NCBI GenBank assembly: GCA_041675145.1
Contig: JBAYUK010000001.1
Location: forward strand, 11,822 to 75,821
Direction: 5' to 3'
DNA: 64,000 bases
From: Patescibacteria group bacterium
Lineage (GTDB): Bacteria; Patescibacteriota; JACPGU01
Shown here: positions 1 to 64,000 of the stretch, one piece after another
Position numbering within the stretch: the first letter of the stretch is position 1
Layout of the letters: the number at the start of each line of letters is the position of its first letter
The notes under the pieces: generated by a model
What the model was told of the DNA's origin: nothing
Databases searched by the model: none
Seen by the model: the letters and a program-made list of their open reading frames with translations, nothing else
Position numbers and translations under genes: made by a program

Positions 1-264
1 ACAACGGTTTGGATGTTGATCCTGAACTGATGCGCTTGCATCGATGACGCATGCCTGGTTGGTGAGGCACACATCTTTGACGGCGACCTTGCCTGAGACA
101 TCCGTCATCCCAGCGGCTCCGTTGGGGATCCGTTCCGCATATTCGCGGTAGAACCTTCCTGAGAAGACTTCGGCCGTTTTTGTGTCGGCTTTGGCGGTGC
201 TGGTCATGCCAGCCACGAGTACGGTCAAAAGACCGGTGAAAACAATAAATCGGTTATTCTTCAT
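1..264 (-). CDS. Hypothetical secreted protein, 3' part outside the window
   Basis: Reverse-strand ATG at 264..262 with GGAGGG 4-5 nt upstream. N-terminus MKNNRFIVFTGLLTVLVAGMTSTAKA is a typical signal peptide. The ORF runs to the window edge. Confidence 0.4.
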   Translation of the reverse strand, partial: MKNNRFIVFTGLLTVLVAGMTSTAKADTKTAEVFSGRFYREYAERIPNGAAGMTDVSGKVAVKDVCLTNQACVIDASASVQDQHPNRC

Positions 265-739
265 CTTGCCCTCCTAAGGCAGTTTCTGTGATTTCGATCA
301 CATCTGAGGCTCGAGTTGCGCTCTCCGTGAGACTGTTCATCCTCTCTCGGCAGGATTCCCCGATGTCTCTCATGTATCTACTGCATTTGCTGGTTATTCT
401 GGTTGAAAGGGTGTGCATTCTTTGCGTGCAATCATTACCCAGAGCTTGCATTTTGACACTGCAGTTGTTTGTGACAACTTGCATGGCTTTTGCCCATTTC
501 TTGTCGCCATTATTCATGGCGTCCTTCCAAAGAGCTTCCACTTCATCGACTTCTTTAAGAAGACTCTTTTTTTGTGCTGCCAGTTTGGCAGGGCAAAGAT
601 CGACTGGTGATGACACCGTCTTCGGTTGAGATGCGACAGCGGTTGTATCCTTCGTTTGCTGGCTTCCCACTCGAATGCCGAGAAGAAAAGTTGCTCCTAT
701 ACAGAGAACGAGAAAGAACTTTGTAGTGTTGGTTAGCAT
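254..739 (-). CDS. Hypothetical secreted or membrane-anchored Cys-containing protein
   Basis: ORF 254..847 (-). The likely start is the internal ATG at 739, which has GGAGGG 7 nt upstream and begins MLTNTTKFFLVLCIGATFLLG (signal/TM). No recognisable family. Confidence 0.5.
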   Translation of the reverse strand: MLTNTTKFFLVLCIGATFLLGIRVGSQQTKDTTAVASQPKTVSSPVDLCPAKLAAQKKSLLKEVDEVEALWKDAMNNGDKKWAKAMQVVTNNCSVKMQALGNDCTQRMHTLSTRITSKCSRYMRDIGESCRERMNSLTESATRASDVIEITETALGGQDEE

Positions 740-1011
740 TTTAGCCCTCCTAAAGGCTAGTAGCTTTGTGCTACTGGTTGATGTTTGGGTTTTGAAGGAC
801 CGATAGGGAAGTGAGTGCCCTATTTGGTTTCCTAGATAATATAGCATAAAGTAGGCATAAAGTCAAGTATTTATTTCATAAAGTAGCTAGTGCATGAGGA
901 TGTGTGATTTGCTAGGTTTTACAGGAGTAGAAGAGGGAAGTGAGAGGTATTTGCAAGGAGGAGATATTTCCACTACAATAGGGAACAAATACTTACGATT
1001 AAAGCGATACT

Positions 1012-2325
1012 ATGAAATTACGCGCGAAATTGTGGCTAACGATGTTTGGTATTCTAATCCTCTCTATCCTGGCGGGGACAGTAACCTGGCCAAAGGGTCC
1101 AGACCTTAAAATAGGGTCATACAACCAGAAACTTGAGATCCACCAGGGTCTCGATCTTCGGGGTGGAACGCACCTTGTATACGAAGCGAATATGGAAAAG
1201 ATCCCAGAAAATGAGCGTGCAAATGCACTTGAGGGAATACAAACCGTTATTGACCGCCGTATTAACGCGCTAGGAGTAACTGAACCAGTCATTCAGACCA
1301 CCTCAGGTCTTGGACTGTACCGCGTTATTATTGAGCTTCCTGGTGTAACGGATGTGAATCAGGCAATAGACCTGATCGGACAGACTGCTCAGCTAGAATT
1401 TAGAGAGGGAATTGCTGGTAAGTCACTTTCTGCCGAAGGGCAACCACAGTCATACAGTATCGATGACTGGAAAGATATTGGACTAACCGGCGCTCGTTTC
1501 AAAAAAGCACAAGTACAGATTGATCAGCAGACCTTTAAGCCGATAATCTCGATCCAGTTTGACGACGAAGGAGCAGAGCTCTTCAGTCAAGCTACTTCAA
1601 GAAATGTCGGCAAGCCGATCGCTATCTTCTTGGATGGTGTGCCAATCTCAATTCCAAATGTGCAGACCGCAATTACTGGTGGTAATGCCGTCATTTCAGG
1701 ATCATTTACTGTAGACCAGGCGAAGAGCCTTTCTATTCAGCTTAATGCCGGAGCACTGCCAGTGCCAATTAAGCTGGTAGAACAGAGAAATGTTGGTGCG
1801 ACACTAGGGCAGGACAGTGTACATAAGAGCTTTGTAGCGGGGCTTATTGGTTTACTTGCAGTAGCGCTCTTTATGATTATCTACTACAGGCTGCCTGGTT
1901 TCCTTGCAGTTGTAGCGCTTGTTATCTACTCACTGTTCTTGATCGCTCTCTTTAAGCTTATCCCAGTTACTATGACGCTTGCCGGTATAGCAGGGTTTAT
2001 CTTGTCTATTGGTATGGCGGTGGATGCGAATATTCTAATCTTCGAGCGTATGCGTGAAGAGATGCGCCGTGGCCGACCATATAACACAGCTATTACAGCT
2101 GGGTTTGCTCGTGCCTGGACCTCTATTCGTGACTCAAACGCATCAAGTCTTATTACTTGTATTATTCTCTTTTACTTTGGTACCGGTATTATTAAAGGCT
2201 TTGCATTAACCCTAGCACTGGGAATTGTGGTTTCGATGTTTACTGCTATCACCGTTAGTCGTACGATGCTTATGGTGTTAATTGGTAAGAAGCTCGGAAG
2301 CAAGCAGTGGCTGTTTGGAAAATAG
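1012..2325 (+). CDS. secD: Protein translocase subunit SecD
   Basis: 437 aa with an N-terminal TM, the GLDLRGG and LEFR motifs, and a C-terminal 6-TM bundle. Immediately followed by secF. Confidence 0.9.
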   Translation: MKLRAKLWLTMFGILILSILAGTVTWPKGPDLKIGSYNQKLEIHQGLDLRGGTHLVYEANMEKIPENERANALEGIQTVIDRRINALGVTEPVIQTTSGLGLYRVIIELPGVTDVNQAIDLIGQTAQLEFREGIAGKSLSAEGQPQSYSIDDWKDIGLTGARFKKAQVQIDQQTFKPIISIQFDDEGAELFSQATSRNVGKPIAIFLDGVPISIPNVQTAITGGNAVISGSFTVDQAKSLSIQLNAGALPVPIKLVEQRNVGATLGQDSVHKSFVAGLIGLLAVALFMIIYYRLPGFLAVVALVIYSLFLIALFKLIPVTMTLAGIAGFILSIGMAVDANILIFERMREEMRRGRPYNTAITAGFARAWTSIRDSNASSLITCIILFYFGTGIIKGFALTLALGIVVSMFTAITVSRTMLMVLIGKKLGSKQWLFGK

Positions 2326-2351
2326 AACATTACATACTTCACTTAACTTAT

Positions 2352-3236
2352 ATGAAAATCATTCAGTATTGGAAATTATGGCTTGTTATCTCAGCACTCG
2401 TTACCATTCCAGGTCTGATCGGGCTGGGAGCATGGGGGCTCAATCTTGGTATCGACTTTGAGGGTGGAACGTTAATTGAAGTGCAGTTCCCCGGTAAGGA
2501 CTCGGTAAATATAGATGATGTAAAAGCAGTTTTTGAGAAACAGGGAATAGTAGGTGGACAGTATTCTACCACTGCAAGTAACACCATACTTGCCCGCACC
2601 CATACAATAGATACGACTAAGTACCGCGAACTTTCAGGTCAGCTTAAAGAAAAGATAGGGGAGACCAAAGAATTGCGTTTTGAAGTAGTAGGCCCTACAG
2701 TTTCCAGGGATCTAGCTCGCAAAGCAGTACTCGCTGTGATCTTTGCGTGTTTTGCAATCGTCCTGTATATTGCCTGGGCTTTCCGTACAGTGCCCCGGGA
2801 GTACAGCTCGTGGAAGTTTGGAATGAGTGCTATTGTAGCGCTTATTCACGACTTGCTGGTCGTAATTGGTATTTTTGCAATCCTAGGGCACTACTTACAT
2901 GTAGAAGTAGATAGCCTCTTTATTACTGCTCTTCTTACCGTACTTGGATTCTCAGTTCACGATACGATCGTAGTATTTGATAGAATCCGTGAAAATACGC
3001 GTCGTATGACCGGAGGCATTGCAGAAATTGCCAACCAGTCGATTGCAGAAACCATGGCTCGCTCGATCAACACTTCTGCTACCGTACTGTTTGCCTTGCT
3101 CGCACTCTTGCTCTTCGGCGGTAAGTCTATCTTCTGGTTCATCTTTGCACTCACCATTGGAATTGTAACTGGTACCTACAGTTCAATCTTCGTTGCTTCA
3201 GTTGCAGTTGTCCTCTGGCATAAGAAGGCAAAATAG
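2352..3236 (+). CDS. secF: Protein translocase subunit SecF
   Basis: GIDFEGGT motif and a C-terminal TM bundle homologous to SecD. Start set at MKIIQYW (ATG 2352) rather than the overlapping upstream ATG at 2307. Confidence 0.85.
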   Translation: MKIIQYWKLWLVISALVTIPGLIGLGAWGLNLGIDFEGGTLIEVQFPGKDSVNIDDVKAVFEKQGIVGGQYSTTASNTILARTHTIDTTKYRELSGQLKEKIGETKELRFEVVGPTVSRDLARKAVLAVIFACFAIVLYIAWAFRTVPREYSSWKFGMSAIVALIHDLLVVIGIFAILGHYLHVEVDSLFITALLTVLGFSVHDTIVVFDRIRENTRRMTGGIAEIANQSIAETMARSINTSATVLFALLALLLFGGKSIFWFIFALTIGIVTGTYSSIFVASVAVVLWHKKAK

Positions 3237-3271
3237 TATAGGTTGGGTACATACACAGAACATATAAACAC

Positions 3272-3631
3272 ATGCTATACATTATCGTTGGGTTATTAGT
3301 TGGAGTGCTGGCAGGAGCGGTGTTACCGTTTAATATCCCTATTGAGTATGCGCAGTACTCAGCAGTTGCCATCCTGGCATTGATTGACTCGTTGGTGCAG
3401 GCTTTAACGAACCAGATCGAGGGGCGGTATAACCTGATTCACTTTGTCTTTAATCTCGTTTTCTACAGTATTATTGCCATCTTCTTCGTGTATCTGGGTA
3501 CTAAGATGAACCTGGATCTGTATCTGGGTATCATCATAGTCTTCTTGCTACGCATTATGCAGAACGTGGAAATGCTCAGAGAGTACTACTTCCACCGGCT
3601 ATTTAAAGACAAACGAGAAAAGGAGGGGTAA
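3272..3631 (+). CDS. DUF1290 small basic membrane protein (Sbp-like)
   Basis: 119 aa, about 3 TM. Closely parallels B. subtilis Sbp: 'LVGVLAGAVLPFNIPIEYAQYSAVAILALID' matches 'GLVLGIALGLMTNLTIPSEYSNYLSIAVLAALD', and both have a basic C-terminus. Confidence 0.6.
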   Translation: MLYIIVGLLVGVLAGAVLPFNIPIEYAQYSAVAILALIDSLVQALTNQIEGRYNLIHFVFNLVFYSIIAIFFVYLGTKMNLDLYLGIIIVFLLRIMQNVEMLREYYFHRLFKDKREKEG

Positions 3632-3662
3632 CACCCCTTCTTTTTCTATGTGGAGAATATCG

Positions 3663-3691
3663 TTGACAATATTTTCCATAGTATGTATAAT
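3663..3691 (+). promoter_or_regulatory. Perfect sigma-70 consensus promoter
   Basis: TTGACA at 3663-3668, a 17-nt spacer, then TATAAT at 3686-3691. It lies 72 nt upstream of the 3764 start codon. Confidence 0.55.
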
Positions 3692-3763
3692 AGACCATAT
3701 CGTTGCAAATCGGACAATATTTATCATTGTATCTAAACTGTAATACCAGCGAAGTTTACGCAT

Positions 3764-4861
3764 ATGACACAAGGGGAAGCAACTAAACTTGATGCTATCG
3801 CAGCATTCCAAATGAAGGATGCGCATTTTACCAAATTTGCGCGTGATTTGATTTCTCATCTGAAGGAAAAGCAACAGAAGGTGCTTATGAAGCGTTTTGG
3901 TCTCTCGGGACGCAAGCGTGTAACACTTGATGCTATCGGACGAGAGTTTGGTGTTACTCGTGAACGAGTACGCCAGATTGAAGCTGCTTCTATTACGAAA
4001 CTCAAAAAAATCGCAAAGCTCGAGCACAATCAGGGAACATTTGACCGTATCGTAAAAATCCTTGAAGCTCATGGTGGAGCAATGACTGAGGAATCTTTTG
4101 TAAACTCTCTTATTTATGACTTGGATGACAAGCGCATGGATGAGATGAAAAAGATGATCGGTTTTATTCTTCTTCTTTCAGAGGATGTACATGAAATCCC
4201 TGAAAACGATCATACTCGTGCAGGTTTTGCCTTGAAGAAGTACCACCCAACGATGGTAGCCGACCTTGCGCGTGCCTACACTGAAATTTTAGAATCTCGT
4301 CGTGAAGTGATGGGTGACGAAATCCTTATGCAGGAGATTCTAACTCATAAGGTACATGCGAAGTATGTAAAAGACATCACGCCACAGCTCCTACAGTCGG
4401 TAATCGGCCTCTCACGCCTCATTCACACCCATGATGATGGTAAGAAGGGTCTTGTAACCTGGCCATGGGTTAAGCCTCGTACAATCCGTGACAAGATATT
4501 CTATGTCTTGTCTAAGTCTGGCGAGCCAATGCATTTCTCAGATATCGCAACTGCTATTGAACAGCTTCCGTTTGATAACAAGTCAGTGACGGTTCAGACG
4601 GTTCACAACGAACTGATCTCAGATAACCGTTTTGTCCTAGTAGGACGCGGTCTGTACGGCCTTTCTCACTGGGGATTTGAACCAGGAACGGTTGAGGATG
4701 TGATTGCGAAGATTATGGAAAGCCACGGTACGCCACTTGACCAGAACACACTCGTTGAAGAGGTACTTAAGAAAAAGAAGGTTAAAAAAGCCACAATCTT
4801 GATAAATCTTCAGAGTTCAAAGAAATTCAAAAAAACTAAAGAAGGCTATATATTCGCCTAA
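3764..4861 (+). CDS. Sigma-70 region-4 (HTH) domain protein with an unknown C-terminal domain
   Basis: The N-terminal 'LMKRFGLSGRKRVTLDAIGREFGVTRERVRQIEAASITKLKK' is a canonical sigma-70 region 4.2 HTH. There is no region 2, and the remaining ~280 aa are unassigned. Confidence 0.6.
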   Translation: MTQGEATKLDAIAAFQMKDAHFTKFARDLISHLKEKQQKVLMKRFGLSGRKRVTLDAIGREFGVTRERVRQIEAASITKLKKIAKLEHNQGTFDRIVKILEAHGGAMTEESFVNSLIYDLDDKRMDEMKKMIGFILLLSEDVHEIPENDHTRAGFALKKYHPTMVADLARAYTEILESRREVMGDEILMQEILTHKVHAKYVKDITPQLLQSVIGLSRLIHTHDDGKKGLVTWPWVKPRTIRDKIFYVLSKSGEPMHFSDIATAIEQLPFDNKSVTVQTVHNELISDNRFVLVGRGLYGLSHWGFEPGTVEDVIAKIMESHGTPLDQNTLVEEVLKKKKVKKATILINLQSSKKFKKTKEGYIFA

Positions 4862-4883
4862 AAAGATGAAGACAACATGAGGG

Positions 4884-4930
4884 GGAGCGCAGGATAACTT
4901 GAAAGGGTTATGTGCGCTCCTTTTTCTTAT
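4884..4930 (+). terminator. Rho-independent terminator
   Basis: Imperfect 15-bp stem ggagcgcaggataac / ggttatgtgcgctcc with loop ttgaaag, followed by tttttcttattt. Confidence 0.55.
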
Positions 4931-4997
4931 TTGAAATCAGGCGTTAAGGGCATATAATAAAAAGACACTGTGTATTACTGGGTGCAATTTTTAACTT

Positions 4998-7832
4998 TTG
5001 TATATAATGGCAGACTTCTCTCCTGAAACGTTCTATATGTCGCTTGGTCAGCTGATCTTCTGGATCATCTTTTTTGGTGGCATCTATTTCACCTTCAAGC
5101 TGTTTGCAGCAGCATACTCAAAACGACGCAAAAGGTTTTGGTTGGTGAAGCAGAAATACACTACCTTACTTATTCAGGTGCCGCGTAACAACGAGAAGGG
5201 CCCCCAGTCTGCACAGTTTTTCTTTGCCTCACTCCATGGTATTTACAAGAATGCCAAAGAACGCCTTCAAGAAGGGTCTTTCCAGGAACATATTAGTTTC
5301 GAGATTGTCTCTATCGCGAAATACATTCGCTTCTATATCCATGTCCCGGAGCACCTCAAAGACTTTATTGAGGGACAGCTCTATGCTCAGTATCCCAATG
5401 TTGAGATCAAGCAGGTAGAGGACTATACCTTAACGAAAAGACCAGACGGCCTACACTTTGCAGGAACAGAGCTTGTGCTATCGAAAAAGGACTACTACCC
5501 AATAAATACCTTCCAGAACTTTGAAGTCGACCCGCTGGCGGGAATTACGGGAGTACTAGCTCAAGTTGAAGACGGGGAGCAGATTTGGGCACAGGTTCTT
5601 GCTCGTCCAATCGGCGACTCATGGCAGAAGGGAGCGTTTGCGCATATTTCTCAACTCAAGAGTGGTAAAAAATTCGCCATTTCAGGTAATGGCCTTATAC
5701 CAAAAGCATTTAGTTTTCTGGTGATACTTTTAAAGGCTCTTTTTACTCCACCAACTGATAGTAAGGCTGCACCACCCAAGCTCCCAGGGCCTGTAGAGCA
5801 GGCTATTAAGGCAATTGAAGAAAAGTCTACCAAGCTTGGGTACGAGATTGTGATTCGTATTATGTTCTTATCTAAAAAAGAACCTGAGGCAATGAAGCTC
5901 AAACTCCAGTCTATTGCTGGTGCGTTCAAGCAGTTTAATGCCTCGAACTTAAACGGTTTTGCCTATAAGGGGATATCTCTGGATGACCCAGAGTTTCTAA
6001 ACTCATTTCAGACTCGCAACTTTGAGAAAAAAGGCTTTATTTTAAACATTGAAGAACTCGCTTCTGTGTACCACTTGCCAACCGTCTCGGTTGAAACCCC
6101 AAGTATTGTCTGGGCAGGAAGCAAAAAGGGTGAGCCACCTGCAACGCTGCCTATAGAGGGTGTGGTAGGTCCAGATATTCTAACGGTCTTTGGTCGTACC
6201 AACTTCCGTGGTGAAACGGTTAAGTTTGGTATGAAGTTAAATGACCGCCGTCGTCACATGTATATTGTAGGTCAAACCGGTACGGGTAAATCTACCATGA
6301 TTGAAAACATGGCAATTGACGATATCCGAGAAGGCCGTGGTTTGGCTATTTTGGATCCACACGGATCACTGATTGACAACATCATGAAATATATCCCGGA
6401 TCATCGTATCGATGATGTTGTTATCTTTAACCCAGGAGATAAAGAACACTCAGTTGGTTTCAATTTACTTGAAAGTATCAACGACGAGCAACGCGAGATC
6501 GTGGCTTCAGGTATTATGAGTATTTTCAAAAAGATCTGGGAGAATGTGTGGTCTGCTCGTATGGAATACATCATGAAGAATATCATTCTGGCTTTGATGG
6601 AAACACCAGGATCTACCTTCCTGGGGGCAACTAAAATGTTGATTAATAAGGATTACCGTAAATATATTGTAGATAATGTCACTGACCCATTAGTTAAAGA
6701 ATACTGGGTGGATGAGTTTGAAGGACAGGTAAAAAATAACGCTAAATTTATTACGGAGGCAGTTGCCCCGATTCAAAATAAGATCGGACAGTTCTTGGCA
6801 GTGCCATCGGTGCGTTCTATTGTGGGACAAGGGAAAAGTACCATAGATATCAAAGACATCATGGATAACAAGAAGATCTTCTTGATCAAGATCTCGAAAG
6901 GAGAAATCGGAGAAGATAACATGCGTCTTCTTGGAGCGATGATCATCACCAAGATTCAGTTAACCGCGATGGCTCGTGCTGGTATTCCTGAAGACCAGTT
7001 GTCTGACTTCTTTCTTTATGTAGACGAGTTCCAGAACTTTGCTACCTCATCATTTGCAGACATTCTTTCAGAGGCTCGTAAGTACCGTTTGAGTCTAATT
7101 ATTGCGCACCAGTTCATGGCGCAGATGACCGACGACATCCGCGAGGCGGTGGTAGGTAACGTTGGTACCGCTATTGCGTTTCGTGTAGGAGCAAACGATC
7201 CTCCGCTTCTCGTGCGTCTTTTCGCACCTGTCTTTGATGAGAGCGATCTAGTTAATTTAAGCAACTACCATATTTATGTGAAGCTTCTTGTAGATGGACA
7301 GGTCAACTTGCCGTTCTCAGCAACTACTCTTGCTCGTGAAGAAAGACAGGAGACGAATAATGTAGAGAAAATCATTGCACTCTCTCGCTCAAAGTACACC
7401 AAGCCTCGCTCTGAGGTAGAGCAGGATATTCTTACCTGGAGTACCAGTATGTCGGATGTTAAGAATACTCCAAAGGTAGGTAACGGCGAGATGGGGGAAA
7501 CTATAGCGGTAGCTGCTGATGGCACTATTGAAGTTATTCCAGCGAAGCCCAAGATAGCGTACCGTGAACTCAAAGATAAAAAGGGTGGGATCTGGTACTT
7601 GAGAAAAAAGAAAGACGCAGCAGGGGAGGGAGAAGAAGTGCAAAACACTATACCACCTGAAAAGAATGCAACTCAGCAAGAGGTGACAGACGCCAACGAG
7701 AATATACAGGAAGTAGAAATAGCGCCGCACGAAGTAGCGGAACGAGAAATTCATGATGATCTTAAGGATCTAGACTTCGGTTCTAAAAAAGATACTGGCG
7801 AGATCAAAATTGGGCAGGAGATAGAGCTATAA
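4998..7832 (+). CDS. Membrane-anchored TrwB/TraD/VirD4-superfamily P-loop ATPase (type IV coupling-protein-like), paralog A
   Basis: 944 aa. One N-terminal TM (LIFWIIFFGGIYFTFKLF). A ~400-aa N-terminal domain precedes 'MYIVGQTGTGKSTM...AILDPHGSLID...VVIFNPGDKEHSVGFNLLE', which parallels R388 TrwB 'GATGTGKS...VIVDPNGD...IILNP'. Walker B-like 'LYVDEFQNF' and an acidic C-terminal tail. Confidence 0.6.
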   Translation: MYIMADFSPETFYMSLGQLIFWIIFFGGIYFTFKLFAAAYSKRRKRFWLVKQKYTTLLIQVPRNNEKGPQSAQFFFASLHGIYKNAKERLQEGSFQEHISFEIVSIAKYIRFYIHVPEHLKDFIEGQLYAQYPNVEIKQVEDYTLTKRPDGLHFAGTELVLSKKDYYPINTFQNFEVDPLAGITGVLAQVEDGEQIWAQVLARPIGDSWQKGAFAHISQLKSGKKFAISGNGLIPKAFSFLVILLKALFTPPTDSKAAPPKLPGPVEQAIKAIEEKSTKLGYEIVIRIMFLSKKEPEAMKLKLQSIAGAFKQFNASNLNGFAYKGISLDDPEFLNSFQTRNFEKKGFILNIEELASVYHLPTVSVETPSIVWAGSKKGEPPATLPIEGVVGPDILTVFGRTNFRGETVKFGMKLNDRRRHMYIVGQTGTGKSTMIENMAIDDIREGRGLAILDPHGSLIDNIMKYIPDHRIDDVVIFNPGDKEHSVGFNLLESINDEQREIVASGIMSIFKKIWENVWSARMEYIMKNIILALMETPGSTFLGATKMLINKDYRKYIVDNVTDPLVKEYWVDEFEGQVKNNAKFITEAVAPIQNKIGQFLAVPSVRSIVGQGKSTIDIKDIMDNKKIFLIKISKGEIGEDNMRLLGAMIITKIQLTAMARAGIPEDQLSDFFLYVDEFQNFATSSFADILSEARKYRLSLIIAHQFMAQMTDDIREAVVGNVGTAIAFRVGANDPPLLVRLFAPVFDESDLVNLSNYHIYVKLLVDGQVNLPFSATTLAREERQETNNVEKIIALSRSKYTKPRSEVEQDILTWSTSMSDVKNTPKVGNGEMGETIAVAADGTIEVIPAKPKIAYRELKDKKGGIWYLRKKKDAAGEGEEVQNTIPPEKNATQQEVTDANENIQEVEIAPHEVAEREIHDDLKDLDFGSKKDTGEIKIGQEIEL

Positions 7833-7868
7833 AACAGCAGACAGTGCTATATGGGATAGATGAAAAAA

Positions 7869-7897
7869 TACAGAGACACTCCCTCTGTATTTTTTGT
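7869..7897 (+). terminator. Rho-independent terminator
   Basis: Hairpin acagag-acactcc-ctctgt followed by a T7 run. Confidence 0.6.
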
Positions 7898-7991
7898 TAT
7901 TTATCTTTACTTTTATACACGAATGGTATATAATCTACAATACTAATACAAATATGATCTTTAAATCTTCAGACACAGAAAGGAAGGGGAA

Positions 7992-8315
7992 ATGGCCGAC
8001 GCACATAAACGAGCGCTCGAAAAAGCGCTTGCTATGCTTCGGGAAATAAACCCCAAGCATCCACTACTTAAACTACATTACGATCCACTTACTTTAGTGG
8101 ACGAGAAAGGCTACATGGATCAGGAAACATTGTCAGCTAAGAGAAAGAAACTAGCTGATCATCTCTGGCCATGGCCAAAAGAAGAGGGGACTGCTTGGAG
8201 TAACCTCAAGCCTGAGGTACTCTACATTATGCTGGATACTCTCTACTACTCAGCAGTAATGCGAGCAATCACAGAAAGTAAAATAACACAACCTACGCGG
8301 CAGAAGATGCCGTAA
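7992..8315 (+). CDS. Hypothetical protein (107 aa)
   Basis: ORF with GGAAGGGGA upstream of the ATG; no known family. Confidence 0.5.
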   Translation: MADAHKRALEKALAMLREINPKHPLLKLHYDPLTLVDEKGYMDQETLSAKRKKLADHLWPWPKEEGTAWSNLKPEVLYIMLDTLYYSAVMRAITESKITQPTRQKMP

Positions 8316-8342
8316 TTCAAAAAAAGGAAGAAGGAAAGAACG

Positions 8343-9263
8343 ATGATTGAACAATTCAACGAACACCGGTGGCTTATTGCTAGTTTTCTCTTAGCCATGG
8401 TCGTGATGTATGATGTGGTTCTTAAGCTAAGTAAGCTCTCAAAGACCCTAAAGGCCGCAAGGGTACAAAGGGTAATTGATAAAGAGCGTAGGAGACAGTA
8501 TGACTCAAGGATGAATAGGCTTCACATGAAAAGAAGTGAAAATGAGAGAATGATGCAGAGCACTACGCCTTCCGAGATAAGGAAAATACTGATAAATCTA
8601 GATATTCCTAATCTACAGGTTATCAGCCCGCGTGACGAAGACAATGAGATGTTGTTTAGTAGCATCTTCGCAGAAGGCTACCTGGAAGTAGTTGGAAGGA
8701 CCGATGCAGATATTTTACAAGGTTTACTTCCAACAAATGAATACCGCTTGCATCCCACGATGGTTGCAACACGGAAAGCGACTTTTCCTTCCACAGAAGG
8801 GGTGTTTACTACTCTTGAGTTTAAGATGGGTAACCAGCCGAAAGGGATTGCGCTAAGCTTCATGCGGGAAGAGTTTGAGGGTCACGAGTATCTGCGGGTT
8901 CTGATCTTATCCTTTTTCTTCTCCGAGCTATACGAATTGTACGAGCTTGGAGATGGCAAAAGGATTCAGGAGGTGTTCAAGCAGATTGAAGAACGCTTTA
9001 TGTTCGCGCTACGCATCACTCCGACTGCTGGTGGACAAAAGGATATCAATCAGTACTACCGCGACATGTGGTTTCCACTGGCAACCCGTTGGCTGACTCG
9101 TCTTATCAAGAAGTCTAGCCCCATTGCTGTTGAGCAGTATGCAACTGACATCTGGATTGCGATGATGGACAAGATGAATGGGGCGCGTGATCATGTCTGG
9201 GATAAAAGCGTCTCAGCACACTATACTGGGGACATAGTTCCCAGTTATGAAACTCTGAAATGA
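8343..9263 (+). CDS. Hypothetical membrane-anchored protein, paralog 1 of a 3-member family
   Basis: 306 aa with a single N-terminal TM (WLIASFLLAMVVMYDVVL). Shares 'EFEGHEYLRVLILSFFF', 'ITPTAGG...WFPLATRWL' and 'DIWIAMMDKMNG' blocks with the proteins at 9265 and 11561. Confidence 0.55.
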   Translation: MIEQFNEHRWLIASFLLAMVVMYDVVLKLSKLSKTLKAARVQRVIDKERRRQYDSRMNRLHMKRSENERMMQSTTPSEIRKILINLDIPNLQVISPRDEDNEMLFSSIFAEGYLEVVGRTDADILQGLLPTNEYRLHPTMVATRKATFPSTEGVFTTLEFKMGNQPKGIALSFMREEFEGHEYLRVLILSFFFSELYELYELGDGKRIQEVFKQIEERFMFALRITPTAGGQKDINQYYRDMWFPLATRWLTRLIKKSSPIAVEQYATDIWIAMMDKMNGARDHVWDKSVSAHYTGDIVPSYETLK

Positions 9264-9264
9264 A

Positions 9265-10221
9265 ATGAGGGTTGATATGGAACAAGCACAACAACTACTT
9301 CATCAGTGGATGGAGTCTAAAGACTTTTGGTGGCAGTCGATTCTTCTGACATTCCTCATCGCAGCAACCTTCATCATGTGGTCACTTGCTTTTGGCGCAT
9401 TTCTTGCTGCCAGAAGAAAGAGGAAAGACAAAAAAAGAACAAAAGAGGCAATATACCAGACCTACCAGGAGACCTTTCGAAGGATGGAAAACGACAAAGA
9501 AAAGATCACTGAGGAAAAGGGGAAGGAAGCTATGGATGTTTTTGTTTCCTACCTTGATCTCTTCAGGATCAAGGGCATCTTTATTGCGCCATCCAATCGA
9601 CCTTTCTGGGAAGCATGGAAACATGGAACTGTTGAAATTGTTCGCAGTTATGACCAGGAAAAGATTCAAAACGGAGCTGTTCCTGAAGTGAAGTACATCC
9701 ATGATTCTCAAAAGCTGGTCTCGATTAGGGCTGAAGTAGGAGAAGAGGATAATGTGACCATTGCATTTCCAGTAAGTCACAACAAGAGAATAGAGCTCAC
9801 CTTTGTTCCTCAGGAGCTTGAATTTCATGAGTACCTCAGGATTATGATGCTTGCTCTGTTCTACCGCTTTTTCACAAGCTGCGAAAAATATACCGTGAAA
9901 AGGCTCAACGATGACCATGTCAAAAGCGTGATGGACAGGATTGAAGACAAGCTCTGTTACACCATCACAATCGCCCCTGTAGCAGGACATGTAGAGATTG
10001 AAAAACTGAAGCTTTTTTACGCGAAGACCTGGTGGCCCGAGGTGAGAGCTGCACTAGAGAGCATGAGCGGACAAAGCTGGGCAGACAGGCACATCGAAGA
10101 ATACGAACATATTGCCATCTACCTCTGGGTTCGGCTCATGAACTTCCATTATGGAGAAGATGATCGAAACCGCTGGAGACTGGTGGCCTTTTCTCATCTC
10201 ATGAGGGGATGGAATGTGTAG
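9265..10221 (+). CDS. Hypothetical membrane-anchored protein, paralog 2
   Basis: 318 aa. N-terminal TM (ILLTFLIAATFIMWSLAFGAFL), then 'ELEFHEYLRIMMLALFY', 'IAPVAGH...WWPEVRAAL' and 'IAIYLWVRLMNFHYG'. Start abuts the stop of paralog 1. Confidence 0.55.
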   Translation: MRVDMEQAQQLLHQWMESKDFWWQSILLTFLIAATFIMWSLAFGAFLAARRKRKDKKRTKEAIYQTYQETFRRMENDKEKITEEKGKEAMDVFVSYLDLFRIKGIFIAPSNRPFWEAWKHGTVEIVRSYDQEKIQNGAVPEVKYIHDSQKLVSIRAEVGEEDNVTIAFPVSHNKRIELTFVPQELEFHEYLRIMMLALFYRFFTSCEKYTVKRLNDDHVKSVMDRIEDKLCYTITIAPVAGHVEIEKLKLFYAKTWWPEVRAALESMSGQSWADRHIEEYEHIAIYLWVRLMNFHYGEDDRNRWRLVAFSHLMRGWNV

Positions 10222-10246
10222 CTCCCTCATATACAAACAACGACTG

Positions 10247-10282
10247 ACCGCCCGGTGGAACAATCCACCGAGGCGGTTTTTT
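10247..10282 (+). terminator. Rho-independent terminator
   Basis: ccgcccggtggaacaatccaccgaggcgg hairpin plus T6. Same core as the terminator at 12931. Confidence 0.55.
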
Positions 10283-10430
10283 ATTATACATTAACAAGTA
10301 GGGTCTATTCTTTGATTATTATCGCCATAAGCAATAAAAAGTTATATAATGTAGATATCATCAATCGGATGTGAACCTTTACATCATGCGTTAGATATAT
10401 GCCTTGAAATTCAAAAGAGAGGAGGGGTTT

Positions 10431-11150
10431 ATGACTCCTAATAAACAAGACCCTGTTCCTGAAAGATTAGGGAAGAGGGAAGTATGGAAGCAGGTTATCC
10501 AGCCATTTAAAGAAGACCCTGAAAACATGAGGGGCAGGATAGATTGTGGATACCTGCTTGAGGAATGTGTGGTTGAGCAACTGCGTGGGGCAACAAGACA
10601 GGGGAGTAAGCTTCCTATGTTTCACGAAGTGGTACGACATGACCCTAACTCATTTGAGGACAGGCAAGGTAAGGATATTACTCTGACATGGTTTGACGAG
10701 GATGGGCTCAAAATGAAGACATCCATCGGCATTACCATGAATAAAAGTAGTTTCAAAAGGTTTCAAAAGAAACACCCTGGGGTGCAGATATTTCACTTTC
10801 CAATCGAAGTTTCGTTTGAGACTATGGAGCGCGAAATCCTTGAATACTGCTGCCAGGAGAGTCTGCGTTACCGACAGGTAATTAAGATGATTTCTGGCAA
10901 GGAGAATGCCGACATTTGCTACATAGAGGATGCAGAGCCAAAAAAGATTCGGGAGTTTATCCTGGACAAAACACCTCTTGTGGTCTTCAAGTGCACAACA
11001 GGTCTTATGTACCGAGCACGACTAGTGGAGATGCTATCGGTTATGCCGACTGGCATGGCGCTAGTCTACTTAGGTAGAAAAGACTCAGAGATTAACTTTC
11101 TCGACTGGGAGAGTTGCCTGAGAGCTTTTTTTGTCGTAGATCAGGAATAA
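10431..11150 (+). CDS. Hypothetical cytoplasmic protein
   Basis: ORF 10404..11150. Preferred start is ATG 10431 (MTPNKQ) with GAGAGGAGGGG upstream. No family assignment. Confidence 0.5.
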   Translation: MTPNKQDPVPERLGKREVWKQVIQPFKEDPENMRGRIDCGYLLEECVVEQLRGATRQGSKLPMFHEVVRHDPNSFEDRQGKDITLTWFDEDGLKMKTSIGITMNKSSFKRFQKKHPGVQIFHFPIEVSFETMEREILEYCCQESLRYRQVIKMISGKENADICYIEDAEPKKIREFILDKTPLVVFKCTTGLMYRARLVEMLSVMPTGMALVYLGRKDSEINFLDWESCLRAFFVVDQE

Positions 11151-11198
11151 ACCCAGACGGCAGGGTATGCCGAATACACAAGGAAAAAGGAGACGGAA

Positions 11199-11540
11199 AT
11201 GAACGGAGAATCACTTCAATTGCTGGATATGGAGAAACACATCAAAGAGGAGCTGGCCACGCATGTTCGGGTTTACTTTCGAACCAGCGCAGCAATCCGG
11301 ATGGCTAACCTTGCAGAGGCCACAAGGGTGGCTACATACCTTAATGACGCCGTGCTTGAGGAGATTCAAACGCGGATCATCTGTGGCGGTGAGTCGACCG
11401 GGATGACCTCAAATGAGATTCAAAGGCGGCAGATTGCCATCACGACGATTCTTAAAGGTCTTACACCACAATCTGGCAACGAAAATCTGGATAGCGACAG
11501 AGTGAAGTCAGTTGTGGATGAACTGTATGTCCTGTATTAA
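11199..11540 (+). CDS. Hypothetical protein (113 aa)
   Basis: ORF with AAGGAGACGG upstream; no family. Confidence 0.45.
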   Translation: MNGESLQLLDMEKHIKEELATHVRVYFRTSAAIRMANLAEATRVATYLNDAVLEEIQTRIICGGESTGMTSNEIQRRQIAITTILKGLTPQSGNENLDSDRVKSVVDELYVLY

Positions 11541-11560
11541 ACAGGGGAAAGGAGTCTTTC

Positions 11561-12526
11561 ATGGACTTTTGGAATACACCACTCCCACCATGGGGCATGG
11601 TTATTATCGTAATCGCACTGATTGCGGTTGTGACCAGCCTCATCTACTGGGCAAAACATGCGTTGGATGTACGTATCCAACGCAACCTCGTCAAAGAGCG
11701 TGAGAAGGCGGTAACCCCTCCTTCCAAGTCTCCGGAAGAAATCGAGTACAACCGGATGTGCGAATCTCTGGTCGCGGCTGCCGAGAGAACAAGATCAGAG
11801 CAAGAGGAAAGTCTCTCCCAGTCTTCGGTGCGAACAGTGCAGGCTCACTTTGAGGCTTGCGGGATCGAGGATCTCCTGGTCTACCGAGACTCGATAATCA
11901 AACACGACCCCGCTCCACTCAGTCTCGCATGGGGGGAGGGAAGAGTATCTTTTGACAGACCACGCTTCGATGACAGCAATGAGCATGGAGAAAAGTATCT
12001 CCCGAATGTCTACACCCAATATTTCGTGCAAGACCGTGATGCTTTCACGCCGAGCGTGTACCAGTTTGTAAAACCCACGAAAGAACACGCAATCAAGATT
12101 CAGTTCAGGATTCTCGAAGGGAATAGCCGAGACAGCCTTTCAAGAAGGTTCTTCGTAAACCTGTTCTGTTCTCCAAAGGACGACTTCACCACTCCGGAAT
12201 ATCTCGCGCTTCAGCTCTACGCCAGCGGCAAATACAGCGTCGAAGTTGTAGCTGCTGCCACCCATGAGCTGATGGCGCTTATCGAGAAAGCTCCGGCTGA
12301 AGTCGAGGACGCCTACAAGCTTGCTCTGTACTTTGACACCGTTTGGTTGCGGGCAGTGGCCGAGATGCTAGGCGGGTGGTACTACCGGGAAAAGGGTTTC
12401 CCCAGACATGAAGCAGTGAAGCTTGCCTGCGAGTTATGGATCAGTCTTATGAGTCACATGCACGGGGATGATCTGCGTTGGACCTTGGCTACCCTGACCA
12501 CAGTGGAGCGAACAAAGGAGCGCTAA
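11561..12526 (+). CDS. Hypothetical membrane-anchored protein, paralog 3
   Basis: 321 aa. N-terminal TM (MVIIVIALIAVVTSLIYW), then 'TPEYLALQLYASG', 'APAEVEDAYKLALYFDTVWLRAVAEML' and 'ACELWISLMSHMHGDDLRW', co-linear with paralogs 1 and 2. Confidence 0.55.
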   Translation: MDFWNTPLPPWGMVIIVIALIAVVTSLIYWAKHALDVRIQRNLVKEREKAVTPPSKSPEEIEYNRMCESLVAAAERTRSEQEESLSQSSVRTVQAHFEACGIEDLLVYRDSIIKHDPAPLSLAWGEGRVSFDRPRFDDSNEHGEKYLPNVYTQYFVQDRDAFTPSVYQFVKPTKEHAIKIQFRILEGNSRDSLSRRFFVNLFCSPKDDFTTPEYLALQLYASGKYSVEVVAAATHELMALIEKAPAEVEDAYKLALYFDTVWLRAVAEMLGGWYYREKGFPRHEAVKLACELWISLMSHMHGDDLRWTLATLTTVERTKER

Positions 12527-12560
12527 TAACCAATAGCGTCTCTCAACACAACATGCCGTA

Positions 12561-12911
12561 ATGGTAGAAAGGAAGTATATGGAAAGCCTACTGTTGGTGG
12601 CCCTGATCATTCTTCTGGCAACTCGTGGCTTTCGGGCGACATTTAGCCATGATGGCCAGGAGAGTGATCCTTCGCTTTGCGAACACTACTTTGGCGTCTT
12701 GGACAATGCTCCGGTTCCTCTTGGATACAACGTGTGCGAGTTGCGTGCATTTGGCCAGAAAGTCCGTGTTGCTTTTAAGGGATCAACGGATCTTATGAAA
12801 GGAGAAGGAAAGTTGGTCTTTGATGTGCCTAATGAAACTAGGCTTCCTTTTCCTCCAGGTCGCCTCGTTGTATGGAGACAAGAAGGACTGTGGGTATTTC
12901 GCCCCTTTTAA
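12561..12911 (+). CDS. Small secreted or anchored hypothetical protein
   Basis: 116 aa with N-terminal hydrophobic segment LLLVALIILLATRGF. Confidence 0.45.
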   Translation: MVERKYMESLLLVALIILLATRGFRATFSHDGQESDPSLCEHYFGVLDNAPVPLGYNVCELRAFGQKVRVAFKGSTDLMKGEGKLVFDVPNETRLPFPPGRLVVWRQEGLWVFRPF

Positions 12912-12930
12912 GGGGTTTCTGATAGGGTTT

Positions 12931-12967
12931 AACCCTGCCCGGTGGAGCAATCTACCGGGTATTTTTA
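12931..12967 (+). terminator. Rho-independent terminator
   Basis: ccctgcccggtggagcaatctaccgggt hairpin followed by atttttat. Paralogous to the 10247 terminator. Confidence 0.5.
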
Positions 12968-13518
12968 TGTCAAAATGGTACTATTGACACGAATAGGGTA
13001 TTAGTGTTTTAGTATGGATTTTCTAGGATGTGATAAAAAAAGGGCATAGAGGCAGGTAGGGTAGGGAAATGAAGGGAGTTATATGAAAAACAAATATAAA
13101 AAATTTATATGGAATATTTTTTGAGACAGAAGTTTTGAGGGGATAGTCCACAGTTACCAGAAGGGTGTGGATAACATATGTCGCACAATGTATCTTATGC
13201 GACATAAAGCAGGGGTTTCTGGGGGAAAGCTGGGGCTTGCATGTGGTACGGATTTTGGTGTGTATTTTGCATTGGAATTACTCTTAAAAAAAATAAATTT
13301 ATATTTTTGTATTTCATACTTCTCTCTCAAACTATCTCTCTTTTTTTATAATCATACTTCCCCACCGATTTCTAAATTTTGAGTCTAGGCACCCATAGGT
13401 CCACTTCTTCTTTTTTTAGACAAAATAATAGCGCAGTTTTTAGGCTGCGCCCCGCGAATGCGGATCAAATAGTTCCCCCTACGACGAGACGGAGGCTACC
13501 GTCTCAATTAAAGCCGTA

Positions 13519-13959
13519 CTATGGAGTTTGGATGGTGGTTACTGGGTATTCTTCCAGCAAGAACAGTCCCTGGTTGAGTGTTATAAGACAGGTTTTCCCA
13601 TGGTCGTACTTATTGATATGTGTCTCGATAAGCTCAGTTAGTCTTGGGACAGATATTTCCATGCACTCTACCCAGACCCGAGGCTTGTAGTCGCCCTCTG
13701 CTGTGATGATTGTTTCAACAGTAGTCCTTGGTATGTTGCGCTGAAAAATTTCAAGCCTGGTTGTGGCAGTGATGTACTTGCGATTTAAAACCGACAAGAA
13801 TAGGAAATCTAGTTCCTTAGCCGCTGTCAGTTTGAAGTGATCGATTGCAGACTGGATCAGGTCTTTTGCATTGAATACATCAGATTCTTCCTGAATCACC
13901 AGGTCTCCAGCATCGTTGATGCTGGTAACGAATTTTGATCTTGGTTCCATAGCTACCAC
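13519..13959 (-). CDS. Hypothetical protein (146 aa)
   Basis: Clean ORF with no family. Confidence 0.5.
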   Translation of the reverse strand: MVAMEPRSKFVTSINDAGDLVIQEESDVFNAKDLIQSAIDHFKLTAAKELDFLFLSVLNRKYITATTRLEIFQRNIPRTTVETIITAEGDYKPRVWVECMEISVPRLTELIETHINKYDHGKTCLITLNQGLFLLEEYPVTTIQTP

Positions 13960-14156
13960 CTTTCGTTGTTTTTGTGGGTTGTCTCAAAGCATGGCTCAAG
14001 CATATTCCCCGGTGTTTTTCGGTATATGCTGTATACCATAAATATCACAAGCGGAATGGAAATTCCTGCAAGAAAAATAAGGAACAACGCACAAACAATA
14101 ACTAACCAAAAACATCCTGGACTGGTCTTTCTCTGGGTTTGGTATCCATGTCGCAC
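13953..14156 (-). CDS. Possible small 2-TM membrane protein with GTG start
   Basis: 67 aa with two hydrophobic helices. Start overlaps the ATGTCGCACAAT motif and the ORF overlaps the downstream gene by 7 nt. Confidence 0.3.
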   Translation of the reverse strand: MRHGYQTQRKTSPGCFWLVIVCALFLIFLAGISIPLVIFMVYSIYRKTPGNMLEPCFETTHKNNERW

Positions 14157-14272
14157 AATATTGCTCCTTCTCTGTGTTGTTTAGGTTCGCTTAAGCGTAC
14201 TGCTTGTGGTTATTGTATCATAGGTACTATAAAAGCGCTATTTCTAGCGCTTTTATAGTGTTTCTTGTCTAA

Positions 14273-14827
14273 TTATTCAGCAAATCCCATAGCGGCAGAC
14301 TCGATTGCTGCCCAGTTGGTTTCTTCACCAGCTGGTAGTGCAATGGTTACCTGGTCGCCAGGAGAGATTTTATAATAGGTGACGGATGCGAGGAGAACCT
14401 TGTAGGTCTTCCCTTCTGCCATTACCTTATAATTGCCGTCTTCATATACAAGAGAACCTACCACACGACGGCGATCAATTTGCTTGATCTGTTTGTACTT
14501 AAACGTACCGTCGTCTTCAATAGTGAGTTTGAGAGTATCTCCGGGTACAAATTTGGATTTACTGGCATAATTAGCCGGCACAGGATATTTTTTCTTATCC
14601 GATCCAATCATCATTTCGCCGTCAAAAATACCTTCGATTACTTTCCCTTCGGTAATAATCGAGAGACCTTCAGCTCGAGAGCCAAGATCTGCACTTTTGA
14701 GTTTGCGTCCCTTCGTAGGGATACCTGAGAGTTCTGACAATAGTTCACGAGCTGAGCGCAATTGCGCTTCAGCTGATTCGATCAAATGACGCACAGTGTC
14801 GACACTCTGTTGTTCATCTCGTAGCAT
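14273..14827 (-). CDS. Hypothetical protein (184 aa)
   Basis: Coiled-coil-like N-terminus; no family. Confidence 0.5.
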   Translation of the reverse strand: MLRDEQQSVDTVRHLIESAEAQLRSARELLSELSGIPTKGRKLKSADLGSRAEGLSIITEGKVIEGIFDGEMMIGSDKKKYPVPANYASKSKFVPGDTLKLTIEDDGTFKYKQIKQIDRRRVVGSLVYEDGNYKVMAEGKTYKVLLASVTYYKISPGDQVTIALPAGEETNWAAIESAAMGFAE

Positions 14828-14981
14828 TGTTGCCCCTTCCCTATTTATTTAGTGGTATGTATCTTGGTTTGTAACCCGGCTTTTCACCTGGTTTTCAAGA
14901 TTAATCACATTATACCATAGAAACTAAATATATGCAAGGGTTTTAAATAGTGCAACAGATATGAGTATCTTAATTATTATC

Positions 14982-15698
14982 TTATATCTGATTAGGTACT
15001 GTCGGCGTTGGTTCATTGGTAGGCAATGTAGTACCGCTTCCTGTGCCAGTATTATTTACATCTGGATTTTGTCTGAAGTTTGGATCTGTGACTGGAGACC
15101 CAAGATTAACTCCGCCTGTAGCTGGTGTTACAGGAGAACCAATATCAACTCCAGTAGTACCGGGTAGATGCTGGTCGACTGGCGTTCCACCATCTCCACT
15201 GGGTGTTGGAGTAGGAGCTGGGTTACTTGTCGCAGGAGTTGCGCCGTTTAAGATCAGGTTGTTGGTATATGCCACTAGCGCATAGGACATCATTGCAATA
15301 ACTCCCCCAATAATGGCACCGGAGAGAGCCTTCTTCGCGGTCTCAACTTTCTTTGAGTCCCCTGCTGATGACGTGTACATGAGCCCGGATACAATAATCA
15401 TGAGTACCATAATGAGCGATGAGATTCCCAGAAGGTAGCCAAGAATTTTCTGTGCAAAACACAAGATAAGTGCCCTTCCATCGCCGTCGTTGGCTGCAGT
15501 TGCACACTTCAAGTCGTGTTGGTCTGCAGAAGTAGCGTTTTTCAATACTTCGTCAGGAGTAGCTGGGGTATCTGCACTAATATGTGCTTGTTCTGGTACT
15601 GAACTGAAACCAACAGCGCTCGCATATACCGGTGTAATGCCGAAGTTTACTCCAAGTAGTAGTGCTGTAAACGAAAGGATAAGTATGTGTTTTTTCAT
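14982..15698 (-). CDS. Secreted membrane protein with VirB2/TrbC-pilin-like topology and a Pro/Thr/Gly-rich tail
   Basis: Signal peptide MKKHILILSFTALLLGVNFGITPVYASA. A Cys pair is followed by two hydrophobic helices (ILGYLLGISSLIMVLMIIVSGLMY, IIGGVIAMMSYALVAYT) separated by a ~20-aa loop, then an ~80-aa PT-rich low-complexity tail. Lies 8 nt downstream of ATPase paralog B. Confidence 0.4.
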   Translation of the reverse strand: MKKHILILSFTALLLGVNFGITPVYASAVGFSSVPEQAHISADTPATPDEVLKNATSADQHDLKCATAANDGDGRALILCFAQKILGYLLGISSLIMVLMIIVSGLMYTSSAGDSKKVETAKKALSGAIIGGVIAMMSYALVAYTNNLILNGATPATSNPAPTPTPSGDGGTPVDQHLPGTTGVDIGSPVTPATGGVNLGSPVTDPNFRQNPDVNNTGTGSGTTLPTNEPTPTVPNQI

Positions 15699-15706
15699 AG
15701 TGTTTG

Positions 15707-18211
15707 TTAGCCGGCTCGTAGTCTAATTTCTTCTTCGACAATATCACGGTCGCGTCCGTATTTCAATCGAGATAATTGTGTAATTGCCTCAACCAGTTTC
15801 TGGTTTGGTGGTGGCACTTTACTCATATCTTTAAAGTGGTTCAGAGAAAAGGCACGCAAGCTGGTGTTGTTTGCCAGAAGCTTAATATATGAGTTGAAAG
15901 CCTCAACATTGATCAGGTCGTTAACTGAGAATACCGGATCATAGACCTTAGCCATCTCCTCTGCGTCATCTACGCCGATTCGAAATGAGACCATAGTACC
16001 GGCATTACCAAACACAGCGTCATGTATTTGGGTGTTATTATTCTGTGTGAGCTGTCCAATGTACTGATGAGCAACCGTTAGAGCCAGGCCGTACTTGCGT
16101 GCCTCAGACAGGATGTCAGCCACTGCTTTGGTTGAGAAGTTCTGGAACTCGTCCATATATAAGTAAAAGGTCTTACGATCGGCTTCCTTCATATCTGCAC
16201 GACTCATAGCGGCAAGGTAAATCTTAGAGACCATGATAAGGCCTAGAAGAGACATATTCTCCTCCCCTATTCGGCCCTTCGATAAGTTTAAGAGGAGGAT
16301 CTTTTGGTTGTCCATAATCTCACGCACATTAAATGCGCTTTTTTGTTGGGCAATGATCGGGCGCATAATGTCGTTGGCTATAAACTTCGTCATCTTTGAA
16401 GTTACATATGGTACGACATTGGCAAGAGCTGCCTCCCCTCCTGCTTTCTCTGCTTCTTTAAGCCAGTAGTTTTTGATAATAGGGTTTTGACACTTTGAGA
16501 TTTTGTATGCTCTGAAATCTTCGTCGGAAAGTACTTTTGGAATTTCCATTAGGGTCGATCCACTTTCTACATCTTCCATAACGAGTAAGGCGGCGTTTCT
16601 GAAATATTGCTCAAACATCGGTCCACCAGTAGACTTTAAGTCGTAGAGTTTATCAAAGACATTCATAAGTTCTGAAACTGCCAGAGACCGTTCCTCGGGA
16701 CTATTAAATTCAAGTAAGTTGAGTCCCATTGGTCTCTCATAGTCACCGGGGTTGAAGATAATAACATCTTCTGCCCGTTCGCGTGGGATTTGCTGTAGTA
16801 TGCGGTCAATAGATTCGCCGTGCGGATCGATATAGCAAACTCCCCTGCCTGCTCGAATATCTTGCACACACAGATCCTCAATAAAGGTAGATTTACCCGT
16901 ACCAGACTTACCAATTACATACATATGGCGCATCCGATCCTCTGGTCTCATATAGACTGGAGTGCGCACACCACGAAAAATATTAGTACCAAGGTATAGA
17001 CCCTCTTTAGGTACTTCTGGTGGTGCCGGAGCTCGTTTCGAGGTGAGCCATTTAATGCTTGGCGTTTCTGTATTGCGATTTGGGAGGTGGAATAGGCTCG
17101 CTAACTCATCGCAGTTTAAGATGGACTTTGAGCCGTCATATGGCATTGCTCTGAAGATAAAGTCCTGGGTAATCTGTGTATCTGATCTGCCTTTTACTCG
17201 AATGAGCTTGTTCCCGGTTGGGCTATTGAAGACCGTAAAGGAACTGAGGATATTAGCTAGATGCATCTTCGAGTTGGCAACTTCAGGGCTCGCCACTACT
17301 ACGCGAATAACGGTTTCAAAGCCAACCAAAGAAGCCTTCTCCCCTATCATCTTTATCTTTTGTTCGGTTATAGGCGAGAGAGTTTTTTGTTTTTCTTCCT
17401 TATATTCCTCCGTCTTAGAGGCAGCAGAAGCTAAAGTCTTGCCGAAGCTCAAACTACCCTCCCCTATTTTTTTCCATGTGAGGTCTCCTCCTGAAATCTT
17501 CTTCCCTTCTTGGAGCTGCTTGATATGGAATTCAGATCCCTTATGCCAGGTATTTTTAGCCGGTCGAATCAAAAACTGAATGGATGCTGCTTCCCCACTG
17601 GCTAGCTTTGAAAGTGACGACGTAATGGTATTAAGTGTATCTGTCTCAAATTCCTTATATGTTTTAATCGGCAACGAAACAACATCAGAAAGCGTAAGCT
17701 CTGCTGTCTGAACTTTGGTGGTGTCTGAGAAAATATTGTACCTTTCTACTTCTTCCATGTAGGCATCCGGATAAAAGCTATGGATTTGTTTTTCAACGAG
17801 ATCGACGAGTTCCTGTGGTACGGCAACATAGAAGGTAATTACACCGTCAATTGAGGCTATTTCAAATGAAACATGCGCCCCTTTCTTATACCATGACTTG
17901 TTCAGCTGAGTGTCCGCTATAGAATAGAGCGATGAAAACATCTGAGAGGCACGAGCAACCAAGTCTTTTGGATCTTTTTTACTCTCCTCTTCATCACGAC
18001 TCGATTTTTTTGGTACTAAGATCTGGAGCAGTACCATGTTGACTGAGCGAGAAATCTTCCCCTTCTCATACCGGTACTCTTGCAGGATCTGGTAGAGCAA
18101 GACTGCACAGAGTACAAAAAGCCCTGCTCCGATTAAGGCATAAAAAAGAACCAACGGATTTATTCCCGCAGACCCAGCATCAAAACTTGTAGCATTGTAC
18201 GATACCGCCAT
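15707..18211 (-). CDS. Membrane-anchored TrwB/TraD/VirD4-superfamily P-loop ATPase, paralog B
   Basis: 834 aa. N-terminal TM. 'MYVIGKSGTGKSTFIEDLCVQDIRAGRGVCYIDPHGESIDRIL...VIIFNPGDYERPMGLNLLE' is co-linear with paralog A, the N-terminal domains are also similar, and 'LYMDEFQNF' is present. Confidence 0.6.
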   Translation of the reverse strand: MAVSYNATSFDAGSAGINPLVLFYALIGAGLFVLCAVLLYQILQEYRYEKGKISRSVNMVLLQILVPKKSSRDEEESKKDPKDLVARASQMFSSLYSIADTQLNKSWYKKGAHVSFEIASIDGVITFYVAVPQELVDLVEKQIHSFYPDAYMEEVERYNIFSDTTKVQTAELTLSDVVSLPIKTYKEFETDTLNTITSSLSKLASGEAASIQFLIRPAKNTWHKGSEFHIKQLQEGKKISGGDLTWKKIGEGSLSFGKTLASAASKTEEYKEEKQKTLSPITEQKIKMIGEKASLVGFETVIRVVVASPEVANSKMHLANILSSFTVFNSPTGNKLIRVKGRSDTQITQDFIFRAMPYDGSKSILNCDELASLFHLPNRNTETPSIKWLTSKRAPAPPEVPKEGLYLGTNIFRGVRTPVYMRPEDRMRHMYVIGKSGTGKSTFIEDLCVQDIRAGRGVCYIDPHGESIDRILQQIPRERAEDVIIFNPGDYERPMGLNLLEFNSPEERSLAVSELMNVFDKLYDLKSTGGPMFEQYFRNAALLVMEDVESGSTLMEIPKVLSDEDFRAYKISKCQNPIIKNYWLKEAEKAGGEAALANVVPYVTSKMTKFIANDIMRPIIAQQKSAFNVREIMDNQKILLLNLSKGRIGEENMSLLGLIMVSKIYLAAMSRADMKEADRKTFYLYMDEFQNFSTKAVADILSEARKYGLALTVAHQYIGQLTQNNNTQIHDAVFGNAGTMVSFRIGVDDAEEMAKVYDPVFSVNDLINVEAFNSYIKLLANNTSLRAFSLNHFKDMSKVPPPNQKLVEAITQLSRLKYGRDRDIVEEEIRLRAG

Positions 18212-18345
18212 TGATGTGTGTGTTGGTGGTGTATTGCTTATATAGTACCTCCCCTCCCCTGATTTGTATAGAGGAAATTATCTAGACATACTAGAGTAAA
18301 TAGTATATAATTTAGATACAAATAAAAGGAAAGAAGGTCTTTGAC

Positions 18346-18831
18346 ATGAAACGTATCGTATTTCTCCCAATTATGGTGCTGGCAGTCATAGTGCTTGTTG
18401 CACCAACCCCCTCTTCTGCAGATCAAGCAGAAAAGTTAGAAGGTTTTTTCATGCTCACTACCAACAACCAGTTAGGGCAAGCGTTTGAAAGAGCGTATGT
18501 GAAGCTTCATCGCGAAGGCAATCTCGTTGAAGAGTTGTGTGCTGAGGTGCTTGATCAACAGCCACAACCTCATAGCTCAAACACCCATGTGGCGACCTAC
18601 GATGTTATGCCAGTCATAACACTTCTCAAACTCACCAACGACGGCTTGTGCCCAAAGAACGGAATTGTTGTCTCAAAGTTGCGTTTTCGTAACAATAAGG
18701 CTTTGAGAATCAAAAAGAATATCTTTTACAGCCAGATGTCCCATGCCTGCATGTTTGCAGCTGACCCTGATATTCCTGAAAGTTGGAAGCCGGCAGCAGC
18801 AGCGCTGTGCAAGCGTCACCCAATGTATTAA
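18346..18831 (+). CDS. Secreted Cys-containing hypothetical protein
   Basis: Signal peptide MKRIVFLPIMVLAVIVLVAPTPSSA. Transcribed divergently from ATPase paralog B. Confidence 0.5.
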   Translation: MKRIVFLPIMVLAVIVLVAPTPSSADQAEKLEGFFMLTTNNQLGQAFERAYVKLHREGNLVEELCAEVLDQQPQPHSSNTHVATYDVMPVITLLKLTNDGLCPKNGIVVSKLRFRNNKALRIKKNIFYSQMSHACMFAADPDIPESWKPAAAALCKRHPMY

Positions 18832-18870
18832 CTCTCTCCGCACTATGCGCGTATCTCGTAAAAAACAAAG

Positions 18871-18896
18871 GCCACCCTCCGGGGTGGCTTTTTTTG
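18871..18896 (+). terminator. Rho-independent terminator
   Basis: gccaccctccggggtggc hairpin plus T7. Confidence 0.65.
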
Positions 18897-19053
18897 ATTT
18901 CCTTACTTGGTTTTCTCTTCTTATGTTTAAGCACATAAGAGAATAATATTGACATAATCTATGAATAATGTTATTATGCATAAAGGCATTCCAGGTATTA
19001 CGAGACTGATGTCGGTCACCGACACTGAACTCTGAGCCTACAGGAGGTATGCC

Positions 19054-19677
19054 ATGCACATTTCCATGAAGATTGGGCTTGAGCCCGGTCAACAAACCAA
19101 CGACTTGCTGAAAAGGATCGGCAAAGCACAAGTGAGCAAGGTGGAGGCTGGAGATATTGTTATCCAGGAATCTGAACTTTTTTCTCCACTTCTTAAGCCA
19201 TGGTTGGATGAAGTTCCTGTCGAACTGACCAAATGGGTGACCCTCAAGTTTGATATCCTGAGCTACGGAGGAGGCGGTGATCGCTTCATCCAAGGCATCC
19301 ATTACTTTGATGATGGAGCTACCATACTTCAAGTCGGGATGATCAAAGAAGTAGTCCAGGGTTCGAGCACTTACAAGCTGTGCTGTTCGCTCAGGTCTTC
19401 TTCAGTTCATTCAGCTCGAAACACTTTTGCTGCATTCGTTGCGGACCCTCACAGCTTTACCCCATCCAAGGAGTGGCCAAAGCTGGATGTTGTTCCTGGG
19501 ATTGCAAATGACCAGCTGACAGTTTTCCTTCAAGATCAGGGTCTTGCCGCCAGGGTTATCCACGCGTGGGCCTTACGAGCCATTCCTGGCTACGCCTGGT
19601 TCCAAAATATCCGCTACAAGTGGATCAAGCTTCGGGGCGGGAATTACGATAATCTCCCCATTCCCCTCTCCTCCTAA
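19054..19677 (+). CDS. Hypothetical protein (207 aa)
   Basis: AGGAGG 6 nt upstream of the ATG. Preferred over the overlapping antisense ORF 18673..19332. Confidence 0.5.
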   Translation: MHISMKIGLEPGQQTNDLLKRIGKAQVSKVEAGDIVIQESELFSPLLKPWLDEVPVELTKWVTLKFDILSYGGGGDRFIQGIHYFDDGATILQVGMIKEVVQGSSTYKLCCSLRSSSVHSARNTFAAFVADPHSFTPSKEWPKLDVVPGIANDQLTVFLQDQGLAARVIHAWALRAIPGYAWFQNIRYKWIKLRGGNYDNLPIPLSS

Positions 19678-19697
19678 ACAGGATCTCATGAAAACTA

Positions 19698-19729
19698 GAA
19701 CCACCCTCCGGGGTGGTTCTTTGTTTTTG
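19698..19729 (+). terminator. Rho-independent terminator
   Basis: agaaccaccctccggggtggttct hairpin plus a T-run. Same ccaccctccggggtgg core as the 18871 terminator. Confidence 0.65.
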
Positions 19730-19783
19730 TCTCATTTGATTCCTCTTCTTTGGGTGGTATAATAGAGGTAAATTTACCATTTA

Positions 19784-20554
19784 TTGACTGCAATGCCAAG
19801 AATTCTTGCTACGACTCTGTATGATCCGCGCGGTTTTTACCTTCCGATTATCACGAGATGGTTTCCACAAGTGCGCCAACACTTCGATAAGGTTATTGTA
19901 GTGGGAAATGTAAATATGTTTCCTGAGACCAAAGAGTTTTTGCTCTCACATGGTGTTGAGCTTCTAACACTTTCCGAGAATAACATTGGGCATGTGTATC
20001 GTCATGCACTCCATGCTGCTAGTGTATATGGCGATGTTTTATACTGTGACTTAGATCGCGCACTGCACTGGGTGGCATTTTACCCTGAAGAATTTAAAGA
20101 TATGCTAGAGTCAGTTGAAAAGCACGACTGGGTTGTGCTTGAACGATCTAAAAGAGCTTTTAGTTCCCATCATAAGCAGCTAAAACAAACTGAACCTATC
20201 TTTAATGGGGTACTTGATCTCATCACATCGTGGGGTGTGCATGATTATCTATCTGGAGCTTTCTTTATAAAAAAGTCATTAATAAGCTTTTTGACTAATG
20301 ACCTTGAAGGCACAGATCAGTCGTGGTGGGGTGAATACTACTTATCTCTATATAAAAAGAACACGAAACCAGAATTCAAGGCATATGAGGGACTTGAATG
20401 GGAGACCCCGGATCGCTATCAGGTAGGGATAGAAGCAGCTGGCGGATTTGACCAGTGGAAGCAAAATTTAGAGAACAGTGGTCGTGAGTGGGAGAATAGA
20501 GTTAACTTTCTTCAGCAGTTTATCGATGGAGCACTCAAGATTTATCGCAAATAA
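19784..20554 (+). CDS. Hypothetical protein (256 aa)
   Basis: Clean ORF with no recognisable motifs. Confidence 0.5.
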   Translation: MTAMPRILATTLYDPRGFYLPIITRWFPQVRQHFDKVIVVGNVNMFPETKEFLLSHGVELLTLSENNIGHVYRHALHAASVYGDVLYCDLDRALHWVAFYPEEFKDMLESVEKHDWVVLERSKRAFSSHHKQLKQTEPIFNGVLDLITSWGVHDYLSGAFFIKKSLISFLTNDLEGTDQSWWGEYYLSLYKKNTKPEFKAYEGLEWETPDRYQVGIEAAGGFDQWKQNLENSGREWENRVNFLQQFIDGALKIYRK

Positions 20555-20588
20555 AAAAGACCTTTTGATGCGCAGAGGTCAAACTGCG

Positions 20589-21005
20589 TTAGGCTGTAAC
20601 TTTGAATGTTTTTCTTATGAACTCGAGGAAGACGCCGTACGGTCTACCGATTACGGCAGATAAGATCGCAACAGTTGTGCATGCTGTTGCGATTTGTTTT
20701 TGATCAGCCCCAGCGTGTGCGAGCACTACTGCGTATGGTATGACTCGCATAATAACTGAAACCGCGATATCTACCACAGCTTTTTTAATCCAGTCTTCTT
20801 CACCTACCTGCCAGTGTTCCATCCCTAGTTTTCTCAGCCAGGCATAGGGCTTGACCATAACTAGTAAGACAGGAATGGCTGCGAGTCGTGTGTGAAATGT
20901 CTGTGCTATGGTCAGGTGAGAGAGTCCTAGCTCAATTGCGGATCCAAATAATGTGGAAAACACAATCATAGCAATGGTGTCCGCAAGTAATGCGCGGTAC
21001 TTCAC
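20589..21005 (-). CDS. alaE: AlaE-family L-alanine exporter-like small membrane protein
   Basis: 138 aa. 'ADTIAMIVFS...RLAAIPVLLVMVKPY...GADQKQIATACTTVAILSAVIGRPYGVFLEFIRKTFKVT' is co-linear with E. coli AlaE 'ADTFAMVVYC...RLVAIPVNILIAWPY...[39 protein letters not shown]'. Confidence 0.6.
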   Translation of the reverse strand: MKYRALLADTIAMIVFSTLFGSAIELGLSHLTIAQTFHTRLAAIPVLLVMVKPYAWLRKLGMEHWQVGEEDWIKKAVVDIAVSVIMRVIPYAVVLAHAGADQKQIATACTTVAILSAVIGRPYGVFLEFIRKTFKVTA

Positions 21006-21043
21006 GAGGTCCTCCTTTGTGTTTGGATTGGGAATGAGCGAAG

Positions 21044-22699
<1,656 letters not shown>

Positions 22700-22700
<1 letters not shown>

Positions 22701-22922
22701 CAAACGGAAACCCAGTTTTCACTGGGTTTCCTCGGGCGCCTAATGGCGATAATGTATTAATTATACCAACAATACATTATTTAGCAAGTGTGATGTTGCA
22801 AGATAAGTAGACAAACGCAAACCCAGTTTTCACTGGGTCTGCTTAAGCGCCTAATGGCGAAGATATATTTACTATACCTGGTCTATACTATTTGGCAATG
22901 TTATTGTGCCACCTAGACTTGC
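22700..22922. repeat. Two-copy 111-bp tandem duplication of the murA 3' end and terminator hairpin
   Basis: Copies start at 22700 and 22811. Each holds the hairpin aaacccagt-tttc-actgggttt and gcgcctaatggcg. The distal part of copy 2 is the murA coding 3' end, and copy 1 carries a diverged version. Confidence 0.6.
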
Positions 22923-24149
22923 TATTTTATCTGTAAAATGTTCGTATCCCCGTAAGATATGTCCAATGTTTGTAAGTTCTGTTTCTCCTTTTGTAATAAG
23001 GCCAGTAATGGCAAGTGCGCACCCAGCCCGTAAGTCTGTAGATACTACATGTGCTGGATGAAGGATTTTTCCGCCATGAATAGTAATACTTCCCTCTATA
23101 AAAGATATACCTGCCCCCATTTTCAAAAGTTCGTGAGCATAAGCAAAGCGTTGCGGGTAAATGGTTTCTGTAATGGTCGAATCTCCAGGGATAGTAAGTG
23201 CGAGAACTGCAAACAGTGACTGGAGGTCGGTTGCAAGGCCTGGGTATGGCTCGGTTGTAATATTAAAAGGCGTAAGAGTTTCTCCTCGCTTGGCTGTAAT
23301 AGTATTACCAGATACTGAAATCTCACAGCCAACTTCTTTCAAGATATCTAAAACACCTGTAATATGGTCAGGTTCAGTGTCTGTTACGGTTACCTCTCCC
23401 CCACTGGCAAGACCTGCAATAAGGTATGAGATGGTCTCGATACGGTCTGGGATCACACTTACTTCACAGCCTGAAAGGTTTGCAACTCCCGTGATGGTGA
23501 TGGTACTGGTACCGATCCCCTCTATCTGCGCGCCCATCGCAACAAGCATGGTGGCCAGTTGAACACATTCAGGTTCACGGGCTGCATCATGTATGGTAGT
23601 TATTCCCTGAGCAAGAACTGCTGCCATCATGACATTATCTGTTCCAAGAACAGTTGGTCCCATGGGGCCAGAAAGTGTAATTTCTGATCCAATCAGCTTC
23701 TCTGTATGGGCATAAATTTCCTGGTCTTTTTGATCAATAATAGCGCCAAGCTGTTTCATGCCAAAGAGATGAAGGTCAACCGGGCGTTCTCCAAATGAGC
23801 AACCACCAGGAAGTGAAAGAGTCGCCTCTCCACAGCGAGCAAGTAAGGGCCCTAAGATAATAATTGAGGCACGCATCTTCTCGATCAAGTGGGCAGGGGC
23901 AATCGAGCGTAATGGTTGTTCTTGGGTAATAATAGCGGTACCATCTATAAGCTCCACTTTTTTTCCAAGTGAGGTTAAGAGTTCTACTAAGACAGCGGTA
24001 TCAGAAAGATCTGGTACACGGTGAATCGTAACGGGTTCGTCAGTTAAAAGGGATGCAATCATAACAGGCTCAAGCCCATTTTTTGAGCCTTGAGCCTGTA
24101 TGGTTCCTGAGATCGTTTGTCCTCCTACAATATGGAAAGAGGGTGTCAT
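22872..24149 (-). CDS. murA: UDP-N-acetylglucosamine 1-carboxyvinyltransferase
   Basis: 425 aa. 'HIVGGQTISGTIQAQGSKNGLEPVMIASLLTDEPVTIHRVPDLSDT' is a typical MurA N-terminus, and the EPSP-synthase-like repeats are present. Confidence 0.9.
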   Translation of the reverse strand: MTPSFHIVGGQTISGTIQAQGSKNGLEPVMIASLLTDEPVTIHRVPDLSDTAVLVELLTSLGKKVELIDGTAIITQEQPLRSIAPAHLIEKMRASIIILGPLLARCGEATLSLPGGCSFGERPVDLHLFGMKQLGAIIDQKDQEIYAHTEKLIGSEITLSGPMGPTVLGTDNVMMAAVLAQGITTIHDAAREPECVQLATMLVAMGAQIEGIGTSTITITGVANLSGCEVSVIPDRIETISYLIAGLASGGEVTVTDTEPDHITGVLDILKEVGCEISVSGNTITAKRGETLTPFNITTEPYPGLATDLQSLFAVLALTIPGDSTITETIYPQRFAYAHELLKMGAGISFIEGSITIHGGKILHPAHVVSTDLRAGCALAITGLITKGETELTNIGHILRGYEHFTDKIASLGGTITLPNSIDQV

Positions 24150-24152
24150 GGT

Positions 24153-25472
24153 TTATTTATAGCTTCGTTTGAATCCGCCGGGACGACTTGGACGAGAAAA
24201 GTTTCGACCAGGACCGCTTGGCCCTCGGCCTCCAGAACTTGGACGAGATGATGATGAGCGACCTGCGCCACCAAACGAACGACCACCAGAACGAGGTCCT
24301 GACTCAAAGTCGCGACTGGTTGGAAGTGGCTTTCTCTTTGGTGGGAGCTCTTTAGGTAGTGAAATGATCGGGATCATTTTTTTAATCAACTTTTCAATAG
24401 TAACTACGGTGCGGCGCTCGCCTCCTGCAGCAAAAGAAATGGCACGGCCAGTACTACCTGCGCGACCAGTTCGTCCAATACGGTGAACATAGTCTTCTGG
24501 GTTTTCAGGGAGATCGTAGTTAATAACAATGGAGATGTCTTTCACATCAATACCACGAGCAGCAATATCTGTTGCTACTAAGATACGGTATTTACCGCTC
24601 TTAAAACCATCGAGTGCCTCACGGCGCTGAGCAAGAGACCGGTTTGAGTGAATTTCAGCTGAGGTGTGGCCGAGGTGACGGATTTCTGCTGCGATTTTTT
24701 TAGCACCAAACTTAGTACGAGTAAAGATAAGTACTGTTCCCTGGTTCTCGTAGAGCAAGTGCTCGAGTAGCTGCATCTTGGTATCGCGGTCGGCAACATA
24801 GATTTCTTGAATAACATTAGCATTAGCAGTTCCTGCTGGCGCTACTTCAATACGAAGTGGCGTCTTCATGTGGTGTGCTGCAATCTGTGCAATTTCCGCC
24901 GGCATGGTTGCTGAGAAGAGCAATGTTTGGTGAGTTGGTGGAGCAAGACTTAAAATTTCTTTAATCTGCTTCATGAATCCGATATCAAACATGCGGTCGG
25001 CTTCATCTAGTACAATCATAGAAACTTTATTCAGATTGTAGTTTCTGTGTTGAATATGGTCAGCAAGACGCCCTGGTGTTGCAATCACGATATTTGGCTC
25101 ACGACGGAGTGCCGCAATCTGTGGGCCTTGTGCCGCACCACCAATAATAACGGCAGTTTTAAGCCCTAAGGGACGACCAATCTTTTGCATCGTTTCCTCT
25201 ACCTGGAGGGCGAGCTCACGAGTTGGTACGAGAACCAGTCCCTGGTCTTTCGTATCAATAAGCTTCTGGATCATCGGAATTCCAAAAGCTAGTGTTTTAC
25301 CGGTTCCGGTTTGGGCAATACCAACGAGATCTTTCCCATCAATGGCATGCGGAATAACCTGACCTTGGATCGGGGTAGGAGTAGTAAAGTACTTTGCTAA
25401 GATATCCTTAATATCTGGATCTATTGGGAGATCCATAAACGATACATTGTTCGCGTTTTTTTCCTGTGTCAT
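24153..25472 (-). CDS. DEAD-box ATP-dependent RNA helicase
   Basis: Q-motif 'TPIQGQ', Walker A 'AQTGTGKT', and DEAD, SAT and HRIGRTGRAG motifs. Has an RG/S-rich C-terminal tail. Confidence 0.9.
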   Translation of the reverse strand: MTQEKNANNVSFMDLPIDPDIKDILAKYFTTPTPIQGQVIPHAIDGKDLVGIAQTGTGKTLAFGIPMIQKLIDTKDQGLVLVPTRELALQVEETMQKIGRPLGLKTAVIIGGAAQGPQIAALRREPNIVIATPGRLADHIQHRNYNLNKVSMIVLDEADRMFDIGFMKQIKEILSLAPPTHQTLLFSATMPAEIAQIAAHHMKTPLRIEVAPAGTANANVIQEIYVADRDTKMQLLEHLLYENQGTVLIFTRTKFGAKKIAAEIRHLGHTSAEIHSNRSLAQRREALDGFKSGKYRILVATDIAARGIDVKDISIVINYDLPENPEDYVHRIGRTGRAGSTGRAISFAAGGERRTVVTIEKLIKKMIPIISLPKELPPKRKPLPTSRDFESGPRSGGRSFGGAGRSSSSRPSSGGRGPSGPGRNFSRPSRPGGFKRSYK

Positions 25473-25692
25473 AGTAAGTAACTGGTTGGATTATCTCCAA
25501 CCAACATGCGCCTTACGCATAAAAATTAAGCGACCCGTTATTTCTGCTGGGTCACTCACATGACACATAGATACGAGTCCATGACGGTAACCGTCTTGTA
25601 TAATGTACTAATCATAGCATGAACCAGGTTATTTGTCAAACAAAAAAGAGCCACATGAATGTGGCCCTCTAAATGCGAACTTGTTGGACGAT

Positions 25693-27015
25693 TTATTTCA
25701 TAACAACCTTTAGTGCCTCATCAAAGACACTGAAGCAGTTAATGATTTCGTCTTTGCTGACTGAAAGTGGTGGTTGAAAACGAATGACATGACTGAACCC
25801 AAGAGTGCTCACTGTCAGAACATCACGGGCAAAGCACTCCTTGATAAACTTCATAGCTGTGTCTTCATTCGGAAGTTCAATTCCCCCTAAAAGACCAAGA
25901 CTTCTCACTGCAACTGCTGGGTGATTGCCATTGAGCTGGGAAAGACAGGTCGTCAGGGTTTCTCCCATTTCTTCTGCGTGTGAAACCAGGTTTTTCTCGT
26001 CGATTTCTCGCAGGGTGGCTAAGCCAACTGCGCTAGAAAAAGGGTTGCCCCAAAATGTATTGAGGTAAGAGGAGTAAGTATCAGCGTCCCCGTATTCCTT
26101 TTCCCAGATGCTTGTCTTAACAAGCATTGCGGCGGAAGGAACATAGTCACCTGACAGGCACTTAGAAAGAAGGATCATGTCAGGGATCACCTCTTCTTCA
26201 TGTTCGGTGGCAAACCACTTCCCTGTCCTGCCTAGTCCTGTTTGAATTTCATCCATGATAAGCAGGATATTGAACTCCTCGCATAATCCTGCGATTTCTT
26301 GGATATATCCAGGAGCGTATGGGATAACACCTCCTTCTGCTCGGATAGGTTCCATGATGATAGCTGCCAGTCTTCCGGCATTTTTTCCGATAACTTCAGC
26401 AAGGTTTTCCGTCTCCTCTGGAAGAACAAGAATATTGTTCTTAAGCAAGGGCAGTCCCGGTCTCTGGATCTTTTTGTTGATAGTGACAGACAGTGCTCCG
26501 GTGCTTTTGCCGTGAAAGCCTCGAGGAACACACCCAATCAGGACTTGGTCTGGATCTTCTTTGATGGCTGGCTTTTTTCGGTAGGCATGCAAGCATGCAA
26601 GTTGAAGGGCAGCTTCAACCATTGCAGATCCAGATACCCCTAAGTTAATTGCATAGTCACGATTGAAGATTGTTCTGCCGAGCCTATAGAGCGCATCTAG
26701 GAGCCCAATGGTGGATTCTTTGAATATCACCTGGGACATTGATGACCCAGGGATAAGCAGAGGGATGAGGGCGTTTTGCACTGCAGTGTTGCCGTGCCCA
26801 AGTCCTGATGCTCCAAAGGAGCAATAGGCGTCGAAAACTTTCTTCAGGTTTCCTTGCCAGTCCCTTACCATCAGTTCACATCCGTTTCCCGAGACCAGGG
26901 TCACATTCAGGCCAACGCCAGCAAGAACCATAGTGAAGGCTCTGTGACCTGTGCGGGTCATGACCTCAATGGGGTTTAAGGTTTGTTGTGTCGCTGGAAA
27001 TATGCGTTGATGCAT
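25693..27015 (-). CDS. Class-III PLP-dependent aminotransferase family protein
   Basis: 'IMDEIQTGLGRTGKWFA' and 'LLSKCLSGD' (PLP lysine) motifs. Terminator hairpin gggccacattcatgtggctc plus T6 downstream on the minus strand. Confidence 0.8.
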   Translation of the reverse strand: MHQRIFPATQQTLNPIEVMTRTGHRAFTMVLAGVGLNVTLVSGNGCELMVRDWQGNLKKVFDAYCSFGASGLGHGNTAVQNALIPLLIPGSSMSQVIFKESTIGLLDALYRLGRTIFNRDYAINLGVSGSAMVEAALQLACLHAYRKKPAIKEDPDQVLIGCVPRGFHGKSTGALSVTINKKIQRPGLPLLKNNILVLPEETENLAEVIGKNAGRLAAIIMEPIRAEGGVIPYAPGYIQEIAGLCEEFNILLIMDEIQTGLGRTGKWFATEHEEEVIPDMILLSKCLSGDYVPSAAMLVKTSIWEKEYGDADTYSSYLNTFWGNPFSSAVGLATLREIDEKNLVSHAEEMGETLTTCLSQLNGNHPAVAVRSLGLLGGIELPNEDTAMKFIKECFARDVLTVSTLGFSHVIRFQPPLSVSKDEIINCFSVFDEALKVVMK

Positions 27016-27146
27016 ACTCCCTCCTTTCTTTCCTTTTTGATTGTGGTGTTTGATTTGTCGAAGGGCATTTGCCTTTGAGACTCCCCTAGTATATCAAAAA
27101 AGCCCCTGATTTGCATCAGAGGCTTTTGATTTTCCTAGTTTCAAGA

Positions 27147-27581
27147 TTATTTACGCTTCTTCTTTGCTTTTGCTTTCGCCTTTGGAGCTGCCTTCTTGGT
27201 AGCTTTGCGCTTTGCTGTCTTTTTCTTTGGCATTTCCATCATCATATCTCCCATCATGTGCATGTTGTGATCCATAGCGGTCTCACCTTCAAAACAACAG
27301 CTACCGTCTGAACAATCACGGCAGTGTGGGAAGAACATCCCAATAAGGTATCCAAGAGCGTATCCAACTATTGCCGTAAAGACAACGAGCATCAAGGCAG
27401 AGATTACATCGAATGGTCCTACAGTATAGGCAAGACTAATCATGTGCAAAGATAATACCCAGTCCATAATTGGCTTTGCGATACCGAGTGCTACAAGGAT
27501 AGCCCACATAAGGTGAAGTCCTGAGAGTAGCCCAGCACCAACGAGCCCCGTGCGATTTGGAGAACAGTTATGCATGTACAT
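27147..27581 (-). CDS. Membrane protein with a Cys cluster, a Met/His-rich segment and a Lys-rich tail
   Basis: About 3 TM, then 'PHCRDCSDGSCCFEGETAMDHNMHMMGDMMMEM' and 'KKKTAKRKATKKAAPKAKAKAKKKRK'. Confidence 0.5.
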   Translation of the reverse strand: MYMHNCSPNRTGLVGAGLLSGLHLMWAILVALGIAKPIMDWVLSLHMISLAYTVGPFDVISALMLVVFTAIVGYALGYLIGMFFPHCRDCSDGSCCFEGETAMDHNMHMMGDMMMEMPKKKTAKRKATKKAAPKAKAKAKKKRK

Positions 27582-27637
27582 GTGTGTTTGTGTTTAAATA
27601 CTATTACAATTAATTTGGCATACTTTCAAACCTTTGT

Positions 27638-27670
27638 CAACAATAACAAAAATCCGCCCGGAGGCGGATT
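27638..27670 (-). terminator. Rho-independent terminator downstream of rplL
   Basis: On the minus strand: aatccgcc-tccg-ggcggatt followed by tttgttattg. Confidence 0.6.
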
Positions 27671-27693
27671 CTCGTTAAAGTGATTTTTTAAAA

Positions 27694-28098
27694 TTACTTT
27701 AGGGTAACAGTACCACCAGCTTCAGTAAGCTTTGCCTTGATAGTTTCTGCTTCTTCTTTCTTTACATTCTCTTTGATGACCTTTGGAGCACCGTCAACAA
27801 GATCCTTTGCCTCTTTAAGGCCAAGCTCTGGCATTACTTCACGAATTGCCTTAATAACACCGATCTTGTTTTCGCCTGATGCAGTAAGTTCAACGTTGAA
27901 TGATGACTTCTCTTCTGCTGGAGCTGCGTCTACTGCGCCTGCTGCTGGACCTGCCATCATCATAGGAGCTGCTGCTGAAACACCAAACTTTTCTTCAAGT
28001 GCTGAAACGAGGTCAGCAACATCAATCAATTTCAACTTTTCGATTTCTTCAACCAACTTAGTTACTTCCTTTGAATACTCTTTTTTCTCGTCTGACAT
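27694..28098 (-). CDS. rplL: 50S ribosomal protein L7/L12
   Basis: 134 aa with an Ala/Pro hinge and C-terminus '[14 protein letters not shown]'. Confidence 0.95.
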
Positions 28099-28124
28099 AA
28101 AATCTCCTTATTTCTAATTACTAA

Positions 28125-28643
28125 TTATGCTGTTTTCTCACTAATTGCTTTAAGAGCGCGTACCAGTCCAGATGCCGGATTGTTGATGGTGCGAACAAGC
28201 TTGGTTCCAGGGTTCTGAAGGACACCAAGGAGTTTTGCGATCAATTCTTCCTTGCTTGGAATATCTGCGAGCTTCTCGATCTGAGACTTCGTTAAAAACT
28301 TACCATCGGCAAATCCACCGAGGATTTTGAGACTTGGGTTCTTCTTCGTAATCGCCTTAATGGCTTTGGGAATAGTAACCTCATCTTCAAATCCGTATGC
28401 CATAGCGAGCGCTGCTTTGTTTACAATCTGCTCAACAGTTGCTTTATCGCCGAAAGCGATTTCAGCTAGTGTTGATTTGGTGATTGCAAAGTTACCGCCT
28501 TGCTCTTTAATACCACGGCGTAGTGACTCCAAGTCCCCTACCTTCATACCTTTATAGTCGGTAAAAACGATAGCCTTAGACTTTGAAATATCTGATTTAA
28601 CCTTGGCTAAATCCGCGTCTTTTTGTGCTTTACTTTTTGCCAT
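28125..28643 (-). CDS. rplJ: 50S ribosomal protein L10
   Basis: 172 aa with 'AIVFTDYKGMKVGDLESLRR'. Located upstream of rplL. Confidence 0.9.
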   Translation of the reverse strand: MAKSKAQKDADLAKVKSDISKSKAIVFTDYKGMKVGDLESLRRGIKEQGGNFAITKSTLAEIAFGDKATVEQIVNKAALAMAYGFEDEVTIPKAIKAITKKNPSLKILGGFADGKFLTKSQIEKLADIPSKEELIAKLLGVLQNPGTKLVRTINNPASGLVRALKAISEKTA

Positions 28644-28858
28644 GTATCTCCTTTGCGCATTAAAAAATCTGCGTTATCCGCAGACATAATCAAAAGTCGA
28701 CCTGTGACTCTTTTGATTCCTGCACAGGATTTATCCCTTTCGGGTACCGGTGGTCTGGGGAAACTATGTGGTAATTATAACGCATGAATGGGGTATTAGT
28801 CAATATCTAGTAGAGCACTCCCCTCCTATGGTATAGTCCGGGTATACGCACCTGAATA
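28644..28858 (-). promoter_or_regulatory. 5' leader of rplJ-rplL, possible L10 autoregulatory leader
   Basis: A ~215-nt untranslated region upstream of rplJ with several stem-loops, for example gataacgcagatt and caggaatcaaaagagtcacagg. Assigned by position only. Confidence 0.3.
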
Positions 28859-28922
28859 TTGCAGACACACAAAAAACTACTGGGCACTACGCTTACTACA
28901 AGGAGGCTTGCTTTGAATAATG

Positions 28923-29440
28923 ACTTCCCCGGCACATCCCTTATACTCGGTATAGGGGTAGACCATAGCATTGGTAATGCTGGTGCATCCCCGTTGTGGC
29001 AACACACCAGCCAGCAGATTGAACTGGTTCGGTTTTTAACCGGATCAAGTAAAGAAAAAGGCGTGGTTGTTATTGGAGAAAACGCCTGGTCATTAGCCAA
29101 AGAAGCAGACCACGATCTGCCATGGGATTGCCCTACCATAGTTCTCAGTCAAAACCGGAAATTCACCCTTGAGAAATCTGAAGGCAAAGTTGCCCGCAGC
29201 TTAGCCGGGGTGAAAAAACTCGCCGGCAAGGATCGTCGAATCTGGGTGGTAGGTGGTTACGAAACGTTTGTCAGTTTCCTGCCACATGCCACGATGCTGT
29301 ATGTCAACATCTACCCCGTATCTCTGGGTGGTGACCTGAAGTTCATTCCCTCAGCTCTTCACTGGAACCAGTCAGGTGCCGGCAATATGTTTGCTGAGTA
29401 TGGCACCAAAACACTCACCTTCGCTCGGAATTCAATTTGA
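28923..29440 (+). CDS. Dihydrofolate reductase-family protein (divergent second copy)
   Basis: ORF 28859..29440. Likely TTG start at about 28923 with AGGAGG 6 nt upstream. 'LILGIGVDHSIGNAGASPLW', 'VVVIGENAWSL' and 'RIWVVGGYETFVSFLPHATMLYVNIYPVSLGGDLKFIP' follow the DHFR pattern (IGxxNxLPW, VIMGRxTWESI, VIGGxxxYxxxLP...LYLTxI...GDTxFP). Confidence 0.55.
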
Positions 29441-29457
29441 GCGTTTCACCGAAATGG

Positions 29458-29488
29458 GACCCGCACACTTTGTGTTGCGGGTTTTTTG
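29458..29488 (+). terminator. Rho-independent terminator
   Basis: acccgcacactttgtgttgcgggt plus T6. Confidence 0.65.
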
Positions 29489-29600
29489 TTGTGTAAATTT
29501 GTGTATACCAAGCTAAAATGTTATACTATATTTGCTAACAAAGCACAGTGAACCTGTAAAACTAGCACACAAAAATTTCTTCGCCTAAGGAGGGCACAAC

Positions 29601-30533
29601 ATGTTTACGTATCAGAAAGGCCTAAAGAAGGTGCACAAAAAAGGCATCATTAAAAAAGGACCGCAAGCGCATCCGACCTATTTCTACCCTGGGGTTGAGA
29701 TGCGATTCAACTTGAGAAGGGGCTTCCCTCTTCTCACTATTCGCAGCCTCAAAGGAAGTTGGAACGCCATTATTTCGGAGTTGCTCTGGATTCTATCTGG
29801 TAGCACCAACGCCTATGAGCTGCGAGACAATTATGGCGTTAAACAGCTTTGGCAAAACTATATTGGTCCATGCACTGCACTGCACGCCAAAAACAGGTAC
29901 AAGGGGCGTGCTCCAGGTGAGCTTGGGCCAATTTATGGTCACCAAATGAGAAATCATGGTGCTACCATGAGAAAAGACGGAACATTCAAAAACGATGGCC
30001 TTGATCAGCTCAACATGATTGTTCAGATGCTGAAGGTTATGCCCGAGAATCGTCGCATCATGGCTACCACTTGGAACCTTCGGGATTGCAATGATGATAA
30101 GGATGTGACGAAGGAGAAGACCTACATCGTTCCTTGTCATGGGTCTCAACTCCACTTTTCTGCTCCACAGGATCCAGGGAACCCTAAGCGGCGTCTTCTC
30201 AACCTTGTGCACTTCCAAAGGTCTGGAGATATGCCAATCGGCATTCCGTTTAACATCGCCGAATATGCACTGCTGATGTTTCTGATCGGCAAGATCACTG
30301 GTTATGTGCCGAATGAACTGATTCACTTTGTGTCAGACGCACAGATCTACAGTAACCAAGTTCCGTGGATTGATCCACTGCTGGCGCCGAAACCTTTGGC
30401 TTTGCCAACAGTGACCGTCCCGGATATTTCAGATCTAAGTATTGGAACCATCAAGGAGCTCAAAGCATCTGACTTTGGACTTCATGATTACAACCCGCAT
30501 CCGGCGATTAAAGACATCCCGGTAGAACTGTAA
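29601..30533 (+). CDS. thyA: Thymidylate synthase (ThyA family)
   Basis: 'MRFNLRRGFPLLTIRSL', 'ISELLWILSGSTN', 'LGPIYGHQMRNHG', active-site 'IVPCHGSQ', and 'IPFNIAEYALL' with the uracil-specifying Asn. AAGGAGGG RBS upstream. Confidence 0.85.
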   Translation: MFTYQKGLKKVHKKGIIKKGPQAHPTYFYPGVEMRFNLRRGFPLLTIRSLKGSWNAIISELLWILSGSTNAYELRDNYGVKQLWQNYIGPCTALHAKNRYKGRAPGELGPIYGHQMRNHGATMRKDGTFKNDGLDQLNMIVQMLKVMPENRRIMATTWNLRDCNDDKDVTKEKTYIVPCHGSQLHFSAPQDPGNPKRRLLNLVHFQRSGDMPIGIPFNIAEYALLMFLIGKITGYVPNELIHFVSDAQIYSNQVPWIDPLLAPKPLALPTVTVPDISDLSIGTIKELKASDFGLHDYNPHPAIKDIPVEL

Positions 30534-30542
30534 GGAGGCTCT

Positions 30543-31574
30543 ATGTCAGAACAGAAAATACCCGCCCTTGTGACGGCTATGACCTTCGAACGAGTGATCG
30601 GCTATCAGGGTTGTATGCCTTGGGGTCGCAACTCTCAAGACTTAAAAGCGTTTAAAGCGCTGACCACTAGTGATCCTGTCGGCAACGTGGTGATCATGGG
30701 ACATACAACCTGGAATAGTTTGCCTGAAAAGGCACGGCCACTTCCCGATCGTTTTAATATCGTGATGAGTAACGACAAATCTCTCACGGTGTTGCCTGGC
30801 GCATTCGTGGCGCACAGTGTCGAGGAAGCGCTCGCCCTTGTGCCAGATAACTACGCAGTCTGGGTGATCGGAGGCATGTTCATCTACAACCTCTTCGAGC
30901 CCTATGCTGACAAGATCTACATCACCCTGATCAATGAAGAACACATCGGTGATGCGTTCTTTCCACTTACCGCTGGTGACGAGTGGCAGGAGAACTATGA
31001 AGCGTGCCTTGAACTTGGTGGTAACATCACCAGGAACGAATACCGGCGCATTCTGCCTTCTGCTCGGTTGCTTCGCGTGCAGCAGGCCGTTGCAAATGCT
31101 GAGCAAAACGTTTCAGACATAGAAGTGGTTAACACAGCCAACGCACAGTCGGCTGAATACCAAAAAGATTTGCAGCAAATTCAGAAAACAGGCATCTGTC
31201 CGTTTTGTCTCGGTGGTAAAACAGATCTGAGCAACCCACTGCTGATGGAAATAAATGATTGGCGACTGATGCCAAACATCTTCAGCTACAAGGAAGCCAA
31301 GCACGCCTTCTTGCTTATTCCTGTTCGCCACATGACGGATGTCTCTGAGATGACCGTGAGTGACTTTCTGGGAGTTCAGGCGCTGGTTGCGTGGGCTCGT
31401 AAGAACTACGGCATCCCAGGTGGCGCAATTGCCTTAAGCGCAGTTGCAATGCGTTTTGGTCCTACGCCTAGCACGGGGGCAACTGTCACCCACTTGCATG
31501 GGCATTTCATCACTCCCCACCTTAATGCGGAAGGAACAGCGGCTAGTCCGCATGTCAACTTCCCGATTGGGTAA
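30543..31574 (+). CDS. folA: Dihydrofolate reductase fused to a C-terminal HIT-like (histidine triad) domain
   Basis: N-terminal ~165 aa carry 'CMPWGRNSQDLKAFKALT', 'VIMGHTTWNSLP', 'RFNIVMS' and 'VWVIGGMFIYNLFEPYADKIYITLINEEHIGDAFFP', a canonical DHFR. The C-terminal ~175 aa carry 'CPFC' and the triad 'HLHGHFI'. Confidence 0.7.
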   Translation: MSEQKIPALVTAMTFERVIGYQGCMPWGRNSQDLKAFKALTTSDPVGNVVIMGHTTWNSLPEKARPLPDRFNIVMSNDKSLTVLPGAFVAHSVEEALALVPDNYAVWVIGGMFIYNLFEPYADKIYITLINEEHIGDAFFPLTAGDEWQENYEACLELGGNITRNEYRRILPSARLLRVQQAVANAEQNVSDIEVVNTANAQSAEYQKDLQQIQKTGICPFCLGGKTDLSNPLLMEINDWRLMPNIFSYKEAKHAFLLIPVRHMTDVSEMTVSDFLGVQALVAWARKNYGIPGGAIALSAVAMRFGPTPSTGATVTHLHGHFITPHLNAEGTAASPHVNFPIG

Positions 31575-31589
31575 GAAAACAATTAACAG

Positions 31590-31624
31590 AAGGGCTTCTC
31601 CGTATGGTGGAGCCCTCTTTTTTT
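31590..31624 (+). terminator. Rho-independent terminator
   Basis: agggcttctccgtatggtggagccct plus T8. Confidence 0.65.
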
Positions 31625-31726
31625 ACATAAATTTGCTAAATCTAGCCAAATATGGCATAATTTCCATAGACCCTAGACTAAGTCTTGGAAAAACGTCCAT
31701 TTACATATCATGGAAAGGATTGATGT

Positions 31727-32005
31727 ATGCACCCATTACTTCAGACGCTTATTAGCGCTCTACTTCTTGTGCTGATGTTTAGTGGAGGCTACTACGCCAG
31801 CGGGTATATTATCCGCTGGAATGAGAAGCATCTCACTGGCACCGACATAGATAAAAAAAGACTGTGGGCCGCAGTTGAAACCAATGCGGACTACCGGCTT
31901 CACTGGGGCAGGAATATTGCTCATCTAAGAATTGTGATGACTATTCTCTCCCCTATCACCATCGGCAAGGCGATCTTCCTACGCATTCGCGGAGGATCGC
32001 TATAA
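31727..32005 (+). CDS. Small membrane hypothetical protein
   Basis: 92 aa with N-terminal TM LISALLLVLMFSGGYY. Promoter TTGCTA-17-CATAAT lies upstream at about 31633-31661. Confidence 0.4.
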   Translation: MHPLLQTLISALLLVLMFSGGYYASGYIIRWNEKHLTGTDIDKKRLWAAVETNADYRLHWGRNIAHLRIVMTILSPITIGKAIFLRIRGGSL

Positions 32006-32032
32006 ACACAATCGTCACACCCAGAAAGGGGC

Positions 32033-32836
32033 ATGAAAATGAGCGAAGAAAATGCACTGGTTAAAGTTGATAAAAGTTCCAGGCGGGAAACGGCTATCGA
32101 GCAAGCAAAGAGAATGGTCGAAGCATGCTTCTTGAAGGAAAATCGAGAAGAAAGAGTGCAGGGCTATCACCTGAAACTCAAAGAGGCCGAAGAGGAGCTG
32201 AAGTCGCTCCTTCCTATAGAAGGACAAGTGGTAAAGGGCATACTAGAGAGAAAAATTAGGCGCCTCAAGTACAGGATTGCAGACCCCGAGTTTGAGGAGC
32301 GCTACCCTCTTCTAAGTATGGAGGTGTTAAAGATGAGGAATGCTGAAGGATTCCCAGTGTTTGCTCCATTCTTTTTGGATTGCCAGACATTCTCGCTTTA
32401 CTTCAGCGGTGGTCGTGCCTACAGAGACGAAAGGGGTGGTGAAGTTATGAGACTACCCTCTGATATGAGGGCGATGTACCAAGATATCTTTGCCAAATGG
32501 AAAAAGGAAGCTAATAGTGTGCATTACTTTAGCGCCAAGATCACAGCACAGTTCAGTGGCGTGATACCACAAGCTGTTCGTAAAAGGATTGAACAAGTTT
32601 TGCCGGATTTTCAGCCAGGAAAGAAAAAAGTGTCGTTCTGGAATCGATTCGCTGGCCCTCAATCCACTCTCAATATTTTCTTACTTGCAGAAGTAAGGCG
32701 TTGGGAGGTGGATAAGGTGGTTATCCAGAACCCTGATCCCTTGGTAGTTGGGTACAGATACGGAGAGCTGCGACTGATTGACCATTTCGACGAAACTCCG
32801 ATGGAAGAGTATATTCGGCGGGAATTTACTCTCTGA
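32033..32836 (+). CDS. Hypothetical protein (267 aa)
   Basis: Clean ORF ending at a terminator ccccctcactgaaaggtgaggg plus T7. Confidence 0.5.
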   Translation: MKMSEENALVKVDKSSRRETAIEQAKRMVEACFLKENREERVQGYHLKLKEAEEELKSLLPIEGQVVKGILERKIRRLKYRIADPEFEERYPLLSMEVLKMRNAEGFPVFAPFFLDCQTFSLYFSGGRAYRDERGGEVMRLPSDMRAMYQDIFAKWKKEANSVHYFSAKITAQFSGVIPQAVRKRIEQVLPDFQPGKKKVSFWNRFAGPQSTLNIFLLAEVRRWEVDKVVIQNPDPLVVGYRYGELRLIDHFDETPMEEYIRREFTL

Positions 32837-32957
32837 CCCATTTCTTTTCAACTTAGAAGTTTCCCCCTCACTGAAAGGTGAGGGTATTTTTTTATCCGAA
32901 ACAACAAAACGCCCTGGAAAACCAGGGCGTTGTTTGTTTCGCAAGTAGCACATGGCG

Positions 32958-33833
32958 CTACTCGATGTTAGATGGTTCAAGCTGCACATGGATGACTTCA
33001 ACGCCGAAAGCGTGGAAGACTTCCGGCACATCCAGCGAAGCATGACCTTCAAGGAAATACACTTTCTTGACGCCAGCGGCTGCGATAAGTTTTGCGCAGA
33101 CGGGGCATGGAAAGGTAGAGATGTAGAGCGAGGTTCCCTCAAGAGACATACCTATTCGGGCTGCCTTTGAGATGATGGCCTGCTCGCTGTGAATGGCTGA
33201 GCAGAGCTCGCCGTTTTTTCCAGGCTCACAAGCATCACGGGGGTCGCCGTTGTAATATGGCGCCCACTCATTGGGGAGGTGCTGGTTGTGGTCTGCGAGC
33301 AAAATAGATCCTTCCAGCACAATCACGCCACCAACTTGTCTCCACCAATCGGAGGCAAGGCTCGCTTCACTTAAAGCGATACCCATCATCTCCTGGCTGA
33401 ATGTATCAGTGCTCATGGAGATATTGGGACTGACTGGCTTTTGGGTGAAAACATTCTTGCGATCCCACTGAAGGAAGGATGGGTCAACATGAATGGTTGG
33501 ATGCCGATCTGCAAGGAAACTTGAGAGGTATTCCTCGGTGACACCAAGAGACACTTCATCGCTTCCACAGTAAACCTCTTCAAGGTCGCAGTGTTTGGTG
33601 ATGTCCGACACCGAGCCCACACTGGTGAAGACCATGCGTGGTTCAATGCCGTGCAAGATGGTGGCCGCAACATCGCTGGGAAGCGCACGGATGTCAGGGC
33701 ACCGCTGGTAACTGGAGGCAAGTTTCAGGCTTGGGATGAAAACCATCTCTACTTCCTGATCTGCCCACTTTTTAACCAGCGAAAGGTTACCGCTGTGAAC
33801 AACGGGGTAGTTTAAGATTCCGATACGATACAC
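32958..33833 (-). CDS. dCMP/cytidine deaminase-family protein with a ~150-aa N-terminal nucleotidyltransferase-like extension
   Basis: C-terminus 'CSAIHSEQAIISKAARIG...YISTFPCPVCAKLIAAAGVKKVYF' has the HxE...PCxxC zinc deaminase motifs of ComEB/dCMP deaminase. N-terminus 'RIGILNYPVVHSGNLSL' resembles a degenerate GxFxPxHxGH motif. GTG start with AAGGAAAC RBS. Confidence 0.65.
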   Translation of the reverse strand: MYRIGILNYPVVHSGNLSLVKKWADQEVEMVFIPSLKLASSYQRCPDIRALPSDVAATILHGIEPRMVFTSVGSVSDITKHCDLEEVYCGSDEVSLGVTEEYLSSFLADRHPTIHVDPSFLQWDRKNVFTQKPVSPNISMSTDTFSQEMMGIALSEASLASDWWRQVGGVIVLEGSILLADHNQHLPNEWAPYYNGDPRDACEPGKNGELCSAIHSEQAIISKAARIGMSLEGTSLYISTFPCPVCAKLIAAAGVKKVYFLEGHASLDVPEVFHAFGVEVIHVQLEPSNIE

Positions 33834-33865
33834 ATTGTTTCCTTTGTTGTTTATTCAAGCAAGAT

Positions 33866-34581
33866 CTATTGCTGAGATTCACCCTTTTCTTCCCGTATTC
33901 GGGTAATTTCCTTGGCGGCCTTGAGGATGTTTGCTGAGAACTTTGGATTCCCTGCTTCGATTTTTTTGACCAGATCGGGATAACCCAATATGGTGGTTGC
34001 GATCTCTTCACAGATGTCAGTTGTTGATCCCGGTGCTTGACGAGGGATGAGATTGATGCGTGTGCAATAGAACCCAATTTCCTTGAGTTGCCTTTTTGGG
34101 TAACTCTCTTTAATAGCGGTGAACACATCAGGGAGAATTTCTTTAATGAGTTTGTAAGCCCAGATGCCTTTTTCGTTCACATCGTCAACAAAAGTCACGA
34201 TATCGACCGCACTCGTATGGGCGCACATTTCCGCGCGTTCATACTGATTGGTGTATGGTCGACTGGCATGCTTGTAGCGCTTTACCGATTCGTCGGTGTC
34301 TATCCCTAGAATAAGGAGGTCACCTTCTCTTTTTGCTTTCGCCATGTAGCGCATGTGTCCAATATGGGTCATGTCCATAGTCCCCATAGTGCAAGCAATT
34401 CGTGCACCAAATTGCCTCTTTTCTCTGACGAAAGTTCCAAGGTCGTTGGAGTCAAGGATAATTTTCCTTTGAACTTCGACCGGCATTGCTTCGAATTTGG
34501 AAAAGTCCATTTTCCCAATCACCGGATCTTTCTTAATCCGATCAAGTTTTAATGGGTGTTGCAATATTTGCTCGAGATTCA
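33866..34581 (-). CDS. Cytidylyltransferase-family (HIGH-motif nucleotidyltransferase) protein
   Basis: 'ACTMGTMDMTHIGHMRYMAKAKREGDLLILGIDTDESVKRYK' matches the TagD/HldE-type GxFDxxHxGH...GDxLxVxxxxD motif. Start chosen at ATG 34581 (MNLEQ) with GGAGGC upstream. Confidence 0.6.
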
Positions 34582-34785
34582 TGGTTGCCTCCTTAAGGCG
34601 TAGTTTTTTACTCGGATTGTCAAGGTGCCACAGGCACATAGAGATGAGGGCGCTATGCCCTCATGGGTATGGTAGCATACAAAAAGAAGGGCGGGCAATC
34701 TTGCAAAGTTTGCCTATTTTATGTATAAAATTACCCGCCAGACTCATGTGAGTGTGGCGGGTTAGAAAGTGGCTTATTTGAGCTG

Positions 34786-36531
34786 TTATTGCATCTTGAT
34801 GAAAATGCTGGATGGTTGAGTTCCCTGGTTGGCTCGTTGCGGTTCCTCGATCTTACTGAGAAAGCACGTGTCCATTGTGCGCCCAAGGAGTGCACACTTC
34901 CAGGTAGCGTGGATACTGCAATTCTCCACATGATCATCCTGGTCAAAGACGAAGGACTCGGGGTCATCTGCACACTGGCCGAACAAGTCCCCTTCCTTCA
35001 TGGTGGATTTGTATGTGTACAGATACTTATGGTGTTCGACAAAGTCATGCTCGGTTAGTTCCCAGATGAACTTCTCGTGTGCTGCATCGATTGTTTTTTT
35101 AAGCCAGGCAGACCTATCTTCACTAGGAGACATACTTTCATCCGGAAAGAATATTGGTCCATGCGACGCCCTTGCATCAACTTGAGCATGTTTGTTAAAG
35201 AATGCAACACGAGGCCTAGTGCATAGCACTATTTTTCCACTCATGTTGCGTACTGTCCCGTCATCTATACAGAACACAATACGCTCCATTTTGTCTGTGA
35301 CGCCCTTAGGCTCAGTTTCCCAGGAAAACATTCCCTCCTTGCTTTTAACCCAGGTTATTGGGAGTGTGCGCGTGCTGTATAGCCGTTCTCCCTTTCGTGC
35401 CCAAAACGGACTCGTGATCATGAGTTGCGGGATCTCCGCAATGTAGCTCGTCTCCTTCCCTTCTTCGGATGGGTTGGGATCCTGTATAGTAAAGGCCATC
35501 TCAATGGTTGCGTTATTGACCTTTGTTTGTGTAGCTTGAGCTTTAGCTACTACCATGCCGTTTTTATACAGCTGGATCCAGATTTTGCCCAAGCGCTTAG
35601 TAAACTCACCCTTGGTTACTTCGACGGTGCCACTTAATGCAAAGGTGTTCTGTATGTTCTCAGTAGTGATGCTGGGCACACGGTTGAACTTCAAAATCTT
35701 TGTGTTGCGCAGTGCCACCGTCTTGCCTTCTTGCAGTGCCGAGTAAAGACTGGCCTGGGTAAGGTCGTTTGCAAAGATGGCGGTAGTGATCAGCCCCATA
35801 CCAGAAGCGCGCCATGATCCGTCTGAGTGGAAGTCTTGTCCTCCCACCACAAACTGGTGCCGGCCTTTTTTAACGCCAGCAAGCAACAGTGAGAGGTCGT
35901 GGGTGTAGTTGACTGTCCCGCCAGTTGCAAGCGCCTTGATGTCGAGCCCGACCGTGTTCATCATTTCAATGGCATCAAATTGGTCAGCGCTGTCCCACCA
36001 GTTTTTGCAGTCTTTCGGGTGGTTGTAGACACAGATACCTTTCTCGTAATGGATGATATCTATAACACGTGCTACATCCCCTTCGCCGTATGTGTCTTGG
36101 TAGGTGTAGGACTCGGTGGTGGTTACTGGTGAAAACGCATTCATATGGCAGTAGCTTTTGGCGGGATTCTTCGCAACAGTCACTTCGCGTCCTGGGTAGA
36201 TGACGAAAATGTGATCTTCGTTTAAGATGTTGACTTCCTCCAGGTAGTCAGAAAACGAGTTTACTCCTGAGTGTTGGTGGAAGTTGTAAAACAGCTTTCC
36301 TTCCCGGTGGTGTAGGCTTTGCGGGGTAAAGAAACAGTCCCCGTGTTCACTCATGAAGATGAACTGCAGACCGAGTTGCTTGGCGCGTGTTTTGATTTCA
36401 CTGATGCCAAATTCACCGTCGCTATATGCAGAGTGGACATGTTCCCAGCCGGTATACGGCGTGTAGTCTTGGGCATGTGCCCGGTGGATCATAAGGAATA
36501 ACCCTATGATAAGTAGTATGCGCATGCGCAT
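34786..36531 (-). CDS. Secreted PHP-domain metal-dependent phosphoesterase (581 aa)
   Basis: Signal peptide MRMRILLIIGLFLMIHRAHA. PHP motifs 'HVHSAYSDGEFG' and 'IFMSEHGD', with a large C-terminal beta-rich extension. Confidence 0.65.
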   Translation of the reverse strand: MRMRILLIIGLFLMIHRAHAQDYTPYTGWEHVHSAYSDGEFGISEIKTRAKQLGLQFIFMSEHGDCFFTPQSLHHREGKLFYNFHQHSGVNSFSDYLEEVNILNEDHIFVIYPGREVTVAKNPAKSYCHMNAFSPVTTTESYTYQDTYGEGDVARVIDIIHYEKGICVYNHPKDCKNWWDSADQFDAIEMMNTVGLDIKALATGGTVNYTHDLSLLLAGVKKGRHQFVVGGQDFHSDGSWRASGMGLITTAIFANDLTQASLYSALQEGKTVALRNTKILKFNRVPSITTENIQNTFALSGTVEVTKGEFTKRLGKIWIQLYKNGMVVAKAQATQTKVNNATIEMAFTIQDPNPSEEGKETSYIAEIPQLMITSPFWARKGERLYSTRTLPITWVKSKEGMFSWETEPKGVTDKMERIVFCIDDGTVRNMSGKIVLCTRPRVAFFNKHAQVDARASHGPIFFPDESMSPSEDRSAWLKKTIDAAHEKFIWELTEHDFVEHHKYLYTYKSTMKEGDLFGQCADDPESFVFDQDDHVENCSIHATWKCALLGRTMDTCFLSKIEEPQRANQGTQPSSIFIKMQ

Positions 36532-36599
36532 GAGTCTTCTCCTTTGTGTTGTGATGTCAAAGAGCGTGTCTGTAGTATACCAAAAATAGCCGGGTATGG

Positions 36600-37247
36600 C
36601 TATTTTTTACCGTTGCAGGTGGTAGGATCCCACAGTCCCCTGTTGTTGCTTTTAGCATCAGACTGGGCTTCTTTAAACTGAGCCTGATACTGGTACGGTG
36701 TCTGGTAGGTGTACTCATACGCATATCCTTCCTCTACCATGAGCTGGTTGAATAGCGTCCCGTCTGGCAGATACACATAGCGCAAAAGCCTCCCGTATTT
36801 GTCGCGACTATCCTGGGTCGGGTCGGGTTCAAGCGCTATCTGTGTACCGGTAAGAATTTCCTTAGCGTGTTTACTGGCCTCCTGGCCAAAACACTCCACT
36901 GGCTTTCGTGGGTCTACCGTCTCGGGTGTGTTAATGCCGATTAATCTAATCTTTTCGTCCTTCCCATTGATATGTGCTATGAGGGTATCGCCGTCCACTA
37001 CCAGCACTACCGGAACAAGGTCTGATGCCTGTGGGGTAGTTGGTGGTGGAGTAGTGGGGTGTGTAGCTACCTCTTTTTCTACTCCCCTCTCTTTTTGGGT
37101 TGAGTGGGTATTTTGCGTAGCTACTTCTTTTTTCTCTGCGGGTGGTAGTGTAGTCTCGGCATGCGCATACCAGGCAGAAATGAAGAGGAGGATACTAAAG
37201 GTAAGATATGATAGGAGTTTTTTGGTAGTCATAGAAATACTATACAC
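36600..37247 (-). CDS. Secreted thermonuclease (staphylococcal nuclease/SNase family)
   Basis: Signal/TM followed by a Pro/Thr linker. 'VVDGDTLIAHINGKDEKIRLIGINTPE' and 'YGRLLRYVY' are SNase catalytic motifs. Confidence 0.75.
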   Translation of the reverse strand: MYSISMTTKKLLSYLTFSILLFISAWYAHAETTLPPAEKKEVATQNTHSTQKERGVEKEVATHPTTPPPTTPQASDLVPVVLVVDGDTLIAHINGKDEKIRLIGINTPETVDPRKPVECFGQEASKHAKEILTGTQIALEPDPTQDSRDKYGRLLRYVYLPDGTLFNQLMVEEGYAYEYTYQTPYQYQAQFKEAQSDAKSNNRGLWDPTTCNGKK

Positions 37248-37275
37248 AAAAAAAGAGGCGTTGGCCTCTTTTTTC
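37248..37275. terminator. Bidirectional terminator hairpin
   Basis: A7-agaggcgttggcctct-T6. Confidence 0.55.
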
Positions 37276-37300
37276 TTTCACGGTTTTTGCAAGTCTGATA

Positions 37301-37996
37301 TTATCCAAGCTTGCTTGTTTCTACCTTAATTCCGGGTCCCATAGTTGACGAGATCGCAATTGACTTAATGAGTGGACCTTTCACTGAAGACGGCTTATTC
37401 GCTACGAGAGCAGTAACAAAAGTATCAAAGTTTTCTTTGAGCTGAGCGGTCGTAAATGATACCTTTCCAATACCGGCATGAATACCAGCCAGTGAGTCAG
37501 CACGAAACTCGATTTTTCCTTTTTTGAAGTCACGAATAGTGTCTGCAAAGTTCGGTGTAACGGTACCAACCTTTGGGTTTGGCATCATACCACGAGATCC
37601 AAGAATCTTAGCGACCTTAGCAATCTTTGGCATCATGTCAGGGGTTGCTACCGCGATATCGAATGCGAGCCAGCCCTTGGTAATCTTTTCAATAAGTTTT
37701 TCAGTACCCACTTCGTCTGCTCCAGCATCAGTTGCTGCCTTTTCGTCTTTTTCTGAGACAAAGGCAATAACGCGTACTTTTTTACCAGTACCGTTAGGGA
37801 GAGTGGTAGTAGAACGGATACCCTGGTCAGCCTTAGTAGGGTTGGTGGTAAGCTTCACGTGTACTTCAACCGTACCATCAAACTTTGCAGTGTTGGTTTT
37901 TTTCACTAACTCAAGTGCTTCCTCTGTTGAGTATTTCTTGAGTAGGTCGAGACCTTCCACTGCTTTCGTATATTTTTTTCCGTATAGTTTTGCCAT
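37301..37996 (-). CDS. rplA: 50S ribosomal protein L1
   Basis: 'MAKLYGKKYTKAVEGLD...' is a typical L1. Start set at the internal ATG (MAKLYG) of ORF 37301..38017. Confidence 0.9.
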   Translation of the reverse strand: MAKLYGKKYTKAVEGLDLLKKYSTEEALELVKKTNTAKFDGTVEVHVKLTTNPTKADQGIRSTTTLPNGTGKKVRVIAFVSEKDEKAATDAGADEVGTEKLIEKITKGWLAFDIAVATPDMMPKIAKVAKILGSRGMMPNPKVGTVTPNFADTIRDFKKGKIEFRADSLAGIHAGIGKVSFTTAQLKENFDTFVTALVANKPSSVKGPLIKSIAISSTMGPGIKVETSKLG

Positions 37997-38047
37997 ATAT
38001 CTCCTTCTGTGGTGCAAGCGACAGAGTCTCCCACAAATTAGGTAGTA

Positions 38048-38473
38048 TTATTTCTCTACTTCAACGCCCATTTGCATAGCAGAGCCTGCAATGATGCGCT
38101 TTGCCATTTCAAGGTCAGTAGTATTTAAGTCAGGCATCTTTGCCTTCGCGATGTCGCCAAGCTGAGCCTGGGTTAATTTTCCTACCTTCTTCTTGTTCGC
38201 AGTCGGTGATCCTGATTCAAGACCAAGTGCCTTTTTGATCAAGTTGGTTACCGGCGGCTGCTTAGTGATGAAACTAAATGAACGGTCGTCATAAACAGTA
38301 ATCACACATGGAACAATCACATCACCCATAGATGCAGTATGATCGTTAAATGCCTTACAGAACTCCATGATGTTCACGCCGTTTTGACCGAGCGTAGAAC
38401 CGACCGGAGGGGCTGGGTTTGCCTTTCCTGCTGGGATCTGGAGCTTAATGAGATTCTTAATTGCCTTTGCCAT
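38048..38473 (-). CDS. rplK: 50S ribosomal protein L11
   Basis: '[25 protein letters not shown]'. Confidence 0.95.
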
Positions 38474-38522
38474 AGTGGTAGTTTACTAGTAGTGCACAGA
38501 AGCGTGCGTAACAGTTGAATAA

Positions 38523-39263
38523 TTAGATTTTCTTAACCTGAAGGAAGTCGAGCTCCACGGGAGTTTCGCGACCGAAGATGTTAACCAGCGCCTTAACCTT
38601 ACCTTTTTCTTGATCCACTTCAGAGATGGTCGCTTCCATGTCTTTAAATGGTCCGTCGGTAATTTTAACATTCTCACCTGCTTCAAGGTCGATGCGGTAT
38701 TTCGGTTCGTCAGTACCCATGCGCTTCAAGATTAGTTCTACTTCTTCTTCAGAAATAGAAACAGGGTCAGCACCAGTTCCGATAAATCCTGTTACATTAG
38801 GAGTGTTGCGTACTACATACCATGAGTTCTTCGTCATGATCATGTTCACCAAGATATATCCTGGGAAGATTTTCTTTTCTACCTTCTTGCGCTTTCCGCC
38901 CTTGATCTCAATCTGCTTTTCTTTCGGTACGACAACATCAAAGATTTTATCTTTCATGTCGAGCGTATCAATACGGTGCTTGAGCGCATCAGCTACCTGA
39001 TCTTCGTATCCAGCGTAGGTATGGATAACATACCACTGACGGTGCGTATCTCGTTGCTTGTCTTCAGCGAGGATTTTACCACCGTATGCTTTACGGTCTT
39101 CGTCGTCTTCGTCTATCTCTCCTGCTTCGGTCTCAGTCTCGGTAACCTCGGCTGCAGTTTCTTCGATAGCTGCAAGATCTAGTTCTTGGTCATCTGAAGT
39201 AGCAGGAGTTGCCTCCTGTATAGCCTCAAACTCTTCTGGTTGTGTGTGTTGAGTGTCGTCCAT
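38523..39263 (-). CDS. nusG: Transcription termination/antitermination factor NusG with an acidic N-terminal extension
   Basis: NGN domain '[14 protein letters not shown]', KOW '[22 protein letters not shown]', and a ~75-aa Asp/Glu-rich N-terminus. Confidence 0.85.
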
Positions 39264-39282
39264 GTGAAATGCTAGTTTCTTA

Positions 39283-39495
39283 TTACGATGTAAATGATAG
39301 CAGTGCTTTTACGCCTGCAGCCAAACCGTAGTCAAATAGTCCAATCAGTACGGCTCCAGCAACAATACAGCCAATAACAAGGAGTGTTTTGCGTAGTACT
39401 TCACTGCGAGTCGGCCATACCACACGAGTAAGTTCAGTGTAGGCTTCTTTTATAAAGCGAGTAAGAAAAAATGAGCGTGCCATAGTGCTTACCAA
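39283..39495 (-). CDS. secE: Preprotein translocase subunit SecE
   Basis: 70 aa with '[31 protein letters not shown]'. Confidence 0.85.
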
Positions 39496-39800
39496 GTAAT
39501 GTTATCGATAGAAATTTCAGTTTTTTGCTGACGGTGTCCCTTCTTGCGACGGTACCCAGTCTTTGGCTTGAACTTGTTTACTTCAACCTTATCATCCTTG
39601 AACTGCTTGATAATAGTGGTAGTTACTGTAGCACCAGTAACAACTGGAGTACCCACTACTACATTATCTTTATCTGAAACGAGCAAAACATCAGTGAAAG
39701 AAAAGGTACTTCCTGCTTCACCAATAATCTTCTCGATTTCGAGCTTCATTCCTTCCGTTACAACATATTGTTTTCCGCCTGTTTTGATGACTGCAAACAT
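39489..39800 (-). CDS. rplU: 50S ribosomal protein L21
   Basis: 'MFAVIKTGGKQYVVTEGMKLEIEKI...'. Start at ATG 39800 with GGAG upstream. The 3' end overlaps the secE start by 7 nt. Confidence 0.8.
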   Translation of the reverse strand: MFAVIKTGGKQYVVTEGMKLEIEKIIGEAGSTFSFTDVLLVSDKDNVVVGTPVVTGATVTTTIIKQFKDDKVEVNKFKPKTGYRRKKGHRQQKTEISIDNITW

Positions 39801-39973
39801 GGTAATTACTCCTTCAAAAAAAGACCTCTCGGCCCAGTTAGTATCAGTTGGATTCATTATACTAGGAAAAATCCCCTGAGTAAAGTGTTTTTTCCTGGAG
39901 GCACTAATAAGGCATAAGGCAAAGAAATACCCCCGGAGTTCGGGGGTGTTCAAGGGTTATTTCGTGTGTAAGA

Positions 39974-40463
39974 TCAAGGGAGATTCCTGGCTATCTCTTG
40001 GAAGCAGGCAACGGTCTTTTCAATTGTTTCGTTGGCTGGTTTCAGTTTGGCAAAGAATGTTTCAGCTGCAACTTGGACAACAAATGTTTCAGGAAGCCTA
40101 ACTCGCTCACTCATGACATAGTCAAAAGATCTGATAACCCGATCCTGAGCCTTGTAAGTCAGTGTTTCTGGAGCGGTATTGAAACACGGCTCGGTCATGA
40201 TTGCTGTTTCAATAGTCCCAATAAGGGTGAAAAACTGACAGACTGCTTTGAGCCAGGTCATCTTTTTTGAGGTTACCCCGTCGGTTCCAGTCGCCTCAAT
40301 GAGGTATGCCAGGTTATTGAGAATTGCAGGCATTTCAGCCATAACCTTGGGATTCATACATGCGATGGCGATATTGAGACGGTTGGTGGCGATGGAGTAG
40401 GATTTCTCCCACTCACCATCAAAGGTCTTTTGAGGTGGTTTTTGGTAGGTGGCGACGACCATG
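39974..40463 (-). CDS. Hypothetical protein
   Basis: ORF 39974..40525. Preferred start ATG 40463 (MVVATYQ) with GGAGGGAATACTC upstream. Confidence 0.45.
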
Positions 40464-40586
40464 AGTATTCCCTCCTTTGGGAAGTAGAGTTTGTGGTTGC
40501 AGTCTGTAAAAGAGCAGGGCGTCACATAGTAAAAGAGACGCCTCAGCGTCCCTTTATACTACACTATTTATACAAATCTGTCAATG

Positions 40587-43535
40587 TTATTTCTTAACAG
40601 ATACAATAATACTAGCTCCTTCAATTTCTGAAGTAAGCGTGGCATCCGGATTTGGTAAATTCGTCTTTGCTATGTCATGGAGATTGCCTTGATTCATAAT
40701 CTCCTCACCATTTTCTACAAGAATTTTCTGGATATCTGGACTTTCGGTTTCAATTGAGCAATGCACAAGGTCAGAGAAGCCATACCGTGCTTCTTTTCTG
40801 GCATCCTGAATAAGACGGATAAGATCGTTTTTCATGGCTTCTGCTCGCAAGCTTGGCGTGATAGTGAGGTCGAGCGCTATATGAATTCCCTGGTCGTCGC
40901 GCTGTGCCCACTCCCCTTTCGGTATCTGCTCGGTACTATTTACTGCCTTTACATTAAGTTCGTCAGCAATAATTGCGCGCAATTCGTCTGGAACCGTTGC
41001 TTTGAATTCAATATTTTGTACTAGCAGTTCTGAAAGTGGCTGACGGTTCTTTATTTTATGTTCTTTGCGTAAAGAGTGACCCATTTCGACAATCTTTTGC
41101 ACTCGTGACATGCTTGCTTCAAGCTCTAGGTTAATGAGTTTCTCATCGGCTTCTGGGAACGTGCTCAAGTGTACAGATATGTTCCCTGTTAGTTTCTGGT
41201 ACAGTTCTTCTGATAGGAACGGAGTAAAAGGAGCAATAAGCTGAGAGATGGTTACGAGTGTCTCGTGAAGTATAGCTAGGAATACCGTAGCATCATCTCG
41301 CTTTTTGTTTCGTCTTACATACCAAGTAGAAAGCTCCATTACAAAGTCCTCGATTGAACGAGTAGCAGTAAAGATATCGTATTGGTCAAGTGAAGTAGTC
41401 ACTTTTTTTACAAGTCCCTCTCTTTTGGATATAAGCCACTGATCAAAGAGATTAGTGCTCTGTACTTTCTTAGTATTTTTTGGATCAAAATTATTAAGAT
41501 TGGCATAGGTTACAAAGAACGAGTACGTATTCCAGAGTATTAGGAGGAACTTGCGTACCTGTTCCTTGATGTCATCCTCCCCTACTCTCTTTGTTTCGCC
41601 TGGTTGGTTGACGGTATACATATACCAGCGGATAGCATCAAAGCCATGCGCATCAGCAATGGCAATTGGGTCGAGTACATTGCCTTTTGACTTACTCATC
41701 TTCTGTCCCTTTGAATCCAGGATGTGACCTAAACAAATGACATTCTTAAAGGCAGGACCACGATCTAGAATGGTTGCAATAGCGTGCAAGGTATAAAACC
41801 ACCCGCGAGTTTGGTCGATAGCTTCTGAGATAAAGTCAGCAGGAACTGGAGTACCGGTTGCATACGGCATTGATCCTGAATCAAACCAGACATCTAAAAC
41901 TTCAGGTACGCGATGCATGGGGCGCCCCTGAGAGTCAGGGATAATAATCTGATCAATGTACGGACGATGAAGATCGATGGTAGGTGTTGTGGTGCTAATA
42001 CCTGTCTCAGAGTCTAGGATCGGTGAACTCTTTGAGTAGACCGCATCAAAGTTAGTGGCACGCTCTTTAAGCTCCGCAATTGAGTTAATAAAGGCATATT
42101 CAGAGCGGTCTTCATTTTCCCAGATTGGCATCGGAGTGCCCCAGAAACGGTCACGAGATAGGTTCCAGTCTTTGATGTTTGCAAGCCACTCACCGAAACG
42201 ACCTTCTTTGATATTGTCTGGTACCCAGTGGATGTGTTCGTTGTTTTGAAGGAGTTGATCCTTGAGTCGACTCATAGCTATAAACCAGGAATCCTTGGCA
42301 TAGTAGATGAGTTTACTATCACAGCGCCAGCAATGTGGGTAGCTGTGTTTGTAGAGTTCTTTTTTGAAAACACTTCCCTGTTCATCCAAGTATTTGATAA
42401 TGTTCTCATTTTGATTTACCGCCACTTTTCCTGCCCACTGAGTAACTTCCGGAGTGAATACTCCTTCTTTAGTGACAGTAAAGAGGATAGGAAGATTATG
42501 TTCGACTTTAAGGTTGTAGTCATCCTCACCAAAGGCTGGTGCAATATGTACGATACCAGTACCATCGGTGTCTGAGACAAAGTCTCCAGCAATCACTTGG
42601 TAGGCATTATCTTCTTGAGATAAGTTAAAGAGAGGTTTGTATTTTTTGCCGATAAGGCTTGAGCCAGTATATTCATTAAGAATTGTATATTGCTCCTCGC
42701 CAAAGAGTGCAGAAAGTCGCTCTTTAGCTACGATAAAACGAACGAGCTTTCCTACTCCTTCGTCTTTTTTCTCGATTACGACATAGGTTAGTTTTGGATT
42801 TACTGCCACAGCAACATTACCAGGCAGTGTCCATGGTGTGGTAGTCCAGGCAATAAGGCGTGTTCCAGGCTCATCTAATAGCTCAAATTCTACATACACC
42901 GTCTGATCGGTAATGTCTTTATATCCCTGCGCTACTTCATGAGACGAAAGCGCAGTTCCACAGCGGTAGCAATACGGTACTACTTTGTGCCCGCGATACA
43001 TGAGGTCTTTTTTCCAGGCTTGTCCTAGCACTCCCCAGACTGACTCGATGTATTTATTCTCATAAGTTACATATGGGTCGTCCATATCGAGCCAGAACCC
43101 CATGCGACGAGTAAGTGTTTCCCATTCAGTAGTGTATTGCCAGACAGATTCATGGCAGAGACGGTTAAACTCTGCGATACTCTCGTCCTTGGTTGCCTTC
43201 AGTGTCTCAATCTGTGGCTTGCCTGAAATACCGAGTTGCTTTTCTACTTGTAGTTCAACTGGCAGGCCATGAGTATCCCAGCCAGCACGACGAGGCACCA
43301 CGTATCCCTGCATGGTCTTGTAGCGTAAAATAGAATCTTTAAAAGCACGAGCGAGGACATGGTGAATTCCTGGCATTCCGTTAGCGGTCGGCGGTCCTTC
43401 GTAGAATACAAATTCACCCTTTGGTGAGGGTTTTTCTAAAGATTTTGCAAAAATATGACGATCCTCCCAGAACTGTAGGATTTCTTGTTCAAGTTTTGGA
43501 AATGAGATTTTAGGATCAACTGGTTGAAATGGCAT
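40587..43535 (-). CDS. ileS: Isoleucine--tRNA ligase
   Basis: HIGH region 'PPTANGMPGIHHV', 'WTTTPWTLPGN', and 'KMSKSKGN'. Start at ATG 43535 (MPFQPV); about 982 aa. Confidence 0.9.
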   Translation of the reverse strand: MPFQPVDPKISFPKLEQEILQFWEDRHIFAKSLEKPSPKGEFVFYEGPPTANGMPGIHHVLARAFKDSILRYKTMQGYVVPRRAGWDTHGLPVELQVEKQLGISGKPQIETLKATKDESIAEFNRLCHESVWQYTTEWETLTRRMGFWLDMDDPYVTYENKYIESVWGVLGQAWKKDLMYRGHKVVPYCYRCGTALSSHEVAQGYKDITDQTVYVEFELLDEPGTRLIAWTTTPWTLPGNVAVAVNPKLTYVVIEKKDEGVGKLVRFIVAKERLSALFGEEQYTILNEYTGSSLIGKKYKPLFNLSQEDNAYQVIAGDFVSDTDGTGIVHIAPAFGEDDYNLKVEHNLPILFTVTKEGVFTPEVTQWAGKVAVNQNENIIKYLDEQGSVFKKELYKHSYPHCWRCDSKLIYYAKDSWFIAMSRLKDQLLQNNEHIHWVPDNIKEGRFGEWLANIKDWNLSRDRFWGTPMPIWENEDRSEYAFINSIAELKERATNFDAVYSKSSPILDSETGISTTTPTIDLHRPYIDQIIIPDSQGRPMHRVPEVLDVWFDSGSMPYATGTPVPADFISEAIDQTRGWFYTLHAIATILDRGPAFKNVICLGHILDSKGQKMSKSKGNVLDPIAIADAHGFDAIRWYMYTVNQPGETKRVGEDDIKEQVRKFLLILWNTYSFFVTYANLNNFDPKNTKKVQSTNLFDQWLISKREGLVKKVTTSLDQYDIFTATRSIEDFVMELSTWYVRRNKKRDDATVFLAILHETLVTISQLIAPFTPFLSEELYQKLTGNISVHLSTFPEADEKLINLELEASMSRVQKIVEMGHSLRKEHKIKNRQPLSELLVQNIEFKATVPDELRAIIADELNVKAVNSTEQIPKGEWAQRDDQGIHIALDLTITPSLRAEAMKNDLIRLIQDARKEARYGFSDLVHCSIETESPDIQKILVENGEEIMNQGNLHDIAKTNLPNPDATLTSEIEGASIIVSVKK

Positions 43536-43665
43536 ACAGAATATAATAGTAATGAACTCCCCTATTATATTCCATTCCATTCTTTTCTGAAATAGGTATG
43601 TGTGCATAAGACATAATGAAACCCGCCTTTGTGGGGCGGGTTCAACGAGGTTCGTTTCGGAATTA

Positions 43666-44235
43666 TTAGAAGGCGAACAGAAGATCATCCTTGTTTTCCG
43701 TTTCTTTAGGAGGAGTCTTCTCTTGCGCTTTTTTATTGGTAAGCAGTGGATCCAGCTCGTGGCAAAAGGTTCTTGCCTTTGCCTGAATTTCTGCTGGATA
43801 CTCCTTAAGTGAATCTTGGTCGCAGATATCCGGCATCATGACAAAGAATTCTTTTTCCCAGTTCCCTTTCCGTTGCATAAGAAAAAGTTGTCCGTTGCTC
43901 GCACGGGCGGCAATGACCTTTTTCTTAGGTGGGGTGCATTCATTTAAAGACTCCACCAACCACATTTGAATAAGTTCAATGCGGAAGGAAGCAATCTCCA
44001 TTTTTTTACGAGCTCGAAAGTCGGCGCAGACTGAGGAGTAGACGATATCGTCGTAGGCTCCGAGAAACACTTTTTCCGTTTTGCGCTTCACTTCCGGGTT
44101 GTTGGTGGTGACGAAAAACAGCTTTGCGGTGGTCACCTGTGGTTCTGGAGGCTGGTTGGTTCCCTTTGCAGGGGTGGCAAAAGCCACAGTCCCTACTAAG
44201 CAAAGTAAAGCCTTAGTTAAGTGCTTTGTTGGCAT
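43666..44235 (-). CDS. Secreted hypothetical protein
   Basis: Signal peptide MPTKHLTKALLCLVGTVAFATPAKG. Terminator hairpin downstream on the minus strand (gaacccgccccacaaaggcgggtttc). Confidence 0.5.
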   Translation of the reverse strand: MPTKHLTKALLCLVGTVAFATPAKGTNQPPEPQVTTAKLFFVTTNNPEVKRKTEKVFLGAYDDIVYSSVCADFRARKKMEIASFRIELIQMWLVESLNECTPPKKKVIAARASNGQLFLMQRKGNWEKEFFVMMPDICDQDSLKEYPAEIQAKARTFCHELDPLLTNKKAQEKTPPKETENKDDLLFAF

Positions 44236-44828
44236 CTCACTCTCCTTTTCATGAGGTCGATAGCTTCTTGTGCTAGGTCCGCGACAGTTTTTTCGGGTGT
44301 GACCGAAATCATAATGAGTCGGCTCTTGCTCCGGTAGTAGGACAACATCGGGACGGTGAGATTGAGCCAGTTTTCCCAGCGGTTGGAAAAAATAGCAGGA
44401 TCATCATCCACCCTATCCTCTTTTGCAAGTCGTTCTTTGTTGCGGTCAGTACACAGTCTTTTAGATGCATCTAGATGCAAAATGACTGCCAGTGGCAAGC
44501 CCTTGCGCTCAAGCATAGCGTCCAATGCTTCTGCCTGATCGCAGGTTCTGGGGCTGTCAATTAACATCCCAACCCTAGGCTTGTATTTGTCCATGTTCCA
44601 TTCAAGAACATCACAGACGACTTCTGCTGAAACAAGGTTGCCAGAGGGCTTTACACGCAAAATTTCCTCTGTGTGATAGCCCTTTAGTGCAACATGCTCA
44701 TCCATAAGTTTACTTAAGAGGACATAATGAAGAATAAGGCGTTTTGCCATTTCAAGTCCAAAGAGTGTTTTTCCAGAACAAGGTGGTCCAACCACCCCTA
44801 TTGATTCGTTGGTTTCGAGTAGTGACAT
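44217..44828 (-). CDS. Nucleoside monophosphate kinase (adenylate/cytidylate kinase family)
   Basis: P-loop 'IGVVGPPCSGKTLFG'. Start at ATG 44828 (MSLLETNE) rather than the 365-aa ORF start. Confidence 0.6.
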   Translation of the reverse strand: MSLLETNESIGVVGPPCSGKTLFGLEMAKRLILHYVLLSKLMDEHVALKGYHTEEILRVKPSGNLVSAEVVCDVLEWNMDKYKPRVGMLIDSPRTCDQAEALDAMLERKGLPLAVILHLDASKRLCTDRNKERLAKEDRVDDDPAIFSNRWENWLNLTVPMLSYYRSKSRLIMISVTPEKTVADLAQEAIDLMKRRVRCQQST

Positions 44829-45084
44829 GCTGCTTCCTTCCCGCCTTTGGCGTTTACGATGTGAGTTTTTAAGAGTGCGTTTTGGGACAAAAAATCGGAG
44901 AAAATCCTCCGATGAGTAGTATACACGAAATGAGTAAATAAGGGAATAAAAAAGGGAGTCGCTCATATGATGCGACTCCCCAAGCTTGGGGTCTGGCGAC
45001 CCGGGAACTCCAGAGGCTGGAGTCTCGCCCACAAGGCGATAGATGTCACTCCCGACCGGGAGTGACCAAGAAATGGCAGATAAA

Positions 45085-45654
45085 TCAGCGGTTGATAGGC
45101 CGGCTGACCTCGGTGGAAGCGGAAGCCAAACGAAAGTTGTCCGTGCTATGGCAACTTGAATCCACCCGGAATTCATTGGTAAACAGCTGAACATTTTTAT
45201 CCTTGTCCAGGTATTTAACCTCGAGAGTGACGAATTCGGCATCCCGAATGGAGTATGGAGAGGTCGAGATGACCGTTCCCGTTTCGTCCTGCCGGGCGTA
45301 GCTGTACACCTCAAGGTCGGTTGCGTTGTCTCGCAGAACCACCTCTTTGGTGTCGTAGTTGTTCCCGGTTAGGAAATGACCGTCCAGCCAAATGTTACCA
45401 TCGGCGTAATTGAAACACCGCAGGGTGTGATCTGCCGGATAGACCGTGGCGCCGAAGTCATGGCCATCGATCTTAACATCGATGACAACCGAGAATGTCA
45501 GGGGTCGTCCCGTGACATTGTTCACCGCCTTAAAGTCCACATCGTAGCGGCCGTCCGGAATGGTGAAGGGCGTGGAATACGCCCAGCCTGTGGTTTGTGA
45601 CCAGTCATCCATGTGAAGTGGAATTCTGGTCAGTTCCCGACTGGCGGAAACCAC
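45085..45654 (-). CDS. Hypothetical protein in GC-rich island
   Basis: 189-aa ORF with beta-rich composition. An alternative start at MDDWSQ is possible. Confidence 0.45.
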   Translation of the reverse strand: MVSASRELTRIPLHMDDWSQTTGWAYSTPFTIPDGRYDVDFKAVNNVTGRPLTFSVVIDVKIDGHDFGATVYPADHTLRCFNYADGNIWLDGHFLTGNNYDTKEVVLRDNATDLEVYSYARQDETGTVISTSPYSIRDAEFVTLEVKYLDKDKNVQLFTNEFRVDSSCHSTDNFRLASASTEVSRPINR

Positions 45655-45711
45655 TGAGAGATCCCAGGAAGTTCCTTGCAGGTGTTGGTACCCTAGTCCC
45701 TGAGGAGCAGT

Positions 45712-45996
45712 TTACCTGATGAACCAGCCTGGTTCGATCGATTGGACCCGAGCGGTTGAGAGCTCTTTTTGAAGGGCTTCCTGTTCCCCGATCATGGCCT
45801 CGAAGTCTCCCGGAGTGGGAGGCAACGGCATGGGGATTTCCCCGATGAGGATTCCCGGGCCTGGTTGGAGGACCTGATCTGCGGTCGGAGATTGAGGAGC
45901 CAGGCTGCTGCCTGATCCCCCGCAGCCAATCAGGCCGGAGAAGAGGGTGGTTGCCGTCATTGCGGCAAGGAGCAAGGAACGGATTCCTGTTTTCAT
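45712..45996 (-). CDS. Small lipoprotein
   Basis: Signal peptide with lipobox 'LFSGLIGCGGSGSS'. Confidence 0.55.
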   Translation of the reverse strand: MKTGIRSLLLAAMTATTLFSGLIGCGGSGSSLAPQSPTADQVLQPGPGILIGEIPMPLPPTPGDFEAMIGEQEALQKELSTARVQSIEPGWFIR

Positions 45997-46047
45997 GGTA
46001 GATCCTTTCGCCTCGTAGAGACTTGCGGTAGGTCGCCACCCATTTTT

Positions 46048-47052
46048 TTACTGAATGGTGACTGGCGAAGCCGGGCGAACCGGTGTCTGAGTCACTCCAA
46101 TGCCGACATTGAACCCTGTGTCTACCAGATCAATGTCAGCCGGCTGTTCAAGTGAAAGGTTGATTGTTCCGCTGGCCGTAACAGAGATATCCGCTTTGAC
46201 AGTGATGTCCTTGGTTGAGCCAGACGCGATTGCGGTGGCAGTTGGAATGGTGAAAACAACAGTGTTTCCGTATACCACGCCAGATTGTCCAATGTTAACT
46301 CCATTCGTATAGAGCCTGAAATTGCTTAGATTGCTCAACTGAGCAGATCCGATTTGTCGCAAGTTCAGACGACGAAGTGAAGCGTTTCGACCTTGAACAG
46401 TCAGATTTGAGCTCCAGATGGTGACGACTTGCGCACCTCCTCTTGGCACTGAGCCGCCTGAAGGAGTGACCGATCCGAAGGTGGCAGATGCCAGTGTGGC
46501 AGTTGCCGTCGTAAACAAGTTTCCTGACAGGTTGGCGATTGTGTTGATATCGTCACTTGTCTTGAAGGTCAGAAGTTCTGCTTGCACAATCATTCCGCCT
46601 TGATTTCCGACATCCACACGAACCGAAATTTCTTTGGATTCGCTGATAGCAAGTCCAGAGACTCCCCAAAATATTGCCGTTGATCTTCCGGACCCTGCAG
46701 GCGCCCAGTTAATCATCTCGCCAGTGGCGGCATCGAAGAGGTAGGTCTTGTTAATGGTTCCGGTCATTGCCAGACGCATCTCCGTGATAGATGTTGCGTC
46801 CGTTCCCGTGTTGGTGAATTTGAATCGGGCGATTTCTCGTCCGACTTCACCTGTGACAAGAGTCCCGGAGGTCGGGTTTCCGGCCGAAAGCTCAGAATTA
46901 ACCATGATTCTGGAAGGAATCACGCAGTTACAGGGCGGATTTACCGGTCTCGGGGTGTTCCCGATAACCTTAGTTCCTCCTCCACAGCCAACAAGGCCGG
47001 AGAAAACGAGCACCGCAAGTACGGTGAGAAGTAGGGTGTTTTTTAGACGCAT
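46048..47052 (-). CDS. Large Thr/Ser/Gly-rich lipoprotein (334 aa)
   Basis: 'MRLKNTLLLTVLAVLVFSGLVGCGGG' lipobox. Promoter TTGACT-17-TACAAT upstream on the minus strand at about 47095-47123. Confidence 0.55.
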   Translation of the reverse strand: MRLKNTLLLTVLAVLVFSGLVGCGGGTKVIGNTPRPVNPPCNCVIPSRIMVNSELSAGNPTSGTLVTGEVGREIARFKFTNTGTDATSITEMRLAMTGTINKTYLFDAATGEMINWAPAGSGRSTAIFWGVSGLAISESKEISVRVDVGNQGGMIVQAELLTFKTSDDINTIANLSGNLFTTATATLASATFGSVTPSGGSVPRGGAQVVTIWSSNLTVQGRNASLRRLNLRQIGSAQLSNLSNFRLYTNGVNIGQSGVVYGNTVVFTIPTATAIASGSTKDITVKADISVTASGTINLSLEQPADIDLVDTGFNVGIGVTQTPVRPASPVTIQ

Positions 47053-47172
47053 GAGCGCCTCCTTATAAATTTGATTCCCGATCTGTGAAGGTGCTTATCC
47101 TTTACATAGAAATTGTACACTAAAGTGTACTAAAAGTCAAGTATATTTATGTAATATATTGTGTAAATACGG

Positions 47173-47409
47173 CTATTTCTCTATTTCCACCACTTTAGTT
47201 CTGGCGGTATGGCCTTTGAGAATGGTAATTCTTCCCTTCCCTACCTTGAAATGGTCTGCTAGGAAGGCTATGAGAGCCTCATTGGCCTTTCCCTCTACAG
47301 GAGGGGCAGCTACCTTTATTTTAAGTACCTCATTCCCGAATAGGTCGGTTTGGGTACCGGCTATCTCGGACTTCTTGGCATTCGGAGTGAGGTGGATAGT
47401 GAGTTTCAT
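47173..47409 (-). CDS. DUF167 (YggU/UPF0235) family protein
   Basis: 78 aa with 'LKIKVAAPPVEGKANEALIAFLADHFKV'. Confidence 0.7.
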   Translation of the reverse strand: MKLTIHLTPNAKKSEIAGTQTDLFGNEVLKIKVAAPPVEGKANEALIAFLADHFKVGKGRITILKGHTARTKVVEIEK

Positions 47410-47434
47410 AAGAAAAAATAGGGACTCCCCTATT

Positions 47435-47980
47435 TTAATATTCGAGCTTAAGTTCGGCTTTTTGAGCTAGTTGCCCGATCCATTTCTCGTGGCGATCTCC
47501 TTTGTGCCGTAAAACCGCGAGTTCATCACTAGTTTTCTCTGTTTTACTCATAAAGCCGTCAACTGAGCTTTGTAGGCTTGAGAACATGCCACGCATTTCA
47601 TCAAGTGCCTTGTCGTGTTTTTCTACAGAAACAAAAATCTTTTCCATACTACTTAGTAAGTTATCTTTAGTTGGGAATACTTCTGACATAGTACCAATCA
47701 TATTCTCCTTGGTAGGAAAGACCTCTGACATAGTACCAATCATGTTCTCTTTGGTAGGAAATACCTCTGACATACTGCCAATCATATTCTCCTTAGTTGG
47801 AAAAACCTCAGCCATACTAGGAATGAGGTTTTCCTTTGTTGGAAAGACTTCAGACATACTACTAATCATATCTTTCTTGGTTGGAAAGATCTCCGTCATA
47901 GCACCGATAATTTGTTGGATATCTTCGTCTGTAAGCATGTCTTTAGTATAGCTAAGTAAGCTAATAGACTGCAAGGGCAA
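47435..47980 (-). CDS. Protein with six tandem 13-aa repeats (MSEVFPTKENMIG)
   Basis: Repeats 'SMSEVFPTKENLIPSMAEVFPTKENMIGSMSEVFPTKENMIGTMSEVFPTKENMIGTMSEVFPTKDNLLSSMEKIF'. C-terminal coiled-coil-like region. Confidence 0.55.
   Translation of the reverse strand: MPLQSISLLSYTKDMLTDEDIQQIIGAMTEIFPTKKDMISSMSEVFPTKENLIPSMAEVFPTKENMIGSMSEVFPTKENMIGTMSEVFPTKENMIGTMSEVFPTKDNLLSSMEKIFVSVEKHDKALDEMRGMFSSLQSSVDGFMSKTEKTSDELAVLRHKGDRHEKWIGQLAQKAELKLEY
47665..47920. repeat. 39-bp tandem DNA repeat, about 6.5 copies
   Basis: Units of the form ttggtaggaaagacctctgacatagtaccaatcatgttctc, with 80-90% identity between copies. Confidence 0.7.
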
Positions 47981-48027
47981 ATAGTGTGGATAAGCAATAA
48001 AACAGCCCCGGTGTGGGGCTGTTTTAT

Positions 48028-49194
48028 CTACTTCATCTTGCGTCGTATAAAGGTTGGGATATCGAGGTCATCCTGATCTTTTTTTGGTGCGCTGGTAGGT
48101 GCGCTAAATGGGTTCGAGTGAGTGCTTGGACTTGAACTACGAGGTTGGCGGTCTATGACCATAGTATCTTCCTCTTCATCAAGGCGACGGCGTTGCCCCT
48201 TCATCTTGATGCTATCAAAGCCAGTAGCGATAACCGTGATCTTAACCTCAGACTGCATAGATTCATCAATGACCGCACCAAAGATCACATTTGCATCCTT
48301 ATCTGCTGCTTCGGTAATGATCTTAGCTGCCTCGTCAATTTCGTACATGGCAAGGTCTGGGCTACCGGTGATGTTGAATAGAATACCCTTTGCTCCTTCA
48401 ATAGAGAGCTCAAGAAGAGGGCTATCAATTGCGGCGCGAGCGGCTTCGATAGCACGAGACTCCCCTGTTCCGCGACCAATACCCATCAGGGCTGATCCAG
48501 CGTCCTTCATGATAGCTTTTACGTCAGCAAAGTCGACGTTAATCATACCATGGTAGGTAATCAGGTCTGAGATACCCTGAACAGCCTGGCGGAGAATATC
48601 ATCAACAACAGTAAAGGCTTCTGTGAGAGAGGTCTTTTTATCAATCACCTGCATAAGGCGGTCATTTGGGATAACGACAAGCGTATCTACTTTCTGCTTC
48701 ATTTCCTCGATACCGAGTTCAGCAGACTTAGCACGGCGCAACCCTTCAAAGCCAAAAGGCTTAGTGACTACTCCGACTGTTAGAGCACCCATTTCCTTCG
48801 CAATAGCAGCAATAGAGGGAGCAGCACCGGTTCCGGTACCACCGCCCATACCACAGGTAACAAAGACCATGTGTGCACCGCGAAGTGCTTCGTAAAGTTC
48901 TTCTTTATTTTCTTCAATAGCACGGCGACCGATATCTGGGTCAGCTCCAGCTCCCAGACCCTGGGTAACATCTTTACCGATCTGGATTTTGACTGGCGCC
49001 TGTGAGTGATAGAGTGCTTGCGCGTCGGTATTGACCGCAATGAATTCAACGCCCTTAATTCGGGCATTTATCATGCGTTCTACCGCGTTACATCCGCCTC
49101 CCCCCACGCCGATGACTTTAATACGCGCGAACACATCCCCATCAGTGCCAACAATCTTGTTTGAATCATGAGAAATCATAGAAGATTTTTTCAT
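48028..49194 (-). CDS. ftsZ: Cell division protein FtsZ
   Basis: '[10 protein letters not shown]' and '[10 protein letters not shown]'. Confidence 0.95.
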
Positions 49195-49286
49195 TATATA
49201 AACTCCTTTGAAGCGTTAGTGGTTCGCTGTGTTAGTATTGCCCCTACTATAGCACAGTTACCAGGCGCTTGCAATTCGAGTGGTTA

Positions 49287-50540
49287 TTACCGTTTTTTCA
49301 TAATATTTTTGAACATATCCGAGAATCCCTTGCCTTTTACCTGGTCAAACATCCCTTTCATGAAGTTTTCTGCCTTATGTTCCTCAAGACCCCAGATAGC
49401 AAGCCCTATGGCAGTAGCAAAAGAAGGGTTGGCAACCATATCTTTATCTATGGAGTTAAGAGAAGTAAGAATTGACCCAACTTGTGCGGGAAGGCGCAGA
49501 CTCTCACGAGCAACATCAACGATGCCGTCGATACGACTTCCTCCCCCGGTAATAACTGCACCAGCAGGAAGAAGCCCATCTCGCCCAATGCGACGCAACT
49601 CATCTTTTACCATCGTAAAGATTTCTTCCAGTCGTGCGTTGATGATCTCAAGAATGTATTTGCGACTAATTTCCTGACCTTCAAGCATAGGGTCCAAGTG
49701 AGCCAGTTCTAGTATTTCTTTTTCACTCGCTACAGTTGGAAAGGCTGAGCCATATTCTATCTTTACCTTCTCAGCAGTTTCAATTGAGGTGCGCAAACAG
49801 ACTGCGATATCATTGGTGATCGTTGTGCCACCCAGTGGAATTGAATGAGTATGGAGTACCTCTCCTTCTTCAAAGACGGCAATTTCTGTGCTTGATCCCC
49901 CGATATCTATCAGAACTACTCCCGCTTCCTTTTGCTTGCGCGAAAGAATAACCTTTGAACAGGCAAGAGAAGCAAGAACGAGCTCTTCAACATCTGCGCC
50001 AGCCTGGTACGCGCATTTAAGAAGGTTTTTTACGACTGGTGAGCTAGCAGTAATTACATGAGCATCTACCTCAAGGCGGATTCCCTTCATGCCAAGTGGG
50101 TCTTTAATGCCTGACTCGCCATCTACAATAAAGAAGCGTGGCAAGATATGGATGACCTCACGGTTAGCAGGCATAGAGAAAGCTTTGGCTGCCTCGATCA
50201 CTCGATCTATATCTTCTTTGGCAATCTCACCAGTAGAACGAGAGACGGCTACGACTCCCCGACTGTTTGATGAATGAACGTGCTGGCCTGAGATAGAGAC
50301 TACCGCACGGTCAATTGGGATGCCTGCCATGCGTTCTGCTTCTTCCAGGCTATTTGAGATAGCTGCAATGACCTCATCGATGTCGACAACCATACCACGG
50401 CGCATGCCAGCAGACTGTACATCTCCAAAACCTAGGATCATAACATCATTAGTTTCTGGGTCTTGGGTTGTTACAACTGTAATAACATTGGAGTTTCCAA
50501 TATCAACGCCAACCGCTATATGTTTTTTCGGAGAAGCCAT
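49287..50540 (-). CDS. ftsA: Cell division protein FtsA
   Basis: Actin-fold 'VGVDIGNSNV', 'DIGGSSTEI' and 'GGGS'. Lies upstream of ftsZ. Confidence 0.9.
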   Translation of the reverse strand: MASPKKHIAVGVDIGNSNVITVVTTQDPETNDVMILGFGDVQSAGMRRGMVVDIDEVIAAISNSLEEAERMAGIPIDRAVVSISGQHVHSSNSRGVVAVSRSTGEIAKEDIDRVIEAAKAFSMPANREVIHILPRFFIVDGESGIKDPLGMKGIRLEVDAHVITASSPVVKNLLKCAYQAGADVEELVLASLACSKVILSRKQKEAGVVLIDIGGSSTEIAVFEEGEVLHTHSIPLGGTTITNDIAVCLRTSIETAEKVKIEYGSAFPTVASEKEILELAHLDPMLEGQEISRKYILEIINARLEEIFTMVKDELRRIGRDGLLPAGAVITGGGSRIDGIVDVARESLRLPAQVGSILTSLNSIDKDMVANPSFATAIGLAIWGLEEHKAENFMKGMFDQVKGKGFSDMFKNIMKKR

Positions 50541-50673
50541 ACTAAAAAATAATGCAAAAAAATTGTATCTGGGTCTATGCCTGTTTATCTGTAATACTAT
50601 GCCAGTTGTTTTGATTAATCAATAACAAAGCGGTGATAATTATACACAGGGTAAAAATATCCTGTACTACAAG

Positions 50674-51342
50674 CTATAATTTCGGTATGTCTTCTTTTTC
50701 TCCCGTGAGTGTGTTGTAGTAGCGCTCACCACCCCATAAGCCTCGTTGTGCTTGTTTTGCTTCTGTTTCAAACGAGGTGAAGTCTCCTGCTCGAATGAGG
50801 GACGGAGTAACAGGAAATTCGTGAGCTAGACCTGCTCTTAGCATTTCAATATTAATATTTTTCCGCTCAAGATACACAATACCTCGAAGTCGTCCAAAAT
50901 CGTCTTCCGTATTCTCGCTGTCTGGCAACAATAAGATTTCACGATGTTCTACCATCGAGCGCAAAAAGTCTGTTGCTTCTAAGCCATACTCCTCGTCCTT
51001 GTCTGGAGCTTTGATGCCAGCTAGACGCACCCGAGTAGTGCCATCGATAATGAGCGTGCTTCCGTCAATAACAGCGGAGACGAGGTAGGATTTAAGTCCT
51101 GCTGGGGGAAGGTCTTGTATTCTTGTGGTAGTCTCGCGTTCATCTTCGTGTATAACAGATAAGCTCTGGTCATCTTTTACGAAGGGTAGATGAGGCCACG
51201 GCTTTGCAGGAAGTATTTCAAGTGGTGTATTGGATGCGGCTGAGGTGGTTAGTTCAAAGCTGGCAATAGCAAAAAGACCAGCCGACACCACGGTAAGTAT
51301 GATCATGCTTGTTGCTGTTTGTTTGAGATGGTAGTGCCACAT
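50674..51342 (-). CDS. Membrane-anchored thermonuclease (SNase family)
   Basis: TM 'MIILTVVSAGLFAIASF', then 'VIDGSTLIIDGTTRVRLAGIKAPD' and 'FGRLRGIVYL'. Start at ATG 51342. Confidence 0.7.
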   Translation of the reverse strand: MWHYHLKQTATSMIILTVVSAGLFAIASFELTTSAASNTPLEILPAKPWPHLPFVKDDQSLSVIHEDERETTTRIQDLPPAGLKSYLVSAVIDGSTLIIDGTTRVRLAGIKAPDKDEEYGLEATDFLRSMVEHREILLLPDSENTEDDFGRLRGIVYLERKNINIEMLRAGLAHEFPVTPSLIRAGDFTSFETEAKQAQRGLWGGERYYNTLTGEKEDIPKL

Positions 51343-51343
51343 G

Positions 51344-51880
51344 TTATTTTGCGTTTGGTCTCCTGCCGCGAGTTTTGTGATATCGTAACAGTATTTTATT
51401 CTCAAGCGTCTCAAGATTTAAAAAGTCGTCGGTCTTAGCGAGTAGCGCTGCTGAAGCTGATCTCTCAAAGGCTGCTACCTCTACTAATTTTCCGTGGTTT
51501 TGTAAGTATTCAACCAGTGGGATATAGTCTCCATCACCAGATACGAGAATGAGTGAGTCGATGGATGGTGCCATTTTAATCATATCCATCGCAAGACCTA
51601 CATCCCAGTCGGCTTTTTTCGTACCGTCAGCAAAGGTCTGGAGATCCTTGGTCTTTACTTCGTACCCTGCTTTATTGAGAGCGTCAAAAAAGCTTTGCTC
51701 TTCTGGCATTTGGGCCTTTACCGCGTAGGCAATGGCTCGGATGAGCTTGCGCTCCCCGACCGATTCTTTTAAGATGGCACCAAAGTTTACCTTCGAGCCG
51801 TAGAGGTGGCGAGCTGAATAGTACATGTTCTGGACATCTACAAACACTGCTACGCGCTGTTCCTTGTTTTTTATTATCAT
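51344..51880 (-). CDS. NYN-domain (LabA-like, PIN-like) protein
   Basis: 'VAVFVDVQNMYYS' and 'LILVSGDGDYIPLV'. Confidence 0.7.
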   Translation of the reverse strand: MIIKNKEQRVAVFVDVQNMYYSARHLYGSKVNFGAILKESVGERKLIRAIAYAVKAQMPEEQSFFDALNKAGYEVKTKDLQTFADGTKKADWDVGLAMDMIKMAPSIDSLILVSGDGDYIPLVEYLQNHGKLVEVAAFERSASAALLAKTDDFLNLETLENKILLRYHKTRGRRPNAK

Positions 51881-51911
51881 AGGTATAGTTAGTTACTTGT
51901 ATAGTATGTTC

Positions 51912-52697
51912 TTATGTACTCTTCTTCAATAGTATTTCTGGCGTTCTAGTCCTCTTGTTTTTGTAGTACTGTGTAATGTCTGTTATGTGATGATGGAAGT
52001 AGTGTCCTACTAGGTCGATTATTATCTTGATCGCAATTAAAGCCATGGCGTACGGTAGCGTATCGGTGCTCGAAGCCTGTGTAAGCGCATCATTTCCTGT
52101 GTAGGTACTCTCTGGTAGTGATGCTAGTGCGCTATTTATTACATGTACCGCAATGGCGTGTGATGTAATGGCAATCAACATAACACGCAGGGTATTACCT
52201 AAGATTCCAGACATAGTGTTGGAACGAGGGTCGCGGTTTACGGCAAAGGAGTAGGTGTGCGATGCAAATAGAAGTAATACCCCTATAGTAAATGGAGAGA
52301 TAATCCTCCATATTTCAGGTAAAAGGTTATCTGTAGTGGTACTCTGCTGGGCATCAAATATGTATGAGAAAACTAGGGTTGAGAAATGGTAGTAGAAAAG
52401 AATGCCAGTAGTTGTGAGTGCTCCAAAACATGCCGTACAGAAGATTACTACCTTTTTAAATAAGATAGCAGCTTCTTGGTTACTAAAGACTACAGGTAAA
52501 CTCTTTGGATGGAGTATTGAGTCTGGAAGTGTGTAGTTGCGGTGAAGGCGTAAAATACTAAAGAAGATGATAAAAACACTCTGCCAAATATATCCAGCTA
52601 TAACAGCAAAGAGCGGAACATGCTGGTATATTGCAAGCGCAATGAATACAATATTGCTTATAAGTAGAACTATTCCTGAAATATTTTTTGTGTTCAT
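51912..52697 (-). CDS. Polytopic membrane hypothetical protein
   Basis: 261 aa with about 7 hydrophobic segments. Confidence 0.5.
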   Translation of the reverse strand: MNTKNISGIVLLISNIVFIALAIYQHVPLFAVIAGYIWQSVFIIFFSILRLHRNYTLPDSILHPKSLPVVFSNQEAAILFKKVVIFCTACFGALTTTGILFYYHFSTLVFSYIFDAQQSTTTDNLLPEIWRIISPFTIGVLLLFASHTYSFAVNRDPRSNTMSGILGNTLRVMLIAITSHAIAVHVINSALASLPESTYTGNDALTQASSTDTLPYAMALIAIKIIIDLVGHYFHHHITDITQYYKNKRTRTPEILLKKST

Positions 52698-54154
52698 TAT
52701 TTGTTTTTCTTTTGTTTCTTAAGATATGCTTCAAGTGTTACTAGTCCTTCTTTCTTGTTTTTAAACTTCTTTTCAAGTTGCATGTCATACAGTGCGTTCA
52801 TTATCTCCCCTACTTCCTTGGTTCCACGGGAAATACCCATCGCCTTCATGATGATATGGCCATCTACAATCTTTTTAGGTAAGATCTTTTTGTTCTTGGA
52901 GTTTGCTAGTGCTTCTTTATAGAACTTTACGTTGCGGAAGTAGGCCGATAAGTTCGGAGGTAAGATCTTACCGTTCTTAGAGAGTAGTGATGAGTTAGCA
53001 TCTACCCAAAACAACTCAAGCAGGTCCCCAAAATAGGGATGTCCTAGGTACTTTAAGCGACGAGCCTCACGCATCTTCGGGATAGTTCCCTGTAAAAGAT
53101 GAAACTTTACCAACCACGCTACCTTGTCGATATCATCGTTGCTGAACTTGAGTCTCTTCATGATGTCTGTTGCCATAGTAGCGCCAACTGAGTCATGTCC
53201 ACTAAAACGAATGCGGTCATCACTCCCCTTTTCTGGGTAGGTGACGGTATGGGGTTTAGCTACATCGTGCATGAGAACTGACCAATAAAAGACAATATCT
53301 TTCTTTGCTTTGTTGCGAATAGTGGCATTTTTGTCTTGTAGGGCTGGTCGCATATGCATGTTACGCAAAGTAAGCAGGATATGGTTCCAGACATTCCCCT
53401 CTGCATGGTGATTTGGAGGCTGAGCAGTAGATTCAGCTGGATCAAACTCTGGCATGATTTCATGCAGTAGTCCTGAGTCTTTTAGCATCACAAACCCTGC
53501 CGCTGCGTTTTCAGATAGCAGTATTTTGTTGAGTTCATCACGAATCCGCTCGGAAGAAACGGTATTGATATCGCTTGCGTGTTTGCGAATCGCGTTCCAG
53601 GTAATGTCTTCTATATAAAAATTAAGCTGGGTGGCAAAACGAATGGCACGCATAAGACGCAGGGCATCTTCTTTGATACGCTCCTCAGGCTCACCGATAA
53701 AACGGATGGTTTTATCTTGTATATCTTGTAGGCCTGCAACATAGTCAATGACTGCATCCTTGTTCTTTATTGCAGTTGAGGATGCAAACATACCGTTTAT
53801 AGTAAAGTCACGGCGCAGGGCGTCTTCTTGCGCTGTGACTCCCAGAGTAACGCTTGCAGGATGACGGTGGTCAGTAGTACCGTGATCTTCACGAAAAGTG
53901 GCGATTTCAAACATCTGCTTTCCGATAACAGCAGCAATAACGCCAAAGGCCGCACCGATCTCAAGGTGCTTGATACTATTCTTTTCAAGGATCTTAATGA
54001 CTTCGGTAGGCTTAGCGCTGGTAGCAATATCTATGTCATGTGTTTTGCGCTTCAAGATTTTATCCCGCACAAACCCACCAGCAAAGTATGCTTCATGACC
54101 AGCTTTTTTAAGAAGCTCGAGAATATGTTGTGCGTTCTTTTCAAGAGTTGGCAT
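52697..54154 (-). CDS. cca: CCA-adding tRNA nucleotidyltransferase with HD domain
   Basis: 'AYFAGGFVRDKILKRKTHDIDIAT', 'RRDFTINGM', and an HD motif 'LMHDVAKP'. Confidence 0.85.
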   Translation of the reverse strand: MPTLEKNAQHILELLKKAGHEAYFAGGFVRDKILKRKTHDIDIATSAKPTEVIKILEKNSIKHLEIGAAFGVIAAVIGKQMFEIATFREDHGTTDHRHPASVTLGVTAQEDALRRDFTINGMFASSTAIKNKDAVIDYVAGLQDIQDKTIRFIGEPEERIKEDALRLMRAIRFATQLNFYIEDITWNAIRKHASDINTVSSERIRDELNKILLSENAAAGFVMLKDSGLLHEIMPEFDPAESTAQPPNHHAEGNVWNHILLTLRNMHMRPALQDKNATIRNKAKKDIVFYWSVLMHDVAKPHTVTYPEKGSDDRIRFSGHDSVGATMATDIMKRLKFSNDDIDKVAWLVKFHLLQGTIPKMREARRLKYLGHPYFGDLLELFWVDANSSLLSKNGKILPPNLSAYFRNVKFYKEALANSKNKKILPKKIVDGHIIMKAMGISRGTKEVGEIMNALYDMQLEKKFKNKKEGLVTLEAYLKKQKKNK

Positions 54155-54202
54155 GGTTTTATGTAAGAAATACGAAGCCAGTGTTTAGTGTTTTCTTTAT
54201 AG

Positions 54203-54991
54203 CTATGGAAGTGTACTTAGTTTTTTCACTATTGCATCACCAAATCGTTTTGTAAGTGCTTCGGAGTTGAATGTCTTAAGAGTCTCTTGTGCTTGAAGGT
54301 AGTATTCACGAGCTTTCTTGGGAGACTCAAGCCCAACTGCTGCTTCTCCTGCCATGCATTGTGCCTCAATTAATTTATATCCTTTACCTTGATCTTTTGC
54401 TTCTTGGATTAGGCCTTGATCTAAGAGTACTATTGCTAATTTGAAGTCCCCTTTCTTTATTAAGAAGCTACAGTAATCAAGTTTGGTAATTAACTGCCAA
54501 TACTTATGATCTGATGAGTCTGCTGCGGCAAGAGCATATCCAAATTCTTTCTCCGCTTCGTTAAAGCGTTCCATATCTGTATAGAGAAGTCCAAGTTTAC
54601 TATGAGTAATACCAAGAAGAGCGTCCTTTTCTTTGCTCTCAAAGGTACTAGCCTTTATTAGGTCAATGGAATTACTAAATGCGCTTTCTGATTCGGAAAA
54701 CTTCTTCCAGTTCTTAAAGTTAATACCACGATCTCGAGCAATACCTATAAGCTGATCATGCATGTTATTCTTAACGGCAATAGTATAGGCTTGAGCGTAA
54801 CAATCTTCGGCCTTATCGTATCGCTCTTCGTTGAGGTAGCAGATTCCAATAGAGTTAAGTGCATTCACTGCTATTTCTGGGTCTGTATTATCTATATATG
54901 TAGACAACATAGCTATTGCTTCACTGGTTCTACCAGCGTCACGCAACATGGCAGCTTGATGCATTTCTTCAAGAGTTAGCTCTTTATTCAT
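54203..54991 (-). CDS. TPR-repeat protein
   Basis: Repeated A/Y/G/L-spaced 34-aa units. Confidence 0.6.
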   Translation of the reverse strand: MNKELTLEEMHQAAMLRDAGRTSEAIAMLSTYIDNTDPEIAVNALNSIGICYLNEERYDKAEDCYAQAYTIAVKNNMHDQLIGIARDRGINFKNWKKFSESESAFSNSIDLIKASTFESKEKDALLGITHSKLGLLYTDMERFNEAEKEFGYALAAADSSDHKYWQLITKLDYCSFLIKKGDFKLAIVLLDQGLIQEAKDQGKGYKLIEAQCMAGEAAVGLESPKKAREYYLQAQETLKTFNSEALTKRFGDAIVKKLSTLP

Positions 54992-54996
54992 TGTTC

Positions 54997-55887
54997 TTAT
55001 TTCTTTTTCGTATCTATTTTTATAGTCGGAGCAGGAATAGCTGTGTTGGGTGTAGCGGGATTTACCTGATCTACGGGAATTTGTTCAACGGTCACTCCCC
55101 CACCACCTGAGGTGGTAATACCGAGCGGGTTAAATTGCTTATTAAAGTCTGAGATACCCATTAAGGAAATCTTTTTAATAACATCACCCTGGGTAATTTT
55201 CTGCGCAATATCGAGTCCCTTTAGGACATGGCCAAAGACGGTATGCTTTCCATCTAGCTGTGGTTGGTCTTTGGTTGTGATAATAAAGAACTGGCTACTA
55301 TTCGTATTGGGACCAGAATTAGCCATAGAGATAGCCCCTATAGTATTCTTAACTGACTGACGAGTCTCGTCGTACTGGTAGCCCTGTGCTTTTAAGGCTG
55401 TAATAGCTTCATCAGTAAGCCCGAGAGACTTTGGGTTGATCTCGTCTGGGAAGTATTGTCCGGTGCCACCAGAACCATCATTACTGGGATCAGTGTCTTT
55501 CGTATTCGGGTCTCCGCCTTGGATCATAAAGTCTGAAATAACGCGGTGAAAGGTAGTACCAGTATAGAAGTTTTCTCCCACAAGTTTCTCGAAATTAGAA
55601 ACTGTAAATGGTGCAGCTGAGCGGTAGAGTTGAACATAGATTGAGCCTTTGTCGGTTTCAATGACCGCAACCTTGTCGTTCTCTGGTTCCTTGGCATGAT
55701 CTATTACTTGAGCATCAGACTTTTTTGCGTGCTTGTTTTTGTATACTGTAGCGCCAATACCAGCTCCAGCAACGAGAACAATGCCTAAGATAATAAGAAC
55801 CCATGTACGAGTCTTCTTGCCTTTTGCGCTTTTATCTACGCTTGCCTGAATTTTATTGATTTGCTTTGTTCTTGATTTTCTTCCCAT
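54997..55887 (-). CDS. Membrane-anchored cyclophilin-type peptidyl-prolyl cis-trans isomerase
   Basis: N-terminal TM, then 'FHRVISDFMIQGGDP' and 'SMANSGPNTNSSQFFI'. Overlaps hisS by 35 nt. Confidence 0.8.
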   Translation of the reverse strand: MGRKSRTKQINKIQASVDKSAKGKKTRTWVLIILGIVLVAGAGIGATVYKNKHAKKSDAQVIDHAKEPENDKVAVIETDKGSIYVQLYRSAAPFTVSNFEKLVGENFYTGTTFHRVISDFMIQGGDPNTKDTDPSNDGSGGTGQYFPDEINPKSLGLTDEAITALKAQGYQYDETRQSVKNTIGAISMANSGPNTNSSQFFIITTKDQPQLDGKHTVFGHVLKGLDIAQKITQGDVIKKISLMGISDFNKQFNPLGITTSGGGGVTVEQIPVDQVNPATPNTAIPAPTIKIDTKKK

Positions 55888-57223
55888 AATCTTCTTCCTC
55901 CCGTGTTCTTAGTTTTACCATATGATAAAGTTTTTCAGCTAAATCTGAAATATCTACTGTTTCTTGAATACCATCGCGCATATCGCGAATCATGGCAACA
56001 TTATGCATAGCCTCACGCTGTCCGATGATTACGGTATAGAGCGCTCCTACCTTATCCGCGGCCTTAAGCTGTCCTTTTAGGGTGTCTCGTCCGATGGCAA
56101 CACCGGTTGAGATATCGAGCTTACGCAAAGCCATTACTGCACCAAGAGCCAGTTTCTTTGATTCTTCACCGAGATGAACGACATAGACACTCACTCGAGA
56201 TTTTGGTTTTGGAATCTTAATGAGGTTAGTCTTCAAAAAGTCTACAATACGGTCAACTCCCACTCCAAAACCAATAGCAGGAGTTTCAGGACCACCTAGT
56301 TCTTCAACTAAGTAGTCATAGCGTCCACCACCACCAAGACTGGCGGTGCGGCGGTGATCGTCTTTTGTTGAGAACTCAAAGACGGTACGACTGTAGTAGT
56401 CGAGACCTCGCACTAAGGTTGGCATTAGGTTGTATGGAATTTCCATATCGTCGAGGTGCTCAAGTACCGTCATAAAATGGGTACGACAATCGTCGCTCAT
56501 AAGGTCCACAATAGCAGGAGCAGAAGAAACGATAGTCTGGCACTTATCTTCCTTACAGTCGAGAATACGAAGCGGGTTCTTCTTGAGTCGCTTTTTACAG
56601 TCATCACACAGCTTTGACTCCTTCTTTTTGAAGTACTCAGTTAGTGCCTTCTTGATTTTTGGACGATCTTCACGAGAACCGAGTGAGTTTACATTTAATA
56701 CAAGGTTTGGAATACCAAGACGATTCATCGTCTGCCACAGATTAGAAATCAAAAGCGCATCGATTAATGGATCGATCTCGCCAAAAATTTCAGCACCAAA
56801 TTGGGTAAACTCACGGTAGCGTCCTGCCTGTGGGTTTTCGTGTCTGAAACAGCGACCCATCGTAAAGAGCGCTACTGGCTTAGGTAGTATTTGCATTCCA
56901 TGCTCGATGTATGCGCGTACTACTCCAGCGGTCAGCTCGGGGCGAAGCGATACAATAGTACCGTCTTTGGTTGCCTTTTTATCCTTGCCGGCCATTTTAG
57001 CGGTATCAAAAGAATACATCTCTTTATTCACAATGTCTGAGTCCGGTCCTACTCCACGGTCAAAAAGGTCGGCTCGTTCCAGGATTGGAGTCTCAATACG
57101 GTCAAAACCAGCAGATAACATGCCGGTCTCAAGCGTATCGGTGACAAAATCCCAGTACGGCGTATCTTCAGGGGTTATGTCCTGAAAACCTTTCAGCCGG
57201 TTAATTGGTTGAATTTTAGCCAT
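55853..57223 (-). CDS. hisS: Histidine--tRNA ligase
   Basis: Class II motifs 'FRHENPQAGRYREFTQFGAEIFG' and 'GGGRYD'. Confidence 0.85.
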   Translation of the reverse strand: MAKIQPINRLKGFQDITPEDTPYWDFVTDTLETGMLSAGFDRIETPILERADLFDRGVGPDSDIVNKEMYSFDTAKMAGKDKKATKDGTIVSLRPELTAGVVRAYIEHGMQILPKPVALFTMGRCFRHENPQAGRYREFTQFGAEIFGEIDPLIDALLISNLWQTMNRLGIPNLVLNVNSLGSREDRPKIKKALTEYFKKKESKLCDDCKKRLKKNPLRILDCKEDKCQTIVSSAPAIVDLMSDDCRTHFMTVLEHLDDMEIPYNLMPTLVRGLDYYSRTVFEFSTKDDHRRTASLGGGGRYDYLVEELGGPETPAIGFGVGVDRIVDFLKTNLIKIPKPKSRVSVYVVHLGEESKKLALGAVMALRKLDISTGVAIGRDTLKGQLKAADKVGALYTVIIGQREAMHNVAMIRDMRDGIQETVDISDLAEKLYHMVKLRTREEEDYGKKIKNKANQ

Positions 57224-57309
57224 AGTTAGCTTTTTTGCGTATATAAAATGACACCCCTACATTATAGCATGGGGTGTCAAGAGGAGATACGGTGAGTGCT
57301 AGGTTTTGC

Positions 57310-57918
57310 CTAGGTACTTACCGTCATTTCTGTTCTTGCCATGGGAAAAGGCCCATGGTAGATATAGGAAGTTTGTCCAGCATTCCTTGTGGTTTCCACT
57401 AAGGAAATGTTCTCGATTTCGATATCCAGTGGTGACATTTCATCGACCCGGATATCTTGTTTGGCCGGTTCGCGCGTTTTCCATTTGGAAAGAAGAATGT
57501 GTGGTTCGTATTCTTCGTCCAGAATTTCCTGAGGCAGCGGCAGAAGCCTCATCAGATAAGACCGTAGAGCGATCAGCTCCTGGGTCTTGTAGCATTCACT
57601 CCACAGTCTGGAAAACTGAGGTTTTCCTCTTGGTTCGTCTTCCAGGATTCGTGGTCCACCAAACGTTAATTTGAACTTCTCGTTTTGGTAGGCCGCAAGC
57701 GTCACCAGGGATTGCACATCAGCAAAGTTGTTCTCTGGGACATAAAAGGGTGGAATGATGTTCAGGTGAAGACGCCTCGTGTCTTGCCACGGAAGCTTTG
57801 TCTTTTGGTCAGCCATCCACTGCTTAAATCGGTTTTGAGCCTCTATGGGCAAAAAACCAGCAACAAATAGCCGTTTCGTTTTCCCGTTATCTCCGGGTTC
57901 ATCAGGTTGTTGGTCCAA
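57310..57918 (-). CDS. 2H phosphoesterase (RNA 2',3'-cyclic phosphodiesterase, LigT/ThpR-like)
   Basis: Two H-x-T/S-like motifs: 'LHLNIIPPF' and 'EPHILLSKW'. Confidence 0.6.
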   Translation of the reverse strand: MDQQPDEPGDNGKTKRLFVAGFLPIEAQNRFKQWMADQKTKLPWQDTRRLHLNIIPPFYVPENNFADVQSLVTLAAYQNEKFKLTFGGPRILEDEPRGKPQFSRLWSECYKTQELIALRSYLMRLLPLPQEILDEEYEPHILLSKWKTREPAKQDIRVDEMSPLDIEIENISLVETTRNAGQTSYIYHGPFPMARTEMTVST

Positions 57919-58038
57919 GGGTTCCTCCTAGAATTGTATTTTGCGTGGACTGTGTGAAAGTATACCAAAGTAGTGAGAAATAGCAATATCCCGGATAAAC
58001 CGGGATATTGAGACTGATTTCATGTTTTTTAGAATGTC

Positions 58039-58449
58039 TTACTGTGCGGTAGCGTCTGCTTGCATCATACCAAATAAGTTACCGTCAGTATCTTTCGCGT
58101 AGGCTAAATACCCCATTCCTTTAATCGGCATCTTTGGAAGTGCGAGTACTCCACCGTGCGCTATAGCTTTCTCTAGTATTGCATCAAGGTCTTCTACATA
58201 CATAGTACACACATACGCGTTAACTGCTTCTCCACCAACAGGAGCTTCCCCTCGGCGCTTGACCACTCCTCCATTAATTCCTTCAACTCCATTAGGACCA
58301 GTAGTAACTAGCCAGTATCTATTTTCTTCAGGAAGAGTAACGCCAGGGATAATCCATTCTTTTATTTCCCAGCCAAACACTGCGCTATAAAAAGTGGCAA
58401 TTTTTTCTGGATCAGTTGCATGTATTTCAAAGTGGACTGGTCTATTCAT
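58039..58449 (-). CDS. VOC/glyoxalase-family protein
   Basis: 'VHFEIHATDPEKIATFYSAVFGWEI'. Confidence 0.7.
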   Translation of the reverse strand: MNRPVHFEIHATDPEKIATFYSAVFGWEIKEWIIPGVTLPEENRYWLVTTGPNGVEGINGGVVKRRGEAPVGGEAVNAYVCTMYVEDLDAILEKAIAHGGVLALPKMPIKGMGYLAYAKDTDGNLFGMMQADATAQ

Positions 58450-58487
58450 ATATGTAAGTTAGTTGATAGTAGTCTAATTATAAATAA

Positions 58488-58889
58488 TTATTTTAGATTT
58501 AAGTATGTTACTGTTATTTGCAACACAGTAGCAAATACAACCCAGGCACAATACGGGATATTGAAGAGACTCGCCCATTTTAGGTATGGGTAGATGGCAA
58601 CTAGCGCCCAGATAAGCGTAACGAGTGTAAGGAGAATGTCTCCTGTTGCGAGCAGGTTGTTTTTAAGACCAAACTGAATTGGAGTAAAGGCGAGGTTGAA
58701 AATAAGGTTAAGTACGAGAGGTAGCGCTACGATCGCAGGGATTTGTTTGGTTATGACTTTATACAATACTGTTCCGTATGTGACGGCAATAATACAGTAA
58801 AGAACAGTCCACACTGGTCCAAAGAGCCAGCTTGGTGGCGCCCAGGTGGGTTTGATTAATGTCTGATACCATTCATATGCATTATTCAT
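58488..58889 (-). CDS. TspO/MBR-family tryptophan-rich membrane protein
   Basis: 'WYQTLIKPTWAPPSWLFGPVWTVLY' plus Trp-rich TM helices. Confidence 0.7.
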   Translation of the reverse strand: MNNAYEWYQTLIKPTWAPPSWLFGPVWTVLYCIIAVTYGTVLYKVITKQIPAIVALPLVLNLIFNLAFTPIQFGLKNNLLATGDILLTLVTLIWALVAIYPYLKWASLFNIPYCAWVVFATVLQITVTYLNLK

Positions 58890-58918
58890 GGGGTGTTGTG
58901 TTTATTTATATATACGTA

Positions 58919-60742
58919 CTATACAAGTTTTCCCGAGTTTTTTACACTACTCGAAAGAATTACAAGTTTAGCAAGTTTGAGTTCGTCATAGGTATACTTA
59001 CCATCTAGTTCCTCGTAGACTGGTCCGAGTTTATCCGTTTCAAGATCTGCGAAGGCGTGCTTTATCTCATGCAATCCAGATAGTACCTTAGGAGTTAAGA
59101 CTTGAGCGGGACTACCTATACTGATCTTTTGGTTTTTAAGTAGCTTTTCGATATGGGAAAGAATAGTATCTTGTTTGAGCTCTCTGATCTTTGCTATTTC
59201 AGTAATATTTTTTCCTTGGTTCCACAGTACAAGAGTCTCCCCTGTCGTATCTTTCTTACTTTTTGCTTGGAGAGGAACGAGATCATCTATGGCAATCTTT
59301 GCGATACTTCCGCCAGCACGAGCGATAAAGTCATGGGAGAGTCCTTCTAATTCTTCACTGCTCATCTGCGCCATGGTAGCAATAGTGGTATCTGAGCCGT
59401 GTCTAAACTCGGTGTCCTTTTCGAGAATCTCTGGGTGAACTTGCAAGGCTCTTTGGTTGTATCCCAGTAAACGAAGACCTGTAAGGGTGCGCACGCGAGA
59501 AAGTGCCACATAGCCCTGGCCATAGGCAAAGCTGTCTGCTAAATCCATAATTGCTGCGTCCAAACTCATACCTTGGCTTTTATGTACCGTAATTGCCCAG
59601 GCCAGTCGCAAAGGGATTTGTGAGATGGCAGCTTTGACCAGGCCACCGTCTTCAACAGCCCAGGTAGCAGGCTTGATTTCAATCCGTTTTCCACTTTTTG
59701 TAAGAATGATAGGGTTCCCGCTTGTTTTGTCAAAAATACTAATAGTAGCCAGTGTCCCGTTTACATAGCCGTCCTTTTGGTTATTCTTGGTGCACATAAC
59801 GGTGGCACCAATTTTTAACTCAAGTTTTTCAGGAGATAGACACCCTTTTTTGAGTGAGACTATGAGGTTCTCTTGTCCTACTGCGGTCATAGAAAAAACC
59901 CGAGACTGTTCTGGTAGACGATCTAACTCAGTAAGGTTGATACGATCCACATCAGCGTTATGTGAGTAGAGTTTGGTAATGTTCTTGCCACTCGTAGCGT
60001 TATCTAGAATCCGCTGGGTTAAGATATCGTGGTGAGTAGACGTCACCTGATTACTGCGAATAGCAGACAGAAGATCAAGAAAGACTGGGTCTTCTTGTCT
60101 ATGCTGCTCAGATAGATAACAGGTCATAGCAGATGACTTCTTCCATGAGCTTGCGTCATAGGCAAAAATTGGTTGCGCCATGTCGTCAAAAAAAGAGTCT
60201 TGAGGATTATGGTTTACTGCTTGCCGCACAATTGGAGGTAGCTGGAAAAAGTCTCCCACAAAGATTACCTGTAGTCCGCCGAATGGCTGGTCATTCATGC
60301 GTGCTTCACGACACACACGCTCAACTAAGTCGAGTGTAGTAGCGGGAAGCATTGAGATCTCGTCAATTACTAAGATATGTGCTCGTCTGATGCGTTTTCC
60401 AACTTGGTCTGAGCCGGTAATTTTGGCCAGTTCTCCACGAGAGAGATATGATTTAATACCAATTCCGCTCCACGAGTGAATAGTCATACCGTGGATATGG
60501 GTAGCAGCAATGCCGGTTGAAGCAGTTATAGCTACTTCAAGTCCATGCTCGCGAGCCCAGTGAATATATTGGTTGATAGTGTAGGTCTTACCCGACCCTG
60601 GTTCACCAGTCAAAAAGACATTCACGCCAGTTTTAAGAATTGTAAGTGCTTGCTCTTGTGTCATTGAAGTATTGTGCCTGATAGTGCCCATAGGGGCAAT
60701 GCTGGATATGTGAAGTAGGTTAATAGGGCTATTATCTAGCAT
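58919..60742 (-). CDS. Pif1/RecD-family 5'-3' DNA helicase with a C-terminal extension
   Basis: Walker A 'LTGEPGSGKT', 'VIDEISM', 'HKSQGMSLD', and a ~170-aa C-terminal tail. Confidence 0.8.
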   Translation of the reverse strand: MLDNSPINLLHISSIAPMGTIRHNTSMTQEQALTILKTGVNVFLTGEPGSGKTYTINQYIHWAREHGLEVAITASTGIAATHIHGMTIHSWSGIGIKSYLSRGELAKITGSDQVGKRIRRAHILVIDEISMLPATTLDLVERVCREARMNDQPFGGLQVIFVGDFFQLPPIVRQAVNHNPQDSFFDDMAQPIFAYDASSWKKSSAMTCYLSEQHRQEDPVFLDLLSAIRSNQVTSTHHDILTQRILDNATSGKNITKLYSHNADVDRINLTELDRLPEQSRVFSMTAVGQENLIVSLKKGCLSPEKLELKIGATVMCTKNNQKDGYVNGTLATISIFDKTSGNPIILTKSGKRIEIKPATWAVEDGGLVKAAISQIPLRLAWAITVHKSQGMSLDAAIMDLADSFAYGQGYVALSRVRTLTGLRLLGYNQRALQVHPEILEKDTEFRHGSDTTIATMAQMSSEELEGLSHDFIARAGGSIAKIAIDDLVPLQAKSKKDTTGETLVLWNQGKNITEIAKIRELKQDTILSHIEKLLKNQKISIGSPAQVLTPKVLSGLHEIKHAFADLETDKLGPVYEELDGKYTYDELKLAKLVILSSSVKNSGKLV

Positions 60743-60787
60743 TTTTGCAGATAGTCTGGTATACTAATATGACCACAAAAGAAGGAG

Positions 60788-61252
60788 TTGTACGTGAATA
60801 ATAAGAATGGTCGGTATGTGATAGTCGGGGAAGCTAAGCTTCACACAAAGAACTTTGCCTGTGATATGAGAGGTGCCTCACCCTCACATTTGGTTGTAGT
60901 CCACACTACTAACCCAGAGATGGTTTTTACAGCAACACTTCCAGAGGAAATGAAACCAATTGAAAGTGTATTACTTGACTCTGTGCGTTTTGTTAAGAAA
61001 TGGTGGAAAGATACCTATGAGGTGACGCTTACGGATATTCAGCGCCAGCACCTATCGAATACCGCATTGCCTGGTCTGTCGTTTGCTTCGCGCGTGTCGT
61101 TGGTATTTTCTATAAGGCGTGCCAAGAGACGACGCATGGTCCATAACGAACGACCGACTTGGAGTGTGACTTTACGAATCTATCACAAAAGGGTGCGACC
61201 TGAAGAAGTGGACGAGCTAAAATGTGCATTCAAGCATATTATGCACGACTAG
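60788..61252 (+). CDS. Hypothetical protein (154 aa)
   Basis: ORF with AAGGAG RBS. Confidence 0.45.
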   Translation: MYVNNKNGRYVIVGEAKLHTKNFACDMRGASPSHLVVVHTTNPEMVFTATLPEEMKPIESVLLDSVRFVKKWWKDTYEVTLTDIQRQHLSNTALPGLSFASRVSLVFSIRRAKRRRMVHNERPTWSVTLRIYHKRVRPEEVDELKCAFKHIMHD

Positions 61253-61371
61253 CCACAGTTGCGAAATCCAAAATCCACTGATGCAGTGTTTACACTTTCA
61301 AACGAAGCGCAACAAGCGCTCAAAAACAAAGACTATTCCGCGTTTCTGATTAAGACACGCTAACCCTGCTT

Positions 61372-61408
61372 TGGCAGTTGAACGAACCCGCGTCAGGTGA
61401 CGCGGGTT
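61372..61408. terminator. Bidirectional terminator
   Basis: aacccgcgtcaggtgacgcgggtt followed by ttatttttttg. Confidence 0.6.
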
Positions 61409-62116
61409 TTATTTTTTTGCCATGTAGTGTGCTTTTTGATGTGGAGAAAGGCGCTCAATAGCATAGCGTAAGGTAGTACGCGGCATGGTTTTGTAGTGGG
61501 TATCTAGAAAATGCGTTAGCACTTTTTCATCTATACGCTTCCCTACTTCGCGCAACATCCAGCCAACTGCCTTCTGGATTAGGTCATGGGTATCTTGTAA
61601 GAGAATAGTAGCAACAGTAATAGTTGGAGTACTATTTCCTGCATAGATAAAGGCAAGTGTACTGATTATCGCAATCCGCTTCTCCCAGAGGTTATTCGAG
61701 TGAGCAAGGGTGGTTAGTATCTTCCAGTTATTTTGTGAGACTAAAAAGTCCCCTACTATATTACTACAGGTAACATCCACTAAGTCCCAGTTATTGATCC
61801 AATGAGTTTGTGTTAAGTAAAAGCTACAGATATCTTTTTTATCTTTTGCGTCTGCGTTCTTGTACTGGATAACGAGAATAATGAGTGCAGTTAGGCGTTC
61901 TTCATGTATTTCAGAGTGCAGTAACTTGGTTAGTTCGACTCTCGGCAACTCGTGATACGCACGAGCTATCTTTCTCTGTTCGGGCACCGTGATGCCTAAA
62001 AAGATATCTCCTTCTCCGTATTGCCCTGTACCGGTCTTAAAAAAGCCCGCAAGCAACTGTGCTTTGGCGGGGTTAGCGTGTTTTCTAAGTTCTGTCTGTA
62101 TATGTGAGTGAGTCAT
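61409..62116 (-). CDS. DNA alkylation repair protein (AlkD/AlkC HEAT-like repeat family)
   Basis: 'ELRKHANPAKAQLLAGFFKTGTGQYGEGDIFLGI', a typical AlkD N-terminus. Confidence 0.7.
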   Translation of the reverse strand: MTHSHIQTELRKHANPAKAQLLAGFFKTGTGQYGEGDIFLGITVPEQRKIARAYHELPRVELTKLLHSEIHEERLTALIILVIQYKNADAKDKKDICSFYLTQTHWINNWDLVDVTCSNIVGDFLVSQNNWKILTTLAHSNNLWEKRIAIISTLAFIYAGNSTPTITVATILLQDTHDLIQKAVGWMLREVGKRIDEKVLTHFLDTHYKTMPRTTLRYAIERLSPHQKAHYMAKK

Positions 62117-62118
62117 AT

Positions 62119-62991
62119 TTAGATAACAATTTCGCGCAAGCGTCTCACCCGTTCTGCAATCGGTGGATGAGTAGAAAACAAGTTACTGGCAAAACCAGCC
62201 TTAAATGGATTTGCAATAAACAAGTGGGCAGTAGCCGCACTCGCGTTGGTCAGCGGTGCTTTTGATCCACTAATCTTTTCCAAAGCTCTAGCAAGGCCTT
62301 CTGGGTGTCTGGTCATCATTGCGCCTGATGCGTCAGCTAAATACTCGCGTCGACGAGAGATAGCAAGTTGAATGAGTTGGGCTACTATCGGCGAAAGGAT
62401 AATTAAAATGAGGCCGATAATCATAATCCACTCCCCTCCCTCTTTCCTCTTACTCCCGGATAATAGTCTGCCGTGCATAAACATGTTGGCGATTAGCGAG
62501 ATAGTACCCACCAATACCACAACAATAGTCATAACGAGAATATCGTAGTTCTTTACATGCGAGAGTTCGTGAGCTATTACTCCCTCAAGCTCTTCGTTTT
62601 CGAGCGCTTCAATAATACCCGTTGTTAGTGCAATAGAGGCGTGCTTTGGGTCTCTACCAGTTGCAAAAGCGTTTAAGGCCTGGGACGGAATAATATATAC
62701 CCGAGGCATCGGGATACCAGTGGTAATAGTAAGGTTTTCTACCAAACGCCAGATTTTTGGATTATCTTCTTTCTTTATTTCACGGGCACCGGTTGAAGCA
62801 AGTGCGATCTTGTCCCCCGTGTAGTAACTAATAAGTGCTGAGACTACAGAGAAACCAATCGCAAAGATGAAATACTCCATACCGTAACCAAGGTAAAACC
62901 CAAGAAACCATCCGATGCCCAGTATAAGGGCAAAAAAGATGGTCATGAGCAGGACGGTTCGTTGTTTATTCGCCGTGATCTGAGAGTACAT
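62119..62991 (-). CDS. htpX: Zinc metalloprotease HtpX (M48)
   Basis: 'HELSHVKNYD' HEXXH motif plus 4 TM. Confidence 0.85.
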   Translation of the reverse strand: MYSQITANKQRTVLLMTIFFALILGIGWFLGFYLGYGMEYFIFAIGFSVVSALISYYTGDKIALASTGAREIKKEDNPKIWRLVENLTITTGIPMPRVYIIPSQALNAFATGRDPKHASIALTTGIIEALENEELEGVIAHELSHVKNYDILVMTIVVVLVGTISLIANMFMHGRLLSGSKRKEGGEWIMIIGLILIILSPIVAQLIQLAISRRREYLADASGAMMTRHPEGLARALEKISGSKAPLTNASAATAHLFIANPFKAGFASNLFSTHPPIAERVRRLREIVI

Positions 62992-62994
62992 GGA

Positions 62995-63564
62995 CTATGC
63001 AGAGAGGTCTACTTTTACATTTTGTCGTTCAACTTCATTCTCTACTTCAAAGAACTTGAAAGCAGTGAATTTGAGCATGCCAGCAATAAGGTTTGCTGGG
63101 AAACGCTCGATCTTCGTGTTGAAGTCACGCACATTGCCGTTATAGAAGCGGCGAGATGATTGGATCTTGTTTTCTGTGTCAGAAAGTTCGTCCATAAGTT
63201 GAGCAACATTCTGGTTTGCCTTAAGATCTGGGTACGCTTCAAATGCAACCTGAAGTTTTCCAATTGCACCAGAAAGAAGTCCTTCGAGTTTACCGCGACC
63301 TTCAGTGTCTCCTGAGTCTTTTGCTGACATTGCCTGAGAACGGTACTGAGTAATGGTCTCAAGTAATGACTTCTCGTGAGACATGTACCCCTTTACTGAC
63401 TCAATCAGGTTCGGGATTAGGTCATAGCGGCGCTTGAGCTGGACATCGATATCGCTCCACGCTTCTTTCACGCGATTCTTAAGGGTTACGAGGCTGTTAA
63501 ATAAGCCAATAATCCAGAGTACGAACAGGGCTGCTATAGCGAGCACGATCATAAGAGTTGTCAT
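62995..63564 (-). CDS. lemA: LemA-family protein
   Basis: N-terminal TM followed by 'NSLVTLKNRVKEAWSDIDVQLKRRYDLIPNLIE'. Confidence 0.85.
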   Translation of the reverse strand: MTTLMIVLAIAALFVLWIIGLFNSLVTLKNRVKEAWSDIDVQLKRRYDLIPNLIESVKGYMSHEKSLLETITQYRSQAMSAKDSGDTEGRGKLEGLLSGAIGKLQVAFEAYPDLKANQNVAQLMDELSDTENKIQSSRRFYNGNVRDFNTKIERFPANLIAGMLKFTAFKFFEVENEVERQNVKVDLSA

Positions 63565-63634
63565 GGGATGAAATAGTTACGATATATTACCTTGATTGTA
63601 CAAGGAAGTTTCATTTCTGTCAAAGAAGGTACGC

Positions 63635-64000
63635 TTACTTTACGGTAACGGTGGTGCTTTTCTTCTTTTCTATAGTAATGTCTGCGCCTTTGAGGTCGAT
63701 TTTAATTACATCACCTTCCGTGATGGTGTCAGCAATAAGCCGTTCAGCTAAGCGATTTTCAATTTCTTGTTCGATGAGGCGCCTCACGGGTCGTGCGCCA
63801 TATTCTGGATCAAATCCACGTTCGGCAAGTGACGCTCTCAGCTTTGCCGATACTTCAACGGTAATATTTTTTTCCTTTTTAACGCGGGTGATAAGCTTCG
63901 TAAGCTCTAGTCCTACGATTTCGTTAATGTCAGACTTGGTGAGGGGTTTAAAGACAATGGTGCTGTCGATGCGGTTTAGAAACTCAGGCTTAAAGTGTTT
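63635..64000 (-). CDS. Clp/Hsp100-family AAA+ ATPase, C-terminal fragment with the 5' part outside the window
   Basis: The reverse-strand translation ends '...GFDPEYGARPVRRLIEQEIENRLAERLIADTITEGDVIKIDLKGADITIEKKKSTTVTVK*', which is a ClpB/ClpC D2-small domain. Confidence 0.7.
   Translation of the reverse strand, partial: KHFKPEFLNRIDSTIVFKPLTKSDINEIVGLELTKLITRVKKEKNITVEVSAKLRASLAERGFDPEYGARPVRRLIEQEIENRLAERLIADTITEGDVIKIDLKGADITIEKKKSTTVTVK

Follow-up and report, generated by a model that had tools for sequence, protein, structure and literature searches.

Patescibacteria are dependent on host bacteria, and a T4SS-like apparatus is essential in the sole genetically tractable species of the phylum. 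S. epibionticum cannot do without its T4SS cluster or the pilins of that cluster (PMC10633639). T4CP homologues number 5,713 in 2,918 Patescibacteria genomes, with VirD4-type coupling-protein homologues at about two per genome and usually far from virB4 (only 148 lie near it); VirB2-like pilins are widespread, relaxases are rare, and a separate, genuine VirB4 clade is also present (PMC12102498). In classical T4CPs, the motor follows directly on a pair of TM helices. The two ATPases described here are near-universal in the phylum, and published surveys have treated them as ordinary 'coupling proteins', perhaps exapted.

Here we analysed a 64-kb stretch of Patescibacteria DNA (the window) that encodes one ATPase of each type, A and B, for which we establish identity, architecture, paralogy and conserved partners. 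A sequence-only reading had seen in it a novel system that included an island of uncharacterised proteins; the locus is instead a known gene pair on either side of strain-specific filler.

A convergent pair of paralogous ATPases

The A-type ATPase (4998..7832, + strand; 944 aa from a TTG at 4998, or 941 aa from the ATG at 5007 in the public gene call) and the B-type ATPase (15707..18211, − strand; 834 aa) are convergent and about 8 kb apart. Over 762 aa they are 39% identical (E 7e-164), in an alignment that takes in the N-terminal as well as the ATPase domain, and are paralogs, as the sequence-only reading had proposed. The motifs it cited are readable in the translations: Walker A (GQTGTGKST in A, GKSGTGKST in B), Walker B (DEFQNF in both), a DPHGS (A) or DPHGE (B) block, and an IFNPGD block continuing to GFNLLE in A and GLNLLE in B. 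Walker A and B are intact in both proteins and invariant in the family alignment. By hydrophobicity, each ATPase has a single N-terminal helix (residues 15–33 in A and 20–38 in B; 19–50 in the AF2 model), followed by a DUF8128 (VirB4-NTD-like) domain and a T4CP-like nucleotide-binding domain; A ends in a variable acidic C-terminal tail (about residues 812–944).

Affinities of the motor and N-terminal domains

Both ATPases passed the Pfam gathering scores for TrwB_AAD_bind, T4SS-DNA_transf, TraG-D_C and DUF87 (PF10412, PF02534 and PF12696 all being over threshold in both), with E-values of 1.7e-13 and 8.2e-12 for TrwB_AAD_bind in the local scan. Together with the hydrophobic helix, these matches bear out the proposal that the proteins are membrane-anchored TrwB/TraD-like ATPases with one TM helix. 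For the motor domain, a profile search of the PDB placed TrwB (1e9r, the best match, E 2.8e-7) and DotL above HerA, whose chains gave only local matches at E 1.5e-3 or worse, and no VirB4 chain appeared up to E 10. VirB4 sequence models stayed under threshold (AAA_10, 13.7 bits against a cut-off of 27.5; TIGR00929, 28 against 643), PF03135 (CagE_TrbE_VirB) had no match in Pfam and NCBIfam scans of the ATPases, and FtsK_SpoIIIE reached 14.2 and 12.5 bits against a cut-off of 24, leaving no FtsK family-level match in Pfam. Judged by sequence, the motor domain is T4CP-like.

The large N-terminal domain, which the earlier reading had rightly singled out as unusual, is present in both ATPases. Its AF2 model (pLDDT 90.3, pTM 0.86) was searched with Foldseek, and the best 14 matches were all TrwK chains (E 1e-6 to 2e-4); as modelled, this domain of roughly 350 aa has the fold of the VirB4 N-terminal domain. 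PF26449 (DUF8128) matched neither ATPase in our local Pfam scan; precomputed annotations of the public proteins identical to A and B (P0001 and P0121) list PF26449 together with PF10412.

Genes between the ATPases

Directly 3′ of A, a terminator-like hairpin of 13 pairs (7863..7895, + strand) separates this gene from seven ORFs of 107, 306, 318, 248, 113, 321 and 116 aa (7992..12911, + strand), which have their own promoter-like site and end at a second terminator-like hairpin (12936..12961, + strand) repeated with 90% identity at 10250–10270. The seven ORFs form a transcription-unit-like block of their own. Block members that were scanned matched no Pfam, NCBIfam, PHROGs or PADLOC family, and the block ORFs are singletons in clustering against 89 loci; the same holds for a 146-aa orphan ORF in the variable gap (13519..13959, − strand), which has no family in those four collections and is a singleton in the locus clustering. 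About 11 genes had been said to lack a recognisable family; one of them, 14273–14827, belongs to a very large conserved family. Three tandem paralogs had also been proposed: 8343–9263 and 9265–10221 are indeed related (25% identity over 196 aa, E 5e-13), whereas 11561–12526 matches over 70 aa only (E 3.5e-4) and is at best weakly related. The ORF at 9265–10221, the one island member compared with a library of 1.84 billion representative proteins, found no homologue there except itself and the neighbouring paralog. Several island proteins carry N-terminal membrane anchors.

Five related genomes keep the order B, pilin, OB protein, variable gap, A, HARE-HTH, DUF1290 and SecFD, and in more distant genomes B is followed by OB and/or HARE-HTH and then A, in tandem. 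All seven block ORFs are absent from the five relatives, which include L001, L003, L090 and L091, and the gap in related loci holds a HAD hydrolase, DAHP synthase and a TIG/NHL protein instead. What lies between A and B is lineage-specific cargo in a variable gap, not a conserved module, and the idea that these genes make up a translocation module has to be given up because relatives retain the convergent pair without the block. The sequence-only reading had been staked on the ATPases not being closer to VirB4, FtsK or HerA than to T4CPs and on synteny of the intervening genes, and this check has gone half against it: these genes are non-syntenic and the N-domain has a VirB4-like modelled fold, whereas the motor is T4CP-like by sequence.

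The wider context is that of a chromosome, with DnaX at +2, XerC/D-like, NrdR, TGT and SecDF proteins as housekeeping neighbours of A and B; other ORFs of at least 500 aa in the window are housekeeping or unrelated. A T4SS-family scan covered the ORFs of the window except some twenty small ones that lie beyond the flagged region; it found no relaxase, VirB4 or VirB6 among the ORFs scanned, and no T4SS family outside that region. Among these ORFs, nothing links A and B genetically to a T4SS cluster or to a relaxase/Dtr module, in line with the earlier view that this is not a canonical conjugation locus. The reported absence of VirB4, VirB6 and relaxase holds for the scanned ORFs of the window only; a minimal system lacking VirB4 cannot be concluded from 64 kb, because T4CP homologues usually lie far from virB4 (PMC12102498).

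Recurrent partners of A and B

Eight nucleotides after the B stop codon begins a 238-aa gene (14982..15698, − strand) whose product has a signal-peptide-like segment, two TM helices (hydrophobic segments at 5–23, 78–107 and 124–142) and a Pro/Thr-rich C-terminal tail. It scores 31.5 bits against PF18895 T4SS_pilin (cut-off 26.6, E 1.8e-7), with matches below cut-off to TrbC/VirB2 (23.2 bits) and to the NCBIfam Mbov_0395 pilin-like model (23.3 bits against 40, E 3.9e-5), and is predicted to be a VirB2/TrbC-type T4SS pilin, as had been suspected. Orthologues occupy the equivalent position in L001, L003, L090 and L091. Given the 8-nt gap, B is very likely co-transcribed with the pilin in this clade. 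Adjacency of the pilin to B was seen in this clade only, in 4 distinct genomes among 89 sources (two loci being same-sequence copies), and L090 and L091 later gave two more genomes with the pilin next to B. That this adjacency is limited to a small clade counts against reading A and B as T4SS accessories.

The next gene (14273..14827, − strand; 184 aa) encodes a protein that starts with a long helix and continues into two OB (S1/cold-shock-like) barrels. An OB-fold protein lies next to B, downstream, in about one third of B loci (24 of 74), an adjacency that could reflect conserved gene order without shared function. A perfect 15-nt inverted repeat (14226..14259, − strand), 14 nt past the OB-fold stop codon, is a candidate end of the B–pilin–OB transcription unit and may serve as its terminator.

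Upstream of A is a 365-aa DNA-binding protein (3764..4861, + strand) with Sigma70_r4 (E 1.2e-11) and HARE-HTH (E 6.5e-10) matches in Pfam. A HARE-HTH homologue precedes A on the same strand in 37 of 51 metagenome loci, within 300 bp in 33 of them, and the pair recurs in S. epibionticum as SEML1_0294 (HARE-HTH) followed by SEML1_0293 (A-type). Upstream of the HARE-HTH gene, a sigma-70-type sequence (TTGACA-17-TATAAT; 3663..3691, + strand) agrees with the promoter consensus at 12 of 12 positions; this is a consensus match only, and such sites are not more numerous in the region than expected from shuffling.

Two orthologous groups across the phylum

The A-type ATPase scored 1334 bits against an A-type HMM and 701 against a B-type HMM (a difference of +633), and the corresponding A-minus-B difference for the B-type ATPase was −507. 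These differences are bimodal across loci, and every two-copy locus consists of one A and one B. On sequence grounds, A and B belong to two ancient orthologous groups that span the phylum, their members in Patescibacteria running to thousands. Identical sequences are already annotated in NCBI, JGI and ENA. The window's proteins are members of the Patescibacteria DUF8128 ATPases (PF26449 plus PF10412) and nothing different in kind; the case for a novel kind of module lapses, as both groups have already been annotated and counted as T4CP homologues (PMC12102498). Among 80 GTDB loci fetched around a B-type ATPase, only 2 have an A-type copy within 10 kb. S. epibionticum has two proteins of this architecture, SEML1_0142, which is essential, and SEML1_0293. 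On the basis of its architecture and a small essential gene upstream, SEML1_0142 is a candidate B-type orthologue.

Proposed role and alternatives

We favour, with a probability of about 55%, a role for A and B as motors accessory to a Patescibacteria T4SS-like apparatus, presumably encoded elsewhere. The two would form membrane-anchored ring ATPases, as separate rings or a mixed one, with their VirB4-like N-domains docking onto inner-membrane parts of the apparatus (VirB3/PrgI, VirB6 and VirB8-like). B, because of its pilin neighbour, may power pilin extraction and pilus assembly. Both motors may also recruit or translocate a substrate that is probably nucleic acid, B together with its OB-fold partner, A together with its HARE-HTH partner and a C-terminal tail that is variable. 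Against this accessory role, A/B-type genes and the virB4 cluster are unlinked in most genomes (PMC12102498), SEML1_0293, identified by synteny as the A-type orthologue, is not needed by S. epibionticum in co-culture, and no physical or genetic tie of these ATPases to the virB4 cluster has been reported anywhere. A bolder version, which we regard as speculative and rather improbable, makes the DUF8128 ATPases a third, Patescibacteria-specific lineage of T4SS motors (a VirB4 N-domain on a T4CP-like engine) and a living intermediate of the VirB4/T4CP split, with A and B as a two-component or mixed-ring motor and with B, its pilin and the OB protein making up, in this clade, a pilus and nucleic-acid transfer module able to work without a classical VirB4.

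Alternatively, A and B may work independently of any T4SS, as membrane nucleic-acid translocases or remodelers (acting, say, in the export or uptake of DNA or in the handling of the chromosome) with the OB-fold and HARE-HTH partners as substrate adaptors. The nucleic-acid-binding folds of these partners, the housekeeping chromosomal context, the usual distance from virB4 and the 'exaptation' raised by the survey authors (both PMC12102498) all speak for this explanation. We nevertheless consider it unlikely, though deserving real weight: the N-domain is VirB4-like in particular, and only T4SS inner-membrane complexes are known to have this fold; the 8-nt gap makes it very likely that B and a T4SS pilin are co-transcribed in this clade; S. 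epibionticum encodes a genuine FtsK, itself essential, so that A and B are no FtsK replacement; and ComEC-dependent competence already covers DNA uptake in that species (PMC10633639).

That both ATPases join with the 11 or so genes between them in a single, self-contained and novel system spanning the envelope seems barely credible, even though the genes lie physically between the ATPases, several of their products are membrane-anchored, and VirB4 and VirB6 are absent among the scanned ORFs; no related locus with the convergent pair has the island genes, unrelated cargo taking their place, 9265–10221 has no homologue beyond its own paralog in 1.84e9 representatives, a terminator-like hairpin stands between A and the block, and A and B are not neighbours in most genomes. 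It is equally far-fetched to see in the locus what is left of an integrated element, conjugative or mobilisable, or else an anti-phage defence locus built on ATPases of HerA or MADS type. The ATPases are T4CP-like, and the motor matches PADLOC mad8 (E 1.9e-18 and 2.7e-14) and HerA, with weak matches to HerA chains in the PDB; these defence-model matches are limited to the generic P-loop domain, however, PADLOC found no further MADS or HerA-system partner at the locus, searches there for an integrase, a relaxase and flanking att-like repeats were negative, and A and B are kept phylum-wide in housekeeping contexts with TGT and SecDF as conserved flanks.

Comparison with known systems

These findings bear on the motor side of the essential T4SS-like apparatus and account for the fact that no classical coupling protein had been recognised in the Saccharibacterial T4SS cluster; a VirB4-type docking domain, an ancient A/B pair and recurrent nucleic-acid-binding partners together lead to testable hypotheses on T4SS motors. 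With T4CPs (TrwB of R388, VirD4, TraD and DotL) A and B share a homologous motor, including the region that Pfam calls the all-alpha or DNA-binding domain; the agreement extends to the Walker A and B motifs and to the TraG-D_C match, and in the PDB their sequences match TrwB and DotL best. Unlike classical T4CPs, they have one TM helix and then a VirB4-NTD-like domain before Walker A, no relaxase/Dtr partner among the window ORFs scanned, and the standing of core genes of the chromosome, not of a mobile element. VirB4/TrwK has the N-domain fold in common with them but differs in that A and B carry their own TM helix and no VirB4 sequence signature. FtsK/SpoIIIE and HerA belong to the same ASCE ring-translocase superclass, with weak P-loop matches under family thresholds, and A and B are without FtsK alpha or gamma domains. 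As Patescibacteria DUF8128 ATPases, they match the survey in numbering about two copies per genome away from virB4 (PMC12102498); peculiar to the window's clade among such loci are the convergent arrangement of the paralogs and a VirB2-like pilin directly after B.

Two ancient paralogous ATPases

Two large ORFs in the window, at 4998-7832 (+) and 15707-18211 (-), encode ATPases of 944 and 834 aa, hereafter A and B, which had been described from the sequence alone as membrane-anchored paralogs. Pairwise alignment bore this out: A and B are 39% identical (E = 7e-164) across 762 residues, from the N-terminal region as well as the ATPase, and each protein has a single N-terminal hydrophobic helix. 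The translations of A and B contain, respectively, Walker A as GQTGTGKST and GKSGTGKST, a second motif as DPHGS and DPHGE, and a third motif ending in GFNLLE and GLNLLE (IFNPGD...GFNLLE in A), with Walker B DEFQNF in both; these motifs are invariant columns in an alignment of 34 family members. Pfam TrwB_AAD_bind exceeded its gathering score in both ATPases (E = 1.7e-13 and 8.2e-12), as did T4SS-DNA_transf, TraG-D_C and DUF87, with FtsK_SpoIIIE and AAA_10 below threshold in the same scan; against NCBIfam, only sub-threshold matches to the TraD and VirD4-like models were obtained.

Homology searches returned more than 6,100 scored homologues for A and more than 3,100 for B, nearly all from Patescibacteria. 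Both proteins are identical to public entries of a Patescibacteria group bacterium MAG, and their closest non-self matches are 46-64% identical to A and 45-63% identical to B. When each set of hits was turned into an HMM and the ATPases of 88 fetched loci were scored with both, these fell into two non-overlapping score classes, and every two-copy locus carried exactly one A and one B, as did the two-copy metagenome loci retrieved later. Together with the 39% identity between A and B, these results indicate at the sequence level that the two are ancient paralogs and not the product of a local duplication.

A-type ATPases also have a long, variable, acidic C-terminal extension (residues ~812-944 in A), in which two short motifs, Y.E.....G..WY and a terminal G..I.L, are conserved across orthologues. 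In classical coupling proteins, such C-terminal tails bind adaptors. At several metagenome loci (L144, L146, L150-L153, L160-L162, L165, L166, L168 and L170), the A-type ATPase is split into at least two ORFs under genetic code 11; these may come from UGA-recoding lineages, such as Gracilibacteria or Absconditabacteria, rather than being pseudogenes.

A VirB4-like N-domain on a coupling-protein-like motor

To characterize the N-terminal domain (DUF8128, PF26449), residues 1-420 of B were modelled with AF2 from a 73-sequence alignment (pLDDT 90.3, pTM 0.86), and the model was compared with the PDB. The top matches were TrwK chains. Because the query ends ahead of Walker A, and because no other P-loop protein (TrwB, FtsK, HerA or the VirB4 C-terminal domain) was among the PDB structure matches, we infer that the modelled domain corresponds to the VirB4 N-terminal domain. 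For the motor, a family-profile search of the PDB retrieved TrwB (E = 2.8e-7), DotL and then HerA but not a single VirB4 chain at E-values as high as 10; by its sequence, the motor sides with coupling proteins. The structural match of the N-domain and the sequence match of the motor thus point to a predicted architecture in which one transmembrane helix leads into a VirB4-NTD-like domain followed by a T4CP-like motor. A literature search found no paper describing this architecture and none on DUF8128.

Variable cargo between A and B

The window is a stretch of ordinary Patescibacteria (CPR) chromosome, with SecD/SecF, TGT, MurA, a DEAD helicase, FtsZ/FtsA, IleRS, HisRS, ThyA/DHFR and a CCA-adding enzyme as neighbours and without tRNA or Rfam features; its closest relatives are labelled Microgenomates and CPR3. 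It also encodes two SNase homologues, at 36600-37247 (-) and 50674-51414 (-), both with N-terminal hydrophobic or signal-like segments; these nucleases are probably secreted or surface-located and used to scavenge nucleotides.

The genes bracketed by A and B (the island) had been taken to form one translocation module with the ATPases. Five related genomes that retain the convergent frame (L001/L002, L003, L089, L090 and L091; 55-63% identity) share the order TGT, B, a PF18895 pilin, a 180-186-aa protein, a variable gap and A on the reverse strand, followed by a Sigma70_r4/HARE-HTH protein, a DUF1290 protein, SecF and SecD; the L089 sequence stops past its 183-aa gene and shows the B side only. 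The gap holds one 219-aa gene in L090 (6900-8340), a HAD hydrolase in L003 (14800-16400), a DAHP synthase and an 826-aa TIG/NHL protein in L091 (12900-17300), and a seven-ORF block (7992-12911) in the window (7832-14273). The intervening genes are therefore not syntenic with the ATPases, the gap content differing in each relative that keeps the frame, and the A-B gap behaves like a hotspot of variable cargo.

The block itself consists of singletons when clustered against all loci. PHROGs, PADLOC, Pfam and NCBIfam gave no family for the island proteins scanned, and when the 9265-10221 product was searched exhaustively with HMMER against 1.84 billion representatives, only the protein itself and the neighbouring paralog were recovered. 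Three tandem paralogs had been proposed here. Between the products of 8343-9263 (+) and 9265-10221 (+) the relationship is clear (E = 5e-13); that of the third, at 11561-12526 (+), is only weak (E = 3.5e-4 over 70 aa). A terminator-like hairpin (7863-7895) lies directly after A, a promoter-like site precedes 7992, and another hairpin (12936-12961) marks the end of the block. A further GC-rich hairpin at 10250-10270 is near-identical (90%) to 12937-12957, each following a unit of the block, which suggests that the block grew by duplication of a gene-plus-terminator unit. Given the variable gap, the singleton genes, the lack of any homologue of the 9265-10221 product beyond its neighbour, and the hairpins and promoter-like site, the island is strain-specific cargo between two convergent units, not a component set. 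The single-module reading is rejected on the lack of families among the island proteins scanned, of homologues of 9265-10221 other than its neighbour, and of synteny.

Neighbours that recur with A and B

Of 80 GTDB species loci fetched around B-type genes, only two have an A-type copy less than 10 kb away, one in tandem (L045) and one a partial copy (L084). B is found upstream of A on the same strand in all three A-type loci looked up and in 7 of the 40 metagenome loci with enough flank; on these counts the A-B linkage is an old one that has frequently been lost. Only in the window's clade is the orientation convergent.

Several neighbours recur more broadly. The 184-aa product of 14273-14827 (-), which has no Pfam family, has a counterpart downstream of B in 24 of 74 loci, no more than 3 kb away and in the same orientation, and dnaX often comes after it. 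Its Patescibacteria homologues number more than 7,815 (51-79% identity), with the invariant motif YPVPANYASKSK...GD.LKLT. Its predicted structure combines a long helix with two OB (S1/cold-shock-like) barrels, and it seems to be an uncharacterised core protein of the whole phylum that binds nucleic acids; it is wrongly named ribosomal protein L7/L12 in one UniRef entry. Directly upstream of A, a Sigma70_r4/HARE-HTH protein is present in 37 of 51 loci (within 300 bp in 33). The window's copy, a 365-aa protein at 3764-4861 (+), has an N-terminal Sigma70_r4 and a HARE-HTH domain and no sigma region 2. In other lineages, small acidic proteins of ~130-176 aa whose helical C-terminus is conserved (fam3 and fam5, mutually unrelated by hhalign) immediately precede B in 48 loci (for example, L055 9310-9840 and L065 1564-1983). 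Both families are absent from the window's clade, which removes them as an upstream partner for B here.

The ORF at 14982-15698 (-), which had been called a VirB2-like pilin candidate, passes PF18895 (T4SS_pilin); besides two hydrophobic helices, its product has a signal-peptide-like segment and a tail rich in Pro and Thr. The ORF starts 8 nt downstream of the B stop codon, and the two genes are very likely co-transcribed. A jackhmmer search with the pilin core across all ORFs of the 88 fetched loci and the window found B-adjacent pilins only in the window's clade, plus a pilin array 8.7 kb distant at one other locus. This clade-limited adjacency rejects the pilin as a general partner of B.

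Counterparts in S. epibionticum

Both the T4SS cluster and its pilin array are essential in S. epibionticum, and a coupling protein was not recognised within the cluster (PMC10633639). Tn-seq tables for this organism include two proteins with the A/B architecture. SEML1_0293 (921 aa; PF10412 at 402-719) is non-essential and lies directly downstream of the essential SEML1_0294 (Sigma70_r4 plus HARE-HTH), the A-type synteny; we assign it as the A-type orthologue by synteny and architecture only. SEML1_0294 is annotated 'RpoS'. SEML1_0142 (P-loop domain 381-800) is essential, as is the 139-aa SEML1_0141 just upstream, in the position of fam3/fam5 before B; by architecture and this small upstream gene, rather than by sequence, SEML1_0142 would be the B-type orthologue. 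A genuine FtsK, also essential, is present.

Possible roles and relation to known systems

We propose that A and B would act as ring ATPases anchored in the membrane through the N-terminal helix, with the VirB4-like N-domain docking them onto T4SS inner-membrane components. In R388, the TrwK N-domain contacts the VirB3 and VirB8 tails. B, with its VirB2-like pilin neighbour, might drive pilin extraction or pilus growth, and A, with a DNA-binding partner and its long variable tail, could receive the substrate, which the OB-fold and HARE-HTH partners suggest to be nucleic acid. The main rival explanation is that both are T4SS-independent nucleic-acid translocases, which would be in keeping with their genes usually being unlinked from virB4. 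In the window itself, as the sequence-only reading had held, there is no VirB4 candidate among the other ORFs of at least 500 aa, and the ORFs scanned beyond the flagged region, all but about twenty small ones and with both polytopic membrane proteins among them, gave no T4SS family.

Other readings fare less well. Flanking direct repeats, an integrase and a relaxase were all not found at the locus, leaving a mobile element rejected and an ICE remnant unlikely. PADLOC matches to mad8 and HerA are confined to the generic motor and the partner genes of those systems are absent, so that a defence locus is also unlikely. Replacement of FtsK is rejected because S. epibionticum carries an essential FtsK beside both ATPases, and a self-contained system of A, B and the bracketed genes is unlikely.

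The observation of paired ATPases is therefore confirmed and its interpretation partly supported: the system is not novel, since A and B belong to a known, already annotated, functionally uncharacterised kind, and the useful leads are the VirB4-like N-domain and the partner proteins. A survey of 2,918 Patescibacteria genomes recovered 5,713 VirD4-type T4CP homologues, 148 of them near virB4, found VirB2-like pilins to be widespread and relaxases rare, and suggested exaptation of t4cp genes (PMC12102498). Proteins of the A/B kind were handled there simply as T4CP, and the A/B pair matches the VirD4-type homologues of that survey.

Follow-up and report, generated by a model that had tools for sequence, protein, structure and literature searches.

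The three membrane-anchored proteins that the first-pass annotation had likened to VirB8-type assembly factors of a T4SS are, in the reading that we favor with moderate confidence, cytoplasmic binding proteins tethered to the membrane and encoded by a strain-specific accessory cassette, and not T4SS structural subunits. They are encoded in the window analyzed here, a 64-kb stretch of the genome of an uncultured member of the Patescibacteria, and we refer to them as paralogs A (306 aa), B (318 aa), and C (321 aa).

Seven orphan genes, predicted to form two transcription units

The ORFs claimed for A, B, and C at 8343-9263, 9265-10221, and 11561-12526 were all found on the + strand. They belong to an orphan cassette of ~5 kb (7992-12961) whose seven genes, all on the + strand, fall into two transcription units by prediction. 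The features of the region, in window coordinates, are as follows.

7863..7895, +, terminator-like hairpin (13-bp stem and T-run) after the upstream T4CP-like ATPase gene
7906..7934, +, promoter-like site P1 (TTTACT-17-TATAAT, 10/12 matches) before unit 1; consensus match only
7992..8315, +, p107, soluble orphan, first gene of unit 1; SD-like AAGGA at -12
8343..9263, +, paralog A, 306 aa; ORF with BLASTP and shuffle-tested similarity to B
8373-8429, +, TM helix of A (residues 11-29), then a basic juxtamembrane helix
8955-9260, +, shared C-terminal module of A (about residues 205-306)
9265..10221, +, paralog B, 318 aa (314 aa if started at ATG 9277)
9340-9396, +, TM helix of B (residues 26-44), followed by AARRKRKDKKRTK
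from about residue 217 of B, +, shared C-terminal module of B
10247..10283, +, intrinsic terminator (hairpin and T-run) at the end of unit 1
10322..10350, +, promoter-like site P2 (TCGCCA-17-TATAAT) before unit 2; consensus match only
10404..11150, +, p248, soluble orphan unrelated to A, B, or C; probable start ATG 10431, giving 239 aa
11199..11540, +, p113, soluble orphan, unrelated to p107
11561..12526, +, paralog C, 321 aa
11597-11653, +, TM helix of C (residues 13-31)
residues 89-228 of C, +, middle region without detectable similarity to A or B
12245-12523, +, C-terminal module of C (residues 229-321), homologous to A and B
12561..12911, +, p116, small orphan; probable start ATG 12579, giving 110 aa
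12936..12961, +, intrinsic terminator (11-bp stem and T-run) at the end of unit 2, carrying the 21-nt core of the unit 1 terminator

SD-like motifs precede all seven starts, 9-12 nt upstream. For A, the start at 8343 is favored over M62 because of an SD-like AAGGA at -12, and the 306-aa call is also made in two other assemblies; for B, the SD-like site belongs to the ATG 9277 start. Three independent assemblies agree in their gene calls and do not differ in DNA, the two others matching the window at 100% identity. We take A, B, and C to be real genes. That homologs were found nowhere and that AlphaFold confidence is low would fit chance ORFs or decaying pseudogenes rather than functional genes, but we consider this very improbable: three ORFs of >300 codons share one orientation, their starts have SD-like motifs at the proper distance, the protein-level similarity of A and B lies far above shuffled controls, the spacing is operon-like, and terminators stand exactly where the units end.

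The core of the unit 1 terminator at 10250-10270 (GCCCGGTGGAACAATCCACCG) recurs at 12937-12957 with 19/21 positions identical; these are its two matches in 64 kb, where none was expected. The hairpin at 7863..7895 parts the T4CP-like ATPase gene from the cassette. Because of this terminator, the promoter-like sites (matches of a kind no commoner in the region than in shuffled sequence), and the duplicated terminators, we predict that the cassette is transcribed separately from the T4CP-like gene. A repeated two-gene unit, consisting of a small soluble gene and a bitopic gene, was rejected as a description of the cassette, since there was no similarity between p107 and p113 or between p248 and A.

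Relationships of A, B, and C

A tandem family of three paralogs had been proposed. We found that the paralogy of A and B is full-length (BLASTP E=3e-14, 25% identity over 196 residues), with a Smith-Waterman score of 162 against a best of 67 in 1000 shuffles. One base separates the stop of A from the start of B, and the protein comparison shows the pair to be products of tandem duplication. C is related to them over a shorter region. The alignment of B with C was confined to the last ~70 residues (E=2e-5; Smith-Waterman score of 78 versus a shuffle maximum of 62), and A compared with C alone was non-significant (E=0.016; 54/1000 shuffles scored as well). An A+B profile scored 23.2 bits against the last 93 residues of C, where the best of 1000 shuffles reached 7.6, versus -1.5 bits against C residues 89-228, where 401/1000 shuffles were equal or better. 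By hhalign, A+B matched C with E=3.9e-4 across 74 C-terminal columns. The similarity is not of low complexity. The proposed family holds over the full length for A and B, whereas C resembles them only in the layout of its N-terminal anchor and in a helical module of ~90 residues at the C terminus. The case for duplication extends to A and B and, in C, to this module. The word tandem likewise fits A and B but not C, which lies 1.3 kb downstream, with two unrelated genes between it and B.

The motif strings quoted earlier all occur as written. Three blocks fall within the significant alignment, namely, P(T/V)AG/PAEVE, W(F/W)P/WLRAV, and the aromatic block at the C terminus; the HEYLR/PEYLA block is without statistical support for C. 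Within the shared module, which is helical in the AlphaFold models (pLDDT 55-75), W, M, and G are conserved, and no polar catalytic-type residues are conserved across it. Searches with phmmer or jackhmmer recovered no further family copy, whether in the 64-kb window (the part of the genome that they covered, with ~364 kb more outside it) or in three related loci (L001-L003).

The statement that the proteins have no known domain also stood, as A, B, and C had no match in Pfam, NCBIfam, PHROG, or PADLOC. A profile of the A and B soluble domains, searched against 1.84e9 representative proteins, returned only A, B, and two spurious repeat proteins; the marginal matches P0003 and P0004 were long, repetitive proteins and were judged spurious. 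Used as queries, B, C, and p248 each recovered only themselves among 5.8e9 clusters. There was no match in PDB, phage, plasmid, or IMG/VR searches, nor for any cassette protein in PADLOC-DB or PHROGs, where the TM region of A gave a sub-threshold match (E=0.005) to a PHROG family of unknown function. By phmmer, no homolog of any cassette protein was found in six related loci (L001-L006). By these searches, A, B, and C form a protein family outside every described family, without known relatives.

Predicted orientation and the comparison with VirB8

Each of A, B, and C has one N-terminal TM helix, as had been claimed: in each protein, only one stretch of 19 or more residues is hydrophobic (Kyte-Doolittle 2.15-2.66). 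We applied the positive-inside rule, counting K+R in the 15 residues on each side of the TM helix. The counts on the N side versus the C side were 1 versus 5 for A, 1 versus 8 for B, and 0 versus 4 for C, compared with 4 versus 3 for PrgL, 2 versus 2 for PrgD, and 4 versus 1 for TrwG among VirB8-like controls. The two ATPases of the locus were used as cytoplasmic-side controls because their P-loop catalytic domains must be cytoplasmic, and they gave 0 versus 6 and 0 versus 3, the same sign as A, B, and C. As the charge bias of the three proteins matches that of the ATPases and reverses that of VirB8, their large domain probably faces the cytoplasm, contrary to the extracytoplasmic domain of ~30 kDa that the first-pass annotation had assumed. 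Judged by this charge distribution and its controls, the short N-terminal tail would lie outside and the body of ~275-290 residues would be cytoplasmic, with the basic helix tethering it to the inner membrane face. The N-terminal hydrophobic segment of p116 has a charge bias opposite to that of A, B, and C, and p116 is therefore predicted to face outward.

The N termini of the VirB4/T4CP-like ATPases of the locus (TM, basic cluster, and DUF8128) have the same anchor layout as A, B, and C, namely, a short tail, neutral or acidic, before the single TM helix and a K/R cluster after it that leads into a cytoplasmic body. The soluble parts are not homologous. We rejected A, B, and C as diverged copies of the ATPase N-domain (TrsD-like; TrsD-like proteins reportedly resemble the VirB4 N terminus), the hhalign probability being below 1%: a nine-sequence profile of this domain gave 0.6% against the A+B profile and 0.2% against C.

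A candidate for the missing VirB8 would have mattered, because the T4SS-like machine of Patescibacteria is reportedly essential for epibiotic growth and VirB8 homologs for it are almost never detected (PMC12102498), so that a diverged replacement is expected somewhere. If A, B, and C were highly diverged VirB8-like (PrgL/TraM-type) assembly factors, they would form an extracytoplasmic NTF2-like scaffold of the T4SS channel. They are bitopic, of roughly suitable size, and located between T4SS-like ATPase and pilin genes. VirB8/TrwG of MPF_T and PrgL/PrgD/TraM/TraH of the monoderm MPF_FATA are like them in having one TM helix near the N terminus, a soluble domain of roughly 20-30 kDa, and a site among T4SS-like genes. 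However, the predicted orientation of A, B, and C is opposite, and there is no sequence or profile similarity: Pfam VirB8 (PF04335) had no match at E<=0.1, and the A+B profile gave hhalign probabilities of 0.4% for PrgL, 0.5% for PrgD (pCF10), and 0.2% for TrwG (R388). Nor are the genes conserved with those of the T4SS. Related loci keep the ATPases, the pilin, and p184 without A, B, or C, and the triplet is absent from L001-L006 despite ATPases that are 48-64% identical. A terminator and a separate promoter-like site are also predicted between the T4CP-like gene and the cassette.

In the NTF2-like fold of VirB8, N-terminal helices are packed on a C-terminal curved beta-sheet. Two AlphaFold models of low confidence (pLDDT 40 and 47) both begin with beta elements and end with at least five helices, so that the predicted helices are at the C terminus of the domain and not at its N terminus, and Foldseek gave no NTF2/VirB8 match. 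The VirB8-like resemblance is thus already contradicted on four counts, namely, predicted topology, sequence, conservation, and, weakly, fold; we reject it on these grounds and regard its residual probability as minimal.

The variable slot and the possible function of the cassette

The cassette fills a slot on the Patescibacteria chromosome that is flanked by two conserved T4SS-like operons with convergent transcription. We compared this slot across close relatives of the locus, three or four in number, which is a thin sample of the changes in its content. In L001 it holds two small, unrelated ORFs, and in L002 it holds a DAHP-synthase-like gene and a gene for an 826-aa repeat protein; in L005 and L006 the slot is absent, and the VirB4-like gene, the p184 homolog, and the T4CP-like gene form an uninterrupted run. 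In all six related loci p184 and the pilin are conserved. Gene order in these relatives shows the slot between the ATPase operons to be a variable site in the clade, and the position of the cassette beside T4SS genes more likely reflects insertion tolerance than a functional link. The T4CP-like gene is 160 nt upstream of the cassette on the same strand, and this closeness may still have a functional meaning.

As for what the proteins do, the shared module may be a non-enzymatic docking or oligomerization unit, keeping divergent middle domains in place at the membrane; we read it as non-enzymatic because only W, M, and G are conserved in it, with no polar catalytic-type residues. We infer that the cassette may be a fast-evolving, strain-specific accessory unit in conflict, defense, or host interaction.

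Two other accounts of the cassette were weighed against this one. It may be a remnant or cargo of an unsampled Patescibacteria phage or plasmid, encoding membrane-anchored exclusion, abortive-infection, or immunity proteins whose link to the T4SS is accidental. All seven genes are orphans, the paralogs are expanded, the insertion sits between convergent operons, and one assembly breaks at window position 13205, just past the cassette. Codon usage is also mildly atypical: pooled over the cassette, Karlin B is 0.213 versus 0.140 +/- 0.023 in host pools, and AGG makes up 27% of Arg codons versus 9% in host genes. However, sliding-block composition deviates just as much in a housekeeping block at 28.8-36.5 kb, and the GC content and tetranucleotide usage of the cassette lie within the range of the window, so codon usage is weak and not decisive as an argument for foreign origin, a case that the RSCU correlation (r=0.29 versus 0.95) overstates. 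There is no integrase or transposase; when the region was scanned for Rfam families, tRNAs, and repeats, neither an RNA gene nor a tRNA nor a flanking direct repeat that would mark integration came up; and PADLOC, PHROG, IMG/VR, phage, and plasmid searches were without a match. We consider a mobile-element origin unlikely.

Alternatively, the paralogs could be strain-specific, T4SS-coupled tethered substrates (effectors) or adaptors at the cytoplasmic face of the T4CP-like ATPase, duplicated to match hosts. Their genes directly follow the T4CP-like gene on the same strand, the predicted cytoplasmic domain shares a membrane face with the ATPase domains, and the content is strain specific and fast evolving. 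The ~25% identity of the paralogs also recalls the VirB2-like pilins of Patescibacteria, which form tandem arrays of highly divergent paralogs that are likewise ~25% identical (PMC12102498); both families stand side by side in a T4SS neighborhood in a strain-specific pattern that suggests diversification. Unlike these pilins, A, B, and C have no pilin domain, are predicted to be cytoplasmic and not surface exposed, occur in one genome only, and are at most candidate parts of the T4SS. Location is weak evidence here, given the DAHP-synthase-like gene in the L002 slot. The L001 and L002 slots are without analogous bitopic proteins, separate transcription of the cassette is predicted, A, B, and C showed none of the known T4SS signals or domains, and their C-terminal 30 residues have no marked charge bias. 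Coupling to the T4SS seems decidedly unlikely, and its most specific form, a new class of strain-specific tethered cytoplasmic adaptors or cargo docked at the T4CP-like ATPase through the C-terminal module, is quite improbable. If that were true, the divergent middle domains would be host-range determinants of the epibiotic lifestyle.

A, B, and C can thus be dropped as a candidate for the missing VirB8, and the charge-bias control with a locus's own ATPases offers a cheap screen for other bitopic candidates described as VirB8-like. Under the reading that we favor, what remains is an orphan cassette that is specific to its strain and sits in a gap tolerant of insertions, a kind common in Patescibacteria genomes, and the variable slot between the ATPase operons may be a site at which to survey for host-interaction genes.

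Gene models and paralogy of the three anchored proteins

In this window, taken from the genome of an uncultured member of the Patescibacteria, the first-pass annotation described three tandem genes, and all three ORFs are present on the + strand: A (8343-9263, 306 aa), B (9265-10221, 318 aa), and C (11561-12526, 321 aa). Their reported single N-terminal TM helix also held up, with exactly one strongly hydrophobic segment near each N terminus (residues 11-29 in A, 26-44 in B, and 13-31 in C). B, C, and the 248-aa neighbor (p248) are 100% identical to the "hypothetical protein" entries WC045_00115, _00130, and _00120, respectively, encoded on a 428-kb contig of a Patescibacteria MAG. SD-like motifs lie 9 to 12 nt 5' of the starts of A (ATG at 8343), B (ATG at 9277), and C and upstream of four other + strand genes around them; the start of B that carries the motif gives a protein of 314 aa. 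In one database copy, A starts at M62 and has no TM helix. The start at 8343 has the better ribosome-binding site, and 306 aa is the length called for A in two other assemblies. An antisense ORF of 202 aa (9382-9990, − strand) lies wholly within gene B. Because paralogy to A backs the + frame of B, and gene A lacks an antisense ORF of this kind, this is most likely a shadow ORF.

We found that A and B, whose genes are one base apart, align over 196 residues at 25% identity (E=3e-14), with a Smith-Waterman score of 162 against a shuffle maximum of 67 (n=1000). The two are paralogs over their full length, in keeping with tandem duplication. B and C also align significantly (E=2e-5), with the similarity confined to the last ~70 residues, and A against C was nonsignificant as a pair (E=0.016, equaled by 54 of 1000 shuffles). 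To measure the extent of similarity in C, we split the A+B profile into parts. The last 93 residues of C scored 23.2 bits (best of 1000 shuffles, 7.6), and residues 89-228 scored -1.5 bits, which 401 of 1000 shuffles matched. Aligning the A+B profile with C by hhalign gave E=3.9e-4 across 74 C-terminal columns. On these scores we count C as a partial member: the family is two full-length members, A and B, plus C, which has in common with them only the anchor layout and a C-terminal module of ~90 residues. The earlier observation is partly confirmed. Duplication, proposed for all three genes, is supported for A and B and partially for C; among the proposed motif blocks, HEYLR/PEYLA has no support for C, and the other two fall within the significant region.

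Membrane topology and comparison with known families

A, B, and C had been proposed to resemble VirB8-like assembly factors. Each has a short N-terminal tail of neutral or acidic character, and a strongly basic stretch follows the TM helix: counting K+R over 15 residues on the N-side versus the C-side gave 1 versus 5 in A, 1 versus 8 in B, and 0 versus 4 in C. The positive-inside rule is well established, and by it the large domain of each protein is probably cytoplasmic. Controls support the rule here. Real VirB8-like proteins gave 4 versus 3 (PrgL), 2 versus 2 (PrgD), and 4 versus 1 (TrwG), and the locus's own two ATPases, which must have their P-loop domains in the cytoplasm, gave 0 versus 6 and 0 versus 3, the same sign as A, B, and C. 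We rejected the VirB8-like assignment: hhalign probabilities against PrgL, PrgD, and TrwG were ≤0.5%, the predicted orientation is reversed, and conservation of the genes alongside the T4SS is lacking. Finding VirB8 in Patescibacteria is a rare exception according to the literature (PMC12102498). TrsD/VirB4 N-domain proteins have the same anchor layout and were also rejected, at an hhalign probability of <1%. Divergent tandem VirB2 arrays with ~25% identity occur near virB4 in Patescibacteria (PMC12102498); the A/B pair is similar in its pattern of diversification but is another protein, predicted to be cytoplasmic.

AlphaFold models were poor (pLDDT 40 and 47) because there was no alignment depth. 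Both low-confidence models place beta elements first and then a C-terminal set of at least five helices, with pLDDT 55-75 in the shared C-terminal module. Foldseek against PDB and BFVD returned no significant match. Searching 1.84 billion representative proteins with an A+B soluble-domain profile recovered nothing beyond A and B themselves except two repeat proteins whose matches were spurious, and B, C, and p248, each searched against 5.8 billion clusters, gave only self-matches. There was no match in Pfam, NCBIfam, PHROGs, PADLOC, PDB sequences, phage records, plasmid records, or IMG/VR, in agreement with the earlier statement that the triplet has no known domain. In sequence terms the family is new, although none of the results points to new biology.

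A variable slot between convergent T4SS-like operons

The three genes belong to a cassette of seven + strand genes. Its upstream neighbors encode SecD, SecF, a DUF1290 protein, a Sigma70_r4+HARE-HTH protein, and a 944-aa T4CP-like ATPase. The opposite strand carries the downstream neighbors, namely a conserved 184-aa protein (p184), a T4SS pilin, and the second ATPase, which is VirB4/T4CP-like and has 834 aa; beyond these are housekeeping genes (TGT, an EPSP-synthase-family protein, ribosomal proteins L10 and L12, thymidylate synthase, FtsZ, and others). The window is chromosome, neither plasmid nor phage.

Six related loci (L001-L006) were retrieved via the T4CP-like protein, which is 63-64% identical in the closest relatives, L001-L003; L004 has the same length, ORF coordinates, and scores as L002. 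In the loci with downstream sequence (L001 and L002/L004), gene order is as in the window: sigma-like, T4CP-like, slot, p184, pilin, VirB4-like. The slot holds two small unrelated ORFs in L001 and a DAHP-synthase-like gene with an 826-aa repeat protein in L002. In L005 and L006 (48-50% identity), the VirB4-like, p184 homolog, and T4CP-like genes are contiguous on one strand, and the slot is absent. No homolog of any cassette protein was found in L001-L006. The triplet thus does not belong to the conserved T4SS-like genes.

p184 (14273-14827, − strand) has homologs in L001 (15150-15692), L002 (17404-17964), L005 (5852-6367), and L006 (959-1408). This conserved soluble family (180-186 aa), which has no family assignment, is always alongside both T4SS-like ATPases and lies directly between their genes in L005 and L006. 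A weak PDB match (E=0.025) is to Streptococcus Esub1, which is similar to the S subunit of type I restriction systems. Compared with the triplet, p184 seems the better candidate for a core accessory protein of the T4SS-like system. The ATPases (4998-7832, + strand, and 15707-18211, − strand) are paralogs with one layout: an N-terminal TM helix, an ~380-aa N-domain (DUF8128 by precomputed annotation), and a P-loop domain of TrwB/VirD4 type. Neither reaches any NCBIfam cutoff. Their genes converge here, whereas L005 and L006 have them colinear; the difference implies an inversion within this clade. At 238 aa, the pilin-like protein (14982-15698, − strand) is longer than those of L001 and L002 (125-127 aa), and part of the surplus is a Pro/Thr/Gly-rich C-terminal tail beyond the pilin core. 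The sigma-like protein (3764-4861, + strand, 365 aa) has only sigma-70 region 4 N-terminally and a HARE-HTH/RNAP-delta-like domain C-terminally; every close relative has it conserved directly 5' of the T4CP-like gene (L001 8538-9671, L002 8727-9815, L003 8636-9745).

Cassette layout, origin, and possible role

Predicted transcription signals divide the cassette into two units.

Transcription signals and predicted units
7863-7895, terminator hairpin 3' of the T4CP-like gene
7906-7934, promoter-like site after that hairpin (consensus match only)
Predicted unit 1 (+ strand), p107, A, and B, ending in a hairpin and T-run at 10247-10283
10322-10350, second promoter-like site (consensus match only)
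Predicted unit 2 (+ strand), p248, p113, C, and p116, ending in a terminator at 12936-12961

Promoter-like sites in this region are not more numerous than chance. The two unit-ending hairpins have a 21-nt core in common, with 19 of 21 bases identical, and there is no third copy elsewhere in the 64 kb, which points to duplication of a unit end.

Between the cassette and two − strand genes lies an AT-rich stretch of ~560 nt (12962-13518) that lacks a convincing ORF or Rfam match; a Logan assembly of identical DNA breaks inside it, at 13205. The two genes, which encode the soluble p146 and a 67-aa protein with a single TM segment (13519-14156, − strand), are further orphans in the slot. On one side of them is a perfect palindrome of 15 bp (14226-14259), on the other a terminator-like site (13451-13430). 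A second run of genes without family assignment (18346-20554, + strand) separates the VirB4-like gene from AlaE/TGT. It encodes a 161-aa protein with a signal-peptide-like N terminus and two soluble proteins (207 and 256 aa); homologs of all three are absent from the related loci, where the interval also differs.

The codon usage of the cassette is mildly atypical. The housekeeping block at 28800-36500 (thymidylate synthase, DHFR, dCMP-deaminase-domain, and PHP-domain genes), where GC3 is raised, is as deviant (Karlin B, 0.22-0.24); composition is therefore not decisive for origin. The DHFR ORF of this block has 343 aa, with the DHFR domain confined to residues 9-152.

That the cassette is cargo of an unsampled mobile element, with, for example, an exclusion or immunity function, is unlikely in our judgment. 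We give still less credence to its serving the T4SS as cargo or adaptors. Most likely, the cassette is an orphan unit specific to this strain, in a gap between convergent operons that tolerates insertions. The three related proteins would be anchored at the inner membrane face, and their shared C-terminal helical module, in which only W, M, and G positions are conserved, may be a docking or oligomerization element rather than an enzyme.

Follow-up and report, generated by a model that had tools for sequence, protein, structure and literature searches.

Introduction

Two kinds of described gene arrangement are the closest points of reference for the locus analyzed here. The first is the rplKAJL-rpoBC region of Escherichia coli, where separate promoters are known for the L11 and L10 units. 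Its order secE-nusG-rplK-rplA...rplJ-rplL is kept in the window, by which we mean the entire 64-kb stretch of DNA from a Patescibacteria group bacterium that was analyzed, and the separate promoters of E. coli are paralleled by a promoter-like site before rplJ. In contrast to E. coli, however, the rplA and rplJ units lie 8.6 kb apart, and neither rpoB nor rpoC follows rplL within these 64 kb. The second comprises bacterial and phage thymidylate sets such as the thyA-folA/dfrA operons and the td-frd-cd genes of T4: As in these, dCMP deaminase, thymidylate synthase (ThyA), and dihydrofolate reductase (DHFR) are co-located in the window, but the deaminase (here dcdF) has an extra N-terminal nucleotidyltransferase-like domain, and its gene is always preceded by a cytidylyltransferase gene (CTL) and accompanied by a HIT gene, which here is fused to DHFR. 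We consider it likely that the locus is the local version of an old, lineage-wide thymidylate-supply arrangement in Patescibacteria, with a core of CTL-dcdF facing HIT, DHFR, and ThyA, rather than a recently inserted unit. The thymidylate genes would then lie at the point where rplJ-rplL is separated from secE-nusG-rplK-rplA.

Results and Discussion

Organization of the Locus

A preliminary description of this DNA had reported nine genes of assigned families, in two convergent blocks, between rplJ-rplL and rplK-rplA. An ORF check of the window recovered nine ORFs at or near the positions first given, and all nine ORFs and their families, as well as the convergent orientation of the blocks, were confirmed:

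27694–28098, minus strand: rplL (Pfam Ribosomal_L12, L12_N), with rplJ the downstream border of the gap
28125–28643, minus strand: rplJ (Pfam Ribosomal_L10), downstream border of the gap
28774–28803, minus strand: sigma-70-like promoter, TTGACT-18-TATAAT, upstream of rplJ (consensus scan only)
28913–29440 (ORF opens at 28859), plus strand: divergent DHFR paralogue (DHFR_1 28.6 bits, just over the cut-off)
29601–30533, plus strand: ThyA thymidylate synthase (Pfam 203 bits; TIGR03284 152 bits, cut-off 108)
30543–31574, plus strand: DHFR-HIT fusion (DHFR_1 118 bits; HIT half confirmed with a profile)
31727–32005, plus strand: window-specific 92-aa protein with two hydrophobic segments (hydropathy)
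32033–32836, plus strand: 267-aa orphan protein without family match
32908–32931, both strands: bidirectional terminator-like hairpin between the convergent blocks (10-bp stem, 7 GC pairs)
32958–33833, minus strand: dcdF, dCMP deaminase with a 145-aa N-terminal extension (Pfam)
33866–34582/34639, minus strand: CTL, GCT/CCT/ECT-type cytidylyltransferase (Pfam CTP_transf_like; HIGH and RQAxxSTx motifs)
34786–36531, minus strand: putatively secreted PHP-superfamily metallo-phosphoesterase (HVHSAYSDG motif; signal-peptide-like N-terminus)
36600–37247, minus strand: putatively secreted staphylococcal-type nuclease, SNase (Pfam 89.6 bits; NucI-like 128 bits)
37301–37996, minus strand: rplA (Pfam), with rplK the upstream border of the gap
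38048–38473, minus strand: rplK (Pfam), upstream border of the gap

The rplK-rplA unit is preceded by nusG, secE, and rplU. Because the arrangement is identical in two assemblies made independently for this organism, the locus is not a misassembly. The site upstream of rplJ, which matches the consensus at 11 of 12 positions in a scan limited to that consensus, suggests that rplJL is a separate transcription unit with its own promoter-like site; an L10 or L1 leader RNA was not detected at the locus. As no terminator-like site is predicted before position 32931, transcription of the ribosomal-protein operon may continue into the minus block (SNase, PHP, CTL, dcdF), which lies behind rplA and has the same orientation. 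Of the two small genes in the plus block, the 92-aa protein has no Pfam family, and the 267-aa orphan yielded no match in Pfam, NCBIfam, PHROG, or PADLOC and only itself among 5.8 billion proteins.

Thymidylate Enzymes and Putatively Secreted Proteins

Sequence motifs, folds, and gene neighborhoods together make a route from dCMP via dUMP to dTMP with folate recycling well supported. In the first step, the complete dCMP-deaminase domain of dcdF would convert dCMP to dUMP. This domain spans residues ~146–291 and contains the HSE and PCPVC zinc motifs; AF2 models of dcdF have pLDDT values of 88 and 86.6, and in Foldseek the deaminase is structurally closest to the dCMP deaminases of T4, cyanophage S-TIM5, S. 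mutans, and human. Residues 1–~128 constitute the nucleotidyltransferase-like (HUP-fold) N-domain with the motif PVVHSGN, whose top Foldseek matches are all nucleotidyltransferases (cytidylyl-/adenylyltransferases), at modest support (E = 3.5e-3 to 2e-2, TM ~0.55). In this domain, which is devoid of the RTEGISTS motif, strand 1 is followed by HxG[Y/N]; its alignment to CTL in hhalign has E = 0.049 and a probability of 1%. At least 400 homologues share the dcdF architecture. CTL itself has retained the HxGH and RTEGISTS-like motifs, and its match to ethanolamine-phosphate cytidylyltransferase (ECT, PDB 3elb) has an E value of 4.8e-24.

In the next step, ThyA, in which the needed residues are present, would convert dUMP to dTMP and yield dihydrofolate: Alignment to human TS shows that the catalytic Cys, the Arg-Arg pair, and the dUMP-specifying Asn are kept, and it also reveals two insertions and a non-conserved position Arg50 (human)/Arg21 (E. 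coli). Tetrahydrofolate would be regenerated by the DHFR domain of the fusion gene (residues ~9–152), in which the Asp27 equivalent is present in the alignment and which is followed by a Hint-branch HIT domain (residues ~215–343) carrying CxxC and HLHGHFI (HxHxH) motifs. The same fusion occurs in a distant genome (L086); DHFR and HIT are separate adjacent genes in L087, L088, L096, and Saccharibacteria. The paralogue at 28913–29440 is 28% identical to the DHFR domain of the neighboring gene, and its best PDB match is a DHFR, with an E value of only 9e-6. Since the alignment lacks equivalents of E. coli Asp27, Arg44/Thr46, and Arg57, this protein is probably not a canonical DHFR.

CTL, the dcdF N-domain, and the HIT hydrolase may act upstream of the deaminase in one of two ways: Either cytidylyl transfer and subsequent HIT-type NMP release would provide dCMP, with (d)CTP or a (d)CMP-linked donor as the source, or the three would sense the (d)CTP pool. 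Saccharibacteria have HIT without CTL, and a single CTL-to-HIT relay is therefore not the whole story.

The PHP protein scores 24.3 bits with Pfam PHP, under the cut-off of 26.4, and 78 bits with a CehA/McbA metallohydrolase model (cut-off 80); its N-terminal ~380 residues are CehA/McbA-like and its C-terminus is poorly conserved. Manual inspection of PHP and SNase revealed an n-h-c signal-peptide-like start ending in AHA, followed in SNase by a Thr/Pro-rich linker, and homologues of PHP also carry secretion signals. A second SNase paralogue is located 13 kb away within the window. The preliminary description had placed these two proteins at the start of a scavenging route that continued from dCMP via dUMP to dTMP. 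The latter part, with folate recycling, holds, and its genes co-travel in many genomes. For the extracellular part, signal peptides are present, but SNase-type enzymes yield 3'-phosphates and the gap genes include no transporter or kinase that would link the steps; SNase and PHP would plausibly convert extracellular nucleic acid to importable products.

Gene Neighborhoods in Other Genomes

CTL, dcdF, HIT, and ThyA are found together in nine of nine independent contexts at 31–45% protein identity (the window, L086, L087, L088, L089/90, L096, L097, L178, and L179), one of which is a MAG labeled archaeal. In each context CTL immediately precedes dcdF, HIT is at most two genes away, and ThyA is nearby; SHMT or Tmk sometimes accompanies dcdF, ThyA, and DHFR. 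This module adjoins secE-nusG-rplK(-rplA) in three of the nine contexts (the window, L088, and L178) and groESL in three others (L086, L087, and L179). Both the module in L088 and PHP in L092/L093 have a transposase or integrase-like gene as a neighbor. Given these neighbors and the location of the module elsewhere in other genomes, it has moved during evolution.

A split between rplA and rplJ is the norm in Patescibacteria: Among 62 loci of this phylum that hold both genes, mostly from Saccharibacteria, the two are adjacent (gap ≤400 bp) in eight and more than 1 kb apart in 52, with thyA inside the gap in 14 and DHFR in 13. The usual Saccharibacteria set consists of ThyA, DHFR, a small HIT protein, a dCTP-deaminase-like enzyme (DCD), and Tmk; downstream of rplA, L084 encodes dCMP deaminase, a P-loop kinase, dUTPase, ThyX, and Tmk. 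Gap content differs widely by lineage, with a Big_8 surface protein and WhiB in oral Nanosynbacter and a RelA/SpoT-like protein in others. In Microgenomates-like relatives that also share the wider synteny, the three closest homologues of PHP all occupy the rplA-rplJ gap, of which PHP is a lineage marker. L091 (NusG 78%, RplK 69%, and RplA 59% identical to the window) keeps the order ileS-rplU-secE-nusG-rplK-rplA...rplJ-rplL...tgt with the gap rplA-PHP-dCMP deaminase-h207-rplJ; the gap reads PHP-h167-dUTPase/dCMP-deaminase fusion-rplJ in L092 and rplA-h168-PHP-h197-rplJ in L094 (Ca. Microgenomates). A dCMP-deaminase gene is hence present in two of the three PHP-bearing gaps (L091 and L092); thyA, DHFR-HIT, CTL, and dcdF are missing from the gaps of these closest relatives found. 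The gap SNase and the full nine-gene combination have so far been seen only in this genome. Secreted PHP, common to the Microgenomates-like relatives, would be one lineage-specific addition to the core, and secreted SNase, the degenerate DHFR paralogue, the small membrane protein, and the 267-aa orphan would be others.

Alternative Explanations

The genes had originally been taken for an insertion into a normally rigid ribosomal-protein locus, a claim that is not supported by the synteny comparison, in which adjacency is confined to eight of 62 loci and the gaps of relatives hold overlapping gene sets. That a functional island was horizontally acquired and recently inserted as a unit into an otherwise canonical rplKAJL appears unlikely, the synteny data having already weakened this explanation. 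It would account for the composition of the region, as the gap genes have a GC3 of 0.525 compared to 0.438 ± 0.062 for the other genes of the window (p = 1.8e-4) and the tetranucleotide distance is the largest among all 8.4-kb windows of the stretch, as well as for the varying position of the module, its transposase-like neighbors, and a nine-gene combination not seen elsewhere. Against it stand the interruption of rplA-rplJ in 54 of the 62 loci, the recurrence of PHP in the same gap of three syntenic relatives, two of them with a dCMP-deaminase gene there as well, and thymidylate genes in the Saccharibacteria gap and after rplA or rplK in L084, L088, and L178. Moreover, no integrase was found among the nine genes by family searches, and the locus contains no tRNA, no structural or replication phage genes, and no flanking or att-like direct repeats beyond short ones at chance level. 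The gap genes of L091 and L094 are compositionally not deviant. With GC3 mildly raised and tetranucleotides deviant in the gap genes analyzed here, horizontal transfer may have substituted some of them, and such a replacement could be an older one.

Rather improbable is a chance neighborhood, in which genes with no functional tie other than that of ThyA and DHFR were brought together in a permissive inter-operon gap by genome streamlining: While gap content is variable and three of the nine genes are without detectable homologues or function, the invariable company of CTL, dcdF, HIT, and ThyA at different chromosomal positions and at such low identity, together with two independent DHFR-HIT fusions, speaks against it.

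We give very little credence to an anti-phage defense island of a nucleotide-depleting dCTP/dCMP deaminase and nucleases, as the matches that suggest it (dcdF to the NCBIfam anti-phage dCTP deaminase with 63.6 bits, cut-off 400, over residues 206–271 only, and to 57 residues of the 630-position PADLOC dCTPase model; SNase to the PADLOC candidate family 'SNc+LTD') are confined to generic parts of the two proteins, the zinc-deaminase core and the SNase domain, PADLOC matched none of the other seven proteins, the context of dcdF is biosynthetic in nine lineages, and export signals on SNase and PHP misfit an intracellular abortive-infection effector. Equally remote is a prophage- or phage-derived module for nucleotide metabolism or DNA hypermodification with the ThyA homologue as pyrimidine hydroxymethylase: Phages commonly carry thyA/frd/cd sets, all three enzymes match PHROG families, and ThyA is divergent, but it retains the Asn and Cys named above, the functional-looking DHFR fused next door implies dihydrofolate production and hence true thymidylate synthase chemistry, structural or replication phage genes were not seen, the locus is part of the chromosome and its synteny extends across lineages, and the dcdF architecture is absent from the 2.9 million viral contigs of IMG/VR, where 104 of 104 viral relatives match the deaminase half only.

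Comparison with Known Systems

Returning to the lineage-wide thymidylate-supply arrangement that we favor, its parts can be set beside better-known proteins. The SNase combines a nuclease domain with a signal peptide as in Staphylococcus aureus thermonuclease (Nuc/NucI), from which it differs by the Thr/Pro-rich linker and by its NucI score, which does not reach the equivalog cut-off of 250. The dcdF N-domain appears to belong to the same fold class as the nucleotidyltransferases ECT (3elb), TagD, CCT, and HldC, but for this domain and CTL the context in the window is deoxynucleotide metabolism rather than lipid or teichoic-acid synthesis. ECT has two cytidylyltransferase domains in tandem and is a possible model for CTL and the dcdF N-domain, which by this analogy may pair. 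A precedent for the fusion of thymidylate-cycle enzymes is provided by the bifunctional DHFR-TS of protozoa, whereas in the window DHFR is fused to HIT and ThyA is encoded by a separate adjacent gene. The Saccharibacteria gap cluster (L073, L066, L078, L082, and others) features a dCTP-deaminase-like enzyme and Tmk without CTL, dcdF, PHP, and SNase, and its DHFR and HIT genes are separate and divergently transcribed, whereas they are fused in the window; ThyA, DHFR, and a small HIT are common to both, as are the slot and the output of the pathway (dTMP/dTDP).

Nine Genes in Two Convergent Blocks Lie between rplA and rplJ

The gap between rplA and rplJ (28859-37247) holds nine genes whose layout, as given in the preliminary description, agrees with both the ORF map and the Pfam/NCBIfam scans. 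In the feature list, CTL denotes a cytidylyltransferase of the GCT/CCT/ECT type, dcdF a dCMP deaminase with a putative nucleotidyltransferase-like (HUP-fold) domain at its N-terminus, HIT a Hint-branch hydrolase domain, and PHP a phosphoesterase-like protein.

Features of the gap and its borders (window coordinates, strand, description)
39283-39495, minus: secE, on the rplK-rplA side at higher window coordinates
38523-39263, minus: nusG
38048-38473, minus: rplK
37301-37996, minus: rplA
36600-37247, minus: SNase, inside the gap, minus block
34786-36531, minus: PHP-type protein of 581 aa, inside the gap, minus block
33866-34582, minus: CTL, cytidylyltransferase family, inside the gap, minus block
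32958-33833, minus: dcdF, 291 aa including a 145-aa N-terminal extension, inside the gap, minus block
32908-32931: bidirectional terminator-like hairpin where the plus and minus blocks converge
32033-32836, plus: hyp267, orphan of 267 aa, inside the gap, plus block
31727-32005, plus: membrane protein of 92 aa, inside the gap, plus block
30543-31574, plus: fusion of DHFR and HIT, inside the gap, plus block
29601-30533, plus: ThyA, inside the gap, plus block
28913-29440, plus: weak DHFR paralog, inside the gap, plus block
28803-28774, minus: strong promoter-like site ahead of rplJ-rplL
28125-28643, minus: rplJ, beyond the gap
27694-28098, minus: rplL, beyond the gap

Two assemblies of this organism that were made independently (ENA ERZ27247358 and Logan SRR6484325) agree in the arrangement, which is therefore not an assembly artefact. 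The minus block continues from rplA on its strand, with no terminator predicted before 32931, so that co-transcription of SNase, PHP, CTL, and dcdF with the ribosomal-protein operon would be possible. An Rfam scan of the window revealed no leader RNAs.

Conserved Residues Point to a Route from dCMP to dTMP

For the intracellular part of the scavenging route that had been proposed for these genes, conserved motifs, folds, and gene neighborhoods are in agreement: dcdF would convert dCMP to dUMP, ThyA would turn dUMP into dTMP and dihydrofolate, and DHFR would regenerate tetrahydrofolate from the latter. ThyA is full-length and scores far above its cut-offs (PF00303, 202.8 vs 24.3 bits; TIGR03284, 152.2 vs 108.35). 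Alignment with human TS shows that the catalytic Cys (PCH), the Arg-Arg pair, the dUMP-specifying Asn in PFNIA, and the Asp/Tyr of DAxIY in the folate site are kept; differences are the replacement of His256 by Gln and the position of the phosphate-binding Arg50, which is not conserved. The DHFR domain of the fusion (30543-31040; PF00186, 118 bits) likewise keeps the equivalents of Asp27 ('SQDLKAF'), GRxT ('MGHTTW'), Arg57 ('DRFNIV'), and GG ('VIGG'), the reference in both DHFR motif alignments being a sequence that we take to be that of E. coli DHFR. In the paralog beside rplJ, Asp27 is replaced by Gln, 'GRxT' by 'GENA', and 'DRxN' by 'DCPT', so that nothing but GG and a general fold signal (28.6 bits) remains. 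Because equivalents of the catalytic Asp27 and of Arg44/Thr46 and Arg57, which bind NADPH and folate, are missing, we classify this protein as DHFR-like and not as DHFR. A pseudoenzyme is one possibility, a neofunctionalized binder of folate or nucleotides another, and no ortholog was found in any of the compared loci.

In the deaminase domain of dcdF (PF00383), the residues H215, E217, P242, C243, and C246 of the zinc/catalytic motifs H[AS]E and PCxxC are invariant in 39-40 homologs. The AF2 model has a pLDDT of 88, and the best Foldseek PDB neighbors of its C-terminal domain are the dCMP deaminases of T4, S-TIM5, S. mutans, and human (E = 1.6e-9 to 1e-7); judged by these structural neighbors and by the ThyA context, its substrate would be dCMP and not dCTP, cytidine, or a base in nucleic acid. 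The N-domain alone is modeled as a five-stranded alpha/beta domain (pLDDT 86.6), whose top 50 Foldseek PDB matches are almost all nucleotidyltransferases, pantothenate synthetases, and universal stress proteins at modest scores (E = 3.5e-3 to 2.5e-2, TM 0.4-0.58), among them 3do8, Fom1 CyTase, TagD, NMNAT, PPAT, and HldC. A nearly invariant PV[LV]HxG[YN] motif is located where those nucleotidyltransferases carry HxGH. It is the fold search alone that leads to nucleotidyltransferases: sequence-profile searches with the N-domain gave no significant match, either in the PDB or to CTL, and hhalign placed the motifs of N-domain and CTL opposite each other, again without significance.

Judged by its sequence, CTL itself is a member of the GCT/CCT/ECT cytidylyltransferase family: H73-I-G-H76 and RQAxxSTS (RTEGISTS-like) are kept in five orthologs, and the protein (PF01467) matches ECT (4.8e-24), HldC (6.7e-23), and TagD (1.7e-11) as well as CCT. 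In the HIT domain (PF01230), C39 and C42 (CxxC), H137, and H139 are invariant and H141 is kept in at least 90% of 11 sequences; its profile leads to HIT/Hint-branch structures (3oj7 at 1.8e-9), the single-sequence Pfam match being sub-threshold (DcpS_C, 17.9 bits).

CTL, dcdF, HIT, and ThyA Form a Recurrent Module

The architecture of dcdF is shared by at least 400 homologs of about 275-290 aa, and those with a named source come mostly from Parcubacteria-type Patescibacteria. A metagenome scan with ThyA yielded one distant organism only (38% identity), whose 647-kb contig (L085/L086) has thyA, CTL, and full-length versions of both the DHFR-HIT fusion and dcdF; these genes are in the same convergent order as in the window and lie between rplCDW and groESL. 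We inspected nine dcdF contexts, namely the window, L086, and seven more.

Seven further contexts of dcdF (locus: gene order)
L087 (Wolfebacteria): groESL ... CTL, dcdF; facing: HIT, DHFR, ThyA
L088: secE, nusG, rplK, rplA, 73-aa ORF, CTL, dcdF; facing: HIT, DHFR, ThyA
L089/90: CTL, dcdF, PIG-L; facing: HIT, ThyA; then dUTPase, DHFR, dNK, Tmk
L096: CTL, dcdF; facing: HIT, ThyA, DHFR
L097 (MAG labeled Aenigmarchaeota): CTL, dcdF, one ORF, HIT-like, ... archaeal MtrA-ThyA fusion
L178: secE, nusG, rplK, DHFR, CTL, dcdF; facing: HIT, ThyA; then SHMT
L179: groESL, CTL, dcdF; facing: HIT; then ThyA, YfbR-like HD

CTL directly precedes dcdF in all nine contexts, frequently with a 4-nt overlap, and in each of them HIT is at most two genes away and ThyA is nearby. 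The module adjoins secE-nusG-rplK(-rplA) in three of the nine and groESL in another three. Two unrelated genomes encode DHFR and HIT as a single fused protein, and in most other contexts the two genes are neighbors, which is a link of the Rosetta-stone type. The L097 contig (GCA_016932615.1, 6417-9197) combines the trio of CTL, dcdF, and, after one ORF, a HIT-like gene with archaeal hallmarks, i.e., a wyosine-synthesis radical-SAM gene and a fusion of MtrA, ThyA, and a pterin-binding part. The taxonomy of MAG contigs, including this archaeal label, is used as deposited; on that footing, the trio suggests exchange between CPR bacteria and DPANN archaea.

From these associations, CTL, the N-domain of dcdF, and HIT would act at or before the deaminase step, and two mechanisms can be envisaged. 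CTL might transfer the cytidylyl group from (d)CTP, followed by a HIT-type release of (d)CMP that would provide dCMP for the deaminase; the starting material of such a relay could also be a scavenged CDP-linked compound. Alternatively, CTL and the N-domain might form a heterodimer that controls the deaminase in response to the pool of cytidine nucleotides: the N-domain, perhaps in a pair with CTL like that of the two-domain ECT, would then be a cytidine-nucleotide sensor that replaces the classical allosteric site for dCTP/dTTP. In Saccharibacteria, which have neither CTL nor dcdF, HIT is likewise associated with ThyA and DHFR, so that its role may be more general, for example the production of a monophosphate substrate from a di- or triphosphate. 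That CTL, the N-domain, and HIT together constitute a so far undescribed first stage of the thymidylate pathway in ultra-small bacteria and DPANN-like archaea is a tentative proposal, and one that we consider rather improbable.

Two Putatively Secreted Proteins Suggest an Extracellular Step

SNase (PF00565, 89.6 bits vs a cut-off of 21) and PHP both have signal-peptide-like starts that end in AHA, as judged by manual inspection, which also assigned the SNase N-terminus MTTKKLLSYLTFSILLFISAWYAHA/E to this type; the N-termini of the PHP homologs are hydrophobic as well. The PHP protein contains an HVHSAYSDG motif and scores just under both cut-offs (PF02811, 24.3 vs 26.4 bits; NF038032 CehA/McbA, 78 vs 80), and three of its homologs (P0125-P0127) exceed the PHP cut-off. 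The extracellular start of the proposed route, in which DNA or RNA would be cleaved by SNase, with PHP taking off phosphates or trimming oligonucleotides, is what we infer from signal peptides, family-level chemistry, and the repeated co-location of PHP with dCMP deaminases. SNase-type enzymes leave 3'-phosphates, which makes a phosphatase a logical partner.

A second protein of the SNase family (246 aa, PF00565 at 1.2e-16) is encoded 13 kb from the nine genes at 50674-51414 on the minus strand; the SNase in the gap is thus one of at least two paralogs in the genome. The window further encodes two VirD4/TrwB-like type IV coupling ATPases and a T4SS pilin (TrbC/VirB2-like) at 4998-7832 (plus), 14982-15698 (minus), and 15707-18211 (minus), which could belong to DNA-uptake or conjugation-type machinery and may be relevant to nucleic-acid acquisition. 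At 44217-45314 (minus), an adenylate-kinase domain (PF00406) follows an N-terminal region of about 170 aa without assigned family; GC content in the window is highest in the surrounding 45-47 kb region (0.52-0.55). For hyp267, no family and no relatives were found, a word-indexed protein search returning the query only.

The Gap Is Probably an Old Permissive Slot Rather than a Single Recent Insertion

The preliminary description had regarded the nine genes as an island inserted into a normally rigid rplKAJL locus. A scan with RplA of one genome for each GTDB species gave 80 loci at 48-55% identity, nearly all from Saccharibacteria or other Patescibacteria, onto which we mapped the window proteins; no close relative was found in this genome collection, the best match having 55% identity. 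A rigid locus is not what these genomes display: rplA and rplJ are at most 400 bp apart in only 8 of the 62 loci that hold both, and more than 1 kb apart in 52 (median 4.0 kb, maximum 6.8 kb), with thyA inside the gap in 14 of the 62 and DHFR in 13. ORF clustering with scans of representatives identified a recurrent Saccharibacteria gap set of ThyA, DHFR, a HIT protein of about 127 aa, a dCTP-deaminase-like protein (PF22769), and thymidylate kinase, and in a high-GC Patescibacteria genome (L084) rplA is followed by dCMP deaminase, a P-loop kinase, dUTPase, ThyX, and Tmk. Thymidylate genes thus recur beside rplA, built from enzymes that are not orthologous. When Saccharibacteria Tmk, DCD, and other gap genes were compared with the window by tblastn, HIT was the sole match, and neither Tmk nor dCTP deaminase was detectable in the 64 kb.

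Other spacings and contents were recorded in the same loci. In 55 of 65 loci, rplK and rplA are likewise more than 1 kb apart (median about 3 kb; Saccharibacteria loci L006-L083). Many oral and gut Saccharibacteria (L009-L035; e.g., L011, 12234-14366) have in the rplA-rplJ gap a protein of about 710 aa with a C-terminal RelA/SpoT-like region (PF04607, 28 bits), along with Tmk and a 169-186-aa protein of no assigned family. In Nanosynbacter, this gap holds a Big_8 surface protein and a WhiB regulator.

Closer relatives of the locus were reached via PHP: a word-indexed search with the 581-aa protein returned the query itself only, and exhaustive searching of 1.84 billion representatives with HMMER identified 64 relatives. 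The three closest (35-37% identity over residues ~20-420) all sit between rplA and rplJ, and we inspected these three contexts. The wider order ileS-rplU-secE-nusG-rplK-rplA-[gap]-rplJ-rplL-...-tgt is common to the window and these contigs.

Gaps occupied by PHP relatives (locus: gene order)
L091: rplA, PHP, dCMP deaminase (163 aa), h207, rplJ
L092: (Y1 transposase), PHP, h167, dUTPase/dCMP-deaminase fusion, rplJ; the contig begins at the transposase
L094 (Candidatus Microgenomates, GCA_016188915.1): rplA, h168, PHP, h197, rplJ

Identity between L091 and the window is 78% for NusG, 69% for RplK, 67% for RplL, and 59% for RplA. A dCMP-deaminase gene is present in the gaps of L091 and L092 and absent from that of L094; the small proteins h207, h167, h168, and h197 match neither one another nor window proteins nor Pfam. 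With the gap filled in all three relatives by the same PHP family, and in two of them also by a dCMP-deaminase gene, the synteny comparison contradicts an insertion into a rigid locus; since the preliminary description had itself named an interruption shared with related genomes as evidence to the contrary, its central claim is largely refuted.

Of the hallmarks of a genomic island or integrative element, only a deviant composition is present, and weakly so. The tRNA scan found no tRNA in the window and hence no tRNA integration site, none of the nine genes was identified as an integrase or transposase in the Pfam/NCBIfam scans, and the direct or inverted repeats are limited to short (14-35 nt) imperfect pairs at chance level, none of which brackets the interval. 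GC3 of the nine genes is 0.525 vs 0.438 ± 0.062 for the other window genes (p = 1.8e-4), with each of the nine (0.485-0.575) above the mean (0.438) of the other 56, and the gap has the largest tetranucleotide distance among 8.4-kb windows; the gap genes of L091 and L094 are not deviant in composition. The elevated GC3 might stem from foreign ancestry of older date or from a difference in expression.

In the closest relatives found, thyA, DHFR-HIT, CTL, and dcdF are absent from the gap, and in other genomes the module occupies other positions, at times adjoining transposase-like genes. An IS200/Y1-type transposase lies directly upstream of PHP, at the place expected for rplA, in L092 (2-607) and in another PHP-bearing contig (L093, 45-674), and an HTH_38/rve integrase-like gene immediately follows ThyA in L088; these neighbors are signs of a recombinationally active slot. 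The most economical explanation is an old permissive slot between operons, whose set of nucleotide-metabolism genes has been rearranged over a long period without a single recent insertion. As part of this history, the five-gene module may have been acquired in this lineage, at a time that is not recent.

Two further origins were rejected. A prophage or phage module is at odds with the lack of phage genes at the locus, with the absence of the dcdF architecture from IMG/VR, with the gene context, and with matches that are only partial. A defence island is disfavored by the biosynthetic context and by equally partial matches: dcdF scores 63.6 bits against a cut-off of 400 for the anti-phage dCTP deaminase NF041025, over residues 206-271 only, and covers 57 of 630 positions of the PADLOC dCTPase model, short of a full-length match that includes the N-terminal kinase-like part.

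Relation to Known Systems

Patescibacteria and DPANN archaea presumably do without de novo nucleotide synthesis; dTMP synthesis is retained in the minimal repertoire of Patescibacteria, and thyA is open to horizontal exchange (PMC12455944). The literature searched contains no description of thymidylate genes repeatedly found at rplA/rplJ in Patescibacteria, of the association of CTL, dcdF, and HIT, or of a DHFR-HIT fusion. The dTMP genes belong to a conserved module with three further components, i.e., CTL, the N-domain of the deaminase, and HIT, and we regard this module as a genuine lead. The module recurs beside secE-nusG-rplK-rplA, a slot in which Microgenomates-like lineages have kept the predicted secreted PHP enzyme, and its proteins are concrete, testable candidates for the supply of dCMP and dUMP in Patescibacteria and DPANN. 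For the calling of islands in Patescibacteria, contiguity of rplKAJL should not be assumed. Compared with the classical thymidylate gene sets, i.e., bacterial thyA-folA and td-frd-cd of phage T4, the chemistry is alike, and compared with the classical rplKAJL cluster, the ribosomal context in the window is a broken version.
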